The translations under genes were made by a program, and so were the position numbers. A DNA stretch of 64,000 nucleotides from Escherichia phage vB_ESM-pEJ01, in the sequence record OP114734.1. One strand, given 5' to 3'. Positions 1-64,000 of the stretch are shown here, one piece after another. The notes beneath the pieces were generated by a model that saw nothing but the letters and a program-made list of their open reading frames with translations, searched no databases and was not told where the DNA came from. Within the stretch, counting starts at the first letter, position 1; every line of letters starts with the position of its first letter.

Positions 1-81
1 TTCTTAGTAAACTGCAAAGAGTGAGTACCGACCGAAAACATTTTCTTTAGTGCTTCACGAGGTGCGATATTATCAATTTGT

Positions 82-588
82 TCAGTCATTATCAATACCA
101 TTCAAATCTGTCAATAATGCTTTTGGAATACGCGTGATCGTAATATCTGCATTATTCAGAATATCAGCCCAATCACGCCCACCATTTCGATCATATGTGT
201 CGCAATAGTATAGATGTTTAATTCCACTGTTTGCAATTGCTTTAGCGCAATCTGGACACGGTGAAGCAGTACACCACATACTAGCGCCTTCAATCGATAC
301 ACCGCTACGGGCAGCAAACAAAATAGCATTTAATTCAGCATGGATTTCGTTTTTCTGTGACCATGCACTATGCTCTGGTCGTTTTTCTGGGATCATTTTG
401 CCGTCATCATCCAGCCAACCGCTTTTATGTGCATGACAGCTACAATTTACTTGCCCTGCTGGAGTTCCGTTAAATCCAGTAGAAATGATTCGCCCGTCTT
501 TTTCGATCAGTGCTCCTACCTTCCACGAAACACATTTAGAGTTCTTTGCGATCAGATAGGCGATCTGCATGTAAGTTTGTGACAACAT
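82..588 (-). CDS. cd: dCMP deaminase
   Basis: 168 aa; zinc-binding deaminase motifs (HAE..., PCxxC); aligns with remembered T4 Cd; sits downstream of pseT as in T4. Confidence 0.9.
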   Translation of the reverse strand: MLSQTYMQIAYLIAKNSKCVSWKVGALIEKDGRIISTGFNGTPAGQVNCSCHAHKSGWLDDDGKMIPEKRPEHSAWSQKNEIHAELNAILFAARSGVSIEGASMWCTASPCPDCAKAIANSGIKHLYYCDTYDRNGGRDWADILNNADITITRIPKALLTDLNGIDND

Positions 589-609
589 AATATAATCCTC
601 ACATATTAA

Positions 610-813
610 TTAACCGTATACGCGAAAGTATTCTACTGATCCGTCGCTATACTGTTTTACATTGAATGTATTCACACCATGATTATTTCTCATGATGACA
701 TATACACTGCGACGTTCATCGCTAAACGGCATAACTGGCGCTGGTTCAATATCAACACTAAAACCACGTTTAGCAAGTGCTTCGCCTAATTGCTTGATTT
801 TATCGGTAAACAT
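610..813 (-). CDS. hypothetical small protein
   Basis: 67 aa track ORF tightly packed between pseT and cd in the same orientation. Confidence 0.4.
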   Translation of the reverse strand: MFTDKIKQLGEALAKRGFSVDIEPAPVMPFSDERRSVYVIMRNNHGVNTFNVKQYSDGSVEYFRVYG

Positions 814-1712
814 TAAAAGTCTCCGTAGTTAACCTGAAAACATTCTACACCAATTGAGCGGTACATGTCAACCACTTGATCACGGTCATCTACCGCCAAA
901 ACAACATGATAACGCGGTGCAATTTCAGAGAAGAAAATCTCTTTCTTCACTTCATGATCAGGACGACGATCATTAGTTTCACGTTGAAAGTGATCACTCG
1001 GTTCAATACCCTGTTCACGCAACCATTGCAGAGTATCTTCTTCGCAAACATCCTCACGCCCTGAGCATGTAATGATACGATAACCATTATCACGATACAG
1101 TTTAAGCATTTCGATCACTTGCGGACGCGGTTTATCTTCTTTGACCTTTGTCCAGTCAAACGGATGACGACCGCCCTTATCCGCTAATGTTCCATCAATA
1201 TCAAAGATCACTGCCTTCGGCAGCATGGTATTCGGTTTGTATACTTCTTGACCCATATATTCCTGGGTCAGATAAAATTGGTTACGCAAATGAGAAAGTG
1301 GAATTGCTTTCTCGCCTCGATAGAAATTACGTTTCTTTAGTGTCTCAAATGATTCATTGAACACTTGTTCAGTATACACCGCGTTAAATTCTTTTGCAAG
1401 TTCTTTGTAGAATACACGATGTTTTTCTTTCAGGTTAGTATCAGAGATAATGATACTTAATCCGCGTGATAGAGTCTCACGAGCAATCATTCTCTGAATA
1501 GACTCTACCAGTTTTTCTTTTTCCTTAGTATACTTGTATTTCAAATGTGAGTCAACACCAAACAACATAAGACGAAGATCATCGCGATTCACATTACGAT
1601 AATTACTAAACCGTTTACACGTTTCCATAGCCCATGTAGTTTTACCGGACCCAGAACAACCAACGGTTAAAATCACTTCACATTTCGGCATTATTTCTCC
1701 TTCGGTTTGCAC
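813..1712 (-). CDS. pseT: polynucleotide 5'-kinase / 3'-phosphatase
   Basis: 299 aa; P-loop GCSGSGKTT at N-terminus, HAD motif DIDGTL, C-terminus VECFQVNYGDF matches remembered T4 Pnk end. Confidence 0.9.
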   Translation of the reverse strand: MQTEGEIMPKCEVILTVGCSGSGKTTWAMETCKRFSNYRNVNRDDLRLMLFGVDSHLKYKYTKEKEKLVESIQRMIARETLSRGLSIIISDTNLKEKHRVFYKELAKEFNAVYTEQVFNESFETLKKRNFYRGEKAIPLSHLRNQFYLTQEYMGQEVYKPNTMLPKAVIFDIDGTLADKGGRHPFDWTKVKEDKPRPQVIEMLKLYRDNGYRIITCSGREDVCEEDTLQWLREQGIEPSDHFQRETNDRRPDHEVKKEIFFSEIAPRYHVVLAVDDRDQVVDMYRSIGVECFQVNYGDF

Positions 1713-2143
1713 CGTTCCTCATTAAGTTCTTTTCGATAATAACACATGATCAACTTACTTTCAAGTGTATATCTCTTAATATCCGCAAGCCAGACTCTAA
1801 ATTTTTGGGAGTCCTCCCACGACATAGAAACTCTAGGTTTACCGTCTATTGTATCCACTTTCAGGTCAATGTCAACTTTTTCTATTGGTGCTGGTAGTGA
1901 AGGATGTAATTTCGGTTCCTGTGAATAATGGTCCAGTGTACACGAAGAAAGCGCAAATACAATAGGCACAGCGAATACATGGATTATGGCGGTCTGAAAA
2001 TTCTTATGTGCTTTCTTAAACATCCAGTGTATCGCAAAAATTGAAAACACCATCAGGATAATAATGCTTGCACCTATCCCCAGATAATCAACCAGATTAA
2101 AATTGCTTATCTGCTCTTGCGTAGGCAATATTTCTATGCTCAT
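1691..2143 (-). CDS. membrane protein with lipoprotein-like signal (candidate spanin partner)
   Basis: 150 aa; strong SD AAGGAGG 8 nt before the ATG; hydrophobic segment followed by KKAHK...AVPIVFALSSC lipobox-like motif; position equals T4 pseT.2/pseT.3 spanin locus. Confidence 0.35.
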   Translation of the reverse strand: MSIEILPTQEQISNFNLVDYLGIGASIIILMVFSIFAIHWMFKKAHKNFQTAIIHVFAVPIVFALSSCTLDHYSQEPKLHPSLPAPIEKVDIDLKVDTIDGKPRVSMSWEDSQKFRVWLADIKRYTLESKLIMCYYRKELNEERCKPKEK

Positions 2144-2463
2144 TTAGTAGCCTCCTTTAATTCTTCGGTAAACTCCTTAAATGAGTCATTAAGCTGTTTC
2201 TCTACCAACTTGGGTTTTTGTGCTACTACATAGCCTCGTGTAGCGTCTTTCATTGCTTTGTTTTGTTCTTCTGCAAACTTAGTTCTTATTCCGTACATCT
2301 CCTTTTGTAGTGAGTCTACGACCTTCATCTTCTCATCTGTCTTTTTCTTATACTCTGTAAATTCCTGATTCAGTCGATCTACCTCCTTTTTATTTTCCCA
2401 CCACATATTTCCACCTACCCCCAGCAACACAGAGATGATAACAATGTATACCAGCTTTGACAT
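2140..2463 (-). CDS. i-spanin-like protein (N-terminal TM plus coiled coil)
   Basis: 107 aa from MSKLVYIVIISVLLGVGG; single N-terminal TM then charged coiled-coil region; start re-set to ATG at 2463 to avoid overlap with rnlA. Confidence 0.4.
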   Translation of the reverse strand: MSKLVYIVIISVLLGVGGNMWWENKKEVDRLNQEFTEYKKKTDEKMKVVDSLQKEMYGIRTKFAEEQNKAMKDATRGYVVAQKPKLVEKQLNDSFKEFTEELKEATK

Positions 2464-2507
2464 ATTACCCCCAACGACAAAAGGCGGGGAACTAGCCCCG
2501 CTTATTA

Positions 2508-3677
2508 TTACCAATCAATCTTATCAGCCGGAATCAGTTTCTTATAATTCCGTAGATAGTAAGTTTTCATTGAATCCAGAATACGGTCATAATCAAGACC
2601 ATCAAATGCAATCATCAGACACATGAAAATATATGCTTGTGCATCACCATGTTTACGTGATTCGATAGTCGCATTTGATGCATATGTCTTTCTGTCTTCT
2701 CCCGCGTGTGCGTTATAAAATTCTGTTGCTGTCGTGAAGGCATTGCGAAGAATAGACCTGAATGCTTCCTCGAATAACTCGATTCGTTCCAGTGCTTCTG
2801 GTTCGCCTTCATATGCAGCACGCAAATCATCGGTTTCGCTTTCTACGACATAGTAGATCAGGTTATTAGGAAACATCGATGTGTTTTTAATGTTATGCAC
2901 ACCAATATACCATTCACTCTTCACCTTGAACAGTTGACCGTCTTTAGTGCGTGCAACAATTCCTTCGATACCTTCTGCGGTCCGAACTTCATCAAGAATA
3001 TTGCTAAAACGCGCTGAATCAACCTGTAGCGCATTTACCAGATGAGGACGTAGGATTGCGTCAGCAAATAGCATTTGATGCGGTACGTACTCTCCTGTGA
3101 CGTTATGGCGTACATTCAGAAGTGTTAGCGACGGTTCAGAATATTCTACAACAATTCGGTTGCTGGGTGCTGTATATTCAAAGTTGAAAGTATAATCAGA
3201 CCCAATATCAGCAATCTTAGCGCGTAGATCCGCATACTTCTCTGAATACAGAAGACCGTTTGCTCTCTCTGCCTGGCTTGAGTACAAGGCCGCTTTAGAC
3301 TTCAACTGAACATAGCCGGTATCAATGTATGTGCTTACTAGACTACCGTCCATTTTGTCCATGACCATTTCCACATCTTCCGGCTTAAAGCGAGCGCGAT
3401 CATTCTCACCCAAATTAAAAAACTTCTCCATAGGACGAGATGCAATGCGGACCGGACGACCTTTATCGTCAATTTCAAACATGATCCCGCGACACTCTAA
3501 CGCATCTGGTTTATTCCACATTTCAGGTTTGCTCAAGTACAGATAGCTAAAAATGCGCATACGGGTTTGCATCGCCGTAATTTCATCTTTGTAGTAGAAC
3601 GTATCAGATCCGTCACATAGTGCCATCAGATTTTTGAACAATACTAAAACTTTTTTGTTGTTTTCTTTTGTTGACAT
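2508..3677 (-). CDS. rnlA: RNA ligase 1
   Basis: 389 aa track ORF; strong colinear match to remembered T4 gp63 (LFKNLMALC, ECRGIMFE, RIASRPMEKFFNL); the track 5' end overlaps denA by 65 nt so the true start is probably downstream. Confidence 0.85.
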   Translation of the reverse strand: MSTKENNKKVLVLFKNLMALCDGSDTFYYKDEITAMQTRMRIFSYLYLSKPEMWNKPDALECRGIMFEIDDKGRPVRIASRPMEKFFNLGENDRARFKPEDVEMVMDKMDGSLVSTYIDTGYVQLKSKAALYSSQAERANGLLYSEKYADLRAKIADIGSDYTFNFEYTAPSNRIVVEYSEPSLTLLNVRHNVTGEYVPHQMLFADAILRPHLVNALQVDSARFSNILDEVRTAEGIEGIVARTKDGQLFKVKSEWYIGVHNIKNTSMFPNNLIYYVVESETDDLRAAYEGEPEALERIELFEEAFRSILRNAFTTATEFYNAHAGEDRKTYASNATIESRKHGDAQAYIFMCLMIAFDGLDYDRILDSMKTYYLRNYKKLIPADKIDW

Positions 3678-4074
3678 AATTTGTGTTCCATTCTGGTTTA
3701 AATTTGGTGATCAAAACAGGTTCTTCGATATCGGCAGTGCTTATAATATCCTTACCCGTTGGATTCTCAATATATAACTCAAAGCACTGACGGTAATAGA
3801 ATGTTACTGTCTTACCTTCCTCTAGCGCCTTATGAATATTCTTACTCTTGCGAGTATCCGCCGTTGGTGTTTGTCTGTTAATGCTAGTCCGGTAATAATT
3901 GATCCGCTTTCTGAGATTGACAGTCTGTCCAATATATACCAGTTCATCATCAACCACAATAGCATAAAGAACATTTAAACGGTTCTTCTGAGGCGGTAGA
4001 ATCACATCACCATCTTTACACTCTAAACATGAATATTTAACGAATCCATAGTTTTCTATTAGCTCATTAATCAT
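3613..4074 (-). CDS. denA: endonuclease II (GIY-YIG)
   Basis: 153 aa; NVLYAIVVDDELVYIGQTVNLRKRINYYRT matches remembered T4 EndoII almost residue for residue; SD GAGGAAAGG upstream. Confidence 0.85.
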   Translation of the reverse strand: MINELIENYGFVKYSCLECKDGDVILPPQKNRLNVLYAIVVDDELVYIGQTVNLRKRINYYRTSINRQTPTADTRKSKNIHKALEEGKTVTFYYRQCFELYIENPTGKDIISTADIEEPVLITKFKPEWNTNYVNKRKQQKSFSIVQKSDGTM

Positions 4075-4090
4075 TATCCTTTCCTCACGT

Positions 4091-4117
4091 CACAACAAAG
4101 GCGGGATTTCTCCCGCC
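4091..4117 (-). terminator. rho-independent terminator after ORF 4125..4523
   Basis: hairpin GGCGGGAGAAATCCCGCC followed by T-rich tract on the minus strand. Confidence 0.55.
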
Positions 4118-4124
4118 CACCTTA

Positions 4125-4523
4125 TTAACTTTCCAGAATATCGCGAGCTTCGTTACGCTCCTTGATGATTTTCAGGACAAATTCCAGTTTTTCTTTGTTC
4201 AGCGTTCCATTTTCCATTGCTTCTTTGACGGTAAACACTCCGCCACCTTGCCCGTATACAGTGACAGTGATTTCACCTAACATCGTGGTATGAAAACCTC
4301 CAATTTTCGGTGATTCGAAAGAAACAATTACCTCGCGGACAGTATTACCGTCGTTGATTTCTGAGAGGGTAATGTCGTTTTTGTAGGCGGTTGCTTTAAC
4401 CATACGGATCAGCATAGTCTGATCTGGGGAGATGGTCATTTTGTCCATTGCATGTTGCAATGCAGCGTAACCGAAAACTTTAACGAAGTCCAGAACGTCT
4501 TTGCGAGTTTGAAATTTAATCAT
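4125..4523 (-). CDS. hypothetical protein
   Basis: 132 aa; own promoter (4557..4585) and SD AAGGAG 7 nt upstream; terminator downstream. Confidence 0.55.
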   Translation of the reverse strand: MIKFQTRKDVLDFVKVFGYAALQHAMDKMTISPDQTMLIRMVKATAYKNDITLSEINDGNTVREVIVSFESPKIGGFHTTMLGEITVTVYGQGGGVFTVKEAMENGTLNKEKLEFVLKIIKERNEARDILES

Positions 4524-4556
4524 CTTGATACTCCTTAGTTGTTTTGGTATGGGAGT

Positions 4557-4585
4557 ATCTTACTACTCCCGTGATATGCTGTCAA
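4557..4585 (-). promoter_or_regulatory. sigma70-like early promoter (TTGACA-17-TAAGAT) with -10 in hairpin loop
   Basis: minus-strand TTGACA at 4580-4585, 17 nt spacer, TAAGAT at 4557-4562; hairpin GGGAGTA/TACTCCC encloses the -10. Confidence 0.55.
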
Positions 4586-4593
4586 CTGCTTTT

Positions 4594-4743
4594 TTATGCA
4601 ACCGCAAACATCAACATTTGAACATTCTTGGCTGTCTGGCTTTCAAAGTTCTGACATTCTTTGATAATGTCCTCTACTTTCTCGCCGGAGATCTCCGCGT
4701 AAGTTTCGATTGCCATTTTCAGTACCGAGTCAAAGTTGTTCAT
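4594..4743 (-). CDS. small protein (49 aa), not in ORF track
   Basis: ATG at 4743 preceded by AAGGAG; own upstream promoter; translates MNNFDSVLKMAIETYAEISGEKVEDIIKECQNFESQTAKNVQMLMFAVA. Confidence 0.4.
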   Translation of the reverse strand: MNNFDSVLKMAIETYAEISGEKVEDIIKECQNFESQTAKNVQMLMFAVA

Positions 4744-4783
4744 TTGATTCTCCTTAAAGTGTATTTCGTTTCGATGGGGGGGT

Positions 4784-4812
4784 ATATTACTACCCCCGTT
4801 TCATGCTGTCAA
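4784..4812 (-). promoter_or_regulatory. sigma70-like early promoter (TTGACA-17-TAATAT) with GGGGG/CCCCC hairpin
   Basis: same cassette architecture as 4557..4585. Confidence 0.5.
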
Positions 4813-5031
4813 CTACTTTTTAATGACAAGTTCGAATTTTGCTACCTTGCGTCCTCGTTTATTGAAAGCAACCCACGGACGGTTTTCAATGTAGAACAAT
4901 TCTTCGCCAATAATGAATACTGGCTGATTGTAAAGGCGACCCATCAGGTCACGCTGGCGAATGGTAGTAGATTCGTATACTTCGCCTACTACAAAGTGCT
5001 TGCTGATAGAGTCGGTGCAAGTAAATTTCAT
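4813..5031 (-). CDS. small protein, member of a paralog pair (see 32267..32473)
   Basis: 72 aa; SD AAGGAG; C-terminal ...VAKFELVIKK resembles ...VAKFEIIE of ORF 32267..32473. Confidence 0.5.
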   Translation of the reverse strand: MKFTCTDSISKHFVVGEVYESTTIRQRDLMGRLYNQPVFIIGEELFYIENRPWVAFNKRGRKVAKFELVIKK

Positions 5032-5064
5032 TTTGATTCTCCTTTGTTTCGTTTCGATGTGGGT

Positions 5065-5093
5065 ATATTACTACCACCGTTATTCAGTGTCAA
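5065..5093 (-). promoter_or_regulatory. sigma70-like early promoter (TTGACA-17-TAATAT)
   Basis: third copy of the promoter cassette. Confidence 0.5.
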
Positions 5094-5100
5094 CTACTTT

Positions 5101-5319
5101 TTACTTGTTGTATTCATTCCACCATTGGGTTAGCTTATCAATTATTTTTGTGTTTCTATCCAACTTCTCCCACCGTTTTCTAGGGTTTATCAACCGGAAT
5201 AGGTAAGGTGTACTTGTTAAGTGAACTCGGTCAATGTAGTGATTGATGTACTGCTTTTCGATTCTAAGTTTCATCTTTTTACGATGAAAATATGCAATGA
5301 CTTGTTCTTCTGTTTCCAT
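5101..5319 (-). CDS. hypothetical small basic protein
   Basis: 72 aa; SD GGAGG; promoter 5344..5372 upstream. Confidence 0.5.
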   Translation of the reverse strand: METEEQVIAYFHRKKMKLRIEKQYINHYIDRVHLTSTPYLFRLINPRKRWEKLDRNTKIIDKLTQWWNEYNK

Positions 5320-5343
5320 ATGTTCCTCCGTTTCGATGTGCGT

Positions 5344-5372
5344 ATTATGCTATGGCAAGATCAGATTGTCAA
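5344..5372 (-). promoter_or_regulatory. sigma70-like early promoter (TTGACA-17-CATAAT)
   Basis: fourth copy of the promoter cassette. Confidence 0.5.
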
Positions 5373-5383
5373 CACCCAATAAC

Positions 5384-5409
5384 AAAAAAAGTCGCCACTA
5401 TGGGCGACT
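5384..5409 (-). terminator. rho-independent terminator after HAD-family gene
   Basis: hairpin GTCGCC-CATAGT-GGCGAC followed by TTTTTTT on the minus strand. Confidence 0.6.
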
Positions 5410-5420
5410 TTGAACAAACA

Positions 5421-5897
5421 TTAATCATGACCGTGATTTGCAATATCCGCTCGCGTCTTATCTTTGTGATTTCCTACGTCAAAGACACGATAACCATTTT
5501 CACGCAAAACTTTAATCACTTCTGGGTTATCCTCAAAGACTCCGACAACTTCATCTTTATCAAAGGATTTAATTACCTCTAATTTGATGTGATAGTCTTT
5601 ACGGGAATCGGTACGGCCTCTCATAAAGATTTTATCAAAACACACCCCGTTAGAAATTAACCAATCAATTGTTTCCATGTAAGCATGTGAACTTCGTCCG
5701 GTGAGGATGTAAATCAAATGCCCGTTGTCGGAAAGAGCATTAATAACACGAATTACATCGTAAATGGGGGAATCTCCCCCACATGCCTTGTTATATTCGA
5801 TCCATGACTCGACTTTATCAAGATTTTCGGTTGGCATCTTTGCTAGTCGATGTGTTGGATCTGTGATCGTAAAATCTAAATCGACAAAATATATCAT
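5421..5897 (-). CDS. HAD-family phosphatase (putative nucleotidase)
   Basis: 158 aa; N-terminal DLDFTITD (DxDxT) HAD motif; sits just after nrdB. Confidence 0.55.
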   Translation of the reverse strand: MIYFVDLDFTITDPTHRLAKMPTENLDKVESWIEYNKACGGDSPIYDVIRVINALSDNGHLIYILTGRSSHAYMETIDWLISNGVCFDKIFMRGRTDSRKDYHIKLEVIKSFDKDEVVGVFEDNPEVIKVLRENGYRVFDVGNHKDKTRADIANHGHD

Positions 5898-7081
5898 AGA
5901 TATTTCCCGAATCGGTTGTAGTCATCGTCTGTTAAATCGGTATTAACCTGAGATACCAGATACATAATCTCTACTTCCTGCGCTGCATTCTGTACTTCGT
6001 CAGAGTTCAACCATTTACGCATCCACGGTAACGGATGACGACGAACACTAAACTGGCTTTTCAGTCCGGCAGCACGCATACGGGAATCTGCCAGGTATTC
6101 TACATAGGTTTTCAGAATTTCCGGCGACAGGTTAGGAATTGCCCCCATTGCGAATAAGTGATCTACCCATTCTTTTTCTTGCTCGACAACATCCAGAAAG
6201 ATTTTCGTTGCTTCGCCTTCAAGTTCTTCCGCAATCTGTTTCCACTCATCACCATCAGCCCCCGTTTGCCATTGACGAATAATGTATTGTGTGCCTTTTA
6301 AGTGAAGTTGTTCATCACGCGCAATAAATTTCATGATCTTCGCGTTACCTTCCAGTAAACCACGTTCGGCAAAGCTGAAAGTACATGCAAAGGACACATA
6401 AAAACGTATTGCTTCCAGTGCATTTACGCAGTGTGCACACAGATAAATCGAAGCCATCAGATCTCGTTTTGTATCTTCAAAAAATCTTCTTGCATCATCT
6501 AATTCTGTCTGATCGTCTCGTTCTTCCCAATAGTGGTGGAGAACTTCTTCTTCCCAATAGCGGAGATCTTCTTTTGCATTCTCATACTTACGAATCCAAT
6601 AGAGAACATCATCATAATATTTCCCGATAGATTCCGCTCGCTTCATGATAGCAGGGTTATCGATGATCTGGTCGAACTCACTAGCCGGATCAATGAAACA
6701 GTTACGCATAATGTGTGTATAGCTTCGGCTATGAATCGTTTCGCTGAATGTCCATGTTTGCAACCATGTATCGAGAGTTGGATCAGATACAATTGGACCA
6801 AATGCTGCGGACGGTGCGCGACCTTGAATAGAATCAAGTAATGTCTGATACTTCAAGTTTTCGGTAAAGAAACGCTTTTCAACGTCACCCATATTAAGAT
6901 ATTGAATGCGGTCGGTTGCAAGTGAAATCTCTTCTGGACGCCAGAAAAATGACAATTGCTTTTCGATCAGTTCTTCAAATACTTGATGACGCTGAATATC
7001 ATAGCGAGCGATACCCAACCCACTACCCAGAAACATTGGTTCGTTCATAATATCAACATGTTCGCGGTTAAATACGCTCAT
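5894..7081 (-). CDS. nrdB: ribonucleotide reductase beta subunit
   Basis: 395 aa; di-iron RNR small-subunit features; downstream of nrdA as in T4; SD GTGAGGTG. Confidence 0.9.
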   Translation of the reverse strand: MSVFNREHVDIMNEPMFLGSGLGIARYDIQRHQVFEELIEKQLSFFWRPEEISLATDRIQYLNMGDVEKRFFTENLKYQTLLDSIQGRAPSAAFGPIVSDPTLDTWLQTWTFSETIHSRSYTHIMRNCFIDPASEFDQIIDNPAIMKRAESIGKYYDDVLYWIRKYENAKEDLRYWEEEVLHHYWEERDDQTELDDARRFFEDTKRDLMASIYLCAHCVNALEAIRFYVSFACTFSFAERGLLEGNAKIMKFIARDEQLHLKGTQYIIRQWQTGADGDEWKQIAEELEGEATKIFLDVVEQEKEWVDHLFAMGAIPNLSPEILKTYVEYLADSRMRAAGLKSQFSVRRHPLPWMRKWLNSDEVQNAAQEVEIMYLVSQVNTDLTDDDYNRFGKYL

Positions 7082-7096
7082 TAATTCACCTCACTA

Positions 7097-7264
7097 TCAC
7101 TTTTTAACACAAAAGAACTTAGTATTTCTGTTTATTTCGCTATCCTGCTGCAATTCCTGCACAGCTTCAAAACAATTTTGATATGATGAAAACTCTACGC
7201 TGGTAACAGTTCCTTTATTATATACGCCTACGCTAACGGAAAGCAATAACCATAATGTAGCCAT
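7097..7264 (-). CDS. small protein with hydrophobic N-terminus (55 aa), not in ORF track
   Basis: ATG at 7264 overlaps stop of upstream paralog (TAATG); MATLWLLLSVSVGVY...; paralog of 7264..7437. Confidence 0.45.
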   Translation of the reverse strand: MATLWLLLSVSVGVYNKGTVTSVEFSSYQNCFEAVQELQQDSEINRNTKFFCVKK

Positions 7265-7437
7265 TAGTTCACCTTTTGTTTTTCAACACAGTACAGATTC
7301 ATAAAGCGTTTATTGTCTTCACGGATAATCTCGCGAGCTTTAACGCAATCCTGCTTTGTTGCAAACTCAATGCTTGACATATTTCCGTAATTATACATTG
7401 AATTGCTTATTGCAATCAATAACCATACAGTAGCCAT
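7264..7437 (-). CDS. small protein with hydrophobic N-terminus (57 aa), not in ORF track
   Basis: MATVWLLIAISNS...; shares SVEF...C...CV.K pattern with 7097..7264; TAATG coupling on both sides. Confidence 0.45.
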   Translation of the reverse strand: MATVWLLIAISNSMYNYGNMSSIEFATKQDCVKAREIIREDNKRFMNLYCVEKQKVN

Positions 7438-7634
7438 TATCCGACAACCTCAAAACATTTATCATCAGGAAGAATCGCCCATTCTACACCGTATTCATCC
7501 TCGACGTAGTAGCAAGTCCCATCATGTCGAGCATCATATTCATCACCAACAACAAAGCTATCAGCTAGTTCAAAATCTACAGCAACACATTTAATTTGGT
7601 CATAATAAAATCCTCACTTGTTTTTGATGGTTGT

Positions 7635-7663
7635 ATTATAGCGGGGATTTCTCCCCGCGTCAA
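7635..7663 (-). promoter_or_regulatory. sigma70-like promoter (TTGACG-17-TATAAT) with hairpin in spacer
   Basis: spacer is the hairpin GCGGGGAGAAATCCCCGC; immediately downstream of nrdA stop. Confidence 0.5.
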
Positions 7664-7671
7664 CACTTATT

Positions 7672-9915
7672 TTACAGCTTGCAAGATGAGCACTCGCTAG
7701 CGTCTTCCGTACCATCAGCACCATCACGCACGTTAGCGTAATACAGGGTTTTCAGACCGTAATATTGAGCAAACAACATATCATCTAACACATCAGCAAT
7801 ATCGACTTTACCAGTCTTATAAGTGCTTGGATCGTATGATGTATTGGAACTAATCGCCTGATCCACAAACTTCTGCATGATCGCTGCCAGTGTGAGATAA
7901 GGCTTGTTACCTTTCTTGATCAGTGTCCAAAGCAGGTCAATAACATCAGCATTATTCTCTACGTTCGGAATAACCTGATTAAATTGCCCTTCTTTCGATC
8001 CTTTAACCGATACAATCCCGCGAGGCGGTTCAATACCGTTTGTGCTGTTAGATACCTGAGAAGACGACTCACAAGGCATCAGCGCCGACAGTGTACTGTT
8101 ACGAATGCCATATTTTTTCAGGTCTTCGCGCAGTTCTTCCCAATCCATCTCATACACCGGATCAACCAGTTCATCTACTGTCTTTTTGTACCAGTCGATA
8201 GGAAGTTCACCGCGACCATAGCGTGTTTCGTGCATCAGTTCGCAAGCACCCTTCTCTTTAGCCAGTCGCACACTAGCCTTAATCAGAGCATATTGCAAGC
8301 GTTCAAACGTTTTATGCGTAAACTCGTTAGCGTCTTCATATGTGAAGAAATTATCTGCTAGATATGATGCAAAGTTAGTAACACCAATACCCAGAGAGCG
8401 ACGTTTTTTGGCTGTCAGAGCTTGTTCTACAGGATAATCCTGATAATCTAACAGGTTGTCAAGTGCACGCACCATAACCATAGCAATGCGTTCTACTTCT
8501 TCCATATTTTCGATATCGAAATTACCTAAAACATATGCTGCCAAAGTACATAGGCTGATCTCTGAATCATCACGCCCCATCGGTTTTGTTGGCAGCGCAA
8601 TTTCACAACACAGGTTAGATTGTTTAATCGGTGCTACATTACGAATAAACGCCCCGTGATTGTTCATGTTGTCTGTGAACGTTGGGTAGATTCGACCTGT
8701 GTTAAAACGTTCAATTGCCACCGCTAAAAACAGGTCTTCGGCTTTAACACGAGTTTTACGAACACTCGGATCTTTTTCCAGTTTTTCGTAAAGCTGGCGG
8801 AAACCTTCCTCATCTCGGAAGTATAGATCCCACAATAAGCCACCCGCAACATCTGGACTAAACAGAGTAATGTAATCCCGTTTAAGGAATCGCTCTACCA
8901 TCAGGTTATTAATCTGTACGCCGTAATCAAGATGACGAATGCGGTTATCTTCCACCCCCTTATTGTTCTTTAACACAATCAGACTTTCAAACTCTAAATG
9001 CCACATTGGGTAATAGAGAGTAGCTGCCCCGCCACGAATACCGCCTTGTGAGCATGACTTAACGGCAGTCTGAAAATGTTTCCAGAATGGGATAACGCCA
9101 GTATGACGAACTTCACCATGCCCGATCTTAGATCCTTCCGCGCGAATCATACCAGCATTGATACCGATACCAGCACGCTTGCTAATATACTTGATGATTG
9201 CATTTGCTGTTTCGTTGATGCCCTGCAATGAGTCATCACTTTCAATCACCACACACGAACTAAATTGGCGTGTTTGGGTACGCACACCTGCCATAATCGG
9301 AGTAGGCAGAGAGATTTGCTTATTCGCAACAGCATTATAAAAATCAATCACATGTTCAAGTCGATTTTCTGTCTCTTCTTGATGCAAGCACATACCGATC
9401 AGCATATACGCAAATTGCGGTGTTTCGATGATTTTCTTAGTGCTGCGATCCTGAACAAGATATTTCTCTTTTAACTGCATCGCACCAGCATAGGTCATTT
9501 TAAAATCAAGTTTATGGTCGATGAATTTCTCCAGATATTCCACTTCTTCACGGGAATATTTTTGCAGAATTTCGCGATCATATTTTCCGGTTGCAATATT
9601 ACGCTCAATATGGCTATAAAAATCAATAGGTTGGAATTGACCGTATACTGATTTACGAAGCGCGAACATTGCAAGGTTACTTGCTACATATTGATAATCA
9701 GGTGTTTCTACAGTAATGTTATCTGCGGCGACCTTAATCAATACTTTCTGGATATCATTGGTAGACATACCTTCTGTCAGAAGTGGTTCAACCATATCAA
9801 ACAATTCATATGGATCAACGTTATGACCTTCGGCTGCCGCTTCCAGAATTTTCATTACTTTTTCTTTTTCAAACGGAACAGTCAGACCGGAAGACTTAAC
9901 AACATTTTTAATCAT
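7672..9915 (-). CDS. nrdA: ribonucleotide reductase alpha subunit
   Basis: 747 aa; class I RNR large subunit with ATP-cone N-terminus; T4 NrdA-like length. Confidence 0.92.
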   Translation of the reverse strand: MIKNVVKSSGLTVPFEKEKVMKILEAAAEGHNVDPYELFDMVEPLLTEGMSTNDIQKVLIKVAADNITVETPDYQYVASNLAMFALRKSVYGQFQPIDFYSHIERNIATGKYDREILQKYSREEVEYLEKFIDHKLDFKMTYAGAMQLKEKYLVQDRSTKKIIETPQFAYMLIGMCLHQEETENRLEHVIDFYNAVANKQISLPTPIMAGVRTQTRQFSSCVVIESDDSLQGINETANAIIKYISKRAGIGINAGMIRAEGSKIGHGEVRHTGVIPFWKHFQTAVKSCSQGGIRGGAATLYYPMWHLEFESLIVLKNNKGVEDNRIRHLDYGVQINNLMVERFLKRDYITLFSPDVAGGLLWDLYFRDEEGFRQLYEKLEKDPSVRKTRVKAEDLFLAVAIERFNTGRIYPTFTDNMNNHGAFIRNVAPIKQSNLCCEIALPTKPMGRDDSEISLCTLAAYVLGNFDIENMEEVERIAMVMVRALDNLLDYQDYPVEQALTAKKRRSLGIGVTNFASYLADNFFTYEDANEFTHKTFERLQYALIKASVRLAKEKGACELMHETRYGRGELPIDWYKKTVDELVDPVYEMDWEELREDLKKYGIRNSTLSALMPCESSSQVSNSTNGIEPPRGIVSVKGSKEGQFNQVIPNVENNADVIDLLWTLIKKGNKPYLTLAAIMQKFVDQAISSNTSYDPSTYKTGKVDIADVLDDMLFAQYYGLKTLYYANVRDGADGTEDASECSSCKL

Positions 9916-9963
9916 ATTACCTCACTTCATATTTTAGTAGGAACAAGTTTTATCCTCCATATT

Positions 9964-9979
9964 GGGGGCTTTCGCCCCC
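9964..9979 (-). other. stable GNRA-loop hairpin GGGGGCGAAAGCCCCC (minus-strand sense) between td and nrdA
   Basis: perfect 6 bp G/C stem with GAAA loop; identical 16-mer occurs in plus-strand sense at 21997..22012. Confidence 0.5.
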
Positions 9980-9985
9980 CTTTGT

Positions 9986-11206
9986 TTATACTGCCATTTG
10001 AGCGGTGATCGCTGGATGGCTTTGATAGTTGTGAATTTTAAAATCTTTCGGAGTCTTTGTCAATACCTCATCTAAAGATTTAAATTCCGGCAACTCAATT
10101 GTTGGTTTATCAAACGGAACACGGCTTAACTGTTCCATAACTTGATCAAAATGGTTTTTGTAAATGTGAGTATCTCCACCAGAGAAAATCAGTTCTCCTA
10201 CCTCAAGATCACACATTTTCGCTATGATGTGAGTTAACAGCGCATAGCTGGCGACGTTAAAGGGCAAGCCCAAAAAGCTGTCTACGCTTCGCTGAAACCA
10301 CATACAAGACAGTTTACCTTCATTGACGTAGAATTGTACGAACGGATGACATACACCCAATACAGCATTATGTGTTCCTTGTACGTTCCATGAGTCAATG
10401 ATGATACGTCGATCCGTTGGATTGTTTTTAATTTGTTCAATCACGTTTTGTAACTGGTCTTCCCAAATCTTCGGGCGATAGACATATTCTTCATCGTCTT
10501 TAGTGCTTGATGTGTCTACGTCCATACTAACAAACATCGTGGTATCCGGTGCTATAATATCCCCACCCAGATAATCACTATCAAGCAGATAACCGAAATA
10601 ACCATCATCTACCCATTCCTGGAATCCCCACAAGCAATATGCATCATTAACAAAATTAGATTGAGTCTTCCAGTGGTCTGCTACCAGAATATAATCAAAC
10701 TCTTCATAACGCATACCACGCCAGATAGCACATAAACGGTCTTCTGTGTCATTGGTTGGCGTAAAGTCTTCTACCCACGGGTGCTTAAATGTATGTGTAT
10801 ATTTGCTCTTAACGCGCTTAATTTTGATTTCACCATGTGGATGAATCGGTTTGCGTCTCCACGCCATACCATACATATTGCCGACATTATAACCATTGAA
10901 TCGCAAGGGATTCTTTTCTTTCATATCAAGACAGTTGCCGCGCCAAATATCAAAGGCTTCCTCGTCAAACTTGCCGCGTGTAATTTCCTGTAAGCGACGG
11001 CGGTCAAGTGATCCCTCCATAAACCATAGCAATTCGCCAATTACAGAGGCTGTAGCCATCTTTTTAGTGGTCAGTAATGGGAAACCCTTGCTTAAATCAA
11101 TTCGCATCTCTGCGCCGAATTTAGAGAGCGTACCTACCCCCGTGCGGTCTTCACGAGGACAGCCATTATCAAGAACATCACGCAATAGTTTCAAATATTC
11201 TTTCAT
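9986..11206 (-). CDS. td: thymidylate synthase with ~115 aa in-frame insertion
   Basis: 406 aa; N- and C-terminal thirds match remembered T4 Td (C-terminus HPAITAQMAV vs T4 HPPIKGKMAV); extra segment between the WR motif and the ...DRRIIIDSWN block. Confidence 0.85.
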   Translation of the reverse strand: MKEYLKLLRDVLDNGCPREDRTGVGTLSKFGAEMRIDLSKGFPLLTTKKMATASVIGELLWFMEGSLDRRRLQEITRGKFDEEAFDIWRGNCLDMKEKNPLRFNGYNVGNMYGMAWRRKPIHPHGEIKIKRVKSKYTHTFKHPWVEDFTPTNDTEDRLCAIWRGMRYEEFDYILVADHWKTQSNFVNDAYCLWGFQEWVDDGYFGYLLDSDYLGGDIIAPDTTMFVSMDVDTSSTKDDEEYVYRPKIWEDQLQNVIEQIKNNPTDRRIIIDSWNVQGTHNAVLGVCHPFVQFYVNEGKLSCMWFQRSVDSFLGLPFNVASYALLTHIIAKMCDLEVGELIFSGGDTHIYKNHFDQVMEQLSRVPFDKPTIELPEFKSLDEVLTKTPKDFKIHNYQSHPAITAQMAV

Positions 11207-11447
11207 CCCACATCACCTTTTTCTTATTGATTGCTTTCTTACGCAGTTTTGCTACTGTCTCGTCAATGTCTATAAAGATAACACCACGGTCGAATATAGT
11301 AGCAGGTCTTGATATATCGCTATTTTCTTGCACAGGAAGCCATGATGCGCTCGCTTCATCATAGAGATATTGTAAACCGTAATAATCTACGGCTACTGCG
11401 TAGTTTTCACTGGTAGCTGACCATAATTGAATAATACCGACTTTCAT
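11178..11447 (-). CDS. hypothetical protein
   Basis: start re-set to MKVGIIQ ATG at 11447, which overlaps the stop of the upstream micro-ORF (TAATG). Confidence 0.45.
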   Translation of the reverse strand: MKVGIIQLWSATSENYAVAVDYYGLQYLYDEASASWLPVQENSDISRPATIFDRGVIFIDIDETVAKLRKKAINKKKVMWDERIFETIA

Positions 11448-11539
11448 TATTGTTCCCGTCCGCAATGTAAACACCGACTACCAGCAAACATCAAAGATTC
11501 ACCACAATGTTTGCACTCATAATCTGTCAGAATTTTCAT
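11447..11539 (-). CDS. zinc-ribbon micro-protein (30 aa, CxxC...CxxC), not in ORF track
   Basis: MKILTDYECKHCGESLMFAGSRCLHCGREQ; SD GAAGG inside the frd 3' end; stop overlaps next gene start. Confidence 0.45.
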   Translation of the reverse strand: MKILTDYECKHCGESLMFAGSRCLHCGREQ

Positions 11540-11540
11540 G

Positions 11541-12122
11541 TTACGCCTTCTTACGTTCTAAAATTTGTTCGCTGATCAGGTAATCATCAAGGAAGTAATT
11601 ATGTTCTTCTTTTGTTGCAAAGTCAAAATATAATTCCTGAATCATTTCCTTAGAGATGCCAACATCATATTCAAACAGATCATTAATTCCTGATCGTTGA
11701 ACATACGTTAACACAATACGGTCCGCAAAGTCAACTGCTTTTTCAATCAGGGAAGGTCCGCCAATAACGCTTACCAAACCTTGCAATTTCTCTATGACTT
11801 CTAATAATTCCTTCAATCCACCATCATTAGTAATCTCGGTATACACATCTGGTTGGTCGCCGTTTTTTGCTTTCGGTGCTGGCTTACTGGTATCGGTGCT
11901 AACAACCACATTCACACGACCTTCCAGTGCTTTAGGGAGACTTTCAAAGGTATTACGTCCCATTACAACCGCCGCAAGATCAACATCTCCCATAGTGCGC
12001 ATTTTAAAGTTTTCCATGTCCTTTTTGATTGGACGTCCCCACGGTAAACCGCCTTTAAAACCAAAAGCCCAATTTTCATCTGACATTTTAGTATCACCAA
12101 TCGCAAATACACATTGAATCAT
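11541..12122 (-). CDS. frd: dihydrofolate reductase
   Basis: 193 aa; DHFR fold motifs (...GLPWGRP...); upstream of td as in T4. Confidence 0.85.
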   Translation of the reverse strand: MIQCVFAIGDTKMSDENWAFGFKGGLPWGRPIKKDMENFKMRTMGDVDLAAVVMGRNTFESLPKALEGRVNVVVSTDTSKPAPKAKNGDQPDVYTEITNDGGLKELLEVIEKLQGLVSVIGGPSLIEKAVDFADRIVLTYVQRSGINDLFEYDVGISKEMIQELYFDFATKEEHNYFLDDYLISEQILERKKA

Positions 12123-12137
12123 AATATAAATCTCCCA

Positions 12138-12467
12138 TCAAATCAGTTTGAAATAGTTTTCGTTTACATTTTCTTCTGTGATTGCTGTCTTAAATTCTTG
12201 ACCGTTATCCGGTGTGATGAAATAACGGTCTGAATAATCACGAAAACGTTTTAAGTGAGATACCCCAACATTAACACCATGTTCCCAAAAACGAAAGGTA
12301 ATCATTTTTGGTTCATATCGATAGTCGCTGGTTAACACAGTACCATCACCGCGACGGGCTTCATAAACCGTAATACATTCACGATTAGCGGCTTTAAGGC
12401 ATTCTTCAATAGTGCCGCACGAGATAATACTTACTTTTTCATCTACGATTTGTTCTACAGTCCACAT
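12138..12467 (-). CDS. hypothetical protein
   Basis: 110 aa from MWTVEQ; promoter 12499..12527 and SD AGAGAGGA upstream; track ORF start at 12527 lies inside the promoter. Confidence 0.5.
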   Translation of the reverse strand: MWTVEQIVDEKVSIISCGTIEECLKAANRECITVYEARRGDGTVLTSDYRYEPKMITFRFWEHGVNVGVSHLKRFRDYSDRYFITPDNGQEFKTAITEENVNENYFKLI

Positions 12468-12498
12468 AATATAATCCTCTCTTTGTTTCGATATGTGC

Positions 12499-12527
12499 AT
12501 TATACTTTGATTCTTACAAACTTGCAA
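12499..12527 (-). promoter_or_regulatory. sigma70-like promoter (TTGCAA-17-TATAAT)
   Basis: canonical spacing; drives ORF 12138..12467. Confidence 0.5.
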
Positions 12528-12937
12528 CCTAATTCTTTTTCAATTTGTTTCTGGCGCTCTATGTCCTGAGTAATTTTGTATTTGTGTTCCGGTTCGTCGA
12601 TTTCATAAGCAACGTTATTAACCGGATCATAACCATCAATTCTATACCCCAATATAGGGTATTGTCGTTTTAATTTTATATTCAAAAGCTGTTCTATTGT
12701 GTCTAGTGCAATCTTTTCGGCAGCTGATAATCCAAAACGTATTCCAAAATATTGTTTCCTCACCGCTTCCGCAAGTTCTTCTGTTAAAATTATTTGCTTC
12801 TGTTTTCTACCATACACATCAAAATATTCACTATAATCATAACACAGACCTGTGTTTCTTGCAACCTTTTTTATGTCTCTAGTTACATGGGCATGACGTT
12901 TATTAAATTCTTTCGCAATATCCAGTGAGCTAATCAT
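12500..12937 (-). CDS. Rha-like regulatory protein with C-terminal nuclease-like segment
   Basis: 145 aa; N-terminus ISSLDIAKEFNKRHAHVTRDIKK resembles phage Rha family; C-terminus GYRIDGY...AYEIDEPEH acidic motif; occupies the T4 frd.1-frd.3 slot. Confidence 0.45.
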   Translation of the reverse strand: MISSLDIAKEFNKRHAHVTRDIKKVARNTGLCYDYSEYFDVYGRKQKQIILTEELAEAVRKQYFGIRFGLSAAEKIALDTIEQLLNIKLKRQYPILGYRIDGYDPVNNVAYEIDEPEHKYKITQDIERQKQIEKELGCKFVRIKV

Positions 12938-12964
12938 TTTATCCTCCGTTGCTTAGATGAGTGT

Positions 12965-12992
12965 ATTATACATTACCACATCATCATGTCAA
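12965..12992 (-). promoter_or_regulatory. sigma70-like promoter (TTGACA-16-TATAAT)
   Basis: upstream of ORF 12500..12937 with SD GGAGG. Confidence 0.45.
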
Positions 12993-13015
12993 CACCTTTT
13001 CATAAAATTTTAGGC

Positions 13016-13044
13016 AATAAAAAAGCCTCCCCTAAGGAAGGCTT
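13016..13044 (-). terminator. rho-independent terminator after gene 32
   Basis: GC-rich imperfect hairpin followed by T-run on the minus strand, just after the gp32 stop. Confidence 0.5.
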
Positions 13045-13053
13045 TAAAATTCA

Positions 13054-14028
13054 TTACATCCCTAACAGAGCGTCAAGATCATCCAGATCAGAAGCGGAGG
13101 AAGTACCGCCACCCAGGTCCAGAGATGCCATCAGGTCATCAGCGGAAGAACTCGACGCTGCGATAGCTGCGGTAGAAACAGACGCGGCGATAGCTGAGGT
13201 AGTGCCAGCATCGAATGCATTCATCTGTGCGTCAAAATCGTCAAGCTGGCTGTTAATCGCTGCCGCAGCACTGGAAGCCGCCGCACCAGCTACCATAGAA
13301 ACGCCCATAGTTTTCTTAAATTTGGTTTCCAGTTCATCGAACGGTTTAAACTGGCTAGGCGCTACAATCTCACCCAGATCAACCATGTTTTCCATCAGAT
13401 ATTTCTGATATGCTTCGTCTTCAATCTTCGGAAGCTGTGATTGCTGCATGAAACGAGAATCATCATAGTTCTGGTGTTTATCAACCTTCTTAGCTTTCAG
13501 GAGGAAGTTAGCACCGGAGAACACACAAGTTACATCTACAGGAACTTCGCCCATATCGGTATTCACGTTCACCATTGCAACGATCTTATCATAAATTTTC
13601 TGACCGAAGCGGAATTTGAATACATTACCTTCATTTTCTGGTGCTTGAGGATCTTTCAGTACCAGAATATTTGCGTAGTAAGAGGCTTTACGCTTAATCA
13701 GTTGCCATTCGGTTTTATCGGTATTGTACAGGTCTTTTTCGTTAATATATTTGCACACAGGGCAAGAATCAAAATCACCGTGGGTGCTTGAGCAGTTTTC
13801 CCAATACCATTTACCATTAACTTTGAAGGAATGGTTTACCAGTTTCACAATCGGCAGACCGTCTTCTGTCTTAGACGGCAGGAAGCGAATCAGGGCTTCA
13901 CCGTTACCTGCTGCATCAGTCTTAATCTTCCACTCTTTCGGATCTTCTTTGGAGAAACCGTTGCCACCTTTCAGTGCGGCCAGTTGAGCTTGCAGTTTGG
14001 AAGAATCTTGACGACGAAACATGTTCAT
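13054..14028 (-). CDS. 32: single-stranded DNA-binding protein gp32
   Basis: 324 aa; GNGEALIRFLPSK, WYWENCSSTHGDFDSCPVC zinc site and acidic Ala/Ser-rich C-tail match remembered T4 gp32. Confidence 0.93.
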   Translation of the reverse strand: MNMFRRQDSSKLQAQLAALKGGNGFSKEDPKEWKIKTDAAGNGEALIRFLPSKTEDGLPIVKLVNHSFKVNGKWYWENCSSTHGDFDSCPVCKYINEKDLYNTDKTEWQLIKRKASYYANILVLKDPQAPENEGNVFKFRFGQKIYDKIVAMVNVNTDMGEVPVDVTCVFSGANFLLKAKKVDKHQNYDDSRFMQQSQLPKIEDEAYQKYLMENMVDLGEIVAPSQFKPFDELETKFKKTMGVSMVAGAAASSAAAAINSQLDDFDAQMNAFDAGTTSAIAASVSTAAIAASSSSADDLMASLDLGGGTSSASDLDDLDALLGM

Positions 14029-14088
14029 AATTATACCTCTTTATACATTAACTATTGATTAATTTACGTTTTATACTATATCAGATAC

Positions 14089-14685
14089 TTAATTGCTTGT
14101 CAATACTTTATCAATTATATCTAACAGTTTTGGCTTTCTATTTTCAAATTCTAACATCTCTTCGGGAGAAATGTCAACTACTTCTGTTTTGTTGAAAAAG
14201 TTTGGGTCTATAGCATCAGCAACAAAGTTTCTCGCAAGTGCTGCCGCTTTCTCATGAACATATATTCCCAAATATATCAACTTCTTTCTTTCGACCTGAA
14301 TATTGGCAACATATTTACCATCTCGTTTATAAAGACTAACACCGATATATTCAGACGATCGACCTTTCTGTTTACCCATATTTCTTGAGTTTTGTTGCTC
14401 GTTCGCATCTCTCAAGTTTTCAATCCGATTATCTGTTATAATTCGGTTAACATGGTCAACGTATTTTGGCATGTATCCATGATGCATAAAGAAAATTATT
14501 CTATGCTCTTTATGATGTTTACCATCGATACACACCAATCTGTATCCATGACTAGGATTAACTCCACCCGCTCTAGATCCGACTTTATGCTTTCGGTTTG
14601 TCGATATCTTGCGAATCAGCTTACCGTTATCATATTTAAAGAGTTCATGACAACGAGCATACAATTCAGGATCATATGTTTTCAC
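14089..14685 (-). mobile_element. freestanding HNH homing endonuclease with AP2-like DNA-binding domain
   Basis: 198 aa; HNH core ...KEHRIIFFMHHGYMPKYVDHVNRIITDNRIENLRDANEQQNSRN followed by YIGVSLYKRDGKYVANIQV AP2-like module; inserted between genes 32 and 59. Confidence 0.8.
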
Positions 14686-15349
14686 CTTTTAACCTCGATA
14701 TTTCTTTACACTCTTTAACTACTTTAACAAATAATGCTCTTGCTTTTGCGGCGTCAATAACAAGTAGTTTCTTGTACGCCTTCATTTTAACACTATAAGT
14801 TTGCCAAATCAAGTCTTTGGCTACCTTGTCGTGTGCGTCGATTATATTTAGAAAGCTATCTAACAACATAAACGACTCAAACGATATAATCCGATTTTGC
14901 AGTAGTTTAAAGATACCGCTAGTTTCGGTTGCGGGATTGTATGTAATTAGCTCTTTAAGAGTAACCCCGCGTTTCTCTGAGAAGTATACCAGACTTTTAA
15001 TGTCATCGTCAAATCGTGTTGCTGCATCGGTTATCTTTCCTATGTATTCCATATAAAAGCCGTATGCGTCAACATCAGTGATTTCACCTACCCATGCATC
15101 GGTATTAGCTACCAGATTGCTTAGGAATAGGAAGTATAATTCTCTTAGATTGTACTTTTCCGCTAATTTTGCGAAATAATACTTATCTCTGCGTTTATTG
15201 AATGCGGCATCAGACAACCGCATCCTCCAATTGTATTTTACGCAATCATAACGCCCGTTCATGTGAGCTTTCATCATGCAATATAACATATACACAGATT
15301 TAGCATTAATTCGCATATCTGGATCTGGAGGAAGACGGTTTCTGATCAT
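14672..15349 (-). CDS. 59: helicase loader gp59
   Basis: 225 aa; KSVYMLYCMMKAHMNGRYDCVKYNW and LVANTDAWVGEI match remembered T4 gp59. Confidence 0.88.
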   Translation of the reverse strand: MIRNRLPPDPDMRINAKSVYMLYCMMKAHMNGRYDCVKYNWRMRLSDAAFNKRRDKYYFAKLAEKYNLRELYFLFLSNLVANTDAWVGEITDVDAYGFYMEYIGKITDAATRFDDDIKSLVYFSEKRGVTLKELITYNPATETSGIFKLLQNRIISFESFMLLDSFLNIIDAHDKVAKDLIWQTYSVKMKAYKKLLVIDAAKARALFVKVVKECKEISRLKGENI

Positions 15350-15358
15350 ACATACCCC

Positions 15359-15628
15359 TTAAATATCGAGAGTGTTTGTCGGTTCGTCGATCACTCCCTT
15401 CCTGAGCGTTCTATTTACTATACATTCTTGTGTGATCTTGTCAATAATGGACACCGGAATATATTTCTGATAGTGACCATATTCGATAGAGTTTTCCTCT
15501 ACAAACTGCGTTGTCGCTTCAAGATAAGTCAATCCATCTTCAACAACCAGTTTTTCGATTGCAAGACCGTTTGCTGTTTTGTTCGCGGCTTTTACCGCAT
15601 GTTCATTAAGCATTGAACACCCGATCAT
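15359..15628 (-). CDS. 33: late transcription co-activator gp33
   Basis: 89 aa; ...TYLEATTQFVEENSI... resembles remembered T4 gp33; position between 59 and dsbA. Confidence 0.55.
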   Translation of the reverse strand: MIGCSMLNEHAVKAANKTANGLAIEKLVVEDGLTYLEATTQFVEENSIEYGHYQKYIPVSIIDKITQECIVNRTLRKGVIDEPTNTLDI

Positions 15629-15881
15629 AGAGTTCTACCGCTTCATCGCGTTCTGCTTCGAAGGTTTCGCGCTGTTGCTGGTGATACAGTTTAAACAGAA
15701 TACCCCACATTTTACCGTCTACGCCCAATTCTTCTTTAGCACGCTGTTTGATCTCTTTGATCTTATCGCCGTATGCTTCTTGAATGGTTTTCTGATCGCT
15801 GGCTTCTTTAATCAGTTGTGCCAGGGTATTTCCGTGCACTGCTTCGTCAAATACTACTTTTTCTTTTTTCTGTTCAGTCAT
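15606..15881 (-). CDS. dsbA: dsDNA-binding protein DsbA
   Basis: 91 aa; FDEAVHG...LIKEASD...ELGVDGKM resembles remembered T4 DsbA; position upstream of rnh. Confidence 0.65.
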   Translation of the reverse strand: MTEQKKEKVVFDEAVHGNTLAQLIKEASDQKTIQEAYGDKIKEIKQRAKEELGVDGKMWGILFKLYHQQQRETFEAERDEAVELYDRVFNA

Positions 15882-15885
15882 AATA

Positions 15886-16482
15886 TTAACCCTCTTTCGT
15901 CATTAATTGAAAACCACGTTCAGCTTTTGAAATTTCGCTAGGACTTAAATCGTCACCCACATATTCTAGCATCATTTCTCGGATAATGTCAAGTGCTTTT
16001 TCATCACCTGATTTTAACTCGAACTTAAGTTCATAGTGAGCATCTCCCATGACTTCGCCGACTTTGCAATAATAGAAAGTGTCTTTGCACATTTCCACTA
16101 TAGCACCCTCAAGGTCAAGTGTCAATGACTTGCGGTATGTCATTACTTGCAATAAAGGAACGATAAGGTCGGAGTTTACGCCTAGACTATCAACATAGTG
16201 ATAGAAATCATCCATTGTTGAAAAAGTAATTTCTTCTCGGTTGAATAGTCCAGATTCACCATCACCTATTTTGACCATGATCAATGATCTATTAACGTCA
16301 AGTCGAGCATAAATTCCTTTTCGACGCAGTGCATGATCTTCGGTATCATAATAAAATTCGTGTTTTAGTGTGTTAGCATGATCTACGATATTGTACCCGT
16401 CATACATTGCTACCCACAAATCACAGATTGTTTCGACGCCAATTTGTGAGTGTGCATAGTATTTTAATTCAAGTTCTTTCAT
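15886..16482 (-). CDS. CYTH-like (triphosphate tunnel metalloenzyme) protein
   Basis: 198 aa; N-terminal ELELK (ExExK), YYDTEDHALRRKGIYARL, HYELKFELK acidic/basic motifs typical of the CYTH fold; no T4 counterpart at this junction. Confidence 0.45.
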   Translation of the reverse strand: MKELELKYYAHSQIGVETICDLWVAMYDGYNIVDHANTLKHEFYYDTEDHALRRKGIYARLDVNRSLIMVKIGDGESGLFNREEITFSTMDDFYHYVDSLGVNSDLIVPLLQVMTYRKSLTLDLEGAIVEMCKDTFYYCKVGEVMGDAHYELKFELKSGDEKALDIIREMMLEYVGDDLSPSEISKAERGFQLMTKEG

Positions 16483-16492
16483 ATGTCAACCC

Positions 16493-17440
16493 TTAGAACT
16501 CACCAATTTTCTGCAACATTTTAACTAACGCATTTGTTACAAAATAGTTATAAATTTTACCGCGTGGTGCTGGTTTAGATTTTTCCCATGACTCCAGAAT
16601 CTGATTCTGAATATCATCTGGGATGTAATCGAAATCAATAAGTTCGCGGTTTTCGTCAAAGCGTCGTGCTTCTTCCTCTGTCATCAAAGACTTTGGATCT
16701 TCGGCATCGAAAATTTGCTCTAACCATTTGGTCGCAATTGGTTTAGCTCGTTCCCCTTCCAGTCGTGAGATAATGAAATCACTACGGCACTTGACAGAAG
16801 CTACACCGTCTTTTGCGTCACCCTTAACACATTTTACCATAAGGTCTTTGTAAGGGCTACCATATTTGCATTTCTTCCATGCTTTCTGTACTGGCGCCCA
16901 CTGTTTCACGTTTTTGTATTTGTGCAACTGTGTGTAGTCACCATCGCCGGAGTTGATCAGCACCTGACGACCTTCTACAGAAAACTTTTTAGTTAACACA
17001 GCGATTATATCATCTGCCTCAACTTTGTCAACCTTAATAACGTGATAAGGCATGTTCTCTTTAAACTCTTCGGTGATCTTATTGATCGCGGCAAAGATCA
17101 TCTCCCAATCACGCGGATCTGCGTCTCGTTTTTCCTTACGGTTGCGTTTATAGTAAGGGGCGATATCACGTCGCCAGTAACCTTTACTTGAATCAAAAGC
17201 AAGTACCGTAATTGGGTATTGTTCTTTGAATTTTGTCATATTATAACGCATGGTGTCAAGGATAAGATGACGGATCATGCCTTCATTAATAGGATCTTCC
17301 GGTTTAAAGGTATGCGAGATAGTAGCAATCATAAGCTGCGACATATCAATCAAATGCACACCTTCCGGTAGTTTATCTTCTGGATCATCGAAGAAATCAT
17401 TAAGTGTAGCGGTAGTTTTTGTAAACGGGTTATACGTCAT
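16493..17440 (-). CDS. rnh: RNase H (FEN-like 5'-3' exonuclease)
   Basis: 315 aa; colinear with remembered T4 RNase H (GYWRRD, YKKNR, HLILD, KGDKKDNVASVK-like, RGKIYNYF...EF end). Confidence 0.9.
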   Translation of the reverse strand: MTYNPFTKTTATLNDFFDDPEDKLPEGVHLIDMSQLMIATISHTFKPEDPINEGMIRHLILDTMRYNMTKFKEQYPITVLAFDSSKGYWRRDIAPYYKRNRKEKRDADPRDWEMIFAAINKITEEFKENMPYHVIKVDKVEADDIIAVLTKKFSVEGRQVLINSGDGDYTQLHKYKNVKQWAPVQKAWKKCKYGSPYKDLMVKCVKGDAKDGVASVKCRSDFIISRLEGERAKPIATKWLEQIFDAEDPKSLMTEEEARRFDENRELIDFDYIPDDIQNQILESWEKSKPAPRGKIYNYFVTNALVKMLQKIGEF

Positions 17441-17442
17441 AA

Positions 17443-17628
17443 TTAAGTTCTCTCCACTCTCACAACAACATATTCGCCAAACGAGTTAGATACTTCACGA
17501 TCATACCCGTACTTCTCCATAACTCGCAGAATTGCATTGTTTAGTTCTGCGCGAAAATAATTATAATCCTTATCAGGGATTCTGTCAACTACCCATTTTG
17601 CACCATCAGACAAATCAAATTTAACCAT
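17443..17628 (-). CDS. hypothetical small protein
   Basis: 61 aa track ORF directly upstream of rnh in the same orientation. Confidence 0.35.
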   Translation of the reverse strand: MVKFDLSDGAKWVVDRIPDKDYNYFRAELNNAILRVMEKYGYDREVSNSFGEYVVVRVERT

Positions 17629-17634
17629 AATATA

Positions 17635-18216
17635 TCATCCTCTTTTTGGAAAATTTAAATAAGCATACTCGCCAACTATTTCATGTGCTGCACGGTCATA
17701 AGCCTTAGCCGCCTCAACTTCTGTCTCAAAGTATCCTAGATGTATATTCTTTCGATTGATAACAATATACGCCTTCCACGGCTTTTTCTTGCTTGGTGAT
17801 AATGATACACCTTTATATTTGCTATGGCAAGCCTTTTTCTTTGAGACGTTAAACTGATTTTGCTGTTCGGTTGCTTCTCTCATGTTTGACGGTCTATTGT
17901 TAGTTTTGTCTTGGTCTATGTGATCTATTCGTTCAACCTGAGTACCATACTCTAAAAACCAGACAACTCTATGTACAAACAGATTAAGTTTATGACCATT
18001 GTTGTAAAATGTAAAGTATAAATATCCTTCTTTATGGAGACATACCCTTACCACATCACCTTTTTTGTATATGGACCCTTCTTTTCGGAATCCAGCAGCT
18101 ACAGAATCCTTTAAATGGTATAATATTCCATCGACATGATAGAATCTACCTTTTATCGCTTTCTGTGTCTCGATATCCCAAAATTTTGTTTTTGCCACAA
18201 CAAACACCTCACACAA
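17635..18216 (-). mobile_element. freestanding HNH-AP2 homing endonuclease
   Basis: 193 aa; VVWFLEYGTQVERIDHIDQDKTNNRPSNMREATEQQN HNH core plus YKGVSLSP...WKAYI AP2-like domain; paralog of 39976..40539. Confidence 0.8.
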
Positions 18217-18222
18217 TAAATA
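18215..18222 (+). promoter_or_regulatory. T4 late-promoter-like element (AATAAATA)
   Basis: 7/8 match to TATAAATA, ~30 nt upstream of gene 34 start. Confidence 0.35.
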
Positions 18223-18250
18223 ATTTCATATTATAACAGGAGACCCAATA

Positions 18251-21200
18251 ATGGCAGATTTTTCTCAACATTTCAAGGCCACCTTTGGCTTTGACGCTGG
18301 TAATGAAAAGGTCGTCAATGTAGCATACGCAGATAAAAACACATCAACGGATGCGGTCAACGTTGAATTTTTCAATTACCATAATGGTATTACTCAGTAT
18401 GACACAACTCGCGGTTATGATCAATACGGAACTACAATCTATCAAAACCGTCCGTATTATGCAAAAGAAGATATCACAAAGCCAGCAGGTGATTTTGACC
18501 CGACTAAATGGCAAGCACTGCGCACGGACCCACGTTGGGATTATGTTGCAGCAACTTCCGGCGATACTCCTTTAAAGTCTGGTGATTATATCGCAGCGGA
18601 CTGTCAGTTTGCAAACTTGACATTCTCAATGCCTACTAATCCGGCAGAGGGAGACACTATAACAGTAAAAGATATCGGTGGCAAGTGTGGTGTTAACGAA
18701 TTATCGTTCTTGAGTACAGGACATGAGTTTTACCATAACGGTAATGTGTACAACCGAAAATGGTATTGCACTACCCCGTATGCAATGAACTATTTCATCT
18801 TTGTTCGTAATCGTTGGCATGTTTATCAGACAGGAACAGAGCCACGCGGTGTGTACGCACAGCCAGCGATTGATGCTATTCAAATGCAGAATGGTGATCA
18901 GGTATTTCGTCGTAGTTCGTTGGGTAATATTACCTTAGTGCTTCCTAAGTTTGCCAACAATGGCGACATGATCCAGACTACAGACCTTGACGGATTAACC
19001 GCAACCAACCACGTTACGGTTAAAGTTCATGAGCACGCAGAAGAACAATCAATTGGCACGTCCGGTCTAAAAGAGATTATCGGTAAGCGTAGCGGTCATG
19101 GTGTATTCATCTTTGACAAGACGGAAAACTTATGGCGTTTGTGGGATGGTGATCAGTCTGTTCGTCTTAAACCGATCATCGATGACACTCGCTTGCAACC
19201 TAATAGCTATGTTGCTGTATTTGGTGATCGTGATGTTACTCTGACGCTGCCGACCAATGTCGAGCCGGGTGATCGTATTCAAGTTTCTATGCAGTATATG
19301 AACGGAAACCAGAATTGCCGTATTATCACCGCCACAGAGGATACAAAAATCCTTATGCAGAAAAACATGGTTCAGTTTCCTAAGCGTAGCGAGTACCCAT
19401 TCAATGGGACCGATACATGGACGGGAGTATCTGAATTGTCTTTCAACGCTGCAAATGATTATGTACCTTATGTGGAGTTCTCTTATTCAGAAGGTGATGA
19501 TGGTAAGAAATACTGGTTGGTGGCACATGCTCACCCGATTGTAGAACGAGTAGATCCGACTCGTAAAGATCGTGTTGGTGTAATTGCACTGGCTACCCAA
19601 ACTGAAACGAATAAAAACCATGAAGAGAATCCTAGCGACGAAGTTGCAGTAACACCAAAAATGCTGGCTAATAAAACCGCCAACGAAACTCGACGCGGTA
19701 TTGCTCGCATTGCGACTCAAGCGGAAACGCATCAAGATACTGGTTCCAACTTCCTGGATGATGTTATCGTTACGCCTAAAAAGTTAAATGACTGTGTTGC
19801 TACCGAAGCCCGTCGTGGTGTGATGGAAATTGCAACCCAGCACGAAACCAATGAAGGTTTAGACGATACCCGCGCTATTACTCCTAAGAAATTAGAAGAA
19901 CGTCGCGCTTCCGAAGATCTCGCTGGTATTGCTGAAATTGTTCAGGCTGGCGGCAGTGCTGCCGCTCGACGTGGCGAAGCTGGTACAGGGATCTATAACA
20001 TCAATGACCATGCTAAAATTGTTACGCCAAAAAACATCAACGAAGTCAAGGCGACCGAAACTTCCCGTGGTGTTGGCTATCTGGCAACTGACGCGGAAGT
20101 GCAAGGGGCTACAGAATCAACCCCGCAAGATGCTTTACTCATCACGACTCGCACGCTAACGAAACGTACTGCTACCGAATCGCGCACTGGTATCGCTGAA
20201 ATTGCAACTCAGGAAGAAACAAACTTAGGTCAAAGTGATAACCATATCATCACGCCTAAAAAGCTGCATACTCGCCGAGCAACGGAAACTTTACACGGTT
20301 TAGCAGAAATTGCAACTCAACCGGAGTTTGACGCAGGTCGTGACGATTCTCGCATTTCTACCCCATTGAAGATTAAAACCTTCTTTGAGAATGCACAGCG
20401 TTTGAAAGTAGATCCGACTCAGGGGCTTAACCTTACTGGTGATTTGTGGCAAGGTATCATGATCAGCGGTCTGGATGCAACCGAAGACACAAAAGGTGTC
20501 GCTAAAGTTGCGACTACTCAGCTTACTGACGCTGGTCAAGATGATACTACAATCATCACGCCTAAAAAGCTGCAAGGCAAGAAGGCCACCGAAGGTAAAG
20601 AAGGCATTATCCGAGTTGGTACTCAAGCCGAAACCGTGGCTGGTATTATGGACAATGTAGCAATTTCTCCGAAGAACTTCAAATATGTTGTTCAGACAGA
20701 GGATACATGGAAAGCAACCGAAGCGCGTCGTGGCTTCTTGAAAGTTGCTACTCAGGAAAACTGTTTTGTTGGTGATAATCTGCAAGGTTCTACTCAAGAA
20801 CTAGGAAACTACCAGCATGACGGAATTGCTGTTACCCCTAAAGGATTAAACTACGCACTTGCTAATTTCTTACCTAAGATGGCAACCGCTCAGAATAGTT
20901 TGAAATTAGGTAACGTAGAGGCCGCTAAATGGGCGCGTAGAGACATTGACCAGACCATAGAGAGCAATTACACGTTTAATAAAAACGTTAACGTGAAGGG
21001 CGATTTAGAGTGCTTAAAATCAGGTTCCTTTGAAACTCTGTCTGTGACTAAGAACTCGACCGATGTTCCGAGTAATGGTCATCTGGTGTTGGGTGAGCGT
21101 GGAGTTGACGGTCACACCGGAATTACTCTGCATGGCACAACCGCATCGGAAGGCATGAAAAACTCTTGGTCTATTATCGTTGGTGGTACTGGAACAGCGC

Positions 21201-21991
21201 AAGTTGTTGATAGTGATGCTATCGCTTTCGGTAAAATCAATGATGGTGGAGTCGTTCAGCATTACGCCTTTGCTATGAAACACAATGGCGATGTGACAGC
21301 ATATAGAGACTTTATTGCAGGTCGTAACCTGTATGCGAAACAAGGCGGGTTATACATTGTTGACCAGTCTAATCCGGCAATGACTCGTTCCCCAGATGGT
21401 ATGCTGAATATCGGTCACGGTGGAAGTGTTAACATCAAGGCAGGTCATCAAACGTTAACTACAGAGATCGCCGGACAGAAATATCAGATCGTACACGCAG
21501 GAAACGCTGACGAAGTTCTTAACCGTCAGTTTGTTAAGAATGCTGGCGATACAATGGTCGGTAAGCTGACTATGGATAATGCGCCTATTGTTTCCGTTAA
21601 GCATGAAGCTAGCGCGGCAACCGCTCCGGCAATCGGTAACATCGGTTTCTGGAATATGCGAGTTACTACCCAGAACATCAAAGAAACTTATCCAGAGAAG
21701 AAAAACGGTACTCTGATGCAATGGGGTACTGACGCGGACGGGCTTACCCAGCTTTGGTCCCCTGATGGTACTCATAAACATTATATCCGTTCCGGTACTG
21801 GTGGTCAATGGACAGCATGGGGTGAAATTTACACCAAACAGAATAAGCCTACCGCTCAGGAAATCGGGGCAGTAGTTGCAGAAGGTGGTTTAATGAACTC
21901 TATGACGGTTCGTGATTGGATCAAAGTTGGTAATGTTAAAATCATCGCCAATAATCTGACTCGTACCGTAGACTTTATCTGGGAAGACTAA
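18251..21991 (+). CDS. 34: long tail fibre proximal subunit gp34
   Basis: 1246 aa; colinear with remembered T4 gp34 including repeated ...ITPKKL...ATE.RRG... motifs and C-terminal ...VDFIWED. Confidence 0.93.
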   Translation: MADFSQHFKATFGFDAGNEKVVNVAYADKNTSTDAVNVEFFNYHNGITQYDTTRGYDQYGTTIYQNRPYYAKEDITKPAGDFDPTKWQALRTDPRWDYVAATSGDTPLKSGDYIAADCQFANLTFSMPTNPAEGDTITVKDIGGKCGVNELSFLSTGHEFYHNGNVYNRKWYCTTPYAMNYFIFVRNRWHVYQTGTEPRGVYAQPAIDAIQMQNGDQVFRRSSLGNITLVLPKFANNGDMIQTTDLDGLTATNHVTVKVHEHAEEQSIGTSGLKEIIGKRSGHGVFIFDKTENLWRLWDGDQSVRLKPIIDDTRLQPNSYVAVFGDRDVTLTLPTNVEPGDRIQVSMQYMNGNQNCRIITATEDTKILMQKNMVQFPKRSEYPFNGTDTWTGVSELSFNAANDYVPYVEFSYSEGDDGKKYWLVAHAHPIVERVDPTRKDRVGVIALATQTETNKNHEENPSDEVAVTPKMLANKTANETRRGIARIATQAETHQDTGSNFLDDVIVTPKKLNDCVATEARRGVMEIATQHETNEGLDDTRAITPKKLEERRASEDLAGIAEIVQAGGSAAARRGEAGTGIYNINDHAKIVTPKNINEVKATETSRGVGYLATDAEVQGATESTPQDALLITTRTLTKRTATESRTGIAEIATQEETNLGQSDNHIITPKKLHTRRATETLHGLAEIATQPEFDAGRDDSRISTPLKIKTFFENAQRLKVDPTQGLNLTGDLWQGIMISGLDATEDTKGVAKVATTQLTDAGQDDTTIITPKKLQGKKATEGKEGIIRVGTQAETVAGIMDNVAISPKNFKYVVQTEDTWKATEARRGFLKVATQENCFVGDNLQGSTQELGNYQHDGIAVTPKGLNYALANFLPKMATAQNSLKLGNVEAAKWARRDIDQTIESNYTFNKNVNVKGDLECLKSGSFETLSVTKNSTDVPSNGHLVLGERGVDGHTGITLHGTTASEGMKNSWSIIVGGTGTAQVVDSDAIAFGKINDGGVVQHYAFAMKHNGDVTAYRDFIAGRNLYAKQGGLYIVDQSNPAMTRSPDGMLNIGHGGSVNIKAGHQTLTTEIAGQKYQIVHAGNADEVLNRQFVKNAGDTMVGKLTMDNAPIVSVKHEASAATAPAIGNIGFWNMRVTTQNIKETYPEKKNGTLMQWGTDADGLTQLWSPDGTHKHYIRSGTGGQWTAWGEIYTKQNKPTAQEIGAVVAEGGLMNSMTVRDWIKVGNVKIIANNLTRTVDFIWED

Positions 21992-21996
21992 TTAAA

Positions 21997-22012
21997 GGGG
22001 GCGAAAGCCCCC
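21997..22012 (+). other. stable GNRA-loop hairpin GGGGGCGAAAGCCCCC between genes 34 and 35
   Basis: same 16-mer as 9964..9979 but in the opposite genomic orientation; no following T-run. Confidence 0.5.
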
Positions 22013-22024
22013 TATGGGGTTATT

Positions 22025-23164
22025 ATGACACAAGATATAGAATTACGCAACACTGGAATTAGGTTTGCGCATTTCGACGAAGACTCTGCGACATTTACCA
22101 GCATTTCAGAAAATAACTCTGTGATGTATAAGCTGGAAGTGCGCGGATCTAATGCGGATTCTACCAAACCAGCAAGGATTAGATTTAATGGAGTGGAGAT
22201 CGTTGGCACTGGCTATGAAAATGGCCTAAATTTTAAAGTTCTTACTCCAACTGGACAACTACACGAAGAAAAGGTATTCTATGGTCGCGGTGCTGTTTTG
22301 GCAATGCGTGATTATCTTTCTTTGCTGAAAGGTGACTATATCATTGCGATGGCAACGCATGGAGAATTGTTTGCAGATCCGATCAGTGATGGTGTATTCT
22401 CTAAGCTGGGATCTGTATCATTCCCGAATCACATTTTGCTACAGCAAATGCCTCGTGTATCATATGCAGCAATTTATTCTACTAAAATGGGTAAAATTGT
22501 GTGCGAAGGGATGCAAGCAACTCACGGGGAAGGACAAGATTCATCTATACAAATTGAGAAAGTCTATGATACTATAGATGATCTTGCTATAACAGGAACA
22601 CCACAACGATTTTTAGATTATCCGGTTGAGTATGTTAGCGAAGATGCCGAACATTTCGAGCTAATACAATGGCCTCATGATGAGACCAGCGCCCCACTTG
22701 AGGATTTTAACATAAAGGCAGGTGACAAACTATCAATATCCTTTGAATTGTTCCGTGATAGTGCCGCAGCCGCAGCCAACGTAACAGCGCGTTTCTATCA
22801 CAACTACTTCACCGATGGACAATATCAAACTGGTGTTCGATACAATGCCAGCAAAAAAGACCAATGGGAAAAGTTTGAAGCCGTCTATACCGTACCGGAA
22901 GGAGTTGATAGTGTAGTAACTGGTTGTATCAGATATCCAACCAACTCCAATGAAGGTATTGTTAAAATTAGAAACATACTAATAACGCCGATCAGTGGAG
23001 TCGTCAAAACTACTGGTCCTACTTCATTTGGTGTTAATGGTGTTAGAACAACTCATATTCAGGATAACGGTGATTTTACTAACCCTGTAATGAGTCTTCT
23101 TAAACTACCCAGAGATAATAAACACATCACATCCAACAACTTTAAAGAGTTCGATGTTGATTAA
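22025..23164 (+). CDS. 35: long tail fibre hinge connector gp35
   Basis: 379 aa; position between 34 and 36; T4 gp35-like size. Confidence 0.8.
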   Translation: MTQDIELRNTGIRFAHFDEDSATFTSISENNSVMYKLEVRGSNADSTKPARIRFNGVEIVGTGYENGLNFKVLTPTGQLHEEKVFYGRGAVLAMRDYLSLLKGDYIIAMATHGELFADPISDGVFSKLGSVSFPNHILLQQMPRVSYAAIYSTKMGKIVCEGMQATHGEGQDSSIQIEKVYDTIDDLAITGTPQRFLDYPVEYVSEDAEHFELIQWPHDETSAPLEDFNIKAGDKLSISFELFRDSAAAAANVTARFYHNYFTDGQYQTGVRYNASKKDQWEKFEAVYTVPEGVDSVVTGCIRYPTNSNEGIVKIRNILITPISGVVKTTGPTSFGVNGVRTTHIQDNGDFTNPVMSLLKLPRDNKHITSNNFKEFDVD

Positions 23165-23174
23165 CATTTTTAAC

Positions 23175-23206
23175 AAGCCGATCCATGTGGTCGGCTTTAT
23201 TTTTAT
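23175..23206 (+). terminator. rho-independent terminator after gene 35
   Basis: hairpin AAGCCGA...TCGGCTT followed by TATTTTTAT. Confidence 0.6.
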
Positions 23207-23325
23207 ACAGTTGGTTAAATTGTAACCAAAACGAAGAAAGATCTTTAGAATAATAGAAAATTTGTTTCGGTTAAAAAATAGCCAGTGCCTACGGCACGTC
23301 GCGAAGCGATATTTTGTTAACATTC

Positions 23326-23333
23326 TATAAATA
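23326..23333 (+). promoter_or_regulatory. T4-type late promoter TATAAATA
   Basis: exact TATAAATA 34 nt upstream of gene 36 ATG. Confidence 0.6.
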
Positions 23334-23366
23334 CTCGGAACTATAACTAATTTTTGAGGTTACTTT

Positions 23367-24857
23367 ATGGCAGATTTGAAATATGGATCTACTGTAGGTG
23401 GATCTCCCATTTGGACGCAAGGAAACTTGACGATCCAGCCAGCAGGGGATCAGCTTTTCTACAAAGGTCATAAAATCTATACCGCTTTTGATAGACCTTC
23501 GGCTACCGATTTTGATGCTGTTAGTGCATCCGAAGGTGGCACATTTCAAAAGCAAGTTCATTTCGAGGAAGGTTTAAGCGTAGGTAGCGCATCGGCAGGT
23601 GAAACCAAAAAGAATGGTATCTTTAAAGGTCAGAGCGACGCTGCTAATTTTGACGGCGTAAGCTGGGGTTTGCATTCATGGAAGTCAATCGGCTTTGTTA
23701 ATGCCCGTGATGGCGTTATTATGGCGTATATTGACACCACAACGGGCGAATTTAAGTCTAAAGGGACTATCGAAGGGACAACCATTAAAGACACAGGTCA
23801 ACGCGTCTATAGCCCTGTTAATAAACCAACGAATAATGATTTGGATTTAGTTTCCCGTCGCGGTGATACTCTCTCAGGAACGTATAATTTAAACACTGTC
23901 ACTGTTAAACTATCGGTTGATTCGAAATTAATTGCAAGGGAACGTGATTTAATTAATTTTGATGCGACTAAGATCTATTATGGTAACGTTCTTGATACGT
24001 TGGTCTTCCGAAGTAAAGATGAGCCTACCATTTTTGTTAATGGCAAAGAAGGTCGTTTTTATCACACCAACAATAAACCAACTAAAGCCGATGTTGGGCT
24101 AGGCAATGTCACCAATGATGCACAGGTTAAACGTGCTGGTGATATTATGGAAGGTAACTTGCAAGCGCCTAGAATGTTGGCGACAAACGATCCTGCTGGT
24201 CCTAATGAATTGGTTCGTTTGAGCTACTTTGAGAGAAAATCAATGGTAGCAAATCCAACCATCATTGGAAACGTTGATTGGAACACTCTTATTAATCGCG
24301 GTATCTATCGTGTGGAAAATGCTGGGTCGGGTACTAATAAACCGTCTGATAGCTATTATAATGGCGTTTTGATGGTATATCGCCCAGAAGATGCGGTCGG
24401 TACTCGTCGAATTGTTCAGGTGTATTATCCTGAATCTATTGACCATCCGATGTGCTGGCGTTCGTGTTCTAATGAATCATGGACTGCATGGAACTATGTA
24501 GATCACCGTAAATTAGCCGATATTCGCTATGTTAACGTAACTGGCGATACCATGACAGGACCGTTAACTGTTCCGGCTGTAAACGGTGTTAGAACAGCTA
24601 AAACTAACTATAACGGGGATAACTGTTATGCGGCGTTAAGCGGTGCTGATGGTACTGCTATGATTCACCGCATTAGTGATATTAAAGGGACCGAAAAGCT
24701 GGGGATCACCCACGACTCAAAGGTCGTGTTTTTCCGTTCTCGAAACAATACTCAAACCGTGGACCGCTATCAGCTTTATCATGAAGGTAATAAACCTACT
24801 CCGGCTGATGTTGGAGCGGTTCCACTTAATGCGGTGATTGATTTTGGTACTTTCTAA
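23367..24857 (+). CDS. 36: long tail fibre distal-half subunit gp36
   Basis: 496 aa; N-terminus MADLKYGSTVGGSPIWTQGN matches remembered T4 gp36 start; longer than T4 gp36. Confidence 0.85.
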   Translation: MADLKYGSTVGGSPIWTQGNLTIQPAGDQLFYKGHKIYTAFDRPSATDFDAVSASEGGTFQKQVHFEEGLSVGSASAGETKKNGIFKGQSDAANFDGVSWGLHSWKSIGFVNARDGVIMAYIDTTTGEFKSKGTIEGTTIKDTGQRVYSPVNKPTNNDLDLVSRRGDTLSGTYNLNTVTVKLSVDSKLIARERDLINFDATKIYYGNVLDTLVFRSKDEPTIFVNGKEGRFYHTNNKPTKADVGLGNVTNDAQVKRAGDIMEGNLQAPRMLATNDPAGPNELVRLSYFERKSMVANPTIIGNVDWNTLINRGIYRVENAGSGTNKPSDSYYNGVLMVYRPEDAVGTRRIVQVYYPESIDHPMCWRSCSNESWTAWNYVDHRKLADIRYVNVTGDTMTGPLTVPAVNGVRTAKTNYNGDNCYAALSGADGTAMIHRISDIKGTEKLGITHDSKVVFFRSRNNTQTVDRYQLYHEGNKPTPADVGAVPLNAVIDFGTF

Positions 24858-24861
24858 TTTT

Positions 24862-24888
24862 AGCGGGGATTATCTCCCCGCTTTTCTA
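24862..24888 (+). terminator. rho-independent terminator after gene 36
   Basis: hairpin AGCGGGGA-TTATC-TCCCCGCT followed by TTTTCT. Confidence 0.55.
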
Positions 24889-24927
24889 AATAATATTATT
24901 CTAATAACCGTTTAAGGATTTTATAAA

Positions 24928-27834
24928 ATGGCAGATTTAAGCAGAATCCAATTTAAACGCACTAGCACTAAAGGTCGTAAACCGGATGCTAGTACGATGA
25001 ATCCGGGGGAATTGGCAATCAACCTTGCGGATCAATATCTTCTTACTAAAAATGATTCCGGTACTATTATCAATTTAAGTTGTCCTCCGGTTTATGACCG
25101 CGATGTTACAATGGCGGGTAAGGTTAAAGGTAATAATTATATCTTAAGTAAAACCGCTAACTATCTGGAAGATCAGACAGCGAGAGATCTTAACTACTTT
25201 GGCGCTTTCCGTACCAATGGTCTTGATGGTCTTCTCGAACTCACGCTAAACGTTCCTCACTCTTCCGGTGTCCAGCATGGTCGAGGATTTACTTTCCAGT
25301 ATGGACATACTGGATCACGAGTAGAAACCTATGGATACAATAAAGAAGGTCAAAAAGCATTTAGCTATAAAATGTATCACGAAGGTGATAAACCTACTCC
25401 CTCAGAATTGAACGTTTATAGCAAACAAGAAATTGACAGAATGTTTATTAAAAACGTTAAAATGTCTGTTCCTTCCGGTGACGCAACTCGTGGTTACTTT
25501 AAGATCGCGACCGCAATGATTCCGCAGAATGGTCGAATGGCATTTTTACGGATTTACGGCGGAAACGGATATAATGTTAACTCCTACGATCAGGTGGATT
25601 TCCTTGAAATTGTGATTCGTGGTGGTAATAATAACCCTAAAGGTGTTAGTATTGCTGCATATCGTCGTAATTCTTTGAACGTCCATGAAGTATTTGCAAT
25701 TAATACTTCCGGTGATAACTATGACATTTATGTTAACTATGGTCGTTACACCGATAACGTTATTGTAGAGTTTGGAAAAACTGTTGATGTTGCATTGACT
25801 GTTCACGATGTTCCTGAATTTTCGGCGACTAAACCCGCAACCGGAACTAAATTTGATGCTCGTGTTATTACGATGTTCAACACCGAAAACAAAGCCGGAA
25901 CGTTGATGTTTGATAATAACGGTCAAGGAACATATGATATTATCAGCTTGAATAACTCGACTGATAGCAATAAAAAATATCTTCGTAAGTTTCGTAGCAA
26001 ATCCGCAGAAACAATATGGCATGAGGTTGTCGAGGGTAGCGTATATCGTTTAGCTACTGGTTTTACTGATACAGCGGATCAATTAAAAATTGATTTTAAT
26101 GGTGTTACTGTAAACCGCCTTTTTGTTAAGGGTAATAACGCTATTAGAATGGAACGCCGCGACGGGCAAAGTAACTATATCGAATTCTTTGATTATCGTT
26201 CTGGTGCTAATCGTCGTCAGGGTTATCTAGGTTATGGTGATGGTACTACTAACACTGTACAGTTAGTAAATGAATTAACGGAAGGTAATAACTCTGTAAG
26301 ACTGGATGAGAACGGTCAAGTTTCATTATCCACAGGTAAAACAAAAATTGTATACACAAACGGCGAATATGTTGCTGCATACGCTAACGCATTCCGTATG
26401 ATCTACGGAAACTATGGTGCATTCTGGCGTAATGATGGTGGTAAAATTTATCTTCTGTCTACTGCCGAAAATGATAAATTTGGTAGCTGGAACGGCAACC
26501 GACCATTCATTTATTATTTGACTACCGGTAAAGTTACTTTAGGTGGTGATGGTAACGAAGGTGCATTAGTTCTCGAAAGAGATAGCCGTGCGGCTAGATT
26601 TGCAGGTGACATTTACGTCGGTAAAGGAATGCTAACCTTTGATGCTGGTCGATTAAATTCCCGCGATTACTTCCGGTTTAACCATTGGGGCGATAGCAAT
26701 AACGGTCGCGATAACATCCTACAGATTGAAGACAGTCAGGGCGCACATTTTATCACTGAACGTGCTATGGGTACTGGTAACATAACAGCACGTTTTAAAG
26801 GCTTTGTACGTGTAGAATCTGGTGAAATTGCATTTGATGCTAATCGGGGGTCGCAGTCTCAATTTACCTTACATACATGGGGTAACGAGCAACGCAAACA
26901 GGTTTTTGAATGTAAGGATGCTACAAGTTATCACTGGTATACTGAACGTACTCAGGGTGGCACTGGACCTATTCTGTTCTCTATGGCGGGTAGTCTAAAC
27001 GTTGGTAGCAATATCACAACAACTGGTGCTGATATTACGTTTAAACGCGCTGGCAATAAGCACATCTGGTTTAGAGATCCAGACGGTTTAGAGTTAGGCT
27101 TGATGTACTGCGATGATGCTGGTGTTATTCGCTTCCGTGGTCAGAAACAAGCCCAGGCGTGGAAACTTGCGGATAAGATGATTCATCTTGAATCTGGTAG
27201 CGTCGGCGGGTCTGATAAAGGTTTGATTCGTGGTAGTGTTGCTGGTGGTAGTTGGGCTGGCTGGCGTGACCGTGCTTCCGGTTTACAAGTTGATTGTCCT
27301 CAATCAACCAATTCCGCTCATAACATCTGGAAAGCTACTCATTGGGGTCAATATCATATTGCGGCAATGGGTGTACACGTTCCTGATGGTACTATCGGAA
27401 ATGCTATGGTGCGTATGCACGTACACGATGCAACTTTTGACTTTAGCGCAACTGGTGATTTCCAAGCAGGTCGTAACGGTAATTTTAACGATGTTTACAT
27501 TCGCTCTGATGCTCGCCTGAAAATCAATAAGGAAGAGTATAAGGAGAATGCCACCGATAAAGTTAATCGCTTGACGGTATACACCTATGACAAGGTTAAA
27601 TCTTTAACCGACCGTACTGTCATTGCCCATGAAGTTGGCATTATCGCACAGGATCTTGAGAAAGAATTGCCGGAAGCAGTAACAACTTCTAAGGTTGGCG
27701 ATCCAGATAAACCAGAAGAGATCTTAACAATTTCTAACTCTGCTGTCAACGCTCTTTTAATTAAGGCGTTTCAGGAAATGAGCGAAGAATTGAAAGCCGT
27801 TAAAGCTGAACTAGCGGAACTTAAAAAGAATTAA
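24928..27834 (+). CDS. 37: long tail fibre distal subunit gp37 with C-terminal intramolecular chaperone (S74-like) domain
   Basis: 968 aa; N-terminus IQFKRTSTKGRKPDASTMNPGELAINL matches remembered T4 gp37 start; C-terminal ~120 aa (ARLKINKEEY...coiled coil) resembles self-cleaving chaperone domains. Confidence 0.85.
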   Translation: MADLSRIQFKRTSTKGRKPDASTMNPGELAINLADQYLLTKNDSGTIINLSCPPVYDRDVTMAGKVKGNNYILSKTANYLEDQTARDLNYFGAFRTNGLDGLLELTLNVPHSSGVQHGRGFTFQYGHTGSRVETYGYNKEGQKAFSYKMYHEGDKPTPSELNVYSKQEIDRMFIKNVKMSVPSGDATRGYFKIATAMIPQNGRMAFLRIYGGNGYNVNSYDQVDFLEIVIRGGNNNPKGVSIAAYRRNSLNVHEVFAINTSGDNYDIYVNYGRYTDNVIVEFGKTVDVALTVHDVPEFSATKPATGTKFDARVITMFNTENKAGTLMFDNNGQGTYDIISLNNSTDSNKKYLRKFRSKSAETIWHEVVEGSVYRLATGFTDTADQLKIDFNGVTVNRLFVKGNNAIRMERRDGQSNYIEFFDYRSGANRRQGYLGYGDGTTNTVQLVNELTEGNNSVRLDENGQVSLSTGKTKIVYTNGEYVAAYANAFRMIYGNYGAFWRNDGGKIYLLSTAENDKFGSWNGNRPFIYYLTTGKVTLGGDGNEGALVLERDSRAARFAGDIYVGKGMLTFDAGRLNSRDYFRFNHWGDSNNGRDNILQIEDSQGAHFITERAMGTGNITARFKGFVRVESGEIAFDANRGSQSQFTLHTWGNEQRKQVFECKDATSYHWYTERTQGGTGPILFSMAGSLNVGSNITTTGADITFKRAGNKHIWFRDPDGLELGLMYCDDAGVIRFRGQKQAQAWKLADKMIHLESGSVGGSDKGLIRGSVAGGSWAGWRDRASGLQVDCPQSTNSAHNIWKATHWGQYHIAAMGVHVPDGTIGNAMVRMHVHDATFDFSATGDFQAGRNGNFNDVYIRSDARLKINKEEYKENATDKVNRLTVYTYDKVKSLTDRTVIAHEVGIIAQDLEKELPEAVTTSKVGDPDKPEEILTISNSAVNALLIKAFQEMSEELKAVKAELAELKKN

Positions 27835-27875
27835 GGAAAATTCCCAGGGAAGGGAACTACTAAGGAGAAACGGCT

Positions 27876-28115
27876 ATGGTCTATAATATCGTCATTGGTG
27901 CTTTGTCTAATTTCGGAATGAAATTATTGTCAAAGTTAATTAGTGAAAAGATGCTCACTAAAATTTTCTTCTATTGCGCTCGTCGTCTTGCGGCTTATAC
28001 CAATACGCCAATTGATGATCGTTTTGTGGAAGAACTTTATAAGGAGTTTAATAAAGATCAGTCAGAAGATAGTAACGAGCAAGATAAACCTAGTGATAGT
28101 CAACTACCTAAATAA
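27876..28115 (+). CDS. hypothetical small protein in the gene 38 position
   Basis: 79 aa; strong SD AAGGAG; hydrophobic N-terminus, acidic C-terminus; no resemblance to T4 gp38 noted. Confidence 0.45.
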   Translation: MVYNIVIGALSNFGMKLLSKLISEKMLTKIFFYCARRLAAYTNTPIDDRFVEELYKEFNKDQSEDSNEQDKPSDSQLPK

Positions 28116-28148
28116 GAGTACACTGTCATAGTTATCTTAGGGCATTAT

Positions 28149-28805
28149 ATGCAAGTTTCTGAAAAAGGGAAAGACTTTGCTATCTCAAATGTCCTGCGCG
28201 CTATTTTCACAACTAAAAGCACGGAGTTGCTCGTACTTCGTGTTTTTGCTGCCGTCGTGTTGTCCATATTAGCATTTGTCGTTTATAGTAAAAACGAGTT
28301 ATTTGCGCTTTATAAAGAGACTCGTTATGAGACTTATGCTCACATTCTCCAGGTAGAGAAAGACCGCAATTTTGATAATGCAGCACAGGAGCAGTTACAG
28401 ATAGTTCATGTGTCGGCTGATGCCGATTTTTCTGCTGTTTTTAGCTTTCGTCCGAAAAACCTAAACTATTTTGTTGATTTGGTGGCATATGAAGGAAAGC
28501 TACCGCATACGATCGATGAAAAGAATTTAGGCGGGTTCCCTATCAATAAAACGAGTGAAGAATATCGTAGGCATCTTTTAGGTAAATCATATTTTACCGA
28601 TAAAGATTTCCAGTATATTCCATCGAGGGAGAAAAAATTAGAGAATATCGATATAGGGTTTATGTATTCTTGTCCTATATTCAATCTCGATAATGTCTAT
28701 TCTGGTAGTATCGCCATTGCATGGAAGAATAAACCGGATATTGACATTGAGAATTTGGATACTCTTTGCAATCAATCTGCCAGAATCCTCGGAAGGATTA
28801 GATAA
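28149..28805 (+). CDS. t: holin
   Basis: 218 aa; LQIVHVSADADFSAVFSFRPKNLNYFVDLVAYEGKLP and C-terminal ARILGR match remembered T4 holin T. Confidence 0.9.
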   Translation: MQVSEKGKDFAISNVLRAIFTTKSTELLVLRVFAAVVLSILAFVVYSKNELFALYKETRYETYAHILQVEKDRNFDNAAQEQLQIVHVSADADFSAVFSFRPKNLNYFVDLVAYEGKLPHTIDEKNLGGFPINKTSEEYRRHLLGKSYFTDKDFQYIPSREKKLENIDIGFMYSCPIFNLDNVYSGSIAIAWKNKPDIDIENLDTLCNQSARILGRIR

Positions 28806-28810
28806 CTTAA

Positions 28811-28844
28811 AGGGGAAGCCTTTCGGCCTCCCCTTCTTTTTTAT
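28811..28844. terminator. bidirectional rho-independent terminator between convergent genes
   Basis: hairpin AGGGGAAGCC-TTTC-GGCCTCCCCT with T-run on plus side and A/T-rich tract on minus side. Confidence 0.6.
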
Positions 28845-29089
28845 TGGCGCATAGAAGCCCCTGAATCACATTTTGACGCTGTATGATGAAAACAGGTAGC
28901 GTACCAGTCATCGGCTTGTTTGTCTTCGTCAGAAAACGCGTAATTGCGTTGTATGCCGTTTTCTACTTTGACCAGTGCAATAGCTGTTTCTGGAAGATCA
29001 ATCAATCGGACAAAATCGCCATCTTCCCATTCTACACGAGCAATATCATAACCCATCTCAAAATAAACAATCGCTTGTTCTAATTTCAT
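28841..29089 (-). CDS. DUF2829-like small protein (candidate Tad2-like signal sponge)
   Basis: 82 aa; pattern ...FEMGYDIARVEW.DG.FV ... YAFSDEDKQADDWYA resembles the DUF2829 arrangement as remembered; last gene of the accessory island. Confidence 0.35.
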   Translation of the reverse strand: MKLEQAIVYFEMGYDIARVEWEDGDFVRLIDLPETAIALVKVENGIQRNYAFSDEDKQADDWYATCFHHTASKCDSGASMRQ

Positions 29090-29418
29090 TCTGGAAACTT
29101 CCCGTAAATGTTCTCTGCCAACATACGCGCATCGCTAATGATATCTTTCATGCTATGACCGTAGTGTTCAGCCATTGAGTTGACACAATCAACAAAGAAA
29201 TTATAACGGCGACGGTTTAAGATTTCTTCTCTGCTATAGTTTTCATATTTGACGGTCGAGTGTGCTTTCTCGATTGCCTTGATTGCTATATTGACTTCAT
29301 TGATAATGGTTTTAGCATTGTATGCGCCACGACGGATCAGGATATTTGTCAATTCTCTTGCAATATCTTGCAATTCTTCATATTCATGTTCAAACATAAT
29401 CAACCTCTCAAAATACAA
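29086..29418 (-). CDS. hypothetical protein
   Basis: 110 aa track ORF, tightly packed in island. Confidence 0.4.
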   Translation of the reverse strand: MYFERLIMFEHEYEELQDIARELTNILIRRGAYNAKTIINEVNIAIKAIEKAHSTVKYENYSREEILNRRRYNFFVDCVNSMAEHYGHSMKDIISDARMLAENIYGKFPE

Positions 29419-29421
29419 TCC

Positions 29422-29754
29422 TTACAGATGAAAACCTGTTACGATCACCGCATCGATCTTACCGCTAGGAATAAACGGTTCGCCCTCTTTTATTTCAACT
29501 TTGAATTGATGCCATTTCGCTAATACTTCTTCCGGTACACCCAGCGATTCGGCGTCTGCTTTAGTTTCATCCATAATCCAACTAGGCTGCATGAGAGCAT
29601 AGTTTACATAGTCCATTTCTGGGGTCATGTCATCAATGTTAATATATTTGCAGTTGACGCGTTTCAGAATTTCAAATTCTTTATTGTCAACCTGTACCAT
29701 GTATAATTCAGTAGTTTCTGGAATCAGTTCCCACACAATCAGTACATTTTTCAT
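29422..29754 (-). CDS. hypothetical protein
   Basis: 110 aa track ORF. Confidence 0.4.
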   Translation of the reverse strand: MKNVLIVWELIPETTELYMVQVDNKEFEILKRVNCKYINIDDMTPEMDYVNYALMQPSWIMDETKADAESLGVPEEVLAKWHQFKVEIKEGEPFIPSGKIDAVIVTGFHL

Positions 29755-29762
29755 AGTTCACC

Positions 29763-30131
29763 TCACTTAACAAAGATTTTCTTTAATGCTTTCAGGATCG
29801 TTGCTTCCGGCGCTTCTTCCGGTGGAGGAAGCAATTCTACCACTTCCTCTTCCAACTCGATATAGTCTACCAGATATTCTACATAGAATGCAAGTGCTTC
29901 CATGAAATTAGATGCTACATCCGATTCACCACAAGCGCCTACATGCATTGTATAAACATCACTGCGATCAAGTTTGTGGATGCTTCCCAGATAGTTTCGG
30001 TTATACCAGACTTCCCACACTTTCAGCTTTCCGGTTTTGGTTGCTGTTTTATAATCGGTTTCGTAATGATGCAATTGACGTTGCAAATCATTGATAATAA
30101 CACATTTTTCGTAATTGTTTTGAATTTCCAT
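29763..30131 (-). CDS. hypothetical protein
   Basis: 122 aa track ORF. Confidence 0.4.
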   Translation of the reverse strand: MEIQNNYEKCVIINDLQRQLHHYETDYKTATKTGKLKVWEVWYNRNYLGSIHKLDRSDVYTMHVGACGESDVASNFMEALAFYVEYLVDYIELEEEVVELLPPPEEAPEATILKALKKIFVK

Positions 30132-30141
30132 GATGTAATCC

Positions 30142-30333
30142 TCACTTATCGTTAAGAAGTTCTAAAACTTTCTGTCGTACTTTGTCAATATTAGTTGATT
30201 CAAAAACTGTACGGTATCCCCAGCTTTGACCGTATGATCGGTTGCAATCTCCATATCCCCATTGTTCAACCTGATAGTATTCAAGGAATGGATGCTGCCG
30301 AACTATGATACCATCTCTATTAAAAATTACCAT
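30142..30333 (-). CDS. hypothetical small protein
   Basis: 63 aa track ORF. Confidence 0.35.
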   Translation of the reverse strand: MVIFNRDGIIVRQHPFLEYYQVEQWGYGDCNRSYGQSWGYRTVFESTNIDKVRQKVLELLNDK

Positions 30334-30355
30334 AATATAATCCTCACGTCAAAAC

Positions 30356-30643
30356 TTATTTTCGGTTGTGGTCACGATATGTTTTAAAATATCCCTCGTA
30401 CCACGGTAAAACATCTGGATTTTTACCACTATACAGACCTTTAACCATCATGTCAATAAGGCCATCTGGTGTTTGATAGTTTCCAGCTTTTATAAGCTCT
30501 CTGATTAAAATCTCTCTGTATATGTCTTTCGGATCTTCGTAATCAACTTGTATTGTGGTTGTGGTCTCATTCAATTTGGTTTCTGGATTATCTCGCATTG
30601 CATCCCACCAATCTTTTGTGACCTTCATGTTATTGAATTGCAT
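30356..30643 (-). CDS. hypothetical protein
   Basis: 95 aa track ORF. Confidence 0.4.
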   Translation of the reverse strand: MQFNNMKVTKDWWDAMRDNPETKLNETTTTIQVDYEDPKDIYREILIRELIKAGNYQTPDGLIDMMVKGLYSGKNPDVLPWYEGYFKTYRDHNRK

Positions 30644-30654
30644 AATTTAACCTC

Positions 30655-31413
30655 TTACTTGCAAACGTATTGATCTACATCAATTGCTCCACCGAATGTA
30701 GGATGACGTTTTTCAAATCGAATAGTTCCGTCGTTTGGTTCGAAAACGGAGTATTCATATAGATCTTTCTTGCCAACATTCTTATAAAACCCGCCTTTAG
30801 TCATAACGGTTTCTTGTACGTTTGCTTTGTGTACGTTGTATTCGTCAATGTATACAAAATCAACCATCTTCCCATTTTTAATGGTTACTTTAAGATCTCC
30901 TGGTTGATTTCCATATTTGGCATACAGTGGCGCTTCTTTAATTTTTGTGGAAATTCCATCTTTCATACTCCACTCATAACGAACGGTGCATTGATAGGTA
31001 AAAGTTTCGACCTTCGGTTCTTCCACCACTTTTTCTTCCTGTTTCGGTTGTTCTTCTTCAACCTTCGCAGAAGTCTCTGAATCGCTTTCTGACGCGGTTT
31101 CTTCTTTAGGTAATACATTCATCAAGTTTTGGATTTGAGCGTTGTATACAGCCTCCAGTGGCTGAATCTGCCCGATATTGATCATTGTATCACGAACAGT
31201 TTTATTCCAGTTGCGTTGCTCTTGTTTAAGAGACGGATCAATCTTAACAGCCTTAACATACACCTCATGAAGTTTCGAATCCAGTGCTGAGATTGACTCA
31301 TTAGCACAAATAAACTTCTCTGATTTGGTAGTGGCTTTAGCGCAATCAAAGGACGCAGCATTAGCACCGAAAGCAGTAGCGGAAATAACGATAGCAGCGA
31401 TAATGTTTTTCAT
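30655..31413 (-). CDS. secreted protein with LprI-like (DUF1311, lysozyme-inhibitor-like) N-terminal domain
   Basis: 252 aa; signal peptide MKNIIAAIVISATAFGANA; FDCAKATTKSEKFICANESISALDSKL...QRNW motif; SD GAGGAA and promoter 31448..31476. Confidence 0.5.
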   Translation of the reverse strand: MKNIIAAIVISATAFGANAASFDCAKATTKSEKFICANESISALDSKLHEVYVKAVKIDPSLKQEQRNWNKTVRDTMINIGQIQPLEAVYNAQIQNLMNVLPKEETASESDSETSAKVEEEQPKQEEKVVEEPKVETFTYQCTVRYEWSMKDGISTKIKEAPLYAKYGNQPGDLKVTIKNGKMVDFVYIDEYNVHKANVQETVMTKGGFYKNVGKKDLYEYSVFEPNDGTIRFEKRHPTFGGAIDVDQYVCK

Positions 31414-31447
31414 AATATATTCCTCAATGTTTTGTCTTGATGGGAGT

Positions 31448-31476
31448 ATCTTACTACTCCCTTAATCCGGTGTCAA
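31448..31476 (-). promoter_or_regulatory. sigma70-like promoter (TTGACA-17-TAAGAT) with -10 in hairpin loop
   Basis: hairpin GGGAGTATCTTACTACTCCC identical to the one at 4551..4570. Confidence 0.55.
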
Positions 31477-31483
31477 CTACTTT

Positions 31484-31696
31484 TTAATTTTTACCCGCTC
31501 GTGCATTAATACGCATTTTCTGCATAGCCATAATCTGGTTTACTGCTTCTTCTTTGCGTTTTTGCGTGATAACGTGACCAGATTCCGCAAACTCTCCCGC
31601 AACTTCTTCTACGATCTCGCGAACTTGAGAACGTCCAAAGATGCGGTTTCCTTCGTAGCTCATAAATTCAGTCACTACTTGCTCAATAGATTTCAT
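31484..31696 (-). CDS. hypothetical small protein
   Basis: 70 aa; promoter 31731..31759 upstream. Confidence 0.4.
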   Translation of the reverse strand: MKSIEQVVTEFMSYEGNRIFGRSQVREIVEEVAGEFAESGHVITQKRKEEAVNQIMAMQKMRINARAGKN

Positions 31697-31730
31697 GTGA
31701 TTCTCCTTCTTTCGTTTCGGTGTGGGAGTA

Positions 31731-31759
31731 TGTTAATACTCCCATTTCTTTACGTCAAC
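31731..31759 (-). promoter_or_regulatory. sigma70-like promoter (TTGACG-17-TAACAT) with hairpin
   Basis: hairpin GGGAGTATGTTAATACTCCC around the -10. Confidence 0.5.
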
Positions 31760-31761
31760 AA

Positions 31762-31923
31762 CTATTTTAAATTATTTTCGACCTTCATCCATTCCGCGTA
31801 TTCTTGCGCGGCTACTTTCGGATTTAGTCCGTCTTCGTACATTGCTTCAAGTAATTCTTCGTCGGTGGGCTTATACCCTAGATAAGCCTCCACCTGATTT
31901 TTCCAAATTTTATACCAGTTCAT
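31762..31923 (-). CDS. hypothetical small protein
   Basis: 53 aa from MNWYKIW; ATG at 31923 follows the stop of the upstream gene; track ORF 5' extension overlaps that gene. Confidence 0.35.
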   Translation of the reverse strand: MNWYKIWKNQVEAYLGYKPTDEELLEAMYEDGLNPKVAAQEYAEWMKVENNLK

Positions 31924-31927
31924 ATTA

Positions 31928-32200
31928 TCACCAGTCAAGAGCGCGTGTCTCTGCGTCTTCCCATGCTTGATCCATAACAGCCTTGAAAACATATTCTAAA
32001 GTATCATCTTTAGAGAATCCGAAGACCTTAGACGGAATATCTTCAATTGCTACTCCCGCGACTTCTGCATTACGCGCTTGGCAATAATGCAACTCTAAGT
32101 TATCGAGATAGCGACCGCCTAATTTCTCCATATCATCCCAGCATTTCCAGTAACCTACTTTATTTGCAATCGCTAACACCTTGCTGTTTTCGTTGTTCAT
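31928..32200 (-). CDS. hypothetical protein
   Basis: 90 aa from MNNENSKV; SD AAGGAG; promoter 32232..32260 upstream. Confidence 0.45.
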   Translation of the reverse strand: MNNENSKVLAIANKVGYWKCWDDMEKLGGRYLDNLELHYCQARNAEVAGVAIEDIPSKVFGFSKDDTLEYVFKAVMDQAWEDAETRALDW

Positions 32201-32231
32201 CTTTGATTCTCCTTTTGTTTGGTATGGGAGT

Positions 32232-32260
32232 ATGTTACTACTCCCTTGTTCTGGTGTCAA
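32232..32260 (-). promoter_or_regulatory. sigma70-like promoter (TTGACA-17-TAACAT) with hairpin
   Basis: hairpin GGGAGTATGTTACTACTCCC around the -10. Confidence 0.5.
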
Positions 32261-32266
32261 TAGACT

Positions 32267-32473
32267 TTATTCGATTATTTCAAATTTTGCTACCGGATCA
32301 CCGTTTCGTTTGGTTGCAGTAAGTTGTTGTTTGTCAAAGTAAAACCAAATATAGTCACCATGAACTACATCAAATGTGTTTCCGCTATTGTCCGTGAATA
32401 AATCAACATCATAATCACACCCAACACTAAAGCTATAATTGATGTGATCGGTTTCAATGCAACGTACTTTCAT
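32267..32473 (-). CDS. small protein, paralog of 4813..5031
   Basis: 68 aa from MKVRCIETDH; C-terminal ...GDPVAKFEIIE similar to ...GRKVAKFELVIKK; promoter 32505..32533. Confidence 0.45.
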   Translation of the reverse strand: MKVRCIETDHINYSFSVGCDYDVDLFTDNSGNTFDVVHGDYIWFYFDKQQLTATKRNGDPVAKFEIIE

Positions 32474-32504
32474 TTTTGAATCTCCTTTTTGTTTCACTGT
32501 GTGT

Positions 32505-32533
32505 ATTATGCAATGCTGGATTATGGAAGTCAA
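32505..32533 (-). promoter_or_regulatory. sigma70-like promoter (TTGACT-17-CATAAT)
   Basis: canonical spacing upstream of ORF 32267..32473. Confidence 0.45.
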
Positions 32534-32586
32534 ACAACTTTTTAAAATAAAAAAAAGCCGACCACAAGGATCGGCTTAATAATCAG

Positions 32587-32982
32587 TTACTTACTAAATT
32601 TCTTTTTGGCTTCGTCTACTGCATGAGATGCTAGTACCGCTGCCGCATGTGCACTTTTATCTGTGTTGCAGAGAACACCCAGATAAACATCACGCCAAAG
32701 TTTAATCATCTCATAGATCATATCAATATCATTTTCTTGTTTGTTGGCGATGCTATTCGTTGTTATCTGGTAAGGTAACGGCTTTATCTGTACTGGTTCC
32801 GCCATCGGGCTAATCGGTTTCGGATCAGTCATAATAGGTGCTGTTGTGGGTGGTGTTTTCCATACGTCATTATTCCACGGTTTAATCGTTGTATCGTAAA
32901 GTTTATAAGGATTTTTGTCTGGATCAACCATCCATGCATGATGGATACCTAAACCATTTGAAGTGATGCGTCGTTCATTCAT
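32587..32982 (-). CDS. hypothetical protein
   Basis: 131 aa track ORF. Confidence 0.4.
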   Translation of the reverse strand: MNERRITSNGLGIHHAWMVDPDKNPYKLYDTTIKPWNNDVWKTPPTTAPIMTDPKPISPMAEPVQIKPLPYQITTNSIANKQENDIDMIYEMIKLWRDVYLGVLCNTDKSAHAAAVLASHAVDEAKKKFSK

Positions 32983-33187
32983 GTTTTACCCCCTCTGATA
33001 ATTCTTTCATCAAGCTGTCGATCTTTGCTCTGTGTTCTGGCGTGTTTGTCATCTCTGCTAATTTGCTCAGAGATTCACTGGTGATCCGGTTGGATTCTTC
33101 CAGTGTTTCAACGACAATTGGAACAATCTTTTTATTGTTGTACAGAAATGCAATATAACCGTCTTCTGGATATTCTTTCATAATCAA
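32975..33187 (-). CDS. hypothetical small protein
   Basis: 70 aa track ORF immediately downstream of gene 52. Confidence 0.4.
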   Translation of the reverse strand: MIMKEYPEDGYIAFLYNNKKIVPIVVETLEESNRITSESLSKLAEMTNTPEHRAKIDSLMKELSEGVKHE

Positions 33188-34545
33188 CCCTTCTTAAGTT
33201 CTTTAAGATCTTTCTTATATTCCTTCATTGCGGTCGTCTTTGTCCAATACTCATATTCACTATGATGTTTCTCGGCATCTTTGACCAGTCGATCATACTC
33301 TTCTTGAGTAACGCTATACAATGGCATAGAAACTAGCTTATCGGCGTATGGACGCAGTTTTTCATGTCCATTGATGGATTGCATTACCTCGTCCTTTTTC
33401 TTTCCCTGTAGCTCGATTTCGCCCTTAATTACGCGATCGATAAATTCGGCTTTAGCCATTGCATAATTGTATGCTTCCAGCGTTTCCGCTTGCATCAATT
33501 CAATGCGTTTATCGACATACCCTAATCGGATTTCGACGAATCGACGGATCAGATCGCTCGCTTTCTCGAATACTTCTACTAAACCACGTTCGTTAACTAC
33601 TACGATATTCTGGGCTACTAACTGCGTTAGTTTAAAATCCTTCATGATTTGCTCATGTCGAGCGGATTCATCTTCGCTTTTGAAATAATCGCGTTTCAGT
33701 GTTACTTCAAATCTGAATCCGTCCTTAGAGCAACGGTCATTATACGATACAATCAGATCTTTTTCTTCCAGTGCATCCAGTACCGCTACATATTCTTCAC
33801 GGTCGAACTTATAAGGAACTTCTGATATTGTCAGTTTAGTCTTGCCGTTTAGTTCATATGTACCCTCAAGAATCACACCATCGCGATCATCTCGCGGGAT
33901 AACTTTACCTGTGAATTTCGGGAATTGAACACTAGGTTCTTTATCCAGTTTTCCGGTAAGTGCTAGCTCTGTGCATTCAATAAGGCTTTCCAGTGAATGC
34001 GGTAAAATGTCAGTTTTATACCCTGTAGCAATACCACTAATACCATTAGCCAATACCATTGGCACAACTGGCAAGTAGAAAGCTGGCGGGATGTGTTCCA
34101 GATCTTCGTGCTTAGGTGCGCAATTCATATCTTTATAGATTTTAAAGAAGTTTTCATGCACACGAGCAAAGATATAACGTGCCGCACCTGCTTTCTGGAC
34201 TAAACGCGATCCGAAGTTACCTTGACCGTCAAGCAGTGGAGTATTATTGCTCCATGTATTCGCCATGAGTGATCCGGCTTCTACGGCATTAGTTTCGCCG
34301 TGGTGATAACCCAACTCGGCAACACCAGATCCAATATCTGCCATCTTACGGAATTTCTTACGGTCGCCTTTACTCTTTTGAAGTGCGCACTCCATAACAA
34401 AGCGTTGCACTGGTTTAAGCCCATCCACTAATTGAGGAATCCCGCGTTCCTCGGCAGAATAGATCGCATATTCCTTAGCTTCATTATGTACAATGCTTTC
34501 AAGGCTGCGGTAAGTAACTGATTTATTCATCTTCACCTCATACAC
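33184..34545 (-). CDS. 52: DNA topoisomerase II medium subunit gp52
   Basis: 453 aa; GyrA-like N-terminal domain (QLVDGLKPVQRFVM..., active-site Tyr region), T4 gp52-like size. Confidence 0.88.
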   Translation of the reverse strand: MYEVKMNKSVTYRSLESIVHNEAKEYAIYSAEERGIPQLVDGLKPVQRFVMECALQKSKGDRKKFRKMADIGSGVAELGYHHGETNAVEAGSLMANTWSNNTPLLDGQGNFGSRLVQKAGAARYIFARVHENFFKIYKDMNCAPKHEDLEHIPPAFYLPVVPMVLANGISGIATGYKTDILPHSLESLIECTELALTGKLDKEPSVQFPKFTGKVIPRDDRDGVILEGTYELNGKTKLTISEVPYKFDREEYVAVLDALEEKDLIVSYNDRCSKDGFRFEVTLKRDYFKSEDESARHEQIMKDFKLTQLVAQNIVVVNERGLVEVFEKASDLIRRFVEIRLGYVDKRIELMQAETLEAYNYAMAKAEFIDRVIKGEIELQGKKKDEVMQSINGHEKLRPYADKLVSMPLYSVTQEEYDRLVKDAEKHHSEYEYWTKTTAMKEYKKDLKELKKG

Positions 34546-34900
34546 GCTTACAAATCACATTCTTTACTTTATCAGATTTATCAGCCCAATCCAATAGCCA
34601 TTTTAACGGAAGGATTGAAACAATAAACGGGGCAGCAATCAAAGCAAACATGATACACCGGATAATCAGGAAAGTGCAAGTAACAAAGCTAGCGATACTG
34701 ATCCCGACAAAACAAAATACCATAGAAAACAGAGTAATGATATAGAAAGGCCAGAATACCCACTCCCGCATCTTAACGCCTTTGTATTCCCTGAATTGCT
34801 TAAAATCTACAAACAACTCTCGGATAGACGCGTACAGGACCGAAAAATCATCTTTCATTGCTCTGAATGAGCAATCTTCTATTTTAGAATGACCTAGCAT
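34538..34900 (-). CDS. membrane protein
   Basis: 120 aa; two to three predicted TM helices. Confidence 0.4.
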   Translation of the reverse strand: MLGHSKIEDCSFRAMKDDFSVLYASIRELFVDFKQFREYKGVKMREWVFWPFYIITLFSMVFCFVGISIASFVTCTFLIIRCIMFALIAAPFIVSILPLKWLLDWADKSDKVKNVICKRV

Positions 34901-34902
34901 TA

Positions 34903-35196
34903 TTAACCGCCTTTCATCATTGATACTGGAATTGTTTTCTGATTTGTGTATAATTGGCCTACTTCAATTTTTTCTTGAATCACCACGACGTTACAATATC
35001 CACTGTCTTTAAGTTTTCTGATAATGACTCGCTTTTGTTCGTCGGTGATAGGATTGACTGTTCTCACCAATTCACCGCAAATAATAGCACCATCTTTACA
35101 ATTACCAGTAACTTTCATGCTACGACCGTGAACAACAACCACGTCACCGTAAATCACATTTTCGTCGTCGTATTTGGTAATAACCGTGACCGTCAT
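34903..35196 (-). CDS. hypothetical protein
   Basis: 97 aa track ORF. Confidence 0.4.
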   Translation of the reverse strand: MTVTVITKYDDENVIYGDVVVVHGRSMKVTGNCKDGAIICGELVRTVNPITDEQKRVIIRKLKDSGYCNVVVIQEKIEVGQLYTNQKTIPVSMMKGG

Positions 35197-35241
35197 AATG
35201 TATTCCCTCTAAGAAAGGCCGCGCAAAGCGGCCTATGTTGA

Positions 35242-35574
35242 TTATTGTTCTACAGTATAACCGTTGTTTTCAAGCCATGCAATAACAATCTTTTCGCCAA
35301 TTTCATCGAGCATTTCATCAGCGCCATATTCTTTAATGAAAGTCGATGGATCATTATTGCTTACTACGTGCTGGATCACAACATGTTCAGGAATTGCGTC
35401 TAGTAGTTCGCTATGATCATACTCATTAACGATATCTTCAACACTAACATTATTAACCAAATCAACATCATCCATAGTCACAGTAACGCGACCGGACGGA
35501 CGCAATGAATATTGGCTACTTTCAACTTCAACATGTGCACTTTCGCAAGTAACTTTCATATCAACCATAATCAA
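35242..35574 (-). CDS. hypothetical acidic protein
   Basis: 110 aa track ORF just downstream of rIIB. Confidence 0.4.
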   Translation of the reverse strand: MIMVDMKVTCESAHVEVESSQYSLRPSGRVTVTMDDVDLVNNVSVEDIVNEYDHSELLDAIPEHVVIQHVVSNNDPSTFIKEYGADEMLDEIGEKIVIAWLENNGYTVEQ

Positions 35575-35582
35575 TTCCTCTG

Positions 35583-36575
35583 TTAGTAATGGCTAAAACC
35601 TTCGGTCACATCTTCAACCACATAGTAACGATGACAGCGCATTTTGGCATTTGCATAATCTTTCGGGATACTTACAACGTGACGCGGATCAACTTTGCAT
35701 TTAATGATTCGGCCTCGTCCACCGCCATAGTGCGGAATATAGTGTTTCGCTGCAACGTGGAGGCCATTAGAGCAAGTGCGATCATCATCTGGGTCCACGT
35801 CTTTACGCTTCATTTTAACCGTGCGACCTGGGCTATTATCAAACGTATGCGTAAAGAAATCTTTATAATCAACATCAACACGTTTCCATGCATAGAAACA
35901 ACCATCTTCCACGATCTCAATGTCGTTGTGCTCTAAGAAGTCAAATAGACGATCTACGGCCTTACGGCTAGGGTTTTTCTTGCACTTCTCAAAGAAGTTA
36001 AGATAGTGCGTATATGGCTTATTCTCTTTAATCGACTCCACAACTCGACGAGTCAGATTATTATCAAGAACAATATTATGATAATACACAATACCATTTT
36101 CGATACGGAAAGCGCCGTGATAATATACTTCAACCGCTTTCTTAATGTCAATCAGCGTAATAGCTTTGATGAAATCATTATGTTTAATCGCTTCCAGTGC
36201 TTCCTTAAAGTTAACATGTGATGGATCAGCAGTATAAACAATGTCACCACATGTAATAGTAATAAACTTAGTTGAGGCTATGGCTACGATTTTTGAGGAA
36301 GTAGTCACGGGCTTTTTTGCGCGTTCACCGCCTTTTCCTTTACTGGTTTTACGGCGTGCTTTACGTTTTTCTAGTGCCTTGCGGCCTTCCGCTACTGCGT
36401 CTTTCTGAATCAGTAATACACGGGAAGCAGTGCGACGAGATACACCAAATGCTGCCGCAAGTGCTTCGCGGGTAGTAAACTTACCTTCGCCCCACTGTTT
36501 AGCCAGTTTGATTTGTTTCGCAGAATCCAGACATTGAACGTTACGGTCAGAGACGGTGATTTTTGCTTTAGTCAT
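35583..36575 (-). CDS. rIIB: rIIB protein
   Basis: 330 aa from MTKAKI; strong match to remembered T4 rIIB (AVDRLFDFLEHNDIEIVEDGCFYAWK, TFDNSPG, CSNGLHVAAKHYIPHYGG, PRHVVSIP.DYANAKMR); start re-set to the ATG 9 nt after SD AGAGGA. Confidence 0.9.
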   Translation of the reverse strand: MTKAKITVSDRNVQCLDSAKQIKLAKQWGEGKFTTREALAAAFGVSRRTASRVLLIQKDAVAEGRKALEKRKARRKTSKGKGGERAKKPVTTSSKIVAIASTKFITITCGDIVYTADPSHVNFKEALEAIKHNDFIKAITLIDIKKAVEVYYHGAFRIENGIVYYHNIVLDNNLTRRVVESIKENKPYTHYLNFFEKCKKNPSRKAVDRLFDFLEHNDIEIVEDGCFYAWKRVDVDYKDFFTHTFDNSPGRTVKMKRKDVDPDDDRTCSNGLHVAAKHYIPHYGGGRGRIIKCKVDPRHVVSIPKDYANAKMRCHRYYVVEDVTEGFSHY

Positions 36576-36625
36576 AGTATTCATTCCTCTATTAGTTGGG
36601 CGACTATCGCCGCCCGATTCACATC

Positions 36626-36654
36626 ATTATACCAGAATTATTTTGCTTCGACAA
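36626..36654 (-). promoter_or_regulatory. promoter with extended -10 (TTGTCG-17-TGG-TATAAT)
   Basis: TGnTATAAT extended -10 with 17 nt spacing to TTGTCG; followed by a 5 bp G/C hairpin in the rIIB leader. Confidence 0.45.
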
Positions 36655-36769
36655 CCTTGCGGATTGTGCGGTCTGATACATTATAGATTCGTGCCAGTTC
36701 GCCTTTAGTCAAACCGCGAGCGTATTGTTTACGGATGGTTTCTTTCTGGATGGCGGTCAGTTTAGTCAT
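36638..36769 (-). CDS. small helix-turn-helix protein (43 aa, rIIA.1-like), not in ORF track
   Basis: ATG at 36769 with SD GAGGTGA 7 nt upstream; MTKLTAIQKETIRKQYARGLTKGELARIYNVSDRTIRKVVEAK has an HTH pattern. Confidence 0.55.
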   Translation of the reverse strand: MTKLTAIQKETIRKQYARGLTKGELARIYNVSDRTIRKVVEAK

Positions 36770-36780
36770 AATATCACCTC

Positions 36781-38889
36781 TTAAAATTTAACATTCTTAA
36801 CCAGTTTCATAAAGTCTTGTGCGCGTTTGTCATTATGCAGAATACGATACCAGTTATCGACAATATCATACAGTAACGGGCTATTCTCTTTAAACTTCGC
36901 ACAAACTGCTTTAATTCGTTCGTTTGCTACCGTGAATTTTTCATCACAAATCTTTTTAGTTTCTTCGTCCATAACCCAACGAGTACGAAGGAGTAACTTG
37001 GAAACCTCTTTATTATAATGACGACCGTACAGTCTGTCAATAAATTCTGGAACACAGCGTTCTAGTTCATCGTCATGAAACAACATAGTGATCACACCCA
37101 GATATTCGCCATACCCCAGATGATTGGTCTTAACCTTCTTAGCCAGACCAGCCAGCTTACCGCGAACAAATTCTAGCGCACATTCCAATTGTTCGTCAAC
37201 GAGATATTTTTGTGTCTCGTTTCGAGTAATAATATACTTTGTTACCCCGAAGTAGTCAAGCGCCGTGTGTAATGTATTTTCACTATGGATCGATTTACGA
37301 CTACGGCTTTCGAATGCATCACCTACGCGGAACATGTGCAAGCCTGATAACTCGCGAATCTCTGCCGCTTTCATGTGATGGCTGGTTTTATGCCAACTGT
37401 CACCAATCTTTTCCATGATATACACGTTAGGCAGCTTGGGAGTAGCTTCACGTTGTGTACGCTCGGTCTTCTCCGGTTTAACTGCTTTAGCACGCAGATC
37501 ATCGGCCTCAGACACTTTAATCACGGTCATTTCAGAATCATCATAATACTGTTTGATGTACTCGAAAGTCTCCATATGTTTTTCGTTGCGCTGACGGAAC
37601 ACAAGTACCTTTTTATTGATGCCGTATTCCTGGACCATACCGTTAAGAGTCAGTGCACGCAGTTTCGGTTTATCGGTATCATCAATAAGACACGTAATAT
37701 CTTCTTTATGCATCCATACAAAATGCGTAATGTTGTATTGACTGCTAACGAAAGCAGGGCGCAATTTACTGATTGTGTGACGAGTACGATACAGAGTATA
37801 CACCTGACCTTCTACGTCATTAGGCGAATCTTTACCCGCATTCACAAACTTATTATAGATTGCTACCGGATCATCCCACTGCCCGATCTTACCCATCTTG
37901 CTAATAATATTGCGTTGAGTCGATGAATACTCGCTCATAAATTGCGCAAGTTTACGCTCTGTTTTAATGTTGGCGATCTTCTCTTTAACCTTTTCCAACA
38001 TCATTTCATTGATTTCTGCAATGCGTTTTTCGATGTTCGCTTTAGTCTCAATTGACAAGTGAACTTCTTCACGCGATGGCATCAGGTCCAGATCACCCAA
38101 CTCAAAATTAATGTAAATGGTCTGGTGCTGGCGGTTTACAGCTTCTAACCATGTTCCGCGAACATATTCATACGGGATCGGGTACTGGATCTTACCCATG
38201 ATTGCATATACCACATAGGAATCGTTATCACGCCCATTACAAACATAATAATTATCAAAGCTAGGGAAATAATTAATTTCGATTGCATTGATATTAGGTT
38301 TGTGTTCCCCAAAATGACGCAGTACAAACTGTGCTTCTCGATGCCATGTCTGAATATCTTTCTCTTTCACCGGAATAGTGATTTTCAGACCATTGTCTTC
38401 ATAGGTCGGTTCGTCGAAAATCTGCACCATTTTAGGCATAGAGTTTTGCACAAATGCCGTAAAGCCATAAGCGCGACCATTGTAATAGTTTACGATTGTA
38501 AAGGTGTCAGTGTAGCTATAAGCAGATTTCGCACCTAAACCAAAAGATCCGATATAATCATTAGTCTGGTCTTTGGTTGATTCAAAGTAAACCGTAAACA
38601 GTTGTTCTAATTCTTTCTTAGACGGAATACCAGTACCATAATCACGCACAGAAAAATACGGTTCGATTGCAGTCGGTAAATGAATATCAAACGGACGATC
38701 TAAGGTTCCTGCTTCTTTGTGAGTGTCGGTAGCATTACATGAATACTCACGGACGCAAGCACGCTCACAATATTGATAAGTGTTCTTAGAAAGCACCATA
38801 AAAGCCTTGCTACTTGCTTTCAGAGAAAAATCAACCGCACCGCTCAAGTCACTGCCAAATACTTCCTCATTATCGATATGCATTTTCAT
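36781..38889 (-). CDS. rIIA: rIIA protein
   Basis: 702 aa; N-terminal GHKL-type ATPase-like region; T4 rIIA-like size; directly upstream of rIIB. Confidence 0.88.
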   Translation of the reverse strand: MKMHIDNEEVFGSDLSGAVDFSLKASSKAFMVLSKNTYQYCERACVREYSCNATDTHKEAGTLDRPFDIHLPTAIEPYFSVRDYGTGIPSKKELEQLFTVYFESTKDQTNDYIGSFGLGAKSAYSYTDTFTIVNYYNGRAYGFTAFVQNSMPKMVQIFDEPTYEDNGLKITIPVKEKDIQTWHREAQFVLRHFGEHKPNINAIEINYFPSFDNYYVCNGRDNDSYVVYAIMGKIQYPIPYEYVRGTWLEAVNRQHQTIYINFELGDLDLMPSREEVHLSIETKANIEKRIAEINEMMLEKVKEKIANIKTERKLAQFMSEYSSTQRNIISKMGKIGQWDDPVAIYNKFVNAGKDSPNDVEGQVYTLYRTRHTISKLRPAFVSSQYNITHFVWMHKEDITCLIDDTDKPKLRALTLNGMVQEYGINKKVLVFRQRNEKHMETFEYIKQYYDDSEMTVIKVSEADDLRAKAVKPEKTERTQREATPKLPNVYIMEKIGDSWHKTSHHMKAAEIRELSGLHMFRVGDAFESRSRKSIHSENTLHTALDYFGVTKYIITRNETQKYLVDEQLECALEFVRGKLAGLAKKVKTNHLGYGEYLGVITMLFHDDELERCVPEFIDRLYGRHYNKEVSKLLLRTRWVMDEETKKICDEKFTVANERIKAVCAKFKENSPLLYDIVDNWYRILHNDKRAQDFMKLVKNVKF

Positions 38890-38903
38890 AATATAATCCT
38901 CAC

Positions 38904-39161
38904 TTAATTAAAATCTTCTTCGTCCATCTCTGCGTAGATTACATCCCACGCCCATAAATCAATAAACGCATTATATGTCACGGTGCAATCGTTGTCAATC
39001 ACTTCTTTCGCATATTTCTTGATGTTTTCGTAGGAAACTTGCGGATCAATTTTGTGTTTACGAAGGTGTGCATATTCATACCTCAAACATTTCATAAACA
39101 GGTTCATCGATTTCTTTTCTCGATGACACTTGGCGATCAGAAAATCAAAACTTCGACTCAT
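38904..39161 (-). CDS. hypothetical protein
   Basis: 85 aa track ORF. Confidence 0.4.
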   Translation of the reverse strand: MSRSFDFLIAKCHREKKSMNLFMKCLRYEYAHLRKHKIDPQVSYENIKKYAKEVIDNDCTVTYNAFIDLWAWDVIYAEMDEEDFN

Positions 39162-39171
39162 TTTCTACTCC

Positions 39172-39366
39172 TTATACATTTTCAATCACCCATTGCAGAT
39201 GGGCTTCTGCGTCAACCAGTTCAGCGCGGCTTTTCTCTAAGCACTTGCTGTATTCTTTACGTTCCCAATCAGCAATTTCGTTTTTCAGGACTTCTTCATA
39301 GTAAGCAATTACGCCTTTCAGGTCTGAAACTTTACGGCTTGCCAGTTCGATGTAATGGTTACGCAT
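39172..39366 (-). CDS. hypothetical small protein
   Basis: 64 aa track ORF. Confidence 0.4.
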   Translation of the reverse strand: MRNHYIELASRKVSDLKGVIAYYEEVLKNEIADWERKEYSKCLEKSRAELVDAEAHLQWVIENV

Positions 39367-39535
39367 TTTGATTCTCCTTTGTTACTAGATAACGAATTTG
39401 GTCTTGCATTGCGATCAGTTCCCAGCGTGCTACTTTCATCATGGAAACCGACTCTTTGAACATAATATTAGCCTTTTCCTTATTCCCTGTCAAGTAGATT
39501 TCTGCAATTTTCACAAAATTTTTGAGTTTCTTCAT
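39359..39535 (-). CDS. possible small ORF (58 aa), not in ORF track
   Basis: ATG at 39535; stop overlaps start of 39172..39366; weak SD, so uncertain. Confidence 0.25.
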   Translation of the reverse strand: MKKLKNFVKIAEIYLTGNKEKANIMFKESVSMMKVARWELIAMQDQIRYLVTKENQNA

Positions 39536-39581
39536 TCTTAAACGGTTTCATATAAGTCAACCTTTTGTTTTCGATGGGGAC

Positions 39582-39610
39582 ATTATGATATATCCCCGAT
39601 CCAATGTCAA
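39582..39610 (-). promoter_or_regulatory. sigma70-like promoter (TTGACA-17-CATAAT) with hairpin
   Basis: hairpin GGGGATATATCATAATGTCCCC encloses the -10. Confidence 0.5.
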
Positions 39611-39617
39611 CAGATTT

Positions 39618-39953
39618 TTAATCTTTTTTCAGTGCATCCATTACTCGCTCTGCGATCAGTTCTCGTAAGCACTGATAACCATGATATTTGATGGCAATGT
39701 CACGCAGATCATTAACCAGTTCCCGTACTTCATGGTCTTTCAGATCGTCTCTGTATTTCGATTTAACCGTGTCTTTAGGTGGATTGTGGATAACCTGAAA
39801 ACCTTGTTCTGCAATCACTGCGGCTTCGCGCTGGCGTTCATGTTGTACTGTATTTTTGATCAGGTCTGCTTCCATGAACTTTGCCATACTCATCATCATG
39901 TTATTCTTTTTGCTCATTATTAAATCCTCATAAAAGAAAAGGGAGACTCCCAT
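39618..39953 (-). CDS. hypothetical protein
   Basis: 111 aa track ORF; likely starts at the internal MSKKNN. Confidence 0.4.
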   Translation of the reverse strand: MGVSLFFYEDLIMSKKNNMMMSMAKFMEADLIKNTVQHERQREAAVIAEQGFQVIHNPPKDTVKSKYRDDLKDHEVRELVNDLRDIAIKYHGYQCLRELIAERVMDALKKD

Positions 39954-39975
39954 TATAGAGAATCTCCCTTGTATG

Positions 39976-40539
39976 TCAACTAAAATTTAAAGATGCAAAC
40001 TCCCCGTGATGAATTTTTGCATATTCATCATATGCTCTAGCGGCTTCCTCCTGAGTAGCAAACGATCCTATGTATTTTCTGTATCCGTTTATCCTTATTT
40101 GTGCTTGCCACGGTCTTTTGCTAGATCCTTTGCGATGAGTAACACCATTATATATGCTCGTGCACCCGTCCATTTTCTTTTTATTGTACATGTTTTGTTG
40201 TTGTGTTGCCTCCCGTAAATTTGGTGGATTGTTGTTTTCTGGATTCCCGTCTATGTGGTCTATTACCTTAACCTGTGTTCCATATTCAAGAAACCAGACA
40301 ATTCTATGTACAAGATATGTAGATGTTCTCTTTTTAACCTTATTGTAAACATCTATTGCCAAATGACCGTAATTTAACTTTTTTGTTTTTACTTTATCAC
40401 CGACTCGGTAGAAATATCCCTCTGGTAGACCATTAAAAGACGGACTATTTGTTTTGTGATATAGAACACCTTCCGTGTGTTCAAATCTGCGTTTTAATTC
40501 CTCTTGAATTTCAGTATTCCAAAATTTCGCACTTTTCAT
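39976..40539 (-). mobile_element. freestanding HNH-AP2 homing endonuclease
   Basis: 187 aa; IVWFLEYGTQVKVIDHIDGNPENNNPPNLREATQQQN plus AP2-like YNGVTHR...WQAQIRINGY; ATG 1 nt after the gene 39 stop. Confidence 0.8.
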
Positions 40540-40540
40540 A

Positions 40541-42364
40541 TTATGACGCCATCCATGCCTTCCTCATGTCTGAATCTTCGCTATAGAGCAAATCGAATAG
40601 CTCTTTATAGTTTTCCGGTAACGTGATGATCTCCATGACAGGATCGTTGATCACGCGATGATAGTCTGATTCTGTGAGCGATGCTAAACCTTTGATATAT
40701 CGAATGTTGTAACCTTTGATATTATCTCGGTCGTTCTCGAAATCTTCTAGGTCATAATACCATCGAACATCATCACCTTTCTTTGGTTCAGCAATGATAA
40801 TAGGTGTTTTGATAAACCGGATTCGTCCATCTTCGAACAATTCAGGCCAACGTGCAAAGAAAGAGATCAGACTAGGTTTAATAGACCCGATCCCGTCGGT
40901 ATCAGCGTCTGTCATAATCGCAATATTTTTGTATTGCATAACTTCCAATGCATCAACACCAAATTGCAAGCCAGTGATCGCCATGATGTTAAAAATTTCG
41001 GCGTTATTAACGATCTTTGCCTCCGGTTGTTCCCACGTTGTAAGAGTTTTGCCTCGCAACGGGAAACCTCCATGTAAATCTTGATCGCGTACAGAGATCA
41101 GATAGTTGATCGCGGAATCACCTTCCGTCAAAAACAGGGTAGTTTCTGCGTCAGTTCCAATAAGGTTAGCTTTAACGTGTTTTGCCACCTTAGCCCGTTT
41201 CGCTGCCTTTGCTGCCTTAGTCGCTGCCGCTTTATCTGCTGCCTCTTTGCGTGCCAAGACTACAGCAATAATAGGCATGATAATGTTTTCTTTCTTCGCA
41301 ATGACTTTAGCCAGCTTTTTAAAATCAAGATCAATATGACGCTTGATATCACCAGTCGGGTTAGTCAAGCGTTCTTTTGTCTGTGAATCAAAACGAAGGT
41401 TAGGCAATTCACGAACAATAAGAATACAGGTCAATCCAGATTTAACCGCAGCTTTAGTAACATCAACCTTATATTCTTTCTTGATTCGTTTTACAATCTC
41501 TTCACAAAGATCATCTGTCACATAATCAACGTGTGTTCCCCCGTTTTTGGTAAACAGACCGTTAGCAAAGGATACTGATTTAAAACCTTCTCCCTCGACC
41601 GCCGGAACTAGGGCAAGTGAAAAGTTTTTATCTTCAATGACAAACGGATCATCATTGTATAGTTTAGCATAATCCTTGAACTTACTAACAATACGTTTAC
41701 CATTAAACTTAAACGTGATCTTAGGAAATATTACGCTCAATGATTGCAGACGATCATGAACAATATCTAAAACAGAGTTGTCCATCATATAACCTTCGAA
41801 GTGGTCGAAGTCTGGACAAAATGTAACCTTCGTTCCCTTCAATTTTGATGGTTTTGATGACCATGTGACATTTTCAGCACCGTTTGTGCATTGAACGGTC
41901 ATTTCTGTTTCGCCGTCACAGGTCACACCAGTAAACCAATCGCTAAAGAAATTTGATAACGACGACCCAACACCGTTCATCCCTTGCGTTAATCGATTGG
42001 TATCATCAAAGTTAGACCCTGCTTTTGTTCGTGTCCATGCGGCTACAGGTTGCGGAATCTGCGTACCCTCTGGGGTAGTAACCATATGTTGAGGAATACC
42101 GCGACCATTGTCTGTTACCGTAACAATATTGTTTTGGATATCGACGCTAATCACATTGGCAAATTCAAAGTTAGTGCGGATCGCCTCGTCTACAGAGTTG
42201 TCGATGATCTCATCAATGATTTTAACCAGTCCAGGAACGTATGAAATTTTTGTCCATTTACCGAACAGGAAACGTTGATGTTCTTCGTAAGTTGTTGATC
42301 CTATATACATTCCTGCACGCTTAAGGACATGTTCACGATCAGATAAAATGCGAAACTCACTCAT
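40541..42364 (-). CDS. 39: DNA topoisomerase II large (ATPase) subunit gp39, unsplit
   Basis: 607 aa; GyrB-like GHKL ATPase and TOPRIM motifs; one continuous ORF covering the region that T4 splits into genes 39 and 60. Confidence 0.88.
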   Translation of the reverse strand: MSEFRILSDREHVLKRAGMYIGSTTYEEHQRFLFGKWTKISYVPGLVKIIDEIIDNSVDEAIRTNFEFANVISVDIQNNIVTVTDNGRGIPQHMVTTPEGTQIPQPVAAWTRTKAGSNFDDTNRLTQGMNGVGSSLSNFFSDWFTGVTCDGETEMTVQCTNGAENVTWSSKPSKLKGTKVTFCPDFDHFEGYMMDNSVLDIVHDRLQSLSVIFPKITFKFNGKRIVSKFKDYAKLYNDDPFVIEDKNFSLALVPAVEGEGFKSVSFANGLFTKNGGTHVDYVTDDLCEEIVKRIKKEYKVDVTKAAVKSGLTCILIVRELPNLRFDSQTKERLTNPTGDIKRHIDLDFKKLAKVIAKKENIIMPIIAVVLARKEAADKAAATKAAKAAKRAKVAKHVKANLIGTDAETTLFLTEGDSAINYLISVRDQDLHGGFPLRGKTLTTWEQPEAKIVNNAEIFNIMAITGLQFGVDALEVMQYKNIAIMTDADTDGIGSIKPSLISFFARWPELFEDGRIRFIKTPIIIAEPKKGDDVRWYYDLEDFENDRDNIKGYNIRYIKGLASLTESDYHRVINDPVMEIITLPENYKELFDLLYSEDSDMRKAWMAS

Positions 42365-42467
42365 TATTAAACCTCTTCATAACATAACCATAACTTACTG
42401 CAACCGCCACAAAGACGGCTGCAACAATCATATTAAAAATTGAGTGATTGTCAAGTATATGACTCAT
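42357..42467 (-). CDS. possible hydrophobic micro-protein (36 aa), not in ORF track
   Basis: ATG overlaps stop of the Zn-ribbon gene (ATGA); MSHILDNHSIFNMIVAAVFVAVAVSYGYVMKRFNNE; stop overlaps gene 39 start. Confidence 0.3.
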   Translation of the reverse strand: MSHILDNHSIFNMIVAAVFVAVAVSYGYVMKRFNNE

Positions 42468-42637
42468 GACACGCGCACATTTTTATCATAGTACCCGCCA
42501 TTAATCCCGCGCGGGGCAGTTAATCCCTGTTTGCATTCTTTACCACATTCAGGGCATTCTGCCTTTTCACGCTCGGAAATTTTGCGGATTTTCTGAAATT
42601 GACCGTGTTCTTCACAAGAATAATCATATAATGGCAT
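42464..42637 (-). CDS. FmdB-like zinc-ribbon protein
   Basis: 57 aa from MPLYDYSCEEHG...ECPECG (CxxH...CxxC); start re-set to avoid overlap with dexA. Confidence 0.5.
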   Translation of the reverse strand: MPLYDYSCEEHGQFQKIRKISEREKAECPECGKECKQGLTAPRGINGGYYDKNVRVS

Positions 42638-42638
42638 A

Positions 42639-43307
42639 TTATCCCCTTTGTTTCTTAACTGAATTTGGATCTGGATTTTCTGGTAGGTCTTCCAGACCCA
42701 TAGCATAACGTTGTGCATAGATTAGCATAAGAATATCGCGAGCGCAATCATGAATTGCATCATGTGCGATAAAACCATCTAGCGTACCCATTGGTAACGG
42801 GCATTCACACATACCACGATGCATCAATGTACGCTCAATGGCGGTGCGAACATCTCGGATGTTCCAGAATCGCACAGGTTCAAGATTGAACGTCTCACGG
42901 GTATTGTGTGCACGGCGGATCATATCAACCAGTAACGGAATATCAAACGCATTACCGCGTGACCACATTACGGATTTAACCGGATCTACTCCTACAGATT
43001 CACAGAATGCGTTAAAACGCGCTAAACCTTCTTTAGTTGATACTTCCGTACCATTTGTGATTAATTGCTTTCTCATGCCTTCTGAGGCGGTATTCTTCCA
43101 CCATTCAACCACACCATGATCAAACACCCTTACACCTTTCTGGGAAGGAATATCAAATTTTACCAGAAAGGAATTGTCAACCAGTTCTTTAAATGTAGGT
43201 GGGTTGTGCGGATCTTCTTTAAATCCGATTGCCGCCATATTGATCACCGCCCCATCAGGCGGATAACCTAAACTTTCAAAGTCAATCATTAAATCCACTG
43301 GAAGCAT
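42639..43307 (-). CDS. dexA: exonuclease A (DnaQ-like 3'-5' exonuclease)
   Basis: 222 aa; colinear with remembered T4 DexA (LEPVRFWNIRDVRT, GTLDGFIAHDAIHDCARDILM, YAMGLED). Confidence 0.88.
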   Translation of the reverse strand: MLPVDLMIDFESLGYPPDGAVINMAAIGFKEDPHNPPTFKELVDNSFLVKFDIPSQKGVRVFDHGVVEWWKNTASEGMRKQLITNGTEVSTKEGLARFNAFCESVGVDPVKSVMWSRGNAFDIPLLVDMIRRAHNTRETFNLEPVRFWNIRDVRTAIERTLMHRGMCECPLPMGTLDGFIAHDAIHDCARDILMLIYAQRYAMGLEDLPENPDPNSVKKQRG

Positions 43308-43308
43308 T

Positions 43309-43554
43309 TTAAATATCCTCCGCTATATGCCGGAACAACTCCAGATCGTTTTTATCTAGAATGAAACCGCTACAATCAATAATCCCTTTACCGTAATTAT
43401 CAGTTAACAGTCGGTCCGTTGCCATGTATGCGCGTACTTTGTTGTTAAAATTAATTACATGTTGTGCATAATCACAATGAATCTTTTGACGGTTCCACGC
43501 GACAATTGATTGTAGATGTATTACATTAGCCACATTATTAATAACAACCATATC
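43309..43554 (-). CDS. hypothetical protein
   Basis: 82 aa from the internal ATG (DMVVINN...); the track start at 43614 is a GTG inside a duplicated segment. Confidence 0.4.
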   Translation of the reverse strand, partial: DMVVINNVANVIHLQSIVAWNRQKIHCDYAQHVINFNNKVRAYMATDRLLTDNYGKGIIDCSGFILDKNDLELFRHIAEDI

Positions 43555-43603
43555 AAAACCCTCGCTTAGTGGAATGTTCTGGCATTTTATTGATACATTC
43601 AGC
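43548..43603. repeat. direct repeat copy A (~56 bp) of gene-junction sequence
   Basis: near-identical to 43725..43790 (catatcaaaa[a]cctc[g/t]cttagtg[g/a]aatg...cattttattgatacat[t/g]cagc). Confidence 0.6.
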
Positions 43604-43724
43604 TTGGTAGTCACGAGATTTTTTTGACGAATTAAGAGCTACAGCCAAAAATCCTGTAACTGTTCGTTTGTCATTTTTGGCTTACACCGCGTATCTAAAC
43701 CCTTCGTTCTTCTAGCTTCATTAG

Positions 43725-43790
43725 CCATATCAAAAACCTCTCTTAGTGAAATGCTCGATCATTTTATTGATACATGCAGCCTCACTATCG
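43725..43790. repeat. direct repeat copy B
   Basis: second copy, covering the 3' end of small ORF 43730..43897. Confidence 0.6.
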
Positions 43791-43897
43791 CCGGACACGT
43801 TCCAGCCGTATAGACCCCATCTAAAGCACATGGTAACAGTTCCATTGTGACGGCTTACCGTCACATCATTAAATTCTGGGATACTTCGCATAATCAT
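43730..43897 (-). CDS. small protein (55 aa), not in ORF track
   Basis: ATG at 43897 with SD GAGGAAA; MIMRSIPEFNDVTVSRHNGTVTMCFRWGLYGWNVSGDSEAACINKMIEHFTKRGF; first gene after dda. Confidence 0.45.
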   Translation of the reverse strand: MIMRSIPEFNDVTVSRHNGTVTMCFRWGLYGWNVSGDSEAACINKMIEHFTKRGF

Positions 43898-43907
43898 AAT
43901 AATTTCC

Positions 43908-45299
43908 TCAAATATAGTCTACTCGATACCTCGCACGGGTAACACCCACATATAATAACTGCATTGCCAATTCAAAGTCAACATTGTCTGTACACATGCA
44001 AGGAGTATACAGGAACACGCGGTCTACGCTGATCCCTTGTGACTTATGAATGGTGCAAGCTGGTAATGCTTTTACATTCAAGAACATACGCTTCATCGTC
44101 CAGAATGAATCCCAATCTGGTTTAAATTTTGGATTCTCTTTCTTCATTTCGCGATATTGTCCGGCGACCGTATTCAGATAGATAGAGAAAATGTTCTTCT
44201 GACGTTGTTCTGTCAGAATGTTGATTTCTACTAAATCTGGTTTATCTGTAGTGATTCCGACTGCATCTAAACCTACTTTCTGATTTAGGATTTCTTTGTC
44301 TTCGTCATCATCGACGCTTTCCACTTTCAGAGTATATCCTAAAACTGGTTGCGGATCTACCCCCGTGCAACGTAATGTAAATTCACGCGGGATGACCTCT
44401 TTAACTCGGATCATCTCACCATTGTTAAAAATAACATTGGGAATCTTCTTCCCGCGTTCATCTCGCAGATATTCGATCAATGGTTCCTGAGTAACCAGAA
44501 TTTCATCTACAATCACTGGTTCATCGGTGTTATAAACGCGCTTACGTACAATTTCATTGAGTTTTTCGACGCTCTTGTTAGTGTAGGCCAGAATACGGTT
44601 TTCTAGAAGGTCTTCCGGCGTTTTAACGGTTTCGAAATAATGCTTCATAAACTCCGGCAGAGTTGAGCTATGGAATACACCCTCGTTGCCGCACTGCTTT
44701 TCGAATACCCATTTACCATTACGGACAGCGGTCGCCACATCAATTATTGGCGCATTAGATCGTTTAATCTCTGTAAGTTCTACATTCTGAAACCTTTCAT
44801 CGGTGAAGAAAGGAGAGATCGACGTTGCACCGCTCGGATCAACTGGTCGTAACTGGTACAGATCACCCACGGCAATAATAACAATTCGACCGTTGATACT
44901 CTTCATGAGAATATCAAATAGTTTCTTATCGACCATACTCGCTTCATCAACAATGATGATCTGAACATCATCTAGCTTAGGAGTATCTTTTTGCTCAAAT
45001 ACTTGAGTATCTTCATAGTTGGTCGGGTTTAGTCGCAGTAGTGCATGTAAAGTAAATGCTTGACGACCTACCGCTTTACTCAAAACTTTTTTAGCCTGGT
45101 GGGTAGGCGTTGCCAAAACCACACCAGTTACACCACGACGGACCATTTCCTGAACAATGAATTTCATCATTGCGGTTTTACCAGTACCCGCCGCACCACG
45201 GACAGTTGTATGCTTCTTTTGTTCAATGCGTTTCATTAGAACATCAAAAGCATGTTTTTGCCCGTCTGTTAACATATCGAAAGTTAATACTCTGCTCAT
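43908..45299 (-). CDS. dda: Dda DNA helicase (SF1)
   Basis: 463 aa; Walker A GAAGTGKT, colinear with remembered T4 Dda (FTEIKRSNAPIIDVATAVRNGKW, YVGVTRARY). Confidence 0.9.
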   Translation of the reverse strand: MSRVLTFDMLTDGQKHAFDVLMKRIEQKKHTTVRGAAGTGKTAMMKFIVQEMVRRGVTGVVLATPTHQAKKVLSKAVGRQAFTLHALLRLNPTNYEDTQVFEQKDTPKLDDVQIIIVDEASMVDKKLFDILMKSINGRIVIIAVGDLYQLRPVDPSGATSISPFFTDERFQNVELTEIKRSNAPIIDVATAVRNGKWVFEKQCGNEGVFHSSTLPEFMKHYFETVKTPEDLLENRILAYTNKSVEKLNEIVRKRVYNTDEPVIVDEILVTQEPLIEYLRDERGKKIPNVIFNNGEMIRVKEVIPREFTLRCTGVDPQPVLGYTLKVESVDDDEDKEILNQKVGLDAVGITTDKPDLVEINILTEQRQKNIFSIYLNTVAGQYREMKKENPKFKPDWDSFWTMKRMFLNVKALPACTIHKSQGISVDRVFLYTPCMCTDNVDFELAMQLLYVGVTRARYRVDYI

Positions 45300-45613
45300 T
45301 ATCCTAAAATCCTCACCTTGCGAACACAGATAGTATTGAGTTCTCGCCGTACCCGTTCTTTTTCATATTCAGGAATTTTATATTCGATACCATCCCGAAC
45401 AATTTCAGAAGACCGGATTATGCCAAATTTTCGTTTAGGTACAACCTTGTATTTCGGTTCACCCGCCAATAGACTCTCACAATAATCTATCTGATCACAC
45501 ATTGACGCTAACGCAGCATCATGTGTTTCGCAAGTTAGGACGCGACCTTTCGCGTCCACTGAGTATTGAAAGAATCCGTCTTTATCACGATAACATACAG
45601 CAAATACATGCAT
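45299..45613 (-). CDS. hypothetical protein
   Basis: 104 aa track ORF upstream of dda. Confidence 0.4.
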   Translation of the reverse strand: MHVFAVCYRDKDGFFQYSVDAKGRVLTCETHDAALASMCDQIDYCESLLAGEPKYKVVPKRKFGIIRSSEIVRDGIEYKIPEYEKERVRRELNTICVRKVRILG

Positions 45614-46368
45614 TATAAACCTACCTTCGCTTTCATCAATTCAATCCACGACGCATCAATCGGAAGCCCGTATTTCACGCGTTCTTTTTGTGCTGGCGTT
45701 AAGTTCTCATACTTAGAAAGAGATTCAATCAAAACGCTGGTATATTTTAGCACGACTTCGGTATTGTTTGCAATAGCCTTAAGTTTTTCTTCTTTCTTGT
45801 TGATTTCGCTAAGGGCTTGCTTGAGATCTGCAATTTTCTGATAACGTTCTTCCATACGGAAGAGAGTATTTTTAATCGCTCGCTCGGCTGCCTCTGCTTT
45901 CTCCGGTTCGTTGTGCTTTTTGTGGCGCTCGATTGCTAACTTCTTTTCTTCGATTGCCATTTCCTGATTTTTGATGCGATTCTCGTTAAGTTCGATCCAC
46001 TCGATGTACTTCGCACGTAGGGCAATTTCATCATCAGAAAGTTTACCGTTAGTTCCTAGTTCCTGGATCTCTTTAAGAGATTCGATAGTGTGATTGCCAC
46101 GGAAAGAATTGTATTTCAGTTTAACCGGAATTACACTGCCATCAACATATCCTAGATTGCAATCAATGCGCTCTAAGGAGAGTCCATCATCACCTTCACC
46201 GAACGCTTCACCGGAATAGGCGCAATGAGTCTGACGGTAAATGTTGCGCACAGTGACTAAGCTCATAGAGAAGTCTTTGTTGCGACGTGAAGCGCCAGCC
46301 ATGATAGAGTTCAGACGGAAAACAACCAGCGCCAATTCTTCGTTAGATTTAAAAGCAAACAGTTTCAT
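45613..46368 (-). CDS. hypothetical protein with C-terminal coiled coil
   Basis: 251 aa; promoter 46398..46426 and SD AAGGAG; position corresponds to the T4 srd/mod region but identity not established. Confidence 0.4.
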   Translation of the reverse strand: MKLFAFKSNEELALVVFRLNSIMAGASRRNKDFSMSLVTVRNIYRQTHCAYSGEAFGEGDDGLSLERIDCNLGYVDGSVIPVKLKYNSFRGNHTIESLKEIQELGTNGKLSDDEIALRAKYIEWIELNENRIKNQEMAIEEKKLAIERHKKHNEPEKAEAAERAIKNTLFRMEERYQKIADLKQALSEINKKEEKLKAIANNTEVVLKYTSVLIESLSKYENLTPAQKERVKYGLPIDASWIELMKAKVGL

Positions 46369-46397
46369 AATTGATTCTCCTTAGTTGGCATGTGTGT

Positions 46398-46426
46398 ATT
46401 ATTGTCTATCTGGTTTGTGCTGTCAA
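46398..46426 (-). promoter_or_regulatory. sigma70-like promoter (TTGACA-17-AATAAT)
   Basis: canonical spacing upstream of ORF 45613..46368. Confidence 0.4.
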
Positions 46427-46429
46427 CAC

Positions 46430-46933
46430 TTAAATTAAAGAAAATTTGTAAATCTCTATCAGATCGCCATTACACGCGTAAACTTCCTCGATCTCATCAA
46501 GGATCATGGTCGTCCCTGTCTTGTATATGCACTCGCGCTCATCTGCCAACATAGCATACAAAGACAGTCGAGTAGTCGGATTGTCATACTCTTTAGACAC
46601 CACTCGGTCAATAGCATGTTCGTAATAATTCATGCAAGGCTTGGTAGGTTTTATTGCAATAATCTTTCCTGTTGCATAAACATCGGTTGCAAAGTCCTCT
46701 GCTGTTGATTGCAGTGGCGTAAAGCTCATAGGACGCTCTACAACGAAAGAATCGCCTACAATTAAGGTATCCAGCTTACGGCCTTCTCTTTTGCTCACAC
46801 CGCGATACAAGGCTTCATGATGCACTAACCGCTCAGTCTTTTCAATCAATCCATTAAGGATCGACATATCGATATTTTCTTTAGAGTTCATCACCTCATC
46901 AATGATGTTAAGTTCTTCTGGTGTAAATTGCAT
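46430..46933 (-). CDS. hypothetical protein (weak ADP-ribosyltransferase-like R/S-T/E-x-E pattern)
   Basis: 167 aa; YRG..., ...QSTAEDF..., ...ADERE... in the order expected for an ART triad; located where T4 carries modA/modB; speculative. Confidence 0.3.
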   Translation of the reverse strand: MQFTPEELNIIDEVMNSKENIDMSILNGLIEKTERLVHHEALYRGVSKREGRKLDTLIVGDSFVVERPMSFTPLQSTAEDFATDVYATGKIIAIKPTKPCMNYYEHAIDRVVSKEYDNPTTRLSLYAMLADERECIYKTGTTMILDEIEEVYACNGDLIEIYKFSLI

Positions 46934-47002
46934 AATAAAAAAGCCTCCAATCTTTCGACGGGAGGCATAATAAAACCATGATAGAGTAGTGTCAACTAAT
47001 TT

Positions 47003-47527
47003 TTAGTAGCCTCGTTCTTGACGGGCGAAGTTTTCAGCATTTTTCAGATAGTACAGAATAAAGAGTTCTTGAGCGTCAATACCCAGCGGGATCATCTTTG
47101 ACAGAATGAAGTGGATCGCGTCCACAAATTCAAATTTCACTTCAAGCTGATCTTCCGGTGACAGTTCAGAGAATTTACGCGCTCGCGCTTCTCCGTGGTT
47201 CTTTTTCCACATTTTCCAGATTGCACTTGCATCTTTACCATTGGACATTCCACCCAGCGATGTGTAAAGCTCTCGTGTTTCGTCTGCGATAGCGTCATCC
47301 ATCCGCTGCATCCAATCCAGCATTTCACCGCAAGTCTCTAGCTTAGTTGGATTTGGGACCCAATCAAATTTTTCGGATAATGCAACCTGCAAACCAGTTT
47401 GCATTTCGAGCATCACCTGAAACGGATCTTTACCTTCTGCAATAGCGTGATGATATGCGGCGATAGCCGCGTTAATATCTTTTTCGTTAACCAGACCAGC
47501 ACAAGAATTAAATTCTGACATATTCAC
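47003..47527 (-). CDS. 56: MazG-like dCTP/dUTP pyrophosphatase
   Basis: 174 aa; KDPFQVMLEMQ, SPEDQLEVKFEFVDAIHF and C-terminal LYYLKNAENFARQERGY fit the T4 gp56-type enzyme; adjacent to gene 61 as in T4. Confidence 0.7.
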   Translation of the reverse strand: MNMSEFNSCAGLVNEKDINAAIAAYHHAIAEGKDPFQVMLEMQTGLQVALSEKFDWVPNPTKLETCGEMLDWMQRMDDAIADETRELYTSLGGMSNGKDASAIWKMWKKNHGEARARKFSELSPEDQLEVKFEFVDAIHFILSKMIPLGIDAQELFILYYLKNAENFARQERGY

Positions 47528-47535
47528 CTCATTAA

Positions 47536-48564
47536 TTAAAATTTACAATATTTCATAAACCGCATTTTAGCCATCAGACCTTGTACGGTGTTCTCTTTGA
47601 TATATTCCATGATCTGGTCGCGTGTAGCGCCCTCGTCCTGAATCATGGCGTTGACGTCTTTAGAATGCCACGGGCAACGATCCCACAATACAATCTTTTC
47701 CCCTGCATTGATAAACTTTTCCAGTCGGTGCATTGTATCGGCAGACCGTGGTTCCGCATCAAGTACAAACACTCGCTGATCAGGGAAAGGAATTTCATCT
47801 AATCCCAAAGTACCGCCAGTAATTGCACACCCGTTATCAATAAACAATGAATCGATCGGACCTTCTAAGAAATACACTGGCCTACTCGGATCGGCGCGTT
47901 CAAGACCATAGACCTTACTCGCTAACTCATGAGTTTTAATCGTCATATATTTGGTCTTTCCGTAATCCTTTCTCAATGCTCGCCCCTGAATGGATTCTAT
48001 CTTGTTCTCGCGGTTAAAGATAGGAATCACTAAACGCGGTTCAGGTTGTGGATTCTTGAAAGTATCAGCCTTAATGTGATTTGCTACCTTTTGCCATTCT
48101 CTCGTGAAATACAGAAGATCCCATTTATCGTGGGGAATGCAACGATCACTGACATACTTTATTATAGGATGATTAGCCGGAAGAGTATCTAACCTCTCGC
48201 AGAAAGGCAATGTTTGCACTTTCTTAATCTCCGGCTTTTCTACCTTTTTCAGTGGCTTGAACGTGGTGTTCTTGTGGTCGCCTTGTTCCTTCCGTCGTTC
48301 CATAAGCCATTCCCTGAATAGGTCCGGCTTATATTGTTTAAGAAATTCACCTAACGGCTGATTATAGTTACAGTTGAAGCAACCACAACGCAAACTATCT
48401 TTATAGGTATAGATACGGAATCGCGCTTGAGTATGATTTTTCTTTGAGTCACCGCAGATCGGACAACTACACACCAGCGTAAATGAGCTAGTATGCAACC
48501 GTTTAAAATTTCGTTCGCCGTATATGGCTTTTTCCGCTATTTCATAATCTGCGTAGTAAATCAT
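47536..48564 (-). CDS. 61: DNA primase gp61
   Basis: 342 aa; N-terminal zinc ribbon (CSCPICGD...CGCFNC), TOPRIM-like core, T4 gp61 size. Confidence 0.88.
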   Translation of the reverse strand: MIYYADYEIAEKAIYGERNFKRLHTSSFTLVCSCPICGDSKKNHTQARFRIYTYKDSLRCGCFNCNYNQPLGEFLKQYKPDLFREWLMERRKEQGDHKNTTFKPLKKVEKPEIKKVQTLPFCERLDTLPANHPIIKYVSDRCIPHDKWDLLYFTREWQKVANHIKADTFKNPQPEPRLVIPIFNRENKIESIQGRALRKDYGKTKYMTIKTHELASKVYGLERADPSRPVYFLEGPIDSLFIDNGCAITGGTLGLDEIPFPDQRVFVLDAEPRSADTMHRLEKFINAGEKIVLWDRCPWHSKDVNAMIQDEGATRDQIMEYIKENTVQGLMAKMRFMKYCKF

Positions 48565-48573
48565 AATAACCTC

Positions 48574-48777
48574 TTATAGCTCAAATTTCATGAAAGTTCC
48601 CACACTTTCATTTTCATTCTCTCCGTTTTCATCTAAGCCAAATTTGTAGACACTACCATCTGGCGATGTGTAAGAGAATACACGAAAACGGCCTACCGGA
48701 TCAAGTTCTGTAAATTCATATTCTTTTCCGGCTTCAAAAAGTGAATATGTGCTTTTAAGACATTTCATCGTGATCAT
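48574..48777 (-). CDS. hypothetical small protein
   Basis: 67 aa track ORF. Confidence 0.4.
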   Translation of the reverse strand: MITMKCLKSTYSLFEAGKEYEFTELDPVGRFRVFSYTSPDGSVYKFGLDENGENENESVGTFMKFEL

Positions 48778-49040
48778 TTAAGCGCCACCGACAACAGAAT
48801 GAGAACTACACCAACATACATTGTGATCTCGGATAACTTTTCTGTTTTTGTTTTGTGTCCAGATAATCCGAAAACAACAACACCGACAATAGCGGACAGC
48901 AAGCCAACGATAAACATGATGATACTAAGCACCGTCTTTCTCCTTTTTGCGTTTTTCTTTACCCGATATACTAGGTCCACGATTGGTAATAGATCCGCTC
49001 GTTTCACCTGCTGCGATCTTCTCAGGATTGCCGCCAGCAT
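48774..49040 (-). CDS. small membrane protein (two predicted TM helices)
   Basis: 88 aa; hydrophobic stretches IIMFIVGLLSAIVGVVVFGL and MYVGVVLILLSVAL. Confidence 0.4.
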   Translation of the reverse strand: MLAAILRRSQQVKRADLLPIVDLVYRVKKNAKRRKTVLSIIMFIVGLLSAIVGVVVFGLSGHKTKTEKLSEITMYVGVVLILLSVALK

Positions 49041-49097
49041 CGCCAGCGGTCATATCTTCTTTGAGTTTATTTTCTTCAACAAACTGTTTAAAGCCAA

Positions 49098-49472
49098 TCA
49101 TAGAATAATCTCTTTCAGTAAGTCAACAATCTGGTCTTTCGTCAGTTTATCCTGATTCTCTACAATCTTGATAACACAAGCGTTAACATCTTTTCGAGTA
49201 ACGCGGGAGATCGTTTTAATACGATGAAACGGTTCGTAGAAATATACTGCTTCATTATAGAGCGCAGCAATTTTTCGACGCATTTGATCTTTATCAGCCA
49301 GAAAAACAATTGCAGTTTTCGGATCTACACCAGCCACATCATAAAGTTCGGCGACTCCCCAGCGTCCTTCCGGTTCAACCATCCCAGCGTGTTTACCGTT
49401 AATAAAGATAAGAACGTCTCCGTTATTTGCGGTTTTAAATGCTACATCTTCCGGTGTAATCATATTTTTCAT
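49098..49472 (-). CDS. hypothetical protein
   Basis: 124 aa track ORF. Confidence 0.4.
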   Translation of the reverse strand: MKNMITPEDVAFKTANNGDVLIFINGKHAGMVEPEGRWGVAELYDVAGVDPKTAIVFLADKDQMRRKIAALYNEAVYFYEPFHRIKTISRVTRKDVNACVIKIVENQDKLTKDQIVDLLKEIIL

Positions 49473-49502
49473 AATATAGTCTCCTTAGAGTTTCATTATA
49501 GG

Positions 49503-50138
49503 TCAAGCGAACGTAGAAAGCAAATGTTTTGTTTCTTTCAGTTGTCTTTCAAGATCTTTGCGTTTCTCTTTAAGTTGCATTTTAGCATTATTTCGCTCTC
49601 TTGAAACCTCTCTATCAATGCTCTTAGTCCAATTATCAATATCAGAATAAGTTGGCATACCCAATTCTAAGCCTAATGCGGTTGGATACAGGGTAACAGT
49701 CCATAAACCGCTAATCTTCTTAAATAGGTCGGGGTGTAGTGTACTATCTACATCTTCCGGTGTCAACTCTTTTTCTTCTTTCAGTGGTGGGATCTCGTCA
49801 TATGGTTCCAGTGCATTTACTTTAATATCAGATACCTCATCAAAGAATCCGCGTACATCCGCAGGAAATACACAAGCAATTTCCCAACCGTGGTCACGCA
49901 GAGAAGTAATATTTTTCACTCCCCCACCATGTGTGATGATTGATGTGACATTGCCATCAAGGTCCACCGAATTTACGAGAAATGGCTTATCGTCTGTCAG
50001 ATCATTATAAAACTGTGCTTCGGCTGTAGTCATCTCCAGAAACAGATCTCGGATCGGACGACCATCAGGTGCGTTACCTTCCTTGAGAGTATAAAAACGA
50101 CTTACGATCCATTTTGGCGGTAAAGCATTAGCGATCAT
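49503..50138 (-). CDS. hypothetical protein
   Basis: 211 aa track ORF immediately downstream of gene 41 (T4 61.x slot). Confidence 0.4.
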   Translation of the reverse strand: MIANALPPKWIVSRFYTLKEGNAPDGRPIRDLFLEMTTAEAQFYNDLTDDKPFLVNSVDLDGNVTSIITHGGGVKNITSLRDHGWEIACVFPADVRGFFDEVSDIKVNALEPYDEIPPLKEEKELTPEDVDSTLHPDLFKKISGLWTVTLYPTALGLELGMPTYSDIDNWTKSIDREVSRERNNAKMQLKEKRKDLERQLKETKHLLSTFA

Positions 50139-50188
50139 GTTATATCTCCTATCAAATCATTCACCAGCGCCCCGCAGGGCGCATTTTA

Positions 50189-51601
50189 TTAGAAAGTCAT
50201 GTTATTTGCTAGCTCGTCGAGTTTTTCTCGTTTCTCGGCTTGCTGTGCGCTTTGTGGTTTAACTTGTGCATTCTCCTGATCTGCGATCTGGTTTGGTACT
50301 TCATACCAACGCTGATTGCCTTTTTTCACACCAACGTTAAACCGTGAATAATAGTTCTTATCACCGTAACGAGACTTGATCTGCTTCATGAGTTGGACGC
50401 CCATTTTAGCCAGGTCTTCGGTTTCGATAACACCCAACATAAAGTCGGCAGTAGCCGGAAGACCTGCCGATTCAGCGGTATCACTCATGTTAAGGTCGGA
50501 AGCATCCCAACCCGCGCGGGTAGTCTGTGCCGCAGTCCAACCAACAACATCCCACTTAACAAAAAATCCTCGCAGTTCTTCCGCAATCGCCTTAACTAGT
50601 GTGTAACTATTTTCAGAGTATACACGCAAGCGAGACGATGCGCAAATCCCAAGATAGTCAACAATCACAACATCAGGTTTAAACTGTTTCTTGAGTCGCA
50701 ATTCATTCATTAACGCCTCAAAGTGATTGGAGTTCGCGCCACCAGTCGGATACTGCTTGATCATCAATTTTCCAACCGGACGATCTCCGATCTTCTTATT
50801 CTTAACACGCTTCATACGTGCGGAATATTCCGCAAAAGAAACATTACCATTATCCAATTCATCTAATGTAATGTCAAGCAAGTTTGCGTCAATACGTTTG
50901 GCTACGACATGCTCTGCCATCTCCATTGAGATATACAATACATCATAACCACATTCCATATAATCCGCAGCAAGAGAACACAGTCCAAGCGATTTGCCAA
51001 CGTTTACACCAGCAAGCAACACGTTTAGCGTTTTTCTTTCCGCCCCTCCTTTCGTGATTTTATTCAACATCGGCAGCTTAAATGGGATCTTATTCGCCTT
51101 AGTCTGATATAACAGGAATCGTTTTTCAAAGTCATTAAACCAGTCATGACCTACATCAGAATCAAACGTAATGGATAGTGCTTCCTGCATAATTTCAGGA
51201 ATAGCGCCCTCACTAGGCAATTTCTTATTCTGTTTCTCTTTTGGTAGTTGTGCGTTCGCCTGAATCTCTAGCGCCCGTGACATTGCATTGTACATAGCAC
51301 GGTCACGAATAAATTTTTCGGTTTCCTTCATTAACCAATCAAGGTCTTCCGGTGTATTCTCCAGCGAATCGAGAAGAGTTTTAGCCCCTTCATATGTTGT
51401 CTGATTGCCTCTCTCCTTGTCTAAAGCAATCTGTAATGCAGTTGGCGTAGGAATATTGGAATATTCGTCTACGTGCTTTTTAATCAGCTTATAAATCAGT
51501 TTTTCTTCGTCTTCGGTGAAGTAGTCCGCTTTAAGGTGAGGCCATACATTCGTAAAGAATGCGCCATTGTAAATCAACTGTGAAAAGATAGTTTTAATCA
51601 T
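50189..51601 (-). CDS. 41: replicative DNA helicase gp41 (DnaB-like)
   Basis: 470 aa; N-terminus colinear with remembered T4 gp41; Walker A ...AGVNVGKS... Confidence 0.9.
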   Translation of the reverse strand: MIKTIFSQLIYNGAFFTNVWPHLKADYFTEDEEKLIYKLIKKHVDEYSNIPTPTALQIALDKERGNQTTYEGAKTLLDSLENTPEDLDWLMKETEKFIRDRAMYNAMSRALEIQANAQLPKEKQNKKLPSEGAIPEIMQEALSITFDSDVGHDWFNDFEKRFLLYQTKANKIPFKLPMLNKITKGGAERKTLNVLLAGVNVGKSLGLCSLAADYMECGYDVLYISMEMAEHVVAKRIDANLLDITLDELDNGNVSFAEYSARMKRVKNKKIGDRPVGKLMIKQYPTGGANSNHFEALMNELRLKKQFKPDVVIVDYLGICASSRLRVYSENSYTLVKAIAEELRGFFVKWDVVGWTAAQTTRAGWDASDLNMSDTAESAGLPATADFMLGVIETEDLAKMGVQLMKQIKSRYGDKNYYSRFNVGVKKGNQRWYEVPNQIADQENAQVKPQSAQQAEKREKLDELANNMTF

Positions 51602-51915
51602 ACGTAGCCCCCAACTACACGCATAACAAAGGTCTTGAGTTTATACCAGAAAGTTTCTTTTTTCAACTTTTCTTCTGCTTCTTTGATCTGCGCGGTTAAC
51701 GCCTTAATGACGTGTGGATATACCACATCACGATCTGACGGCGTGGAGTAGTCGACCACAATACCTTTAGTGTCTGGATCGTATTCAACATTATGAATAT
51801 AGACAATATGATGTTCTCCCTCTTCATCAACAATTATCAGTTCCTGAATAACTGTCTTCATTGCTTCTTGAATCAAGCTGTGTGCTTCTTCTAAACTTGT
51901 TGGTTTCTTATCCAT
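51598..51915 (-). CDS. hypothetical protein in the gene 40 position
   Basis: 105 aa; hydrophobic C-terminal tail; call is positional only. Confidence 0.3.
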   Translation of the reverse strand: MDKKPTSLEEAHSLIQEAMKTVIQELIIVDEEGEHHIVYIHNVEYDPDTKGIVVDYSTPSDRDVVYPHVIKALTAQIKEAEEKLKKETFWYKLKTFVMRVVGGYV

Positions 51916-51956
51916 AATATAATCCTCTCAGTCAAAATATCATTTTACTACTTTAA

Positions 51957-52733
51957 TTATTCTATGTCAACAAATTTCCAATTTGGAAAGTCTGGACTCA
52001 TACAACGACGCCGAACGGTTCCGCGCTCGTTTCCTAGTACCTTAGATACTTCCGATACAGATTTATAAATCACACCATCAACAAATACAGCCTTTCGGTC
52101 TTTCCTGTTTTGGTTTTTGCTCTTTTCTCTTCTGGCTTCTACGTTATCCGAATCATTCCATTGTCTCTTTGCTGTCTCTCTGGAAGATATTGCCTTTTGT
52201 TCTTTAACAATATCTTTAACGAGTTGTTCTTGTCCTGTTATCTTCGCCCACACATTAACAGACTGGATAGCATTAGCCTCACTCATTCCCCAGCGTTTGC
52301 CGGATATATTCTTACGACGCACGCGTAGAAATTCGTTAAAGACTTCTTCGCATTGGTGCATATAATCACGAAATCCATATTTCTTAGCCCATGCCTCTTT
52401 AATTGCATCAGACATATTTTCGGCAATACGTCTACGCATCCATGCATACTCCTTATTATTGCGACCGTGACTGGTCATGCACATCATACGCGAAGCCATA
52501 ATAAGACCCACATGTTTAGGATACATTTTAGCTAAAAGTAGATGTGCTGTAAAGTGTTCCTCTGGAGTCAATGGAACGAGATTTTCGTGGTCATCGGTTC
52601 CACCCATACAACGTGGTTTAACGTGATGGATCTCTACATATCCGGTCGGCTTCTCGCGGGTTCTTGCTCGTTCAATCAATTTTTTGTAATGTGCTTTGTA
52701 GTTCATGTGATCCTCCATATGAAAAAGGGGCAT
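51957..52733 (-). mobile_element. freestanding HNH homing endonuclease (basic C-terminal DNA-binding region)
   Basis: 258 aa; HNH core GYVEIHHVKPRCMGGTDDHENLVPLTPEEH; lysine/arginine-rich C-terminal half; inserted between uvsX and gene 40/41. Confidence 0.75.
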
Positions 52734-52757
52734 AACGCCCCTTAACTGTCACTGATA

Positions 52758-53828
52758 TTATGCTAACATATCTTCGATTTCTTTGTCAACTGCTTCGTCG
52801 CTGATAATCTGGCCTAACTGATAATGATCGTTGATTGCTTTCTGGAAGTGCTCATTGGTCAGTAGAGGTTTCCAGAACTCCACACTGTCAGTGTCTTTTG
52901 CACGCACCTTGCGGTCTTCAACTTCCATTTCTCCGGTCTCCTCGTTAAGAATAGCGCGAGAATACCAGCCATTTGATGGTTTAACTACCCAACCCAACTC
53001 CACCGCAAGATCCAGCAATCCAGAATAAGGATCGATGCCACCACTAAACGTTACGCTAATCGGGAACTTTGATCCCTCTCTAACCGTTCGTGATTTCTCG
53101 GCTTTCAGAATAAAGTCATAACCCGTAACCTCGGTTCCTTCTTTCTGCTGGCGACGCCCAATGATGAAAATTTCATTGGAAGAGTAAACGCCACCAGTAC
53201 CGCCACCCATGATATCTTTCGGGTAAAGATCCATTGAGCTATAAACGTGGTTAATCGCAATGCACGGAATATCATTCATGGTCAGATACGGCGTAATCAT
53301 ACGGAACAAGCCTTTAAGTGCTTTAGCTCTCGTCATATCCTGTGCCGATTTCTCATTAATCGCGTCTTCAACTTCTTTTTTACTTGCCAAGTTACCGATT
53401 GAGTCAATAAAGATGATCACTTTATCTTCACGGGTAATTTGCTCAAGCTGGTTCATGATCTCAAATTTAAGTTCTTCGATGTTCTTGATTGGAACGTGCA
53501 CCACTCGATCAGGATCTACACCCATAGATGACAGATACGCGGAAGTAATGCCAAATTCTGAATCAAAGAACAAACAAGCCGCATCTGGATTCTGTTTCAT
53601 GTATGCACTAACACAAGTTAATCCCATGTTTGATTTAAAGTGCTTAGACGGACCAGCAAAGAAAATCAGACCAGATTGAAAGCCTTTTTTAAGATCACCA
53701 GAAAACGCAATATTCAGCATCGGGATCTTAGTGCGAGTATTTGTTTTTTCGTTAAAGAAGCTGGATTTAGACAGTACCGCAGTAGTTTTCAGGGTAGAGT
53801 TCTTTTTCAGTTTTTCCAGTACAGACAT
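52758..53828 (-). CDS. uvsX: UvsX recombinase (RecA-like)
   Basis: 356 aa; colinear with remembered T4 UvsX (GPSKHFKSNMGLT, FFDSEFGIT, IDSIGNLASKKE, CIAINH). Confidence 0.9.
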   Translation of the reverse strand: MSVLEKLKKNSTLKTTAVLSKSSFFNEKTNTRTKIPMLNIAFSGDLKKGFQSGLIFFAGPSKHFKSNMGLTCVSAYMKQNPDAACLFFDSEFGITSAYLSSMGVDPDRVVHVPIKNIEELKFEIMNQLEQITREDKVIIFIDSIGNLASKKEVEDAINEKSAQDMTRAKALKGLFRMITPYLTMNDIPCIAINHVYSSMDLYPKDIMGGGTGGVYSSNEIFIIGRRQQKEGTEVTGYDFILKAEKSRTVREGSKFPISVTFSGGIDPYSGLLDLAVELGWVVKPSNGWYSRAILNEETGEMEVEDRKVRAKDTDSVEFWKPLLTNEHFQKAINDHYQLGQIISDEAVDKEIEDMLA

Positions 53829-53839
53829 TATTAATACCT

Positions 53840-54067
53840 CTATTCAGTTAATCCGTAATACTTTAATTGCTTCATTGTTATTCGATCTTTGTAGTGCTCT
53901 TGAATTAACTTTTTCATCACATCAACATCGATCGTCACAAATACTTCGTTGCTGTGATTTCCGTGAACTTTCTTGAAATGCTCTATGCCTTCCTCACGTT
54001 CACGTTTAATCTTTTCAATGTCTCTCATAATATATTTCTCACATTGGCGGGTATCGTAACCCAACAC
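53840..54067 (-). CDS. hypothetical small protein
   Basis: 75 aa; the only ORF between gene 43 and uvsX. Confidence 0.4.
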   Translation of the reverse strand: MLGYDTRQCEKYIMRDIEKIKREREEGIEHFKKVHGNHSNEVFVTIDVDVMKKLIQEHYKDRITMKQLKYYGLTE

Positions 54068-54089
54068 CCGCCATTATACACACTTTATC

Positions 54090-56768
54090 TTAAATGTCAA
54101 ACAGGTCCGTAAGCGATGCCACCTTTTCATATTGCAGCTTTGCAGCCGTGGTAATGTTCTCCAGTGGTTTGACGAAAGTCTTATTAAACAACAAAGGCCA
54201 GTCCAACCACTTCAACACCTCTGATTCAATTTCTGGAGGAATACGAGTACCAGACAACCAACCAAAACAGATTTCTCCAAACGGATTTCGATCTTTAAGC
54301 GGTACAATCATAACCTTCTCGCCTTCACGAATCGGATCTAGTCCGAATTTTCGAGCATTACGATTATAACACAATACACTCTTAACCGCATACGGACAAC
54401 CCTTAATCGGATACCCGTTTGAATCGCTGTATTTCTGTAGGTTGTTTGCAGATGATACCGCAGCAACATCAAGATAGTCAAGTTTTCTAAATTCTTGCTC
54501 AAAAATACCGTAGTATTCCTGCAATGACTCTTCACCTTCCTGCAACATACGGCGAATACATTCTTTCAGTGATTTCTGACATGCTTTAGGGGTGGAGCTA
54601 CGTTGCGTTTCCAAGCCCATGATTTTTAGCTTAGGTTCAGCAAAGCGCGTTCCTTCCATATCCCAAACATTAAGAGCATAACGCTTTTTGCCAGTCCAGA
54701 ATCCACCGATACCCGCAGATTTCAACGGAGGACCAGCAATTGCCTCACGGTCCATAAACATCAAGTGCTCATAGTTGTTCATGTACTCGCATAACTCGCG
54801 ATATCCCTTGTCGATAATAGGTTCCATTCGATGTTTACCGAAATTATCAAGGAAGTCAACAAGTTTTTCGGTATCGTCGAAACGATCTTCCCCGCCAACC
54901 TTATCAACAACATTGTTAACCAGCACATAAACGGAGTCAGTATCACAATAACGAACATATGCAAAATCGGTTGTTCCGCAAAGCTCGTTTAAGTATTCGT
55001 TAATCTTACGCTCAATCCACTGAATTGCAAGCTGACCGAACAGTGTGATCGCACTAGCGTTACGGAGATCATAAAAACGGAATTTAGGATTCCCCAACGC
55101 ACCATAAAGTGAGTTGATCAAAACTTTTCGAGAAAGCTGGTTTGTATTGCACAAGATCGACTCGTCTTTACATTCTTCCAGCAATTTCTCTAAGGTATCT
55201 TTGCTTAATTCAGAAAGCATCGATTTAAACGCTTCATCGAAGTCGTGACGCACTTCAACGCTATAGCTAATGGTTCCCCCATAAACATGATTTTCATCGT
55301 GTAGAATCGCTTTACATAGTTCAGCATTGCGATCACATGCCAACATCATGTTTTTGTACTGCTTACGCTGATCGAATACCTTTTTAATCTCAATCGGTAC
55401 GATACCATGAATATCTTTTCTATACATCCATCCGTTAGGCGAGCAAGAATACTCATCACTCGGACGTGGTGCAGTTTTATTGATATACTCGTGCATCGGT
55501 GCAGCATCAAAAGATCCAGCGATTGTTTCAGGAGAAATATTAACCTGTCGAATAATAGATGGGTACAGACTTGTTAAGTCAAAGCTCATCATCCAACGGT
55601 AAGCATTTGGCACAGGTTCTTTTACAAATGCGCCTGGATACGTCTGCTTAGGCTGTATCTTATTTTCCGGTACTACTTTACCCTCAGCTTTCAGAGATCC
55701 GAAGATAATAGCATCCCATACTTTCATCGGGTTATAAACATGGTTAAATTTAATCTTTGCATAGAAACATAGACTATACACAAGATCGATAAATCCACGC
55801 TTTTTATCAATCGCCAGCACACGATCAACGTCGCCGATGTTATAATCGATGTAAAGTTGATGGTTGTCATCACGCAATTTCTTTAACGGACCATCATAAT
55901 CAACCTTACCGATTCCTGTCTCATATTCAGCAACATAATCTAACGCATATGTTGGTTGAGTCGTAAAGCTAAATTTCTTGTACAGGTCAATATAATCAAG
56001 GCTTTCGATCCCCATGATCGTAAATGCTTCACGCTCGTTGCCAAAATCATCCTGTGAGATTCTGGATTTAATCTTACCGCACGGGCTTAGACGGTTAGCG
56101 GTTCTACTTCCGAACTTATTACTGATACGTTTAATGATATATGGAATATCGAATGTTTCTGTGTTCCAGCCAGTGAAACCAACGGGTCGGTTTTCCTCAA
56201 AGAATCGGATGTATTCTAACAGCAATTCATCTTCTGTGTCATAGACGTTATAAACAACGCGCTCTACAATATCAGGTCGAAGAATAGACTTGCTTGCTTC
56301 CCAGATTTCACCGTTTTTTCCTTTCAAATCAAATACAAAGAAACGATCATGTACGGAATCATAATGCGTAATTGCATCGATAGGATATTTCGCTTCTTCT
56401 GGTTTAGGAAATTCTGGGGCAGTGACCTCAATATCAACCCATGCTACACGGATTTTATTTCGGTCATATCGAATCTCGCCTTTATACGTATCAGACAGAT
56501 AGGAGATGATAAAATCATCCATCCCTAGTGCCTCCTGCCCCATTTCTCCCATCTTTTTACGCCATTTGTTGGCCTCGTTCATAGATGGGAATTTTTTAGC
56601 AATGCAAGGCTTGCCATAGATATCTTTATAATTCGTAACCATACCAGGCGCGGCATGATGAAATAATGTTGGCGTATATTCAACGTAACGCTCTTGTTCT
56701 TGTCCAGCATCATCAATATAACGCTCGTAGATCTTATCACCTACTCGCTCACATGACAGAAAATACAT
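54090..56768 (-). CDS. 43: DNA polymerase gp43 (family B)
   Basis: 892 aa from ATG at 56768 (SD GAAGGAG; the track ORF starts at an upstream GTG); colinear with remembered T4 gp43 including exo and pol motifs (FDIE, YGDTDS, KILINSLYGALG). Confidence 0.93.
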   Translation of the reverse strand: MYFLSCERVGDKIYERYIDDAGQEQERYVEYTPTLFHHAAPGMVTNYKDIYGKPCIAKKFPSMNEANKWRKKMGEMGQEALGMDDFIISYLSDTYKGEIRYDRNKIRVAWVDIEVTAPEFPKPEEAKYPIDAITHYDSVHDRFFVFDLKGKNGEIWEASKSILRPDIVERVVYNVYDTEDELLLEYIRFFEENRPVGFTGWNTETFDIPYIIKRISNKFGSRTANRLSPCGKIKSRISQDDFGNEREAFTIMGIESLDYIDLYKKFSFTTQPTYALDYVAEYETGIGKVDYDGPLKKLRDDNHQLYIDYNIGDVDRVLAIDKKRGFIDLVYSLCFYAKIKFNHVYNPMKVWDAIIFGSLKAEGKVVPENKIQPKQTYPGAFVKEPVPNAYRWMMSFDLTSLYPSIIRQVNISPETIAGSFDAAPMHEYINKTAPRPSDEYSCSPNGWMYRKDIHGIVPIEIKKVFDQRKQYKNMMLACDRNAELCKAILHDENHVYGGTISYSVEVRHDFDEAFKSMLSELSKDTLEKLLEECKDESILCNTNQLSRKVLINSLYGALGNPKFRFYDLRNASAITLFGQLAIQWIERKINEYLNELCGTTDFAYVRYCDTDSVYVLVNNVVDKVGGEDRFDDTEKLVDFLDNFGKHRMEPIIDKGYRELCEYMNNYEHLMFMDREAIAGPPLKSAGIGGFWTGKKRYALNVWDMEGTRFAEPKLKIMGLETQRSSTPKACQKSLKECIRRMLQEGEESLQEYYGIFEQEFRKLDYLDVAAVSSANNLQKYSDSNGYPIKGCPYAVKSVLCYNRNARKFGLDPIREGEKVMIVPLKDRNPFGEICFGWLSGTRIPPEIESEVLKWLDWPLLFNKTFVKPLENITTAAKLQYEKVASLTDLFDI

Positions 56769-56800
56769 AATATAAACTCCTTCATTTACGAAAGACACTC

Positions 56801-56829
56801 ATTATAGGGGAATCGACCTAGTTTGTCAA
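56801..56829 (-). promoter_or_regulatory. sigma70-like promoter (TTGACA-17-TATAAT) upstream of gene 43
   Basis: GGGG...CCCC inverted repeat flanks the -35. Confidence 0.5.
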
Positions 56830-56850
56830 TACCCCTATCCCATCAGTATC

Positions 56851-57213
56851 TTAGCGTCCGATCTGATATTTCTCGATCAGCGTCCACTCTTCTTTCTGTT
56901 TGAAAGACAGTACACGGAAATTATTAACTTCGGTAGTTTCAAAATCACTATCAATCAGGGTACACAGATTCCACTGCGCCAGAAGTTTTGCAATGTTATT
57001 ACGGCGTAATTCATCTTCCCACGTCATTTTAACACTACGACCATCTAATTTCAACAACTCCTTGAAATGAACGATGTAATAGCGCCCCTTCTTCTGGAGA
57101 ATATGACAAGACTGATACAGTGTCTTGTCTCGATTGTTGGCAATGCCGCAGCGGGTTAAAGTCTCCTTAATTTTAAGGAAGTTTTCAGGACTAATCAAAT
57201 TAATTTCAATCAT
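56851..57213 (-). CDS. regA: translational repressor RegA
   Basis: 120 aa; MIEINLISPENFLKIKETLTRCGIANNRDKTLYQSCHILQKKGRYYIVHFKE almost identical to remembered T4 RegA. Confidence 0.92.
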   Translation of the reverse strand: MIEINLISPENFLKIKETLTRCGIANNRDKTLYQSCHILQKKGRYYIVHFKELLKLDGRSVKMTWEDELRRNNIAKLLAQWNLCTLIDSDFETTEVNNFRVLSFKQKEEWTLIEKYQIGR

Positions 57214-57214
57214 T

Positions 57215-57793
57215 TTACCACCTTTCTATAATCTTTTTAAGTCGTTTCCTTTCTGTCTGATTCTTAGTAACACCCGCCAAAAGTTCATCGGTCGCATACG
57301 GTTTAATGTGCTTCAATAACTTGTCCATATATCCCTTTTCATTAGCCAAATCGAGATAAAACCGGGCGTCATCCATATTTACACAATATGCTTTCGCCAC
57401 TGCCATTAAAACCAATTTTTGGTCCAATTCTTCTGTTAGTTTAGCCCATTTACCGTATCGTTTCCCCTTAGAAATACTCTGTAAGAGATAATCAAAATGC
57501 ATTTGATCTGGGAGGCCATGACCGATTAAATTCATCACATACGCGCTATATAGGCAATCTGCGTGCTGGGAAAGAGCGGTGTTAATCCATCTCTGGTTAT
57601 ATGCAGAATTGTTTCCCACATTAACGCGCTGTTTATCTAAGGTGATATGATCCATCAGAGCAAATAATGCATTGTCGGTTTTCTCGGTGAATGTATCCGC
57701 TAATTCAGACACCTTTTCCCAATCACGAGAACGCCATGCAATTTCATGCTCGTTTAATTGTGTATCATCTTCACCGAAAAATTGACCTAACAT
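57215..57793 (-). CDS. 62: clamp loader small subunit gp62
   Basis: 192 aa; colinear with remembered T4 gp62 (QLNEHEIAWRSRDW, YVMNLIGHGL, GKRYGKWAKL). Confidence 0.85.
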   Translation of the reverse strand: MLGQFFGEDDTQLNEHEIAWRSRDWEKVSELADTFTEKTDNALFALMDHITLDKQRVNVGNNSAYNQRWINTALSQHADCLYSAYVMNLIGHGLPDQMHFDYLLQSISKGKRYGKWAKLTEELDQKLVLMAVAKAYCVNMDDARFYLDLANEKGYMDKLLKHIKPYATDELLAGVTKNQTERKRLKKIIERW

Positions 57794-58767
57794 TATACGA
57801 ACTCCAATTCAACCATTAATTGCATTAACAAAAAGACAATGTGAATCTCTTTATCAGCCGCGTGCGCAAACATCTGATTATTTTCACCGATAATCTCGGT
57901 CAGACGAATAATAGAAGCTGGCTTAACTTGAGTATACAACTCATTATAAAGTTTCTTGACAAATTGAGCGTATGTATTGGTATAGCGTGGTGCGAGTTTA
58001 CGCACATTAGCAAACTGTTTAGTTTTAAGTGCTTCCACCACATCGGTTACTTCGGTATTGCTACTTTCGATAACCATGCTCAATACGCCAGCATCAATTT
58101 TACCATGTTTAGCGTAGCGGTCCAAAAGTTTCATTACGCGTCGGAAGTCTGGGAAGTTCTGCTTAACCAATTCCGCTAATACGCGCATTTCTTCTACTGG
58201 CACACCTTCTTTATCAAGAATTGCTTTACACCGGACGATCATTTCTTTCATCATGCGAAGCTGATCATCTTTAGTCGGAGATCCAAACGTGATGGGGTCA
58301 AATCGAGATCGTAACGCTGGGATAATACCTTCTAGATCGTTTGCTGTGATAATGAATGTCACGTTGTTTGAGTATGCCTCAGAGAAACTACGCAAGTGTC
58401 TTTGAGCATCAGCTAGCCCCGCTCGGTCATACTCATCGATAATAACAACTTTGCCTTTTTCTCGTTTTTCTTCATCGAGTGATACACTCTGCGCAAAGCG
58501 TGTAATCTCATCGCGGATAAAATCAATCTTACAATCTGCGCCGTTAACAAACAGATAATCAACACCCACATCTTCGCAAAGCGCCTTAGCAACGGTTGTT
58601 TTACCAGTACCCGGCGATGGGCTATGCAGTATCATAGAAGGGATTCGGCCTTGCTTAACAATCTGCGCGAAGATCTTTTTATCTGCTTCCGGCAGAATAC
58701 ATTCAGAAATTGATTTCGGACGGTATTTCTGTTCCCACTGAAACTCATTTTCATTAACACTCAGCAT
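57793..58767 (-). CDS. 44: clamp loader large subunit gp44 (AAA+)
   Basis: 324 aa from ATG at 58767 (SD GAGGTGA; the track ORF starts at an upstream GTG); Walker A SPSPGTGKTT; EQKYRP motif as in T4 gp44. Confidence 0.88.
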   Translation of the reverse strand: MLSVNENEFQWEQKYRPKSISECILPEADKKIFAQIVKQGRIPSMILHSPSPGTGKTTVAKALCEDVGVDYLFVNGADCKIDFIRDEITRFAQSVSLDEEKREKGKVVIIDEYDRAGLADAQRHLRSFSEAYSNNVTFIITANDLEGIIPALRSRFDPITFGSPTKDDQLRMMKEMIVRCKAILDKEGVPVEEMRVLAELVKQNFPDFRRVMKLLDRYAKHGKIDAGVLSMVIESSNTEVTDVVEALKTKQFANVRKLAPRYTNTYAQFVKKLYNELYTQVKPASIIRLTEIIGENNQMFAHAADKEIHIVFLLMQLMVELEFV

Positions 58768-58832
58768 ATAATCACCTCTCACAAATTACATCATTAAAAC
58801 GGGGAGTATTTACACTCCCCACAAACATTATA

Positions 58833-59522
58833 TTAGTCGGTGTAGCTGGAGTCAAGGTCACACGCGATCATATAAGATACGGTTTCACTTGCCAGCCATA
58901 CAGCCTTACGGCGAGTGAAGCTCAGTTTGTAATCGCCGAAGTCAGTAGCAACCAGTTTCATGTTATCTTTACGAATAAAGAAATGGAAGTCTGCGGTTCC
59001 GGTATATTCGCCCATATCAAGACAAAACATCTCATTCGGATTATTTTTGTCAATCTCTTCCCAGCCTTTGATCATCAGACGACCATCAATCGGAAGAAAT
59101 TCAAGGCGATCCACTTTAAGCTGATTGCTCATTTTCATAAGCTGTTTCAGATCGTCGTTGCTCAGTTCGTAATCTACATCGCTTGCAGGTGGAGTAACTC
59201 GGCCTTTCGGTGATACGATAGCAGCAGCACTAGCACCAGGATAATTAATTTTCAGACGATCATTAGACACACGAATGTTTCCGGTGCGGTCATCAACCGT
59301 AATATCTGCTTCATCGCCTACCAGATTCAGAATACCCAGGAAAGAGTTAAGATCATAGATCCCAATTTCGTGTTCCAGTTCTTGATTCAGAGTCGCTTCA
59401 CCATATACAACGTTTGTCATGTTTTTGGTGATCAGGACGTTTCCTTTTTTCAGGATGATACCTGGGTTAATAGCGGAAAAGTTTTTCAGGGTAGCAATGG
59501 TTTCTTTAGTCAGTTTCATCAA
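58833..59522 (-). CDS. 45: sliding clamp gp45
   Basis: 229 aa; N-terminus LTKETIATLKNFSAINPGI matches remembered T4 gp45; T4-like size. Confidence 0.85.
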   Translation of the reverse strand: MMKLTKETIATLKNFSAINPGIILKKGNVLITKNMTNVVYGEATLNQELEHEIGIYDLNSFLGILNLVGDEADITVDDRTGNIRVSNDRLKINYPGASAAAIVSPKGRVTPPASDVDYELSNDDLKQLMKMSNQLKVDRLEFLPIDGRLMIKGWEEIDKNNPNEMFCLDMGEYTGTADFHFFIRKDNMKLVATDFGDYKLSFTRRKAVWLASETVSYMIACDLDSSYTD

Positions 59523-59549
59523 ATCACCTTTATCATGTTAATCAATTAA

Positions 59550-59948
59550 TTACGGGTTTACTGCGTGTTCGTTACGAATCTTGAGCATTTTGTTTTGAAA
59601 GTTTTCCGCAGCTTGCTCATCAATAGCATGAGTATACTTAAATCCAATGTATGCTGTCAAGTATTGTTGCAGAGCATAGACAGTAACAGGATTCTTTGCG
59701 GTCTTCTTGCCTTCGAGATATATCAGATCACCACGAACATCAAACGCAAGTTTACGACGAATCACATTATCAACAAACTCATCAACAACAAAATGCCAAA
59801 TGTTGCTATCGGTTCCAATATCAAAATTAATCACAAATCCTTGTTTGACATAATCAAACGGTATCGGGAATAGTTTATAGTCAAGTTCGATAAACATTAA
59901 TTGTTCTTTTAGGCTCATACGTTTCATTCTATCACTTCCCATCAGCAA
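59550..59948 (-). CDS. rpbA: RNA polymerase-binding protein RpbA (positional)
   Basis: 132 aa; located between genes 45 and 46 as T4 rpbA; sequence identity not verified. Confidence 0.45.
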   Translation of the reverse strand: MLMGSDRMKRMSLKEQLMFIELDYKLFPIPFDYVKQGFVINFDIGTDSNIWHFVVDEFVDNVIRRKLAFDVRGDLIYLEGKKTAKNPVTVYALQQYLTAYIGFKYTHAIDEQAAENFQNKMLKIRNEHAVNP

Positions 59949-60324
59949 TTGCGATCAGACGAGTTACTACTACGCTAGCGGCTTCAATCAGCAGTTCATC
60001 AGTGTCAATCTGATAACCTTTTTCGAGAATATCTTTACCTCGAATAGTTTTAGCGCCTTTAGCAATTGAATCATCGTAATACTTGCGCATTGCAGCGATC
60101 CATTCTTTTTGCACCATATCATCAATATGCGCGTACAGTTCAAAGCGTGCTTGCTGCGGGATAACCTTCATTTTAGCTTTCTCGCTTTCTGGCATTTGTA
60201 GTACCCACGCTTTACGGATCTTGTTCATTGCTCGGTCAAATTCGAGGCTGGTTTTCTTGTTCTGAATGTCTGCTACAGTAATTTTAGCCAGGTTTGCGGA
60301 AGTAGTCATAATATTAATCTCCAA
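59932..60324 (-). CDS. hypothetical protein
   Basis: 130 aa track ORF. Confidence 0.4.
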   Translation of the reverse strand: MEINIMTTSANLAKITVADIQNKKTSLEFDRAMNKIRKAWVLQMPESEKAKMKVIPQQARFELYAHIDDMVQKEWIAAMRKYYDDSIAKGAKTIRGKDILEKGYQIDTDELLIEAASVVVTRLIAIADGK

Positions 60325-60339
60325 AATAAAATCAGTATA

Positions 60340-60570
60340 TCACGTTCTAAAGTTTGTTGCAACCCCAGCATCAGGGTAATCAAGTTTATCAAAGTTGGGG
60401 ACCAGCATAAACTCATGATGACGACAAGACAACATTTTTGTTATGTCTGCATCGCTGTATATGCTGTTTTTCATATCCCCCATACTAACTACATATTCTT
60501 CACCGGAATATAGATTGATTAAGGTATACAATTCTAACTCCGGCTGCGTTACTCTGTCAAATGTTAACAT
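60340..60570 (-). CDS. hypothetical small protein
   Basis: 76 aa track ORF immediately downstream of gene 46. Confidence 0.4.
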   Translation of the reverse strand: MLTFDRVTQPELELYTLINLYSGEEYVVSMGDMKNSIYSDADITKMLSCRHHEFMLVPNFDKLDYPDAGVATNFRT

Positions 60571-62239
60571 TCATTTCAGTGAATCGCCCACGTTTAACCA
60601 TCTTGAGATGACGGCTAAAATCATCAGGGTTATGGTCACGATGGCTGATAATATACACGTTATCATCTAACTTGTCAATGATGGAATCAAGTGCTTTTAC
60701 GCCTTGAACGTCCGTAGCCCCATCATAAATTTCGTCGAGTACCAACAAAGAAATATTAGTACCAGATACTTTACCAGCAACATCACGCCATGTAAAGAGC
60801 ATCGCAAGGTCAATACGTGCCTTTTCGCCTTGACTGAACGATGTATACGAAAACGATTCACGCCCCCGTGATTTGATTGTTTCGTTAAACTCTTCATCTA
60901 GCGTAAAGATATAATCCGCTTCCATGATATCAAGATAATACGCAATCCGATCATTGAAATATGGAATATATTTCTTGACGATAGACGCCTTAACACCGGA
61001 ATCCTTCAACATTTCTGTTACAAATCCACGGTGATATTTTTCAAGAACTAGCTTTGATTTTTCATTAGTAATCTCTACCAGTTCGTGTTCCAGTTTAGCA
61101 AGTTCTTCGGAATTGTCAACCCTTTCTTTTTGTAATTCCTGAATTGCTTTCTGGATCTGTTTAGCCCGACCTACAGATGCCGTTAAATTCGCTCTCTGTG
61201 ACTCTATAGCGCGTTTAATTTCCAAGACCTTAGTTTGTGCTGTCTGGAAAGAATTGGCTTTCTCTGCGTATTCTACGCGTTTCTCGTCAATCAGAGACAG
61301 TTTATGTTCCGCTTGTGCTTTTTGTTCGCGTACAGCCTGATCATTACCCTGAATGATCGGTTGTGTGCACGTAGGACAGATCCCGCCTTTCTCATGCATA
61401 TGAATAACACGGTCAAAGTTCTGGATCTGCGCACCAATCTGTGCGATAGCCGTATTAATTTTAGCCAATGCCGCGCTAGGATCTTCCGGCATAACAACAG
61501 CCAATAGCTCATCGGTCAAGCGCGTTTCTTCGGCTTTAAACGCTTTAGCTGATTCTACTTCTTTCTCGTACATATTCTGCAAACGCTGTAGATTCTCGGC
61601 ACTCGCCTTGCTAGCGTCTTCTATGTACTTTTTATGAGTGTTGATTTGTTGCTGAACGTGATTAGCTTTCATTTCCTGCATTTGGATATTCTGGGTAATC
61701 TCGCGCACATACGCTTTATTCAGTTTATCCATTTCGCCTAGCGTAGCAATATCAAGCAAATCCTCAACCAGTTTACGGCGACCCGCTGCCGGAAGACTCA
61801 TAAACGGAACATAACCAGCAGTACCTAAAACAACGATCTGTTTAAAGCTGGCTAGGTTCATGCCTATGATACCTTCAAAATATTCCTGAAAGTCTTTGGT
61901 GCTTGCGCTCTCGTCGATCTTTTGACCGTCGCGATGCACTTCGAATACTTCCGGTTTTTGACCACGTTTGATATAAAACTCTTTCCCGTCCAGTTCAAAC
62001 CAGACTTCGACTAACAGTTTCTTTTTGTTGACGCTGTTAATCAATTGGCCTTTCTTGATACTACGAAACGGTTTACCGAACAACACAAAGCAAAGCGCCT
62101 CGATCATTGTTGATTTACCAGCACCGTTAACACCAGTGATTAGTGTCTTTTTGAATCCGTCTAGCTGAATCTCAACAGGTTCAGCACCCACGCTCATTAT
62201 ATTTTGATAGCGCAAGGTTTTAAAATTTAACTTTGCCAT
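60557..62239 (-). CDS. 46: recombination endonuclease ATPase subunit gp46 (Rad50/SbcC-like)
   Basis: 560 aa from ATG at 62239 (the track ORF starts at an upstream TTG); Walker A GVNGAGKST, zinc hook CPTC, C-terminal EEFNETIKSRGRESFSYTSFSQGEKARIDLA and LVLDE match remembered T4 gp46. Confidence 0.9.
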   Translation of the reverse strand: MAKLNFKTLRYQNIMSVGAEPVEIQLDGFKKTLITGVNGAGKSTMIEALCFVLFGKPFRSIKKGQLINSVNKKKLLVEVWFELDGKEFYIKRGQKPEVFEVHRDGQKIDESASTKDFQEYFEGIIGMNLASFKQIVVLGTAGYVPFMSLPAAGRRKLVEDLLDIATLGEMDKLNKAYVREITQNIQMQEMKANHVQQQINTHKKYIEDASKASAENLQRLQNMYEKEVESAKAFKAEETRLTDELLAVVMPEDPSAALAKINTAIAQIGAQIQNFDRVIHMHEKGGICPTCTQPIIQGNDQAVREQKAQAEHKLSLIDEKRVEYAEKANSFQTAQTKVLEIKRAIESQRANLTASVGRAKQIQKAIQELQKERVDNSEELAKLEHELVEITNEKSKLVLEKYHRGFVTEMLKDSGVKASIVKKYIPYFNDRIAYYLDIMEADYIFTLDEEFNETIKSRGRESFSYTSFSQGEKARIDLAMLFTWRDVAGKVSGTNISLLVLDEIYDGATDVQGVKALDSIIDKLDDNVYIISHRDHNPDDFSRHLKMVKRGRFTEMNVNI

Positions 62240-62483
62240 TAATCCACTCCGCAATCACACATTCCATAATATTAAATGCTAACACATCTTCATCAATATT
62301 GTAAACACTTGCCGCCTTCACTTTAACTAATGTGTCTCTGCGATCTGGCAACATGATCACATAATCCAGTGTCGCAGGATCATATGTCATAAAGGGATCA
62401 ACATAAATCCCTTTATTCAATGCCAGATATTCGCGAAGACCTTCTATAACCCTGTGTCTAAGGTAGGTCATCGATAGAATCAT
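62220..62483 (-). CDS. hypothetical protein
   Basis: 87 aa track ORF; 20 nt overlap with gene 46 start. Confidence 0.4.
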   Translation of the reverse strand: MILSMTYLRHRVIEGLREYLALNKGIYVDPFMTYDPATLDYVIMLPDRRDTLVKVKAASVYNIDEDVLAFNIMECVIAEWINGKVKF

Positions 62484-63076
62484 TTTAGTTTATGTTCCTC
62501 TAAAAATTCTTCAATTTCACCTTGCAGGTCTTCCGCTTGTTGTTCCAGAATATCGCGAAATTCACCTACAGTCAAGCGATAATCACACTTCACCAGTCGA
62601 TGTGGGAGAATATACCCTTTATACATCGTCTCTGACGCTTCCAGGAATACCCCACTATGCATGACAGAGATCCAACCTGTTAGCGTCAATGGAGTATTCG
62701 GAAAATAATACTTGCTGGATTGTTTCCACTGGACGAAAGCACCATATACAATCGGATTATATTCACCAACCACACTCTTAATAATGGATTCTACTTTGTC
62801 TTTTACAAAGTCGCCAATGCCCATAGTCACCATCAACTCTTGTGGGTGAATCACTTTAAGGTAACGACGGTAGCCGTCATCATACCACAGCTTAACCACT
62901 GGATGGCCCCACATTTTAGCAATACGCGCTTTCAGATAACCATAGATCGGATTCTTGTAATATGATTGTTTTATTGTGTATGCGTGCACCAATTCAATAA
63001 AATATTCCATTGCTATCGAATCAGGATCAGCCGCGACCATAGTCGTATTCATAATATGTTCCTCGTTCAATTTCAT
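62480..63076 (-). CDS. hypothetical protein
   Basis: 198 aa track ORF; the 5' end overlaps the upstream ORF so the true start is probably an internal Met. Confidence 0.4.
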   Translation of the reverse strand: MKLNEEHIMNTTMVAADPDSIAMEYFIELVHAYTIKQSYYKNPIYGYLKARIAKMWGHPVVKLWYDDGYRRYLKVIHPQELMVTMGIGDFVKDKVESIIKSVVGEYNPIVYGAFVQWKQSSKYYFPNTPLTLTGWISVMHSGVFLEASETMYKGYILPHRLVKCDYRLTVGEFRDILEQQAEDLQGEIEEFLEEHKLK

Positions 63077-63347
63077 ATTGTTTCAGGTCTTCTAAAAGTT
63101 CATCCACTGCTTGTTTCAGCACATGACGCAGCGTAAAGTAATAGCTTTCATCAAATTCTATTTCCGCGCGAGGAATAGAGCGAAACTTACACTTAACAGT
63201 AGTATCGGTGAGTCGCTTTTCGACCATCATCCGAACTTCTTCATGCTCTTTGGAATACCATACATCAACGGAGATTCCCTTACGGCGAGCGAACATAGGC
63301 AACGCTGCATTAAATTCCATTACTTTTTGTGTAAGTGTTTTCATCAT
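63027..63347 (-). CDS. hypothetical protein
   Basis: 106 aa track ORF. Confidence 0.4.
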   Translation of the reverse strand: MMKTLTQKVMEFNAALPMFARRKGISVDVWYSKEHEEVRMMVEKRLTDTTVKCKFRSIPRAEIEFDESYYFTLRHVLKQAVDELLEDLKQYEIERGTYYEYDYGRG

Positions 63348-63604
63348 ACAGACCCCATAGATCCACGCGCAATAACATTCTGGGTAATATCAGCAACCTT
63401 ACGGGATACGATGTTTGTTAGCCCCTCTTTGGTGATATTTTCACGATCAAATGGGATTTCGTCATGAGTCCACAAACCATAGTTAGACCGAAATGATAGC
63501 ATATACTGACCATCTCGCACAACCTCAAATACATGGATCTTAGTGAATTTCGATAAACCTTCGTTGATTTCTTTCAGTGCATTAGTAATCATAACAACCT
63601 CCAA
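63344..63604 (-). CDS. hypothetical protein
   Basis: 86 aa track ORF; promoter 63618..63646 upstream. Confidence 0.4.
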   Translation of the reverse strand: MEVVMITNALKEINEGLSKFTKIHVFEVVRDGQYMLSFRSNYGLWTHDEIPFDRENITKEGLTNIVSRKVADITQNVIARGSMGSV

Positions 63605-63617
63605 TCAATTTTTAGAG

Positions 63618-63646
63618 AGTATAACGGGGATTTCTCCCCGCGTCAA
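63618..63646 (-). promoter_or_regulatory. sigma70-like promoter (TTGACG-17-TATACT) with hairpin in spacer
   Basis: spacer hairpin CGGGGAGAAATCCCCG, same family as 7641..7658. Confidence 0.45.
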
Positions 63647-64000
63647 CTAACTTTTTGCGTTATTTACTTCGGCTAAAAGTTCATCAGAAATACGCTTGAC
63701 CGCCGCAAGTTCTTCCGGTTCTAGGTTTTGTTCTTCCAGATATTCATAGACCATCTGAATAGTGCTTTTAACTTCAATAACACCTGTTTCCTGTGATGCG
63801 CTACTCTCCAGTTTATGGACCACCTTTAGCTTGTGTACAACGGCCTCTAACGCGCTTTCTAACTTAGTTAACCCATTATCAGCGACCGTTGCGATAAGAC
63901 GCACACTAAGCCCTTTAAAGCGTTCGACATCGATTTTATCGTCTGACGGGTAAGTGATACGCACATGATAAGTTTTGTCATTCTGAATAAACTCTTTTTT
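63647..64000 (-). CDS. 47: recombination endonuclease nuclease subunit gp47 (Mre11/SbcD-like), 3' part only
   Basis: reading frame is open to the window edge; ...YHVRITYPSDDKIDVERFKGLSVRLIATVADNGLTKLESALEAVVHKLKVV matches the remembered C-terminal region of T4 gp47; 5' end lies beyond position 64000. Confidence 0.75.
   Translation of the reverse strand, partial: KKEFIQNDKTYHVRITYPSDDKIDVERFKGLSVRLIATVADNGLTKLESALEAVVHKLKVVHKLESSASQETGVIEVKSTIQMVYEYLEEQNLEPEELAAVKRISDELLAEVNNAKS

Follow-up and report, generated by a model that had tools for sequence, protein, structure and literature searches.

Background

In phage T4 the large subunit of the type II DNA topoisomerase is split, according to the T4 annotation, between genes 39 and 60, the latter carrying a 50-nt translational bypass. 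The split has been attributed to the MobA homing-endonuclease element, and the unsplit genes are considered 'parental' (Manning & Atkins; Edgell et al. 2010, PMC2988022). The MobA element, which splits gene 39, combines an HNH homing endonuclease with a 'homR' replacement region and the 50-nt bypass; homR is the element's own version of a topoisomerase segment and takes the place of the original (67-81% identity; Manning & Atkins). The boundaries of the T4 insert lie at amino acids 466-473 and D490/G491 (Manning & Atkins, bioRxiv 10.1101/2022.08.31.505936). Phage T2 also has an unsplit '60+39' gene, in which the T4-type topoisomerase II large subunit keeps its parental form. The free-standing endonucleases of T4 are promoter-less cassettes which abut or overlap the upstream ORF (Edgell 2010, PMC2988022).

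A class of endonucleases combining HNH and AP2 domains has been described (Magnani et al. 2004, as cited in later work), and is of wider interest as the proposed ancestor of the plant AP2/ERF transcription factors. HNH-AP2 genes have been counted in the T4-related genomes of RB49 (1), JSE (2), RB43 (3) and RB16 (6) (Petrov et al. 2010), and the 'IPA-HNH' genes of phage ICP1 are related to the class. A literature search for cleavage or inheritance data on any HNH-AP2 phage endonuclease found none.

The topoisomerase large-subunit gene

The window, that is, the whole stretch of DNA analysed, comprises 64,000 nucleotides of Escherichia phage vB_ESM-pEJ01 (OP114734.1), a Krischvirus (RB49-like) coliphage. 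Three features concern its topoisomerase gene:

40541..42364, minus strand: gene 39 ('60+39'), unsplit topoisomerase II large-subunit gene, 607 aa, ATG start (ORF list)
40892..40969, minus strand: codons 466-491, equivalent of the T4 MobA insertion and 50-nt bypass (gp39/gp60 alignment and published boundaries)
42427..42454, minus strand: promoter-like site upstream of gene 39 (scan; 11/12 matches, a consensus match only)

The original prediction that a single ORF of 607 aa spans both the gp39 and gp60 parts was borne out by an end-to-end alignment. BLASTP comparison with the T4 proteins, obtained by translating the T4 record after removal of the gene 60 bypass, matches gp39 residues 4-475 to residues 2-474 of the window ORF (57% identity) and gp60 residues 31-159 to residues 476-606 (53% identity; e-value: 4e-52), and the gp60-equivalent region is thus present. 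The Pfam domains occur in the order HATPase_c (36.7 bits, cut-off 26.4; e-value: 6e-9), DNA_gyraseB (62.3 bits, cut-off 27; e-value: 5e-17), Toprim (21.2 bits) and TOPRIM_C (27.9 bits), the last two scoring slightly under their cut-offs of 23.1 and 29, respectively, and correspond to GHKL ATPase, transducer and Toprim domains. PHROG 543, 'DNA topoisomerase II large subunit', covers residues 2-606 (e-value: 3.5e-252), and the Toprim motifs TEGDSA and DADTDG (residues 486-491) are found on one polypeptide. Judged by these matches, the gene 39 product is a T4-type (GyrB/ParE-like) topoisomerase II large subunit, equivalent to gp39 plus gp60.

The same alignment locates the T4 split point at codons 466-491, which are continuous, intact and free of added residues in the window ORF (...ALEVMQYKNIAIMTDADTDG...). 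Homology to T4 gp39 stops at window residue 474 and homology to gp60 begins at residue 476, while Gly46 of gp60, the bypass take-off codon, pairs with G491. The neighbouring endonuclease gene is inserted after codon 607, placing it 352-429 nt downstream of the T4 insert boundaries; the distance to the 5′ boundary (codons 466-473) is about 406-429 nt, with the insertion past the stop at 40540. The promoter-like site at 42427..42454 is the probable source, from its consensus match, of a transcript carrying both gene 39 and the endonuclease gene.

The equivalent gene is annotated "60+39" in Phi1, and likewise in RB49 and JSE. Window gene 39 shares 97-99% nucleotide identity with its counterparts in RB49, KFS-EC, JSE and Phi1, and the RB49, Phi1 and JSE genes have the same length (607 aa), domain order and neighbours (rIIA, small ORFs, 39, 39.2, dexA and dda); nothing notable differs beyond codons 598-606 and the insertion that follows the gene. 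The arrangement without a split is normal and parental, and is already public.

A free-standing HNH-AP2 endonuclease gene

39976..40539, minus strand: free-standing homing endonuclease gene, HNH plus AP2, 187 aa (ORF list, Pfam, PHROG)

As had been noted from the sequence, an HNH-AP2 endonuclease gene begins 1 nt past the gene 39 stop codon (40543-40541), with its ATG at 40539 (...TCA TAA T ATG AAA...). It is a separate ORF lying after that stop codon and outside any intron or intein. The translated product matches HNH_3 in Pfam (51.8 bits, cut-off 24.8; e-value: 6e-14) and PHROG 99 (e-value: 5e-49), and its HNH part finds I-HmuI among PDB sequences (1u3e; e-value: 4e-5). I-HmuI is an intron-encoded nicking homing endonuclease whose HNH core aligns with the window enzyme, but which carries another C-terminal DNA-binding module. 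The AP2 match in Pfam falls under the cut-off (25.7 bits against 33.3; e-value: 1.4e-5); plant AP2 structures are nevertheless matched by phmmer in the PDB (7wq5, 5wx9 and 1gcc; e-values: 9e-6 to 3e-4). In an AF2 model of the protein (pLDDT 86), Foldseek recovers 1u3e with a probability of 1.0 and 1gcc with an rmsd of 1.6 and a target-normalised TM-score of 0.78, the AP2 part being modelled as strands 133-135, 144-150 and 153-160 followed by a helix at 163-178. The AP2 domain is confirmed by the PDB sequence matches together with the Foldseek comparison of the predicted fold, despite its sub-cut-off Pfam score. On these sequence and model comparisons the enzyme is of the HNH-AP2 class, with an N-terminal I-HmuI-like HNH nuclease and a C-terminal AP2 DNA-binding domain.

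Residues D94, H95, N102, N103, N107 and N119, which include the DH...N...N residues, are invariant across the aligned homologues. All ten copies of the gene are intact and differ at five synonymous and four non-synonymous variable codons, none of them at the DH/N/N positions. By its residues the endonuclease looks functional, with a presumed nuclease activity.

At least two paralogues of the endonuclease are encoded in the window. The nearest paralogues are only 42-51% identical and occupy other genomic sites, namely near gene 46 (RB16 and Klebsiella phages), near genes 2 and 53, and beside gene 34 (window), the 5′ end of which has a diverged stretch. Members of the family need not adjoin the 3′ end of a gene, one paralogue (17635..18216) being located in a divergent intergenic region and another beside genes 2/53.

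Cassette boundaries and expression signals

40547..40573, minus strand: recoded gene 39 tail, codons 598-606, left end of the cassette (junction alignment)
39952..39979, minus strand: sigma-70-type promoter, TTGACA-16 nt-TATAAT, right boundary of the cassette (consensus scan 12/12, junction alignment)
39939..39970, minus strand: terminator-like 13-pair hairpin plus T-run, its loop containing the -10 box (scan)

The endonuclease gene is part of a cassette of ~594 bp (window ~40573..39980), the insertion lying precisely between the stop codon of gene 39 and a promoter/terminator that it shares with empty-site genomes. It consists, in order, of 27 nt of rewritten codons 598-606, the unchanged last codon and stop, a 1-nt spacer and a 561-nt endonuclease frame. 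The TGA stop of the endonuclease (39978-39976) falls within the TTGACA box of the resident promoter, which is common to endonuclease-less genomes and annotated as a promoter in GEC-3S. Annotations of G5211, GEC-3S, G2494 and the Makalu phages place a terminator at the hairpin, which, from its sequence, would terminate the transcript of gene 39 and the endonuclease gene. Both resident signals are left intact by the cassette, which has no promoter of its own.

Neither a Shine-Dalgarno sequence at a good distance nor significant RNA structure was found near the endonuclease start, and any mechanism for its expression is a guess. A role for the rewritten tail as an RNA hairpin controlling endonuclease translation was rejected: when segments of 61-91 nt spanning the start were folded, the z-scores (0.1 to 0.8) did not improve on those of shuffled sequences, and the RB49 allele gave no difference.

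A gene ending inside a consensus promoter and encoding a sequence-specific DNA-binding domain such as AP2 might have been co-opted by the phage, either as a weapon that degrades the genomes of competitors (marker exclusion) or as a regulator of the promoter/terminator. The presence of at least two paralogues in the window and the marker exclusion known to be caused by T-even homing endonucleases (SegG, as cited in later work) agree with such a role. We nonetheless regard co-option as highly unlikely, since the gene is patchily present among near-identical phages and its conserved catalytic HNH residues argue against a purely regulatory role. Exclusion and homing are, furthermore, two outcomes of one cut, making exclusion an added benefit and no true alternative.

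Distribution among Krischvirus genomes

All 58 Krischvirus records carry an unsplit gene 39. The endonuclease gene is found in eight of them, at the same junction every time, while the 50 records with an empty site align over a clean net gap of 558 bp. Eight GenBank records and two metagenome contigs share the arrangement at 98-100% identity, and it is thus not a chance feature. Natural carriers include JSE, kvi, W115, FL15, G37-3 and G5211, and the empty-site relatives include RB49 and Phi1 among others, all of them cultivable coliphages. Carriers and non-carriers have been obtained from the same kinds of source, namely Danish wastewater (kvi and kaaroe, respectively), Danish pig faeces (FL15 and FL37) and German manure (G37-3/G5211 and G2494). 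In phage G5211 a further endonuclease gene, EndoVII-like, lies 5 nt before the ATG of gene 39.

Between carriers, the endonuclease gene keeps a nucleotide identity of 99.1-100% while the gene 39 bodies differ by up to 10%, so that the element is spread over different backgrounds. The gene 39 body of the window is nearer to those of the endonuclease-less RB49 and KFS-EC (98.9-99.2%) than to those of the carriers G37-3 and G5211 (90%). The 10% divergence of the latter two, however, stems from a mosaic block within the ~800 nt at the 5′ end of gene 39, well away from the endonuclease, and speaks for general mosaicism as much as for homing. A single clonal background for the endonuclease was rejected, carriers being interleaved with non-carriers in flank identity. 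Searches for a donor lineage found nothing between 49% and 98.9% identity by tblastn against 50,697 phage records, and nothing between 51% and 99% identity among 5.8 billion proteins. As it is present in only 8/58 records, all with an unsplit gene, the endonuclease is a recent optional insertion into an already unsplit lineage rather than a precursor.

These counts bear on the original prediction that the arrangement represents a pre-split, or an alternative, stage of the T4 39/60 split; on such a reading the abutting endonuclease would be the kind of agent that later splits the gene. Gene 39 is indeed unsplit here, the T4 split is generally put down to the insertion of an endonuclease, and such elements evidently favour the surroundings of gene 39, as the upstream EndoVII-like gene of G5211 illustrates. 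The window enzyme, however, belongs to another family, without detectable similarity to the T4 mobA region (best tblastn e-value of 3.6 against T4 nt 1-7500, covering genes 60, 60.1, mobA and 39, where T4 mobA is itself a remnant). Its site is also another one, after the stop codon and hundreds of nucleotides from the T4 insert boundaries, and the window holds neither C-/N-terminal extension sequences nor a bypass cassette. Moreover, the 50/58 related records without the element are equally unsplit, so that the unsplit state owes the element nothing, and Manning & Atkins name no RB49-like group. A pre-split stage is accordingly very improbable, and the endonuclease arrangement is unrelated to the insertion that split the T4 gene. 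That endonuclease insertion drove the T4 split is upheld by the literature, but the window endonuclease, being of a different class and at a different site, has no bearing on it. The unsplit parental form likewise stands; the description as an alternative state holds only loosely, in that a different selfish endonuclease has colonised the gene 39 neighbourhood by a harmless intergenic route.

The rewritten tail of gene 39

The recoded tail differs at 13 nt from the RB49 allele (SDMRKAWMA versus ADQRKIWMQ in RB49), with about 65% identity over 40 nt. In an alignment of 6.3 kb from eight carriers and seven non-carriers, comparing 2 kb downstream and 3.7 kb upstream, all 15 fixed carrier/non-carrier differences fall in 40538-40573, 13 of them recoding codons 598-606, and any self-immunity determinant within the 6.3 kb must therefore be the tail or the junction. 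The differences amount to 13/30 in the tail against 20/1791 in the remaining gene 39 (p=1.5e-16). Between the unchanged D597 and final Ser codons, seven codons differ, three of them by synonymous swaps (Asp GAT>GAC, Arg CGC>AGG and Lys AAA>AAG), and the only unchanged codons are TGG and ATG, both of which lack synonyms. The change is thus one at the DNA level and not relaxed protein constraint alone.

The recoded tail accompanies 10/10 of the endonuclease copies examined and occurs in none of the 50 endonuclease-less records. Within the phage collection the rewritten tail and junction (52 nt) match the eight carrier records only, and an exact-pattern scan of IMG/VR for the rewritten tail gave no match; a conserved-flank scan found only two contigs, both with an empty site. 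This strictly linked patch separates carriers from empty-site genomes; the enzyme's target may lie there, and on its sequence the recoded tail is a candidate target-immunity patch.

The tail is also hypervariable in endonuclease-less phages, at least five alleles (A-E, including carrier allele B) being distinguishable. Allele A is that of RB49, B that of JSE and the window, C that of JEP8, D that of Makalu_002 and E that of ECD7. Of the 30 tail positions 16 segregate (16/30), compared with 49/447 in the stretch directly before the tail (p=8e-8); the corresponding values of nucleotide diversity (pi) are 0.22 and 0.03. Allele E looks recombinant, its left half being that of D and its right half that of A. 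Long co-conversion tracts common to the carriers were not found, polymorphisms shared with non-carriers starting within 60-70 nt upstream of the patch, and position 40580 is already mixed between carriers and non-carriers.

Proposed homing at the gene 39 stop codon

We consider it probable that the locus comprises an ordinary unsplit gene followed by a free-standing HNH-AP2 homing cassette with a protective recoded tail. The sequences establish the two ORFs, their domains, the presence or absence of the insertion at one exact site, where the cassette begins and ends, and that the tail is linked to it exclusively; nuclease activity, the target position, a role of the tail in immunity and translational coupling are inferred. 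The cassette would probably share a transcript with gene 39 and be translated probably at a low level, with ribosomes ending at the gene 39 UAA and restarting at the AUG 1 nt further on. In a mixed infection the AP2 domain may direct the enzyme to the endonuclease-less allele near the stop codon of gene 39, upon which the I-HmuI-like HNH domain would nick or cut that allele. Repair by recombination, with the carrier genome as template, would then bring in the cassette ('intronless homing'). Carriers would be spared by their own enzyme, since the rewritten tail and the insertion would remove its recognition site. The layout fits that of the T4 free-standing endonucleases, which are promoter-less cassettes at the end of an upstream ORF.

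Several observations on the tail and its carriers run the other way. The tail lies 0-33 nt from the insertion, and proximity alone gives complete linkage whatever its function. It varies without the endonuclease too, and allele B may have been that of the first-invaded genome or a donor flank. Free-standing endonucleases can cut far from their own gene. Carriers make up ~14% of the records though they co-circulate with empty-site phages, which fits weak or no drive. In the case of MobA, polymorphisms near the nick site did not suffice to block nicking and the bypass insert was needed (Manning & Atkins), so that a recoded patch is not automatically protective.

These points allow a second reading, in which the gene is a homing gene but the tail is a passenger, either natural variation or donor flank, and the target lies elsewhere or the enzyme is inactive. 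Consistent with it are the several alleles in endonuclease-less phages, including the recombinant-looking E, the adjacency of patch and insertion, from which linkage is expected anyway, the low carrier frequency and the continued nicking by MobA in the face of polymorphisms alone. Against it, no other fixed differences able to give self-immunity exist within the 6.3 kb, and allele B without the endonuclease is absent from the 50 records and IMG/VR and has no other phage-collection match. The synonymous sites of the patch are, moreover, saturated against flanks that are about 99% identical, and the endonuclease gene is intact in all ten copies. A passenger tail is a possibility to which we give clearly less credence than to the homing cassette with a protective tail.

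Building on the homing cassette, we tentatively put forward, as a rather doubtful extension, that the last nine codons of gene 39 are a phage/endonuclease battleground, with the tail as an immunity module and alleles C, D and E as escape variants or scars. At codons 600-601 the carriers have ATGAGG, where empty-site alleles have CAGCGC, CGCAGA or CCGCCG; were this extension true, the AP2 domain would read a GC-rich core at these codons, the scars of C, D and E would come from repeated invasion and loss, and the tail would be the stop-codon-proximal counterpart of the T4 MobA replacement segment and bypass.

The locus has little bearing on the question of the T4 split, the unsplit form being well known and the endonuclease irrelevant to it. 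Carriers, empty-site relatives, the 27-nt patch and the natural alleles instead provide a ready system for HNH-AP2 recognition and for self-protection by recoding of a gene terminus, and such a measurement of recognition by an HNH-AP2 phage endonuclease would probably be the first of its kind.

Comparison with known homing elements

Like the T4 MobA element, the window element is a selfish HNH-superfamily endonuclease at the same gene, promoter-less and with ORFs that abut or overlap. Both carry a diverged topoisomerase stretch (homR at 67-81% identity and the window tail at about 65% over 40 nt), and by analogy the recoded tail may loosely parallel the replacement segment of MobA. The MobA element, however, lies inside the Toprim domain at codons 466-491, whereas the window element follows the stop codon and has an AP2 module; gene splitting, extension peptides and a bypass are features of the former, and the latter has none of these. 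One of the two HNH-AP2 genes of JSE is presumably the gene 39-adjacent element.

Likenesses are also seen with MobE, located between nrdA and nrdB, and SegG, located beside gene 32, which are intergenic and adjoin a conserved essential gene, as does the window element. All are optional among close relatives, apparently rely on the transcript of the host gene, and are expected to cut the endonuclease-less allele and to spread by repair with co-conversion (Edgell 2010). The MobE and Seg enzymes have measured cleavage sites and high-frequency inheritance, both of which are only predicted for the window element; their cut sites can lie hundreds of bp from the insertion, in contrast to the only carrier-specific differences of the window element in the 6.3 kb compared, which fall within 33 nt of it. 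The element is of a known kind, a free-standing homing endonuclease, in an ordinary arrangement already present in public genomes.

Gene 39 is undivided and corresponds to both T4 genes

A search of the phage collection with the 3.3 kb around gene 39 (topoisomerase II large subunit) and the adjoining endonuclease gene matched 58 records at 90-99% identity, all of them Krischvirus (RB49-like T4-type coliphages). The closest are kvi, LF73P4 and JSE (98.4-98.7% identity). The T4-type early-region order is kept, all on the minus strand: rIIA, four small ORFs, the endonuclease gene, gene 39, 39.2, dexA and dda. The principal features are:

36781..38889, minus strand: rIIA
39976..40539, minus strand: endonuclease gene with HNH_3 and AP2 domains (ORF, Pfam)
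40541..42364, minus strand: gene 39, topoisomerase II large subunit, 607 aa (ORF list, Pfam, PHROG 543)

Residues 77-140 of rIIA show a weak match to HATPase_c_3 (GHKL ATPase family; E=0.0036, under the Pfam cut-off), a superfamily that also includes the ATPase domain of the topoisomerase subunit encoded nearby.

The gene 39 product carries, in sequence, the Pfam domains HATPase_c, DNA_gyraseB, Toprim and TOPRIM_C, and PHROG 543 (DNA topoisomerase II large subunit) spans residues 2-606 (E=3.5e-252). T4 gp39 and gp60 were translated from the T4 record, with gene 60 joined over its annotated 50-nt bypass, and aligned to this protein. Residues 4-475 of gp39 align to residues 2-474 (57% identity) and residues 31-159 of gp60 to residues 476-606 (53% identity), and thus the ORF covers both T4 genes unbroken. 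This bears out the original prediction of a single 607-aa ORF for both parts, the gp60-equivalent region being present. The alignment holds no counterpart for the final 41 residues of gp39 or the first 30 of gp60, which are extension peptides encoded by the T4 insert (Manning & Atkins). Residues 486-491 form the Toprim motif DADTDG. With the 5′ end of the T4 insert at amino acids 466-473 (Manning & Atkins), the insert boundaries that define the T4 split point map to 40969-40892. The endonuclease gene, which as predicted starts 1 nt past the gene 39 stop (...TCA TAA T ATG...), is inserted at 40540, outside the gene 39 reading frame, 352 nt past the 3′ boundary and about 406-429 nt past the 5′ boundary. 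Phi1 carries the annotation '60+39' for this gene, whose unsplit form is the documented parental state.

The adjoining gene encodes an HNH-AP2 endonuclease

The N-terminal half of the endonuclease matches the nicking homing endonuclease I-HmuI by sequence (PDB 1u3e, E=4e-5), while the C-terminal 60 residues match plant AP2/ERF domains (E=9e-6 to 3e-4). An AlphaFold model from a nine-sequence input (mean pLDDT 86) retrieved I-HmuI in Foldseek at a probability of 1.0, as well as AP2 domains (e.g. 1gcc, rmsd 1.6, target-normalised TM-score 0.78), and DH...N...N residues are unvarying across homologues. The protein belongs to the HNH-AP2 class, of which one member was counted in RB49 and two in JSE in a 2010 survey of T4-related genomes (Petrov et al. 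2010, PMC2993671); EpJSE_00005, at the same site in JSE, is 98.9% identical. In W115, FL15 and G5211 the GenBank annotation of the gene is HNH or homing endonuclease. An unsplit gene with an adjacent endonuclease is known already, both in kind and in instance. Identity with MobA, whose T4 insertion with the 50-nt bypass is held to have split gene 39/60, was ruled out, as tblastn against the T4 interval with 60.1 and the mobA remnant gave no detectable similarity (best E-value 3.6).

The endonuclease gene is optional and always occupies one site

The endonuclease gene is present in 8/58 Krischvirus records (seven phages: JSE, kvi, LF73P4, W115, FL15, G37-3 and G5211), always with the junction at the identical position, and the site is empty in the other 50. 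Two metagenome contigs hold the gene in unchanged context; no more copies were found in IMG/VR, and phage-collection and protein searches found no donor lineage. The empty-site junction reads TCATAA CAC TTGACATAC and the carrier junction TCATAA T ATG...TTTAG TTGACATAC. As TTGACATAC is common to both, the endonuclease TGA stop comes from the TTGACA box of the resident promoter. Scans of the surroundings gave:

39979-39952, minus strand: promoter, perfect 12/12 consensus
39970-39939, minus strand: terminator-like hairpin, 13 pairs, overlapping the promoter
42454-42427, minus strand: nearest promoter-like site upstream of the cassette on its strand, ahead of gene 39

Both promoter and terminator are annotated in several related records. 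Within 39939-39979 (minus strand) the promoter (TTGACA, 16 nt, TATAAT) is interleaved with the hairpin, the -10 box lying inside its loop, and this compact module is kept in all Krischvirus genomes examined. The consensus scan found no promoter-like site inside the cassette, and no significant RNA structure was found at the endonuclease start.

The original prediction also proposed that this genome shows the pre-split or an alternative state; endonuclease family, insertion site and distribution essentially exclude the pre-split reading.

Carriers share a rewritten gene 39 tail on different backgrounds

Positions 38000-44300 were aligned with 15 related loci, giving 8 carriers (this phage included) and 8 non-carriers. 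Leaving out JEP8, which has a tail allele of its own, all 15 positions fixed between the two groups fall in 40538-40573, and 13 of them in gene 39 codons 598-606. Against RB49, the last coding nucleotides differ at 13/30 positions vs 20/1791 elsewhere in gene 39 (Fisher p=1.5e-16). The protein tail changes from EDADQRKIWMQS to EDSDMRKAWMAS, retaining the residues in common with T4 (D, RK, WM), and three swaps are synonymous (GAT>GAC, CGC>AGG, AAA>AAG). Between the unchanged D597 and final Ser codons only TGG and ATG, codons without synonyms, are unaltered. The carrier tail accompanies 10/10 endonuclease copies examined and 0/50 empty-site records, and was not found elsewhere in the phage collection or IMG/VR. 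Judged from these alignments, the cassette includes the rewritten gene 39 end.

Carriers are 99.1-100% identical to one another in the endonuclease gene and 89-99% in the gene 39 body. The body in this phage is 98.9-99.2% identical to empty-site RB49 and KFS-EC vs 90% to carriers G37-3 and G5211. A mosaic block covering the 5′ ~800 nt of the gene is responsible for this 10% divergence, and it shows mosaicism in general in addition to possible homing. Polymorphisms common with non-carriers reappear within 60-70 nt upstream of the rewritten patch, and no long co-conversion tract common to carriers is left in the 6.3-kb alignment.

The 5′ block (~42300-41500) separates a type shared with RB49 from a G37-3/G5211/JEP8 type by 10-38 differences/100 nt, vs ~1% in the 3′ half. 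It adjoins the site of an additional gene in G5211 (4374-5102 of that record, equivalent to ~42365-42380) for a 242-aa EndoVII/HNH-like endonuclease (PHROG 2914 at 1.5e-20), and could be flank DNA swapped together with that element. The stop codon of this G5211 gene precedes the gene 39 ATG by 5 nt, in place of the usual ribosome-binding region, so gene 39 is flanked there by two different endonuclease genes; GenBank begins gene 39 of G5211 eighteen codons late, the complete MSEFLLLDDRAH... start being intact. Another mosaic block with sharp limits spans 42465-43900 (39.2, dexA and small ORFs upstream of gene 39): there KFS-EC and G2494 share 98.4% identity, but only ~87% with the remaining Krischvirus genomes.

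The tail is also hypervariable in empty-site genomes

Besides the carrier version (allele B), empty-site genomes hold at least four further tail alleles:

Allele A: RB49 and most others
Allele C: JEP8, EDSDRRKAWMQS
Allele D: Makalu phages and SSG23, EDSDRRKEWMCS, 1-2 additional nt past the stop codon
Allele E: FL37, ECD7 and Whisky, EDSDRRKIWMQS, left resembling D and right resembling A

Among 14 empty-site genomes, 16/30 of the last coding positions are polymorphic vs 49/447 upstream (p=8e-8), and nucleotide diversity is 0.22 in the tail vs 0.03 upstream. Relaxed protein constraint cannot account for this pattern, e.g. arginine 601 is encoded by five different codons, and the hypervariability thus reflects diversity brought in from elsewhere or else selection acting on the DNA itself. 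The carrier tail may be a passenger, since the tail varies naturally and its linkage to the endonuclease across 0-33 nt is expected anyway.

Other endonuclease genes

Two further ORFs resemble the gene 39-adjacent endonuclease:

17635..18216 (flanks 17443..18400), minus strand: second HNH-AP2 endonuclease gene
14089..14685, minus strand: third ORF, partial HNH match

The second protein is 46.7% identical to the first. Its gene occupies a divergent intergenic region bordered on one side by a small ORF located upstream of rnh, and on the other by gene 34, for the proximal subunit of the long tail fibre. The second gene is also optional, occurring in 8/58 Krischvirus records, a set unlike the gene 39-adjacent carriers (FL15, PTE-Eco09, KFS-EC, ELT4, G37-3, PHB13 and FL20). 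About 100 nt from it, within gene 34 near the 5′ end of the coding sequence (~18345-18375), a ~27-nt stretch is strongly unlike RB49 and kvi. In the third ORF, 14233..14505 matches residues 78-169 of the gene 39-adjacent endonuclease (35.8% identity), and this ORF may be either a further endonuclease gene or what is left of one.

Proposed mechanism and comparison with known elements

The cassette is present and optional; for every later step we infer the following course. A free-standing HNH-AP2 homing endonuclease cassette would be co-transcribed with gene 39, its endonuclease probably being translated by termination-reinitiation at UAAUAUG. During mixed infection the predicted enzyme would cut or nick the allele that lacks the insertion, close to the gene 39 stop codon, and recombinational repair would then copy the cassette in. 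The rewritten tail, together with the insertion itself, would destroy the target in carriers. As a carrier must resist its own enzyme, and the only carrier-specific differences in 6.3 kb are the tail and junction, a candidate target is indirectly placed near the stop codon. The enzyme may also be weakly active or inactive, a reading favoured by a carrier frequency of only about 14%.

We found no published description of the cassette limits, the strictly linked rewritten tail or the multi-allelic tail, all of which are consistent with standard homing-endonuclease biology. The layout here matches the promoter-less cassettes that Edgell et al. (2010) reported for many free-standing endonucleases of T4. 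The MobA element is loosely comparable, as it likewise swaps part of the gene for its own copy (67-81% identity); there, polymorphisms alone did not stop nicking and the bypass insert was needed (Manning & Atkins). However, the T4 MobA insertion is at codons ~466-491, whereas the present cassette lies after the gene 39 stop.

Follow-up and report, generated by a model that had tools for sequence, protein, structure and literature searches.

The window, a stretch of 64,000 nucleotides from Escherichia phage vB_ESM-pEJ01 (OP114734.1), belongs to a Krischvirus, an RB49/Phi1-like T4-type phage of the group of coliphages that includes RB49, Phi1, JSE and GEC-3S. In the region considered here it is 95-99% identical at the DNA level to Krischvirus genomes, with vB_EcoM_G37-3 as the best match (98.7%). 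The cluster of small genes found there is read from the minus strand, and its genes follow one another as dda, ORF010, ORF009.1, ORF009 and dexA. The Dda helicase gene (43908..45299, minus strand) forms the upstream flank of the cluster and the exonuclease A gene, dexA (42639..43307, minus strand), the downstream flank; the gene for the gp39 topoisomerase (40541-42364) is encoded on the same strand. ORF010 (43730..43897, minus strand; phrog_16162) encodes a predicted beta-beta-beta-alpha mini-protein of 55 aa, and ORF009 (43309..43551, minus strand; phrog_15021) a protein of 80 aa, its ATG at 43551 being preceded by a Shine-Dalgarno sequence. The gene between them, ORF009.1 (43553..43728, minus strand), corresponds to ORFan009.1 of Phi1 (phrog_37371); it encodes 58 aa in intact relatives and is frameshifted in this phage.

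In Phi1, ORF009, ORF009.1 and ORF010 likewise lie between dexA and dda, and RB49 is without 177 bp at this place. An intact 58-aa middle gene is found in Phi1, where it is annotated as phi1p009.1, and in G37-3, GEC-3S, kvi and PTE-Eco09. Flanked by ORF010 and ORF009, with dda farther upstream and dexA farther downstream, the window's gene has the position of the Phi1-type ORFan009.1 cassette. Its 177/178-bp unit is 95-99% identical in DNA to 17 records, and the translation with the frame restored matches phrog_37371 (E=2e-42). It is like the Phi1 gene (phi1p009.1, ABR24519.1) and the orthologues of GEC-3S, G37-3, kvi and ECD7 in its locus and in both of the repeats described below, and unlike them in a private 1-nt deletion that truncates the ORF to 29 aa. 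Pfam gave no significant assignment for ORF009, ORF009.1 or ORF010, and a Foldseek comparison of the ORF010 model with PDB and BFVD gave no significant match beyond its own orthologue.

Two segments of 56 nt within this cluster, at 43548-43603 (copy A) and 43725-43780 (copy B), are identical at 48 of 56 positions (86%) in an ungapped alignment, with a start-to-start spacing of 177 nt. The preliminary description of this DNA, which had been made from the letters alone, correctly reported a segment of about 56 bp occurring twice, but it put the identity at about 90% and extended copy B to 43790, ten positions beyond the measured end. It had also proposed comparing the locus with itself and with related genomes. 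The former comparison recovered the pair as the strongest local repeat in the window: in an all-offset scan of the whole 64 kb (offsets 20-3000, 56-nt windows) it ranked first with 48 matches, the runner-up having 44. The latter found the two-copy arrangement in 17 public records. A degenerate pattern built from both copies matches these two sites alone in the window and nothing in 100 dinucleotide shuffles, which is a weak check, as a pattern derived from the copies themselves is circular as a significance test. Outside both ends of the 56-nt repeat, similarity drops at once to background in the ungapped profile and in the alignment. A search of the 64-kb window for the DNA unit, its TIR and its peptide motif returned just the two known sites.

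Each copy consists of the last 16 codons and the stop codon of a small gene, a GAGG Shine-Dalgarno sequence and the ATGG with which the next gene begins. On the coding strand the unit reads GCTGMATGTATCAATAAAATG NNN GAR CAT TYC ACT AAG NGA GGK TTT TGA T ATG G, and the encoded peptide is A-x-C-I-N-K-M-x-E-H-x-T-K-R-G-F-stop (..CINKMxEHxTKRGF*). The junction has the layout GAGG-N5-TGA-T-ATGG, such that the Shine-Dalgarno sequence lies within the last codons and a single spacer base separates the stop codon from the ATG and first G of the downstream gene, with which the unit ends on its 3' side. Of the 56 nt, 51 are coding or belong to the stop codon, leaving almost no intergenic space. In copy B (minus strand) the unit is made of ORF010 codons 40-55 (AACINKMIEHFTKRGF), the TGA stop, GAGG and the ATGG start of ORF009.1. 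In copy A (minus strand) it is made of the ORF009.1 C-terminus (..AECINKMPEHSTKRGF*), the equivalent Shine-Dalgarno sequence and the ATGG start of ORF009. Between the copies lies the cassette body (43604..43724, minus strand), 121 nt here and 122 nt in intact relatives, which contains ORF009.1 codons 2-41. The earlier reading of copy B, as the C-terminus of a 55-aa gene (43730-43897, minus strand) followed by the ATG of a 29-aa ORF (43639-43728), agrees with this anatomy. Copy A had been taken as the N-terminal extension of an ORF at 43309..43614, and this has to be revised: its true frame is that of the ORF009.1 C-terminus, which was read in another frame. Copy A does overlap a mechanical 101-aa GTG-ORF at 43309-43614, an out-of-frame read-through; because ORF009 starts at the ATG at 43551 in all annotated relatives, giving 80 aa, the longer ORF is a mis-call.

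Relative to Phi1 and G37-3, one T of a T6 run (gene sense) in ORF009.1 is absent from the window, leaving T5, seen on the plus strand as A5 at 43647-43651 against six in the intact genomes aligned. The second homopolymer of the gene, A7 in gene sense at 43619..43625, is intact here. The 1-nt deletion splits ORF009.1 into a 29-aa ORF (43639-43728) and an out-of-frame tail (43553-43648) that appears as a 31-aa TTG-ORF in the list of open reading frames, such that the window has no intact 58-aa frame. The span is 751 nt here, against 752 nt in all other two-copy records except those with different indels. The suggestion that the 29-aa ORF is a remnant was thus right, the two ORFs being halves of the one 58-aa gene known from Phi1. 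The window's ORF009.1 would be either a pseudogene produced by the frameshift or an allele that owes its deletion to a sequencing error. A programmed frameshift at T5 was dismissed on inspection of the sequence, which has no slippery heptamer and offers no supporting evidence.

ORF010 occurs in 58 Krischvirus records, and 17 of these have the cassette, corresponding to about 14 distinct phages after removal of RefSeq duplicates. The other 41 lack exactly 177 bp, equal to the body plus one repeat, and in them ORF010 abuts ORF009 via a single junction; this is the stretch of the Phi1-type cassette that is missing in RB49/JSE-type genomes. The two-copy arrangement spans several Krischvirus species, including members of Phi1/georgiaone, gec3s, ecd7 and the RB49 species, and the copies differ from one another by 2-14%, depending on the genome. 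The duplication had been described as recent, which does not fit an arrangement common to 17 records across several species with copies this far apart. A pattern scan of IMG/VR returned only three loci, ECD7 itself and two fragments, and added no diversity. Because the divergent KFS-EC/AV108 lineage, in which ORF010 is 69% identical, is single-copy, the one-copy state is most parsimoniously ancestral.

It is very probable that the 56-bp copies are direct repeats bracketing an optional 177-bp cassette, ORFan009.1, of Phi1-type Krischviruses. That this is a polymorphic ORFan locus of Phi1/RB49-type phages is already known. Arbiol et al. (2010, PMC2839356) list ORFan009.1 among seven phi1-unique genes and assign it to a small group of ORFans away from the hyperplastic regions; in the text available to us we found no mention of flanking repeats or of a chimeric make-up, and in the 2014 follow-up (Comeau et al., PMC4122927) none of the flanking repeats. 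The modest addition made here consists of the flanking 56-bp coding repeats, the likely chimeric origin of the gene, evidence for excision and conversion, and the private frameshift of this isolate.

Judged by its sequence, ORF009.1 is a chimera, with about 41 N-terminal residues from another coliphage small-protein family and 17 C-terminal residues from ORF010. This is concluded because the bodies of the two genes are dissimilar, they fall in different PHROGs, and the ORF009.1 body matches small ORFs of other coliphages. Measured against shuffles, the cassette body is not significantly similar to that of ORF010 (p=0.07 in DNA and 0.19 in protein), and cross-hits between the two PHROGs (37371 and 16162) are confined to the last 21 aa. 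Residues 6-36 of ORF009.1 are 52% identical over 31 aa to CDS0085 (59 aa) of the Gamaleyavirus (N4-like) nithesis, a match that is marginal database-wide (tblastn E 0.03) and scores 78 in pairwise comparison against 19.8 +/- 3.8 for shuffles, about 15 sd above them. The same residues also match ORFs of two other Gamaleyaviruses and of the jumbo Asteriusvirus TH47. These small ORFs share with ORF009.1 the core ..R.KP.MTNEQLQ.F....L..SK at residues 6-36, but their identity to it is about 42-52%, their N- and C-termini are different, and they are without the CINKM..TKRGF tail, the outside homologues of the body ending ..HPCIK* and ..KNESK*. The closest of the outside relatives have about 52% protein and 59% DNA identity to the body and are not collinear with it at the 3' joint. 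Recombination between small-gene cassettes, as first proposed, is the right kind of explanation, and what was duplicated is a gene junction: the 3' end, stop codon, Shine-Dalgarno sequence and start. The duplication covers the last 56 bp only, the intervening 121-bp body being unrelated to ORF010.

The repeated segment is native to ORF010 (copy B) and was copied into ORF009.1 (copy A), because distant ORF010 homologues keep it at their C-terminus and it coincides with a predicted helix. In the AlphaFold2 model of ORF010 (pLDDT 85) the beta-beta-beta-alpha arrangement places the helix at aa 39-51. The repeat begins at codon 40, and the duplicated DNA hence encodes essentially the predicted C-terminal helix. 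An unannotated Kagunavirus ORF is 35% identical to ORF010 over aa 8-53 and ends ..ADCINQLLQWATSRK; a 'NinH' label attached to this match belongs to the neighbouring gene. Two metagenomic mini-proteins (P0013 and P0016), with 47-55% identity to ORF010 and the endings ..ADCINNMVEYFTEGTR and ..AECINKMVEHFTK, retain [DE]CIN[KN]MVE[HY]FT in an exhaustive search, from which spurious multi-stretch matches to long repetitive proteins (e.g. P0012) were discarded. Word-indexed protein searches with ORF009.1 and ORF010 returned close relatives only and exposed frameshift variants. ORF010 thus has the features of its family (PHROG 16162), the beta-beta-beta-alpha fold and a C-terminal CIN[KN]M..[HY]FT helix, while ORF009.1 shares only the helix and is a partial copy rather than a family member. 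Another database sequence (P0011), in which ORF010 acquires a different tail from the left edge of the repeat, was not accepted as a third allele; it is a probable assembly chimera, in which phage DNA is joined to non-phage DNA, bacterial by eye and rRNA-like, on a low-coverage metagenome contig.

Some genomes carry traces of recombination at the repeats. In the single-copy phage PHB13, the junction that follows the ORF010 body matches copy A of phage 011D4 exactly, down to the private extra A of 011D4 and its CCAGAACATTCC signature, and the flanks are 011D4-like as well. This hybrid junction, known from that one partial genome record, indicates that the cassette was probably deleted when the repeats crossed over at their left edge. 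In Makalu001 the two copies are identical at 55 of 56 positions, which suggests that copy A may have been converted to ORF010-type sequence by gene conversion. Presence and absence of the cassette occur in all four combinations with the two ORF010 alleles and likewise with ORF009 alleles, implying either that recombination within 100 bp is frequent or that the cassette was lost repeatedly. Most single-copy genomes have a purely ORF010-type junction, and these could equally well be ancestral or products of a right-edge crossover. The RB49 junction was at one time taken as a further B/A hybrid; this was withdrawn, as more genomes show it to be a type-II ORF010 allele. Deletion between short direct repeats was reportedly described by Albertini et al. 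in 1982. Such deletion proceeds through homologous or short-homology recombination, and deletion endpoints in T4 are an instance of it. The case considered here is like such generic deletion in that one repeat and the intervening DNA are lost exactly and in that PHB13 shows the expected hybrid junction; applied to a repeat of 56 bp with 86-98% identity, there is nothing unusual in it.

The origin of the cassette can only be reconstructed, its most likely course being as follows. The ancestor would have carried ORF010, the junction and then ORF009. A small-gene fragment of another coliphage lineage may then have been joined at the ATGG of the junction, after ORF010, with the return joint about 56 bp upstream in the ORF010 3' end, such that the junction would have been copied again. 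Joining could have been by template switching or by unequal exchange at short homologies, with ATGG as the candidate microhomology for one end and, less surely, ATGTATCAA for the other. The three Gamaleyavirus homologues all end ..CC ATG TAT CAA ATA[A/G], and their ATGTATCAA recurs in the left part of the repeat; a joint at this microhomology is plausible, although it was proposed post-hoc and the sequences do not align collinearly at that place. Under this scenario, the newcomer ORF would have gained a ready Shine-Dalgarno sequence and start codon, while ORF009 would have kept an equivalent of its own. Later the repeats would have served as substrates for homologous recombination, giving precise loss as in PHB13, conversion as in Makalu001, and reassortment against both flanks.

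Several other explanations for the repeat were weighed. The preliminary description raised the worry that a single junction had been assembled twice, and the chance of this is negligible: 8 of 56 positions differ between the copies, 121 bp of unique DNA separates them, and the architecture recurs in 17 independently sequenced records, or some 14 phages, from different countries and laboratories, being annotated as ORF009.1 in Phi1 and discussed in publication. A tandem duplication of the whole of ORF010, after which the 5' two-thirds of the downstream copy diverged beyond recognition and selection or gene conversion kept its 3' third similar, would account for the 177-nt period, which is near the ORF010 unit of 169 nt, and conversion between the copies does appear to occur in Makalu001. 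It is nevertheless very unlikely, given that the bodies are without significant similarity in DNA or protein by the shuffle comparisons above and that the edge of the repeat marks a sharp fall in identity, from 86% to background; moreover, the ORF009.1 body has N4-like and jumbo coliphage homologues without the ORF010 tail, and ORF010 homologues have a beta-sheet body. A more probable alternative, though still an unlikely one, is that ORF009.1 was imported whole, with its ORF010-like tail, by homologous double crossover or by Campbell-type insertion of a mini-circle into the junction already present, the one-copy genomes then being a mix of never-inserted phages and revertants. Mini-circles formed between flanking repeats have been shown experimentally for other RB49/phi1 ORFans, the cassette reassorts freely against both flanks, and its precise excision is supported by PHB13. 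However, no donor with both body and tail was found outside the locus in GenBank phages, IMG/VR or protein collections, the outside homologues of the body end otherwise, and an import of this kind would move the origin of the chimera elsewhere rather than remove it.

The repeat might also be a mobile regulatory cassette of the PeSL type, which combines an early promoter with a stem-loop terminator. PeSL-mediated modular shuffling and mini-circles are described for RB49 and phi1 by Arbiol et al. (2010, PMC2839356) and Comeau et al. (2014, PMC4122927), and most ORFan indels of these phages have been described as PeSL-associated. The logic is alike, with direct repeats flanking an ORFan that is present in one phage and absent in another: in PeSL shuffling as set out there, an ORFan is bracketed by direct repeats of about 50-100 bp, from which the downstream gene takes its expression signals, its absence from a sibling phage is precise and leaves one repeat, and repeat recombination is the proposed mechanism. 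The window also has PeSLs of its own at 4541-5106, and a promoter and stem-loop at about 42454-42395, some 1.1 kb from the repeats. However, a sigma70-like -35/-10 pair is absent from both copies, as is any hairpin resembling a terminator. The repeat carries no promoter, AT-rich UP region or stem-loop, only a Shine-Dalgarno sequence and a start codon, and it is coding sequence, such that the insertion would have created a protein chimera. The locus also lies outside the hyperplastic regions. A scan of 42300-46500 for promoters and terminators found nothing inside either copy, and as a positive control the same scan of 4400-5250 recovered TTGACA-17-TAAKAT in the window's PeSLs (4557-5093). With these differences a PeSL identity is highly improbable. 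An RNA element was likewise rejected, as the copies fold no better than shuffles (z = +0.27 and -0.82), their folds differ from each other, and neither has an Rfam match at E<=1. A transposon or insertion sequence with a target-site duplication was dismissed because the insert, a 121-bp coding fragment, has neither inverted repeats nor a gene for an enzyme such as a transposase or homing endonuclease, and the duplicated stretch measures 56 bp rather than 2-14 bp. The reading preferred here, direct repeats around an optional cassette, concerns the DNA repeat as a putative recombination scar and substrate and makes no functional claim for the proteins.

Once acquired, ORF009.1 seems to have become dispensable and to be decaying, because homopolymer frameshifts occur in several genomes and its pN/pS is relaxed. 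Besides the T6 to T5 change of the window, the A7 run is A6 in Makalu001 and A8 in ECD7, an A4 run within copy A is A5 in 011D4, and database protein variants (P0005-P0008) show further indels, namely T7, a double shift or a lost stop codon. These homopolymer indels, the window's included, could represent real decay or sequencing errors. Crude pN/pS values, calculated from 9-14 short sequences in pairs that are not independent, are 0.48 for ORF009.1 (0.81 for the repeat-derived part), 0.23 for ORF010 and 0.17 for ORF009; their direction fits relaxed constraint on ORF009.1.

For annotation, the 29-aa and 31-aa ORFs of this phage should be treated as the two halves of one frameshifted gene, and the repeat is no misassembly in need of 'correction'. 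A bolder possibility, and a distinctly improbable one, is that the ORF010 3' end and junction form a recurrent, non-PeSL 'docking' sequence within coding DNA that captures gene fragments, with homopolymers acting as on/off switches. Fragments from unrelated co-infecting phages, here N4-like, would then be expressed at once as in-frame chimeras sharing a C-terminal helix and provided with a Shine-Dalgarno sequence and start codon, and if this were true it would be a second, protein-fusing route of ORFan birth beside PeSL shuffling. Whether or not that is so, the locus offers a small, naturally replicated example of how tiny genes may be gained, fused, homogenised and lost in T4-type phages, with at least five states of it found in public genomes: ancestral, insertion, gene-converted, frameshifted and re-deleted. 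An insertion of this kind can create a new chimeric reading frame, and for ORFan turnover of the RB49/phi1 type without a PeSL, a 56-bp duplication of coding sequence appears to suffice.

Independent +1/-1 indels occur in several public genomes in three homopolymer runs: those at 43619-43625 and 43647-43651 in ORF009.1, the 58-aa ORFan between ORF010 and ORF009, and the A4 run of copy A of the 56-bp direct repeat (nucleotide records L004, L005 and L006; protein variants P0005-P0008). These indels reflect either repeated, real inactivation or systematic homopolymer sequencing errors.

A metagenome contig (ENA ERZ1745275 NODE_2514; L024, positions 1501-3150) carries Krischvirus dda and the body of ORF010, the 55-aa gene just downstream of dda, joined to other DNA; the joint coincides exactly with the repeat unit's left edge. 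Beyond it the DNA looks bacterial by eye and includes rRNA-like sequence. Rather than representing a third allele, this contig, which comes from a low-coverage metagenome assembly, is most likely chimeric.

Elsewhere in the window, an element of ~58 nt is present in three minus-strand copies (4541-4598, 4768-4825 and 5049-5106), successive copies lying 227 and 281 nt apart. Each contains TTGACA-17-TAAGAT/TAATAT with a G/C stem-loop across the -10 box, for example GGGAGTAGTAAGATACTCCC. These elements look like PeSL promoter/stem-loop cassettes, and they probably bracket small ORFans. Closer to the 56-bp repeat, a minus-strand promoter-like site (TTGACA-16-TATGAT; 42454-42395), within or beside small ORF006.1 and upstream of gene 39, is directly followed by a 14-bp stem-loop; it is possibly a PeSL, ~1.1 kb from the repeat. 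A weak promoter-like match, TAGACT-17-TATGAT (43921-43893, minus strand; 9/12 matches), in the region of the 10-nt dda-ORF010 gap is probably due to chance.

A separate 45-nt coding repeat has seven in-frame copies (19679-20758) within the 1246-aa plus-strand ORF 18251-21991, at irregular spacings that are all multiples of 3; by eye, it resembles a tail-fibre-type protein repeat.

Outside Krischvirus, a small unannotated ORF at the genome end of Raoultella phage RP180 (L017, 1174-1344), directly following a gene annotated NinH, is an ORF010 homologue. Judged by this homology, the ORF010 family extends to Kagunavirus siphophages, in whose annotations it is absent.

Follow-up and report, generated by a model that had tools for sequence, protein, structure and literature searches.

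The near-empty uvsX–gene 43 slot of Escherichia phage vB_ESM-pEJ01, an RB49-like phage that very probably uses ordinary dCTP

In the 64,000-nucleotide stretch of Escherichia phage vB_ESM-pEJ01 analysed here (OP114734.1; hereafter the window), the genes for the recombinase UvsX and the DNA polymerase gp43 lie close together on the minus strand, which also carries every other feature given below. The uvsX gene (52758..53828) encodes a RecA-like recombinase of 356 aa, 60% identical to T4 UvsX (E 8e-149) and annotated as uvsX in RB49 and KFS-EC. Gene 43 (54090..56768) is uninterrupted and its product is 55% identical to T4 gp43 over 903 aa; the ORF can also be read from a GTG at 56798, and the KFS-EC and RB49 annotation gives a protein of 892 aa. 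Between the uvsX start codon (53826-53828) and the gene 43 stop codon (54090-54092) there is a gap of 261 bp (53829-54089) with a single ORF on the coding strand. In the T4 record the same slot holds segA, b-gt, 42, imm and imm.1, about 3.6 kb, whereas the window has one unrelated gene there and no counterpart in the slot of the T4 hydroxymethylase, glucosyltransferase or Imm. The flanks (41, 40, uvsX on one side and 43, regA, 62, 44, 45 on the other) are syntenic with those of T4, the compared proteins being 33-60% identical. The first-pass annotation had described the canonical gene 42/beta-gt/imm slot as holding only one ORF, of 75 aa; the gap and the T4 record confirm that the ORF is the only one, yet its length is probably 62 aa (53840-54028). 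In other T4-like phages uvsX and 43 are even closer, as in Klebsiella phiKp_26/KpF2, Cronobacter LPCS28 and Aeromonas Ah1, and thus it is the filled slot that is a peculiarity of the T-even phages.

By sequence comparison, the window belongs to an RB49-like phage of the genus Krischvirus ('pseudo-T-even'), a relative of T4. Its nucleotide identity to Escherichia virus KFS-EC is 98.3% over 4.2 kb and 99.6% over 2.4 kb, and that to RB49 and to about 56 other Krischvirus records about 95%; in 58 records the match spans 80% or more of the query, and the order uvsX, small ORF, 43 is common to these relatives. The genus assignment rests on this high identity and on the synteny shared with RB49 and KFS-EC. 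At the junction itself the gene order is the same in RB49 (NC_005066), KFS-EC (NC_055757) and the window, and the small 62-aa ORF is 100% identical to that of KFS-EC and differs from that of RB49 by 2 aa. The near-empty uvsX-43 slot is therefore the normal, published RB49-type layout.

Upstream of the small ORF we found a sigma-70 early promoter (54073..54100) with all 12 consensus positions matched (TTGACA, 16 nt, TATAAT), its -35 box overlapping the final codons of gene 43; in the RB49 annotation, the same promoter is listed as hypothetical and early. At its 5' end, the transcript predicted from it would form a G/C-rich hairpin (54046..54072; GGCGGGUGUUG-loop-CGAUACCCGCC) with a dG of -21.5 kcal/mol and z = -5.9 against shuffles, and behind it a U-tract is absent. 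The promoter is identical in RB49, KFS-EC and SAP, and the hairpin is also common to RB49 and KFS-EC. This arrangement resembles the PeSL (promoter-early stem-loop) elements of RB49/phi1 (Arbiol et al. 2010; Comeau et al. 2014, PMC4122927), in which a near-perfect TTGACA...TATAAT is likewise accompanied by a stem-loop of a G-run and a C-run. The hairpin has the GN-loop-CN form described for those elements (PMC4122927), and PeSL cassettes precede small ORFs with no known relatives or function, a placement matched here. The near-consensus early promoter and the G/C stem-loop adjoining a small ORF are thus present, but the plasticity of PeSL elements (insertion, deletion or exchange between relatives, or mini-circle formation) is not seen: the site showed no indel, and cassette and small ORF do not vary among the Krischvirus records examined. 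The junction cassette also differs in lying inside a conserved replication-gene block, while the PeSL of RB49/phi1 lie in a hyperplastic region, and in having its stem-loop downstream of the -10 box. Most likely, the junction is an RB49-type PeSL-like cassette driving early transcription of the small ORF and of uvsX, which starts 11 nt past the end of the ORF and would be co-transcribed with it. Many similar units of promoter and hairpin occur on the minus strand of the window, for example at 58855, 46995, 42454 and 39979.

The small early ORF (53840..54028) is the equivalent of RB49p025 and KFS-EC gp184. All annotated relatives start it at the ATG at 54028, giving these 62 aa; the alternative reading from a GTG (53840-54067, 75 aa) is probably an overcall, because this GTG falls within the hairpin, right behind the -10 box. 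The protein matches PHROG 12120 (3.1e-41), a family with no assigned function, over its full length (residues 1-62 on a 62-position profile), and its identity is 96.8% or more across about 58 Krischvirus records; with 3-4 differences among the compared relatives, the changes are too few for dN/dS. A search of 5.8 billion proteins returned four near-identical clusters only. Homologues with 43-50% identity occur in unrelated phages of 45-50 kb; that of Salmonella phage Akira (gp37) is a free-standing protein, and in Klebsiella phage BUCT791 the homologue forms the N-terminus of a nuclease of the DUF2800/PD-(D/E)XK type. AlphaFold2 predicted three helices in what is a poor model (pLDDT 62.8), and Foldseek found no fold match for it in the PDB. 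As our best guess, and a tentative one, the protein might be an accessory module, helical and rich in His, that acts in replication or recombination, since Klebsiella phages have this domain fused to a Cas4/RecB-like nuclease beside a DNA polymerase gene.

Its position, and a size near that of imm (83 aa), would also suit the decayed remains of a T4 slot gene (imm, imm.1, 42 or b-gt) after a deletion, and Pfam returned a sub-threshold T4_Spackle match (E 0.04; 14.9 bits, the cutoff being 27) besides a sub-threshold one to Arginase. We give this origin almost no credence. The T4 slot proteins (Imm, Imm.1, gp42, b-gt) showed no similarity by tblastn within 53829-54089, and the Spackle match runs partly over residues upstream of the likely start. 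The ORF product is highly charged, with no hydrophobic stretch or membrane segment, unlike Imm, an 83-aa membrane protein to which it has no tblastn match; moreover, it has a family of its own, with homologues in unrelated phages of siphovirus size.

The missing slot genes do not turn up elsewhere. Neither the window nor the complete genomes of KFS-EC and SAP yielded, in tblastn with T4 proteins, a homologue of gp42, alpha-gt, beta-gt, Imm, Imm.1, Alc, DenB, Ndd or Arn, apart from distant matches of gp42 to the thymidylate synthase Td (E 0.002 in the window, 2e-4 in KFS-EC, and 2e-4 to 6e-3 overall). In the window, alc, denB, ndd, arn and both glucosyltransferases gave nothing better than E = 0.1, and for the glucosyltransferases no match in the window, KFS-EC or SAP fell below E 0.5; a glucosyltransferase is likewise not reported in PMC13390438. 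The same set of searches was positive for gp56, cd, denA, frd and dam. The T4 positions of several of these genes are recognizable: in the T4 record alc lies between pseT.3 and rnlA, and here the spanin gene (pseT.3-like) and rnlA (2140..3677) overlap (ORFs 2140-2514 and 2508-3677) with no alc match, while three small ORFs (34538..35574) with no Pfam, denB or ndd match occupy the stretch from gene 52 to rIIB, where T4 has denB, ndd, ac and stp. Thus, the earlier statements that gene 42 and beta-gt are missing from their T4 position and that alc and denB are not seen in the window are borne out. Among the hallmarks of a T4-type hydroxymethylcytosine system, the dCTPase/dUTPase gp56 was found; a gp42 with Asp at the position of Asn177 of thymidylate synthase, a DNA alpha- or beta-glucosyltransferase, and alc and denB together with the anti-restriction gene arn were not. 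The same pattern is recorded for the RB49 type by Petrov et al. (2010, Table 4; PMC2993671), where 42, alc and denB are absent.

The sole gene of the thymidylate synthase fold in the window is td (9986..11206), matched by Pfam PF00303 (1.5e-84) in two stretches separated by an internal insertion of about 130 aa. Its product aligns with E. coli ThyA (7e-69), has the catalytic Cys and, in GLPFNVASYA, carries the dUMP-specifying Asn where T4 gp42 aligns Asp179, the residue of the hydroxymethylase type. An intein was considered for the insertion and rejected, as the junctions lack the Cys ... His-Asn/Cys signature; we read it as an inserted domain. The other retained nucleotide enzymes are close to those of T4: the gene 56 homologue (47003..47521), a dCTPase/dUTPase of the all-alpha NTP pyrophosphatases, matches T4 gp56 with E 7e-51 and 49-51% identity by tblastn (Pfam dUTPase_2 3e-5; PHROG 173), and cd (82..588; dCMP deaminase), denA (3613..4074; endonuclease II) and frd (11541..12122; dihydrofolate reductase) encode products 56% (E 1e-60), 49% (E 4e-42) and 37% (E 1e-24) identical to T4 Cd, DenA and Frd, respectively. 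The calls of dCMP deaminase, gene 56, endonuclease II and Td made at first sight are therefore upheld by tblastn or Pfam, but the argument built on them, that such a set suggests modified cytosine, fails: 56 and denA occur in nearly all T4 relatives, the RB49 type included (Petrov et al. 2010, Table 4; PMC2993671). Finding dCMP deaminase, gp56, endonuclease II and Td in a T4-like phage does not mark its DNA as modified, and caution is due where they are read in that way. Most simply, the retained enzymes need not be relics of cytosine replacement. Gp56, Cd, Td, Frd and NrdAB may serve to keep dUTP out of DNA and to shift the pool towards dTTP, which would suit a genome of 59% A+T, gp56 and Cd having a presumed role in balancing the pool.

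Overall, we consider it very probable that this is an RB49-like Krischvirus using ordinary dCTP, without the T4-type hydroxymethylcytosine network and without the T-even block in the slot. The lineage would replicate with ordinary dCTP, lacking gp42, alpha- and beta-glucosyltransferase, alc, denB, ndd, arn and imm; with that network and imm missing, the segA/b-gt/42/imm/imm.1 block would simply not stand between uvsX and 43, and in its place a compact junction would run from the early promoter over the end of gene 43 through a stable 5' hairpin and the 62-aa ORF to uvsX. The earlier proposal had instead been that the modification genes are relocated or that the chemistry differs from that of T4. 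In a simple rearrangement, the hydroxymethylase and glucosyltransferase genes of a T4-like hydroxymethylcytosine phage would have moved outside the 64-kb window, which spans about 39% of a genome of some 164 kb, and the retention of gp56, cd and denA would fit such a phage. Relocation is nonetheless very improbable and was not supported by the rest-of-genome search for gp42-like and glycosyltransferase genes, run on KFS-EC and SAP: these complete genomes have no homologue of gp42, a-gt, b-gt, alc or denB anywhere, gp42 finding only Td with its thymidylate-synthase Asn. Large ORFs beyond the window have matches to helicase, methyltransferase, ADP-ribosyltransferase and RlaP or none, with no glycosyltransferase or TS-fold among them, and published surveys agree (PMC13390438; PMC2993671). 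The DNA of close relatives, moreover, is unmodified: HpaII and NheI cut RB49 DNA, which has no hmC or glucosyl-hmC (PMC4041780), and HPLC-MS of Krischvirus TB34 gave canonical nucleosides, cytosine included (PMC13390438). From the absence of the genes in complete relatives and the plain cytosine of RB49 and TB34 we conclude that the genes were not relocated and that the DNA of this phage is most likely unmodified, 64 kb having been read and the rest extrapolated from relatives with 95-99% identity. A chemistry different from that of T4 is then true in the trivial sense that cytosine is likely unmodified, though the reasoning behind the claim fails.

There is, however, one contrary report. T6-like modification was described in 2026 for Krischvirus SAP, whose DNA is reported to contain about one-third 5-hmdC and two-thirds alpha-gentiobiosyl-methyl-dC and to show BrxU sensitivity, with no candidate genes (PMC13390438). 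Were Krischvirus to hypermodify cytosine by a pathway non-homologous to gp42 and the DNA glycosyltransferases, the enzymes would be encoded by ORFs that match no family, and gp56, Cd and DenA would be conserved accessories of the pathway; an enzyme unrelated in sequence could escape sequence searches. If true, this would mean an unrecognised pathway hidden in Krischvirus ORFs that lack an assigned function. We regard it as very improbable, if a little less so than relocation. RB49 DNA is unmodified, and the modification profile of SAP is that of seven Tequatrovirus phages from the same collection (PMC13390438). In the SAP/TB34 authors' own variant table, all 14 SNPs between the two phages fall on the middle base of a CCSGG site; the remaining differences, about 50 in number, are indels of a single base, many of which appear in the annotation as frameshifts in essential genes (43, 45, uvsX and 47 among them). 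The differences being only artefact-like, SAP and TB34 are genetically the same phage, and TB34 has canonical cytosine. We thus suspect a mix-up of stocks or DNA, which is the simpler reading of the SAP result.

Replication and packaging of cytosine DNA by a T4-type machinery has a laboratory parallel in the T4 dC mutants (42-, 56-, denB-, alc-), which, like Krischvirus, manage without gp42, DenB and Alc. Both these mutants and RB49 transduce, the latter having been found to transduce plasmids. A difference is that the laboratory T4 dC phage must lose gene 56 too; Krischvirus has retained a homologue of it, whose product shares about 50% identity with T4 gp56. Counted against cytosine DNA is the need to tolerate the phage's own DenA and gp56, the latter a dCTPase in T4.

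The empty slot in itself matters little, being a rediscovery of a textbook difference between T-even and 'pseudo-T-even' phages, reportedly described with the RB49 genome. The distribution of the genes, too, is already known (Petrov et al. 2010, Table 4; PMC2993671). As to the quality of the record, systematic CCSGG errors in the window were considered and rejected, three of four sites agreeing with Illumina-sequenced SAP. Immediately downstream of uvsX, a free-standing HNH homing endonuclease gene (51957..52733; Pfam I-TevI DNA-binding domain 2.7e-6, HNH 0.0019) is shared with KFS-EC, where it is annotated, and is not present in RB49; further HNH-AP2 endonuclease genes of the window are not annotated in KFS-EC.

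The uvsX-gene 43 interval of this window has the genome layout already known from RB49-like phages with unmodified cytosine. On the minus strand, the genes follow one another in the order 45, 44, 62, regA, 43, a small ORF, uvsX, an HNH endonuclease gene, 40 and 41. The 261 bp that run from the stop codon of gene 43 (54090-56768 or 56798, minus strand) to the start codon of uvsX (52758-53828, minus strand) hold a single ORF, as the first-pass annotation had stated. This ORF can be read as 75 aa from a GTG at 54067 or as 62 aa from an ATG at 54028; the shorter form, called in every annotated relative, is the likelier one, since the GTG forms the first bases of a hairpin starting immediately past a -10 box. 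A megablast search of 50,697 phage records with 52700-56900 as query gave at least 80% query coverage in 58 records, with best identities in Escherichia virus KFS-EC (98.3%), Shigella phage Sf20 (96.1%) and RB49 (95.7%), and the order DNA polymerase, hypothetical protein, recombinase in all the records listed. Taxonomy was checked for KFS-EC, RB49 and TB34, all of which belong to Krischvirus; KFS-EC is 99.6% identical over a 2.4-kb query spanning the junction.

In the T4 record, segA, b-gt, 42, imm and imm.1 (~3.6 kb) lie between uvsX and 43, alc sits between pseT.3 and rnlA, and denB and ndd between rIIB and 52. T4 proteins were used as tblastn queries against the window, the whole KFS-EC genome (five pieces joined) and the whole SAP genome. 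In all three, gp56 (49-51% identical to T4), Cd (55-56%), DenA (49-50%) and Frd (35-37%) found matches, as did Dam (46%) in KFS-EC and SAP, outside the window; b-gt, a-gt, imm, imm.1, alc, denB, ndd and arn gave no match better than E = 0.1, and gp42 hit only the thymidylate synthase gene (E 2e-4 to 6e-3). The reported absence of gene 42, beta-gt, alc and denB from the window is therefore real. Where T4 has alc, the spanin gene and rnlA overlap here, and where it has denB and ndd there stand three small ORFs without family match. The proposed check for gp42-like and glycosyltransferase genes beyond the window was made in the complete genomes of the relatives KFS-EC and SAP and yielded no glucosyltransferase and no gp42 match other than Td; the large KFS-EC ORFs outside the window gave no glycosyltransferase or thymidylate synthase-fold match, only helicase, methyltransferase, ADP-ribosyltransferase and RlaP matches or no family match.

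From cd, 56, denA and td, the first-pass annotation had surmised a modified cytosine, with modification genes relocated or a chemistry unlike that of T4. The observation was sound, the interpretation largely wrong. The gene pattern is exactly the one published by Petrov et al. (2010; PMC2993671, Table 4), with gene 42 alleles in T-even, JS98, RB69, CC31, Acinetobacter and some Aeromonas phages and none in the RB49 type, alc and denB being distributed as gene 42 is. RB49 lacks hydroxymethylase and beta-glucosyltransferase, its DNA is cut by HpaII and NheI, and hmC and glucosyl-hmC are absent (Yaung et al. 2014, PMC4041780); plasmids are moved by RB49 generalized transduction despite its denA and gene 56. 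TB34 has canonical nucleosides by HPLC-MS, and Krischvirus genomes lack homologues of 5hmdCMP/5hodCMP synthases and DNA glucosyltransferases (2026, PMC13390438). Given these data, the genes have not been relocated, and the premise that cd, 56, denA and td point to modified cytosine fails.

One report is discordant: in Krischvirus SAP, about one-third 5-hmdC and two-thirds alpha-gentiobiosyl-methyl-dC were described, without genetic explanation (PMC13390438). Taken at face value, it would call for a hidden, non-homologous modification pathway in SAP, a reading to which we assign very little probability. In the first 40 kb all eight substitutions between SAP and TB34 are a SAP C against a TB34 T at the central base of CCSGG, the remaining differences being single-base indels, most of which fall within short homopolymers. 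The authors' genome-wide variant table lists 14 SNPs and ~50 single-base indels, many of them entered as frameshifts hitting essential genes (e.g. 43, 45, uvsX, 47, 39, nrdB; PMC13390438); all 14 SNPs fall at CCSGG centres, with C/G in SAP and T/A in TB34 (OZ034687.1 vs OX001802.1), and affect 14 of the 32 CCSGG sites of SAP. These differences look like sequencing artefacts of the TB34 assembly, and the two records therefore represent the same phage. Seven Tequatrovirus phages of the same collection, moreover, have the same modification profile as SAP (PMC13390438). A mix-up of SAP stock or DNA thus seems, we infer, the simplest explanation. The CCSGG-centred SNPs suggest motif-specific miscalling in TB34, possibly because a phage methyltransferase methylates cytosine at CCSGG or CCNGG. 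The pattern went unremarked in the published analysis. The annotation of TB34 includes a "hypothetical C-5 cytosine DNA methylase" and that of KFS-EC three DNA methyltransferases; CCSGG is ~3.5-fold under-represented (32 sites vs ~112 expected).

Td (9986-11206, minus strand) aligns with E. coli ThyA (7e-69) and keeps the catalytic Cys and the Asn of GLPFNVASYA, onto which Asp179 of gp42 falls in direct BLASTP. Substrate specificity in this family is set by Asn177 in thymidylate synthase and Asp179 in the hydroxymethylase; with Asn in place of Asp179, Td acts on dUMP and not on dCMP. It is 406 aa long (264 in E. coli, 286 in T4) and carries an in-frame insert of ~130 aa (residues ~120-249; window ~10460-10850, minus strand) between ThyA positions ~105 and 110, at which no intein-like junctions were found. 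The insert is kept in all Krischvirus records (91-100%), and has relatives at 31-34% within thyA of the jumbo phages Klebsiella KP13-7 and Escherichia UE-S1 and in a Vibrio phage gene annotated as HNH endonuclease.

Several T4-like lineages (Klebsiella phiKp_26 and KpF2, Cronobacter LPCS28, Aeromonas Ah1) have a uvsX-gene 43 stretch shorter than here, with only those two genes annotated. The filled interval is therefore a T-even feature and not a canonical state lost by Krischvirus. A perfect TTGACA-16-TATAAT promoter (54100-54073, minus strand), whose -35 box lies within the last gene 43 codons and whose RB49 equivalent is annotated as an early promoter, runs directly into a hairpin (-21.5 kcal/mol, z = -5.9) without a U-tract, followed by a GAG-type ribosome-binding sequence and the ATG of the ORF. 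A gap of 11 nt, with no terminator, separates the end of the ORF from the uvsX ATG. The architecture is that of the PeSL (promoter-early stem-loop) elements of RB49 and phi1, a near-perfect sigma-70 promoter and a G-run/C-run stem-loop beside small ORFs (PMC4122927). The promoter would drive early transcription of the ORF and uvsX, and the hairpin may stabilise the transcript 5' end. KFS-EC has exactly this cassette and RB49 and SAP have it almost unchanged, so the site shows no sign of recent shuffling. Near-consensus sigma-70 promoters are numerous on the minus strand (e.g. 58855-58827, 46995-46967, 42454-42427, 39979-39952), several running straight into G/C-rich hairpins (GGGGAGTG...CTCCCC, GCCTCC...GGAGGC, GGGAGTCTCCC); such PeSL-like units are scattered across the early-gene regions.

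The 62-aa protein belongs to PHROG 12120 (function unknown). By tblastn it occurs in ~58 Krischvirus records at 96.8% identity or more, and a search of a large protein database gave near-identical relatives only. Homologues with 43-50% identity exist in unrelated 45-50 kb phages. The one in Salmonella phage Akira is encoded by a free-standing 60-aa gene beside the terminase genes (L010, the Akira stretch, 2447-2629), and the one in Klebsiella phage BUCT791 forms the N-terminal ~50 residues of a 430-aa DUF2800/PD-(D/E)XK nuclease (L011, the BUCT791 stretch, 2468-3760), encoded ~1.1 kb upstream of a DNA polymerase gene. The conserved core, AIEHFKxxHGNHSxEV, has three invariant histidines, and this His-rich mini-domain seems not to have been reported before. 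Being charged and helical, with no membrane segment, the protein is not an Imm analogue by sequence; its AlphaFold2 model was weak and gave no fold match. Very tentatively, it might serve replication or recombination as a small accessory module.

The minus strand carries three free-standing genes for HNH-AP2 homing endonucleases, between 32 and 59 (14089-14685), after rnh (17635-18216) and beside gene 39 (39976-40539). At least the first is without counterpart in KFS-EC, where the 32-59 gap is just 60 nt, and vB_ESM-pEJ01 is richer in homing endonucleases than this closest relative. The HNH gene between uvsX and gene 40 (51957-52733, minus strand), with an I-TevI-type DNA-binding domain, has a counterpart in KFS-EC but not in RB49. 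Gene 43 is uninterrupted here (54090-56768); in JEP8, G5211, ELT4, MIZ4 and MIZ5 the match to the polymerase gene is split into two parts ~1.1 kb apart, with an HNH endonuclease annotated under the match in MIZ4 and MIZ5. JSE is already known to have such an intron. Also on the minus strand are a 145-aa ORF (12500-12937) with a Rha-type N-terminal domain and a DUF559 (Vsr-like endonuclease) domain; a conserved 198-aa Krischvirus protein between dsbA and rnh (15886-16482; PHROG 14893, unknown function) with a CYTH (triphosphate tunnel metalloenzyme) match that just reaches the Pfam threshold (6.7e-5, 23.2 bits); and a 252-aa protein (30655-31413; PHROG 14799, unknown function) whose N-terminus matches an LprI lysozyme-inhibitor-like domain (Pfam PF07007, 1.3e-5).
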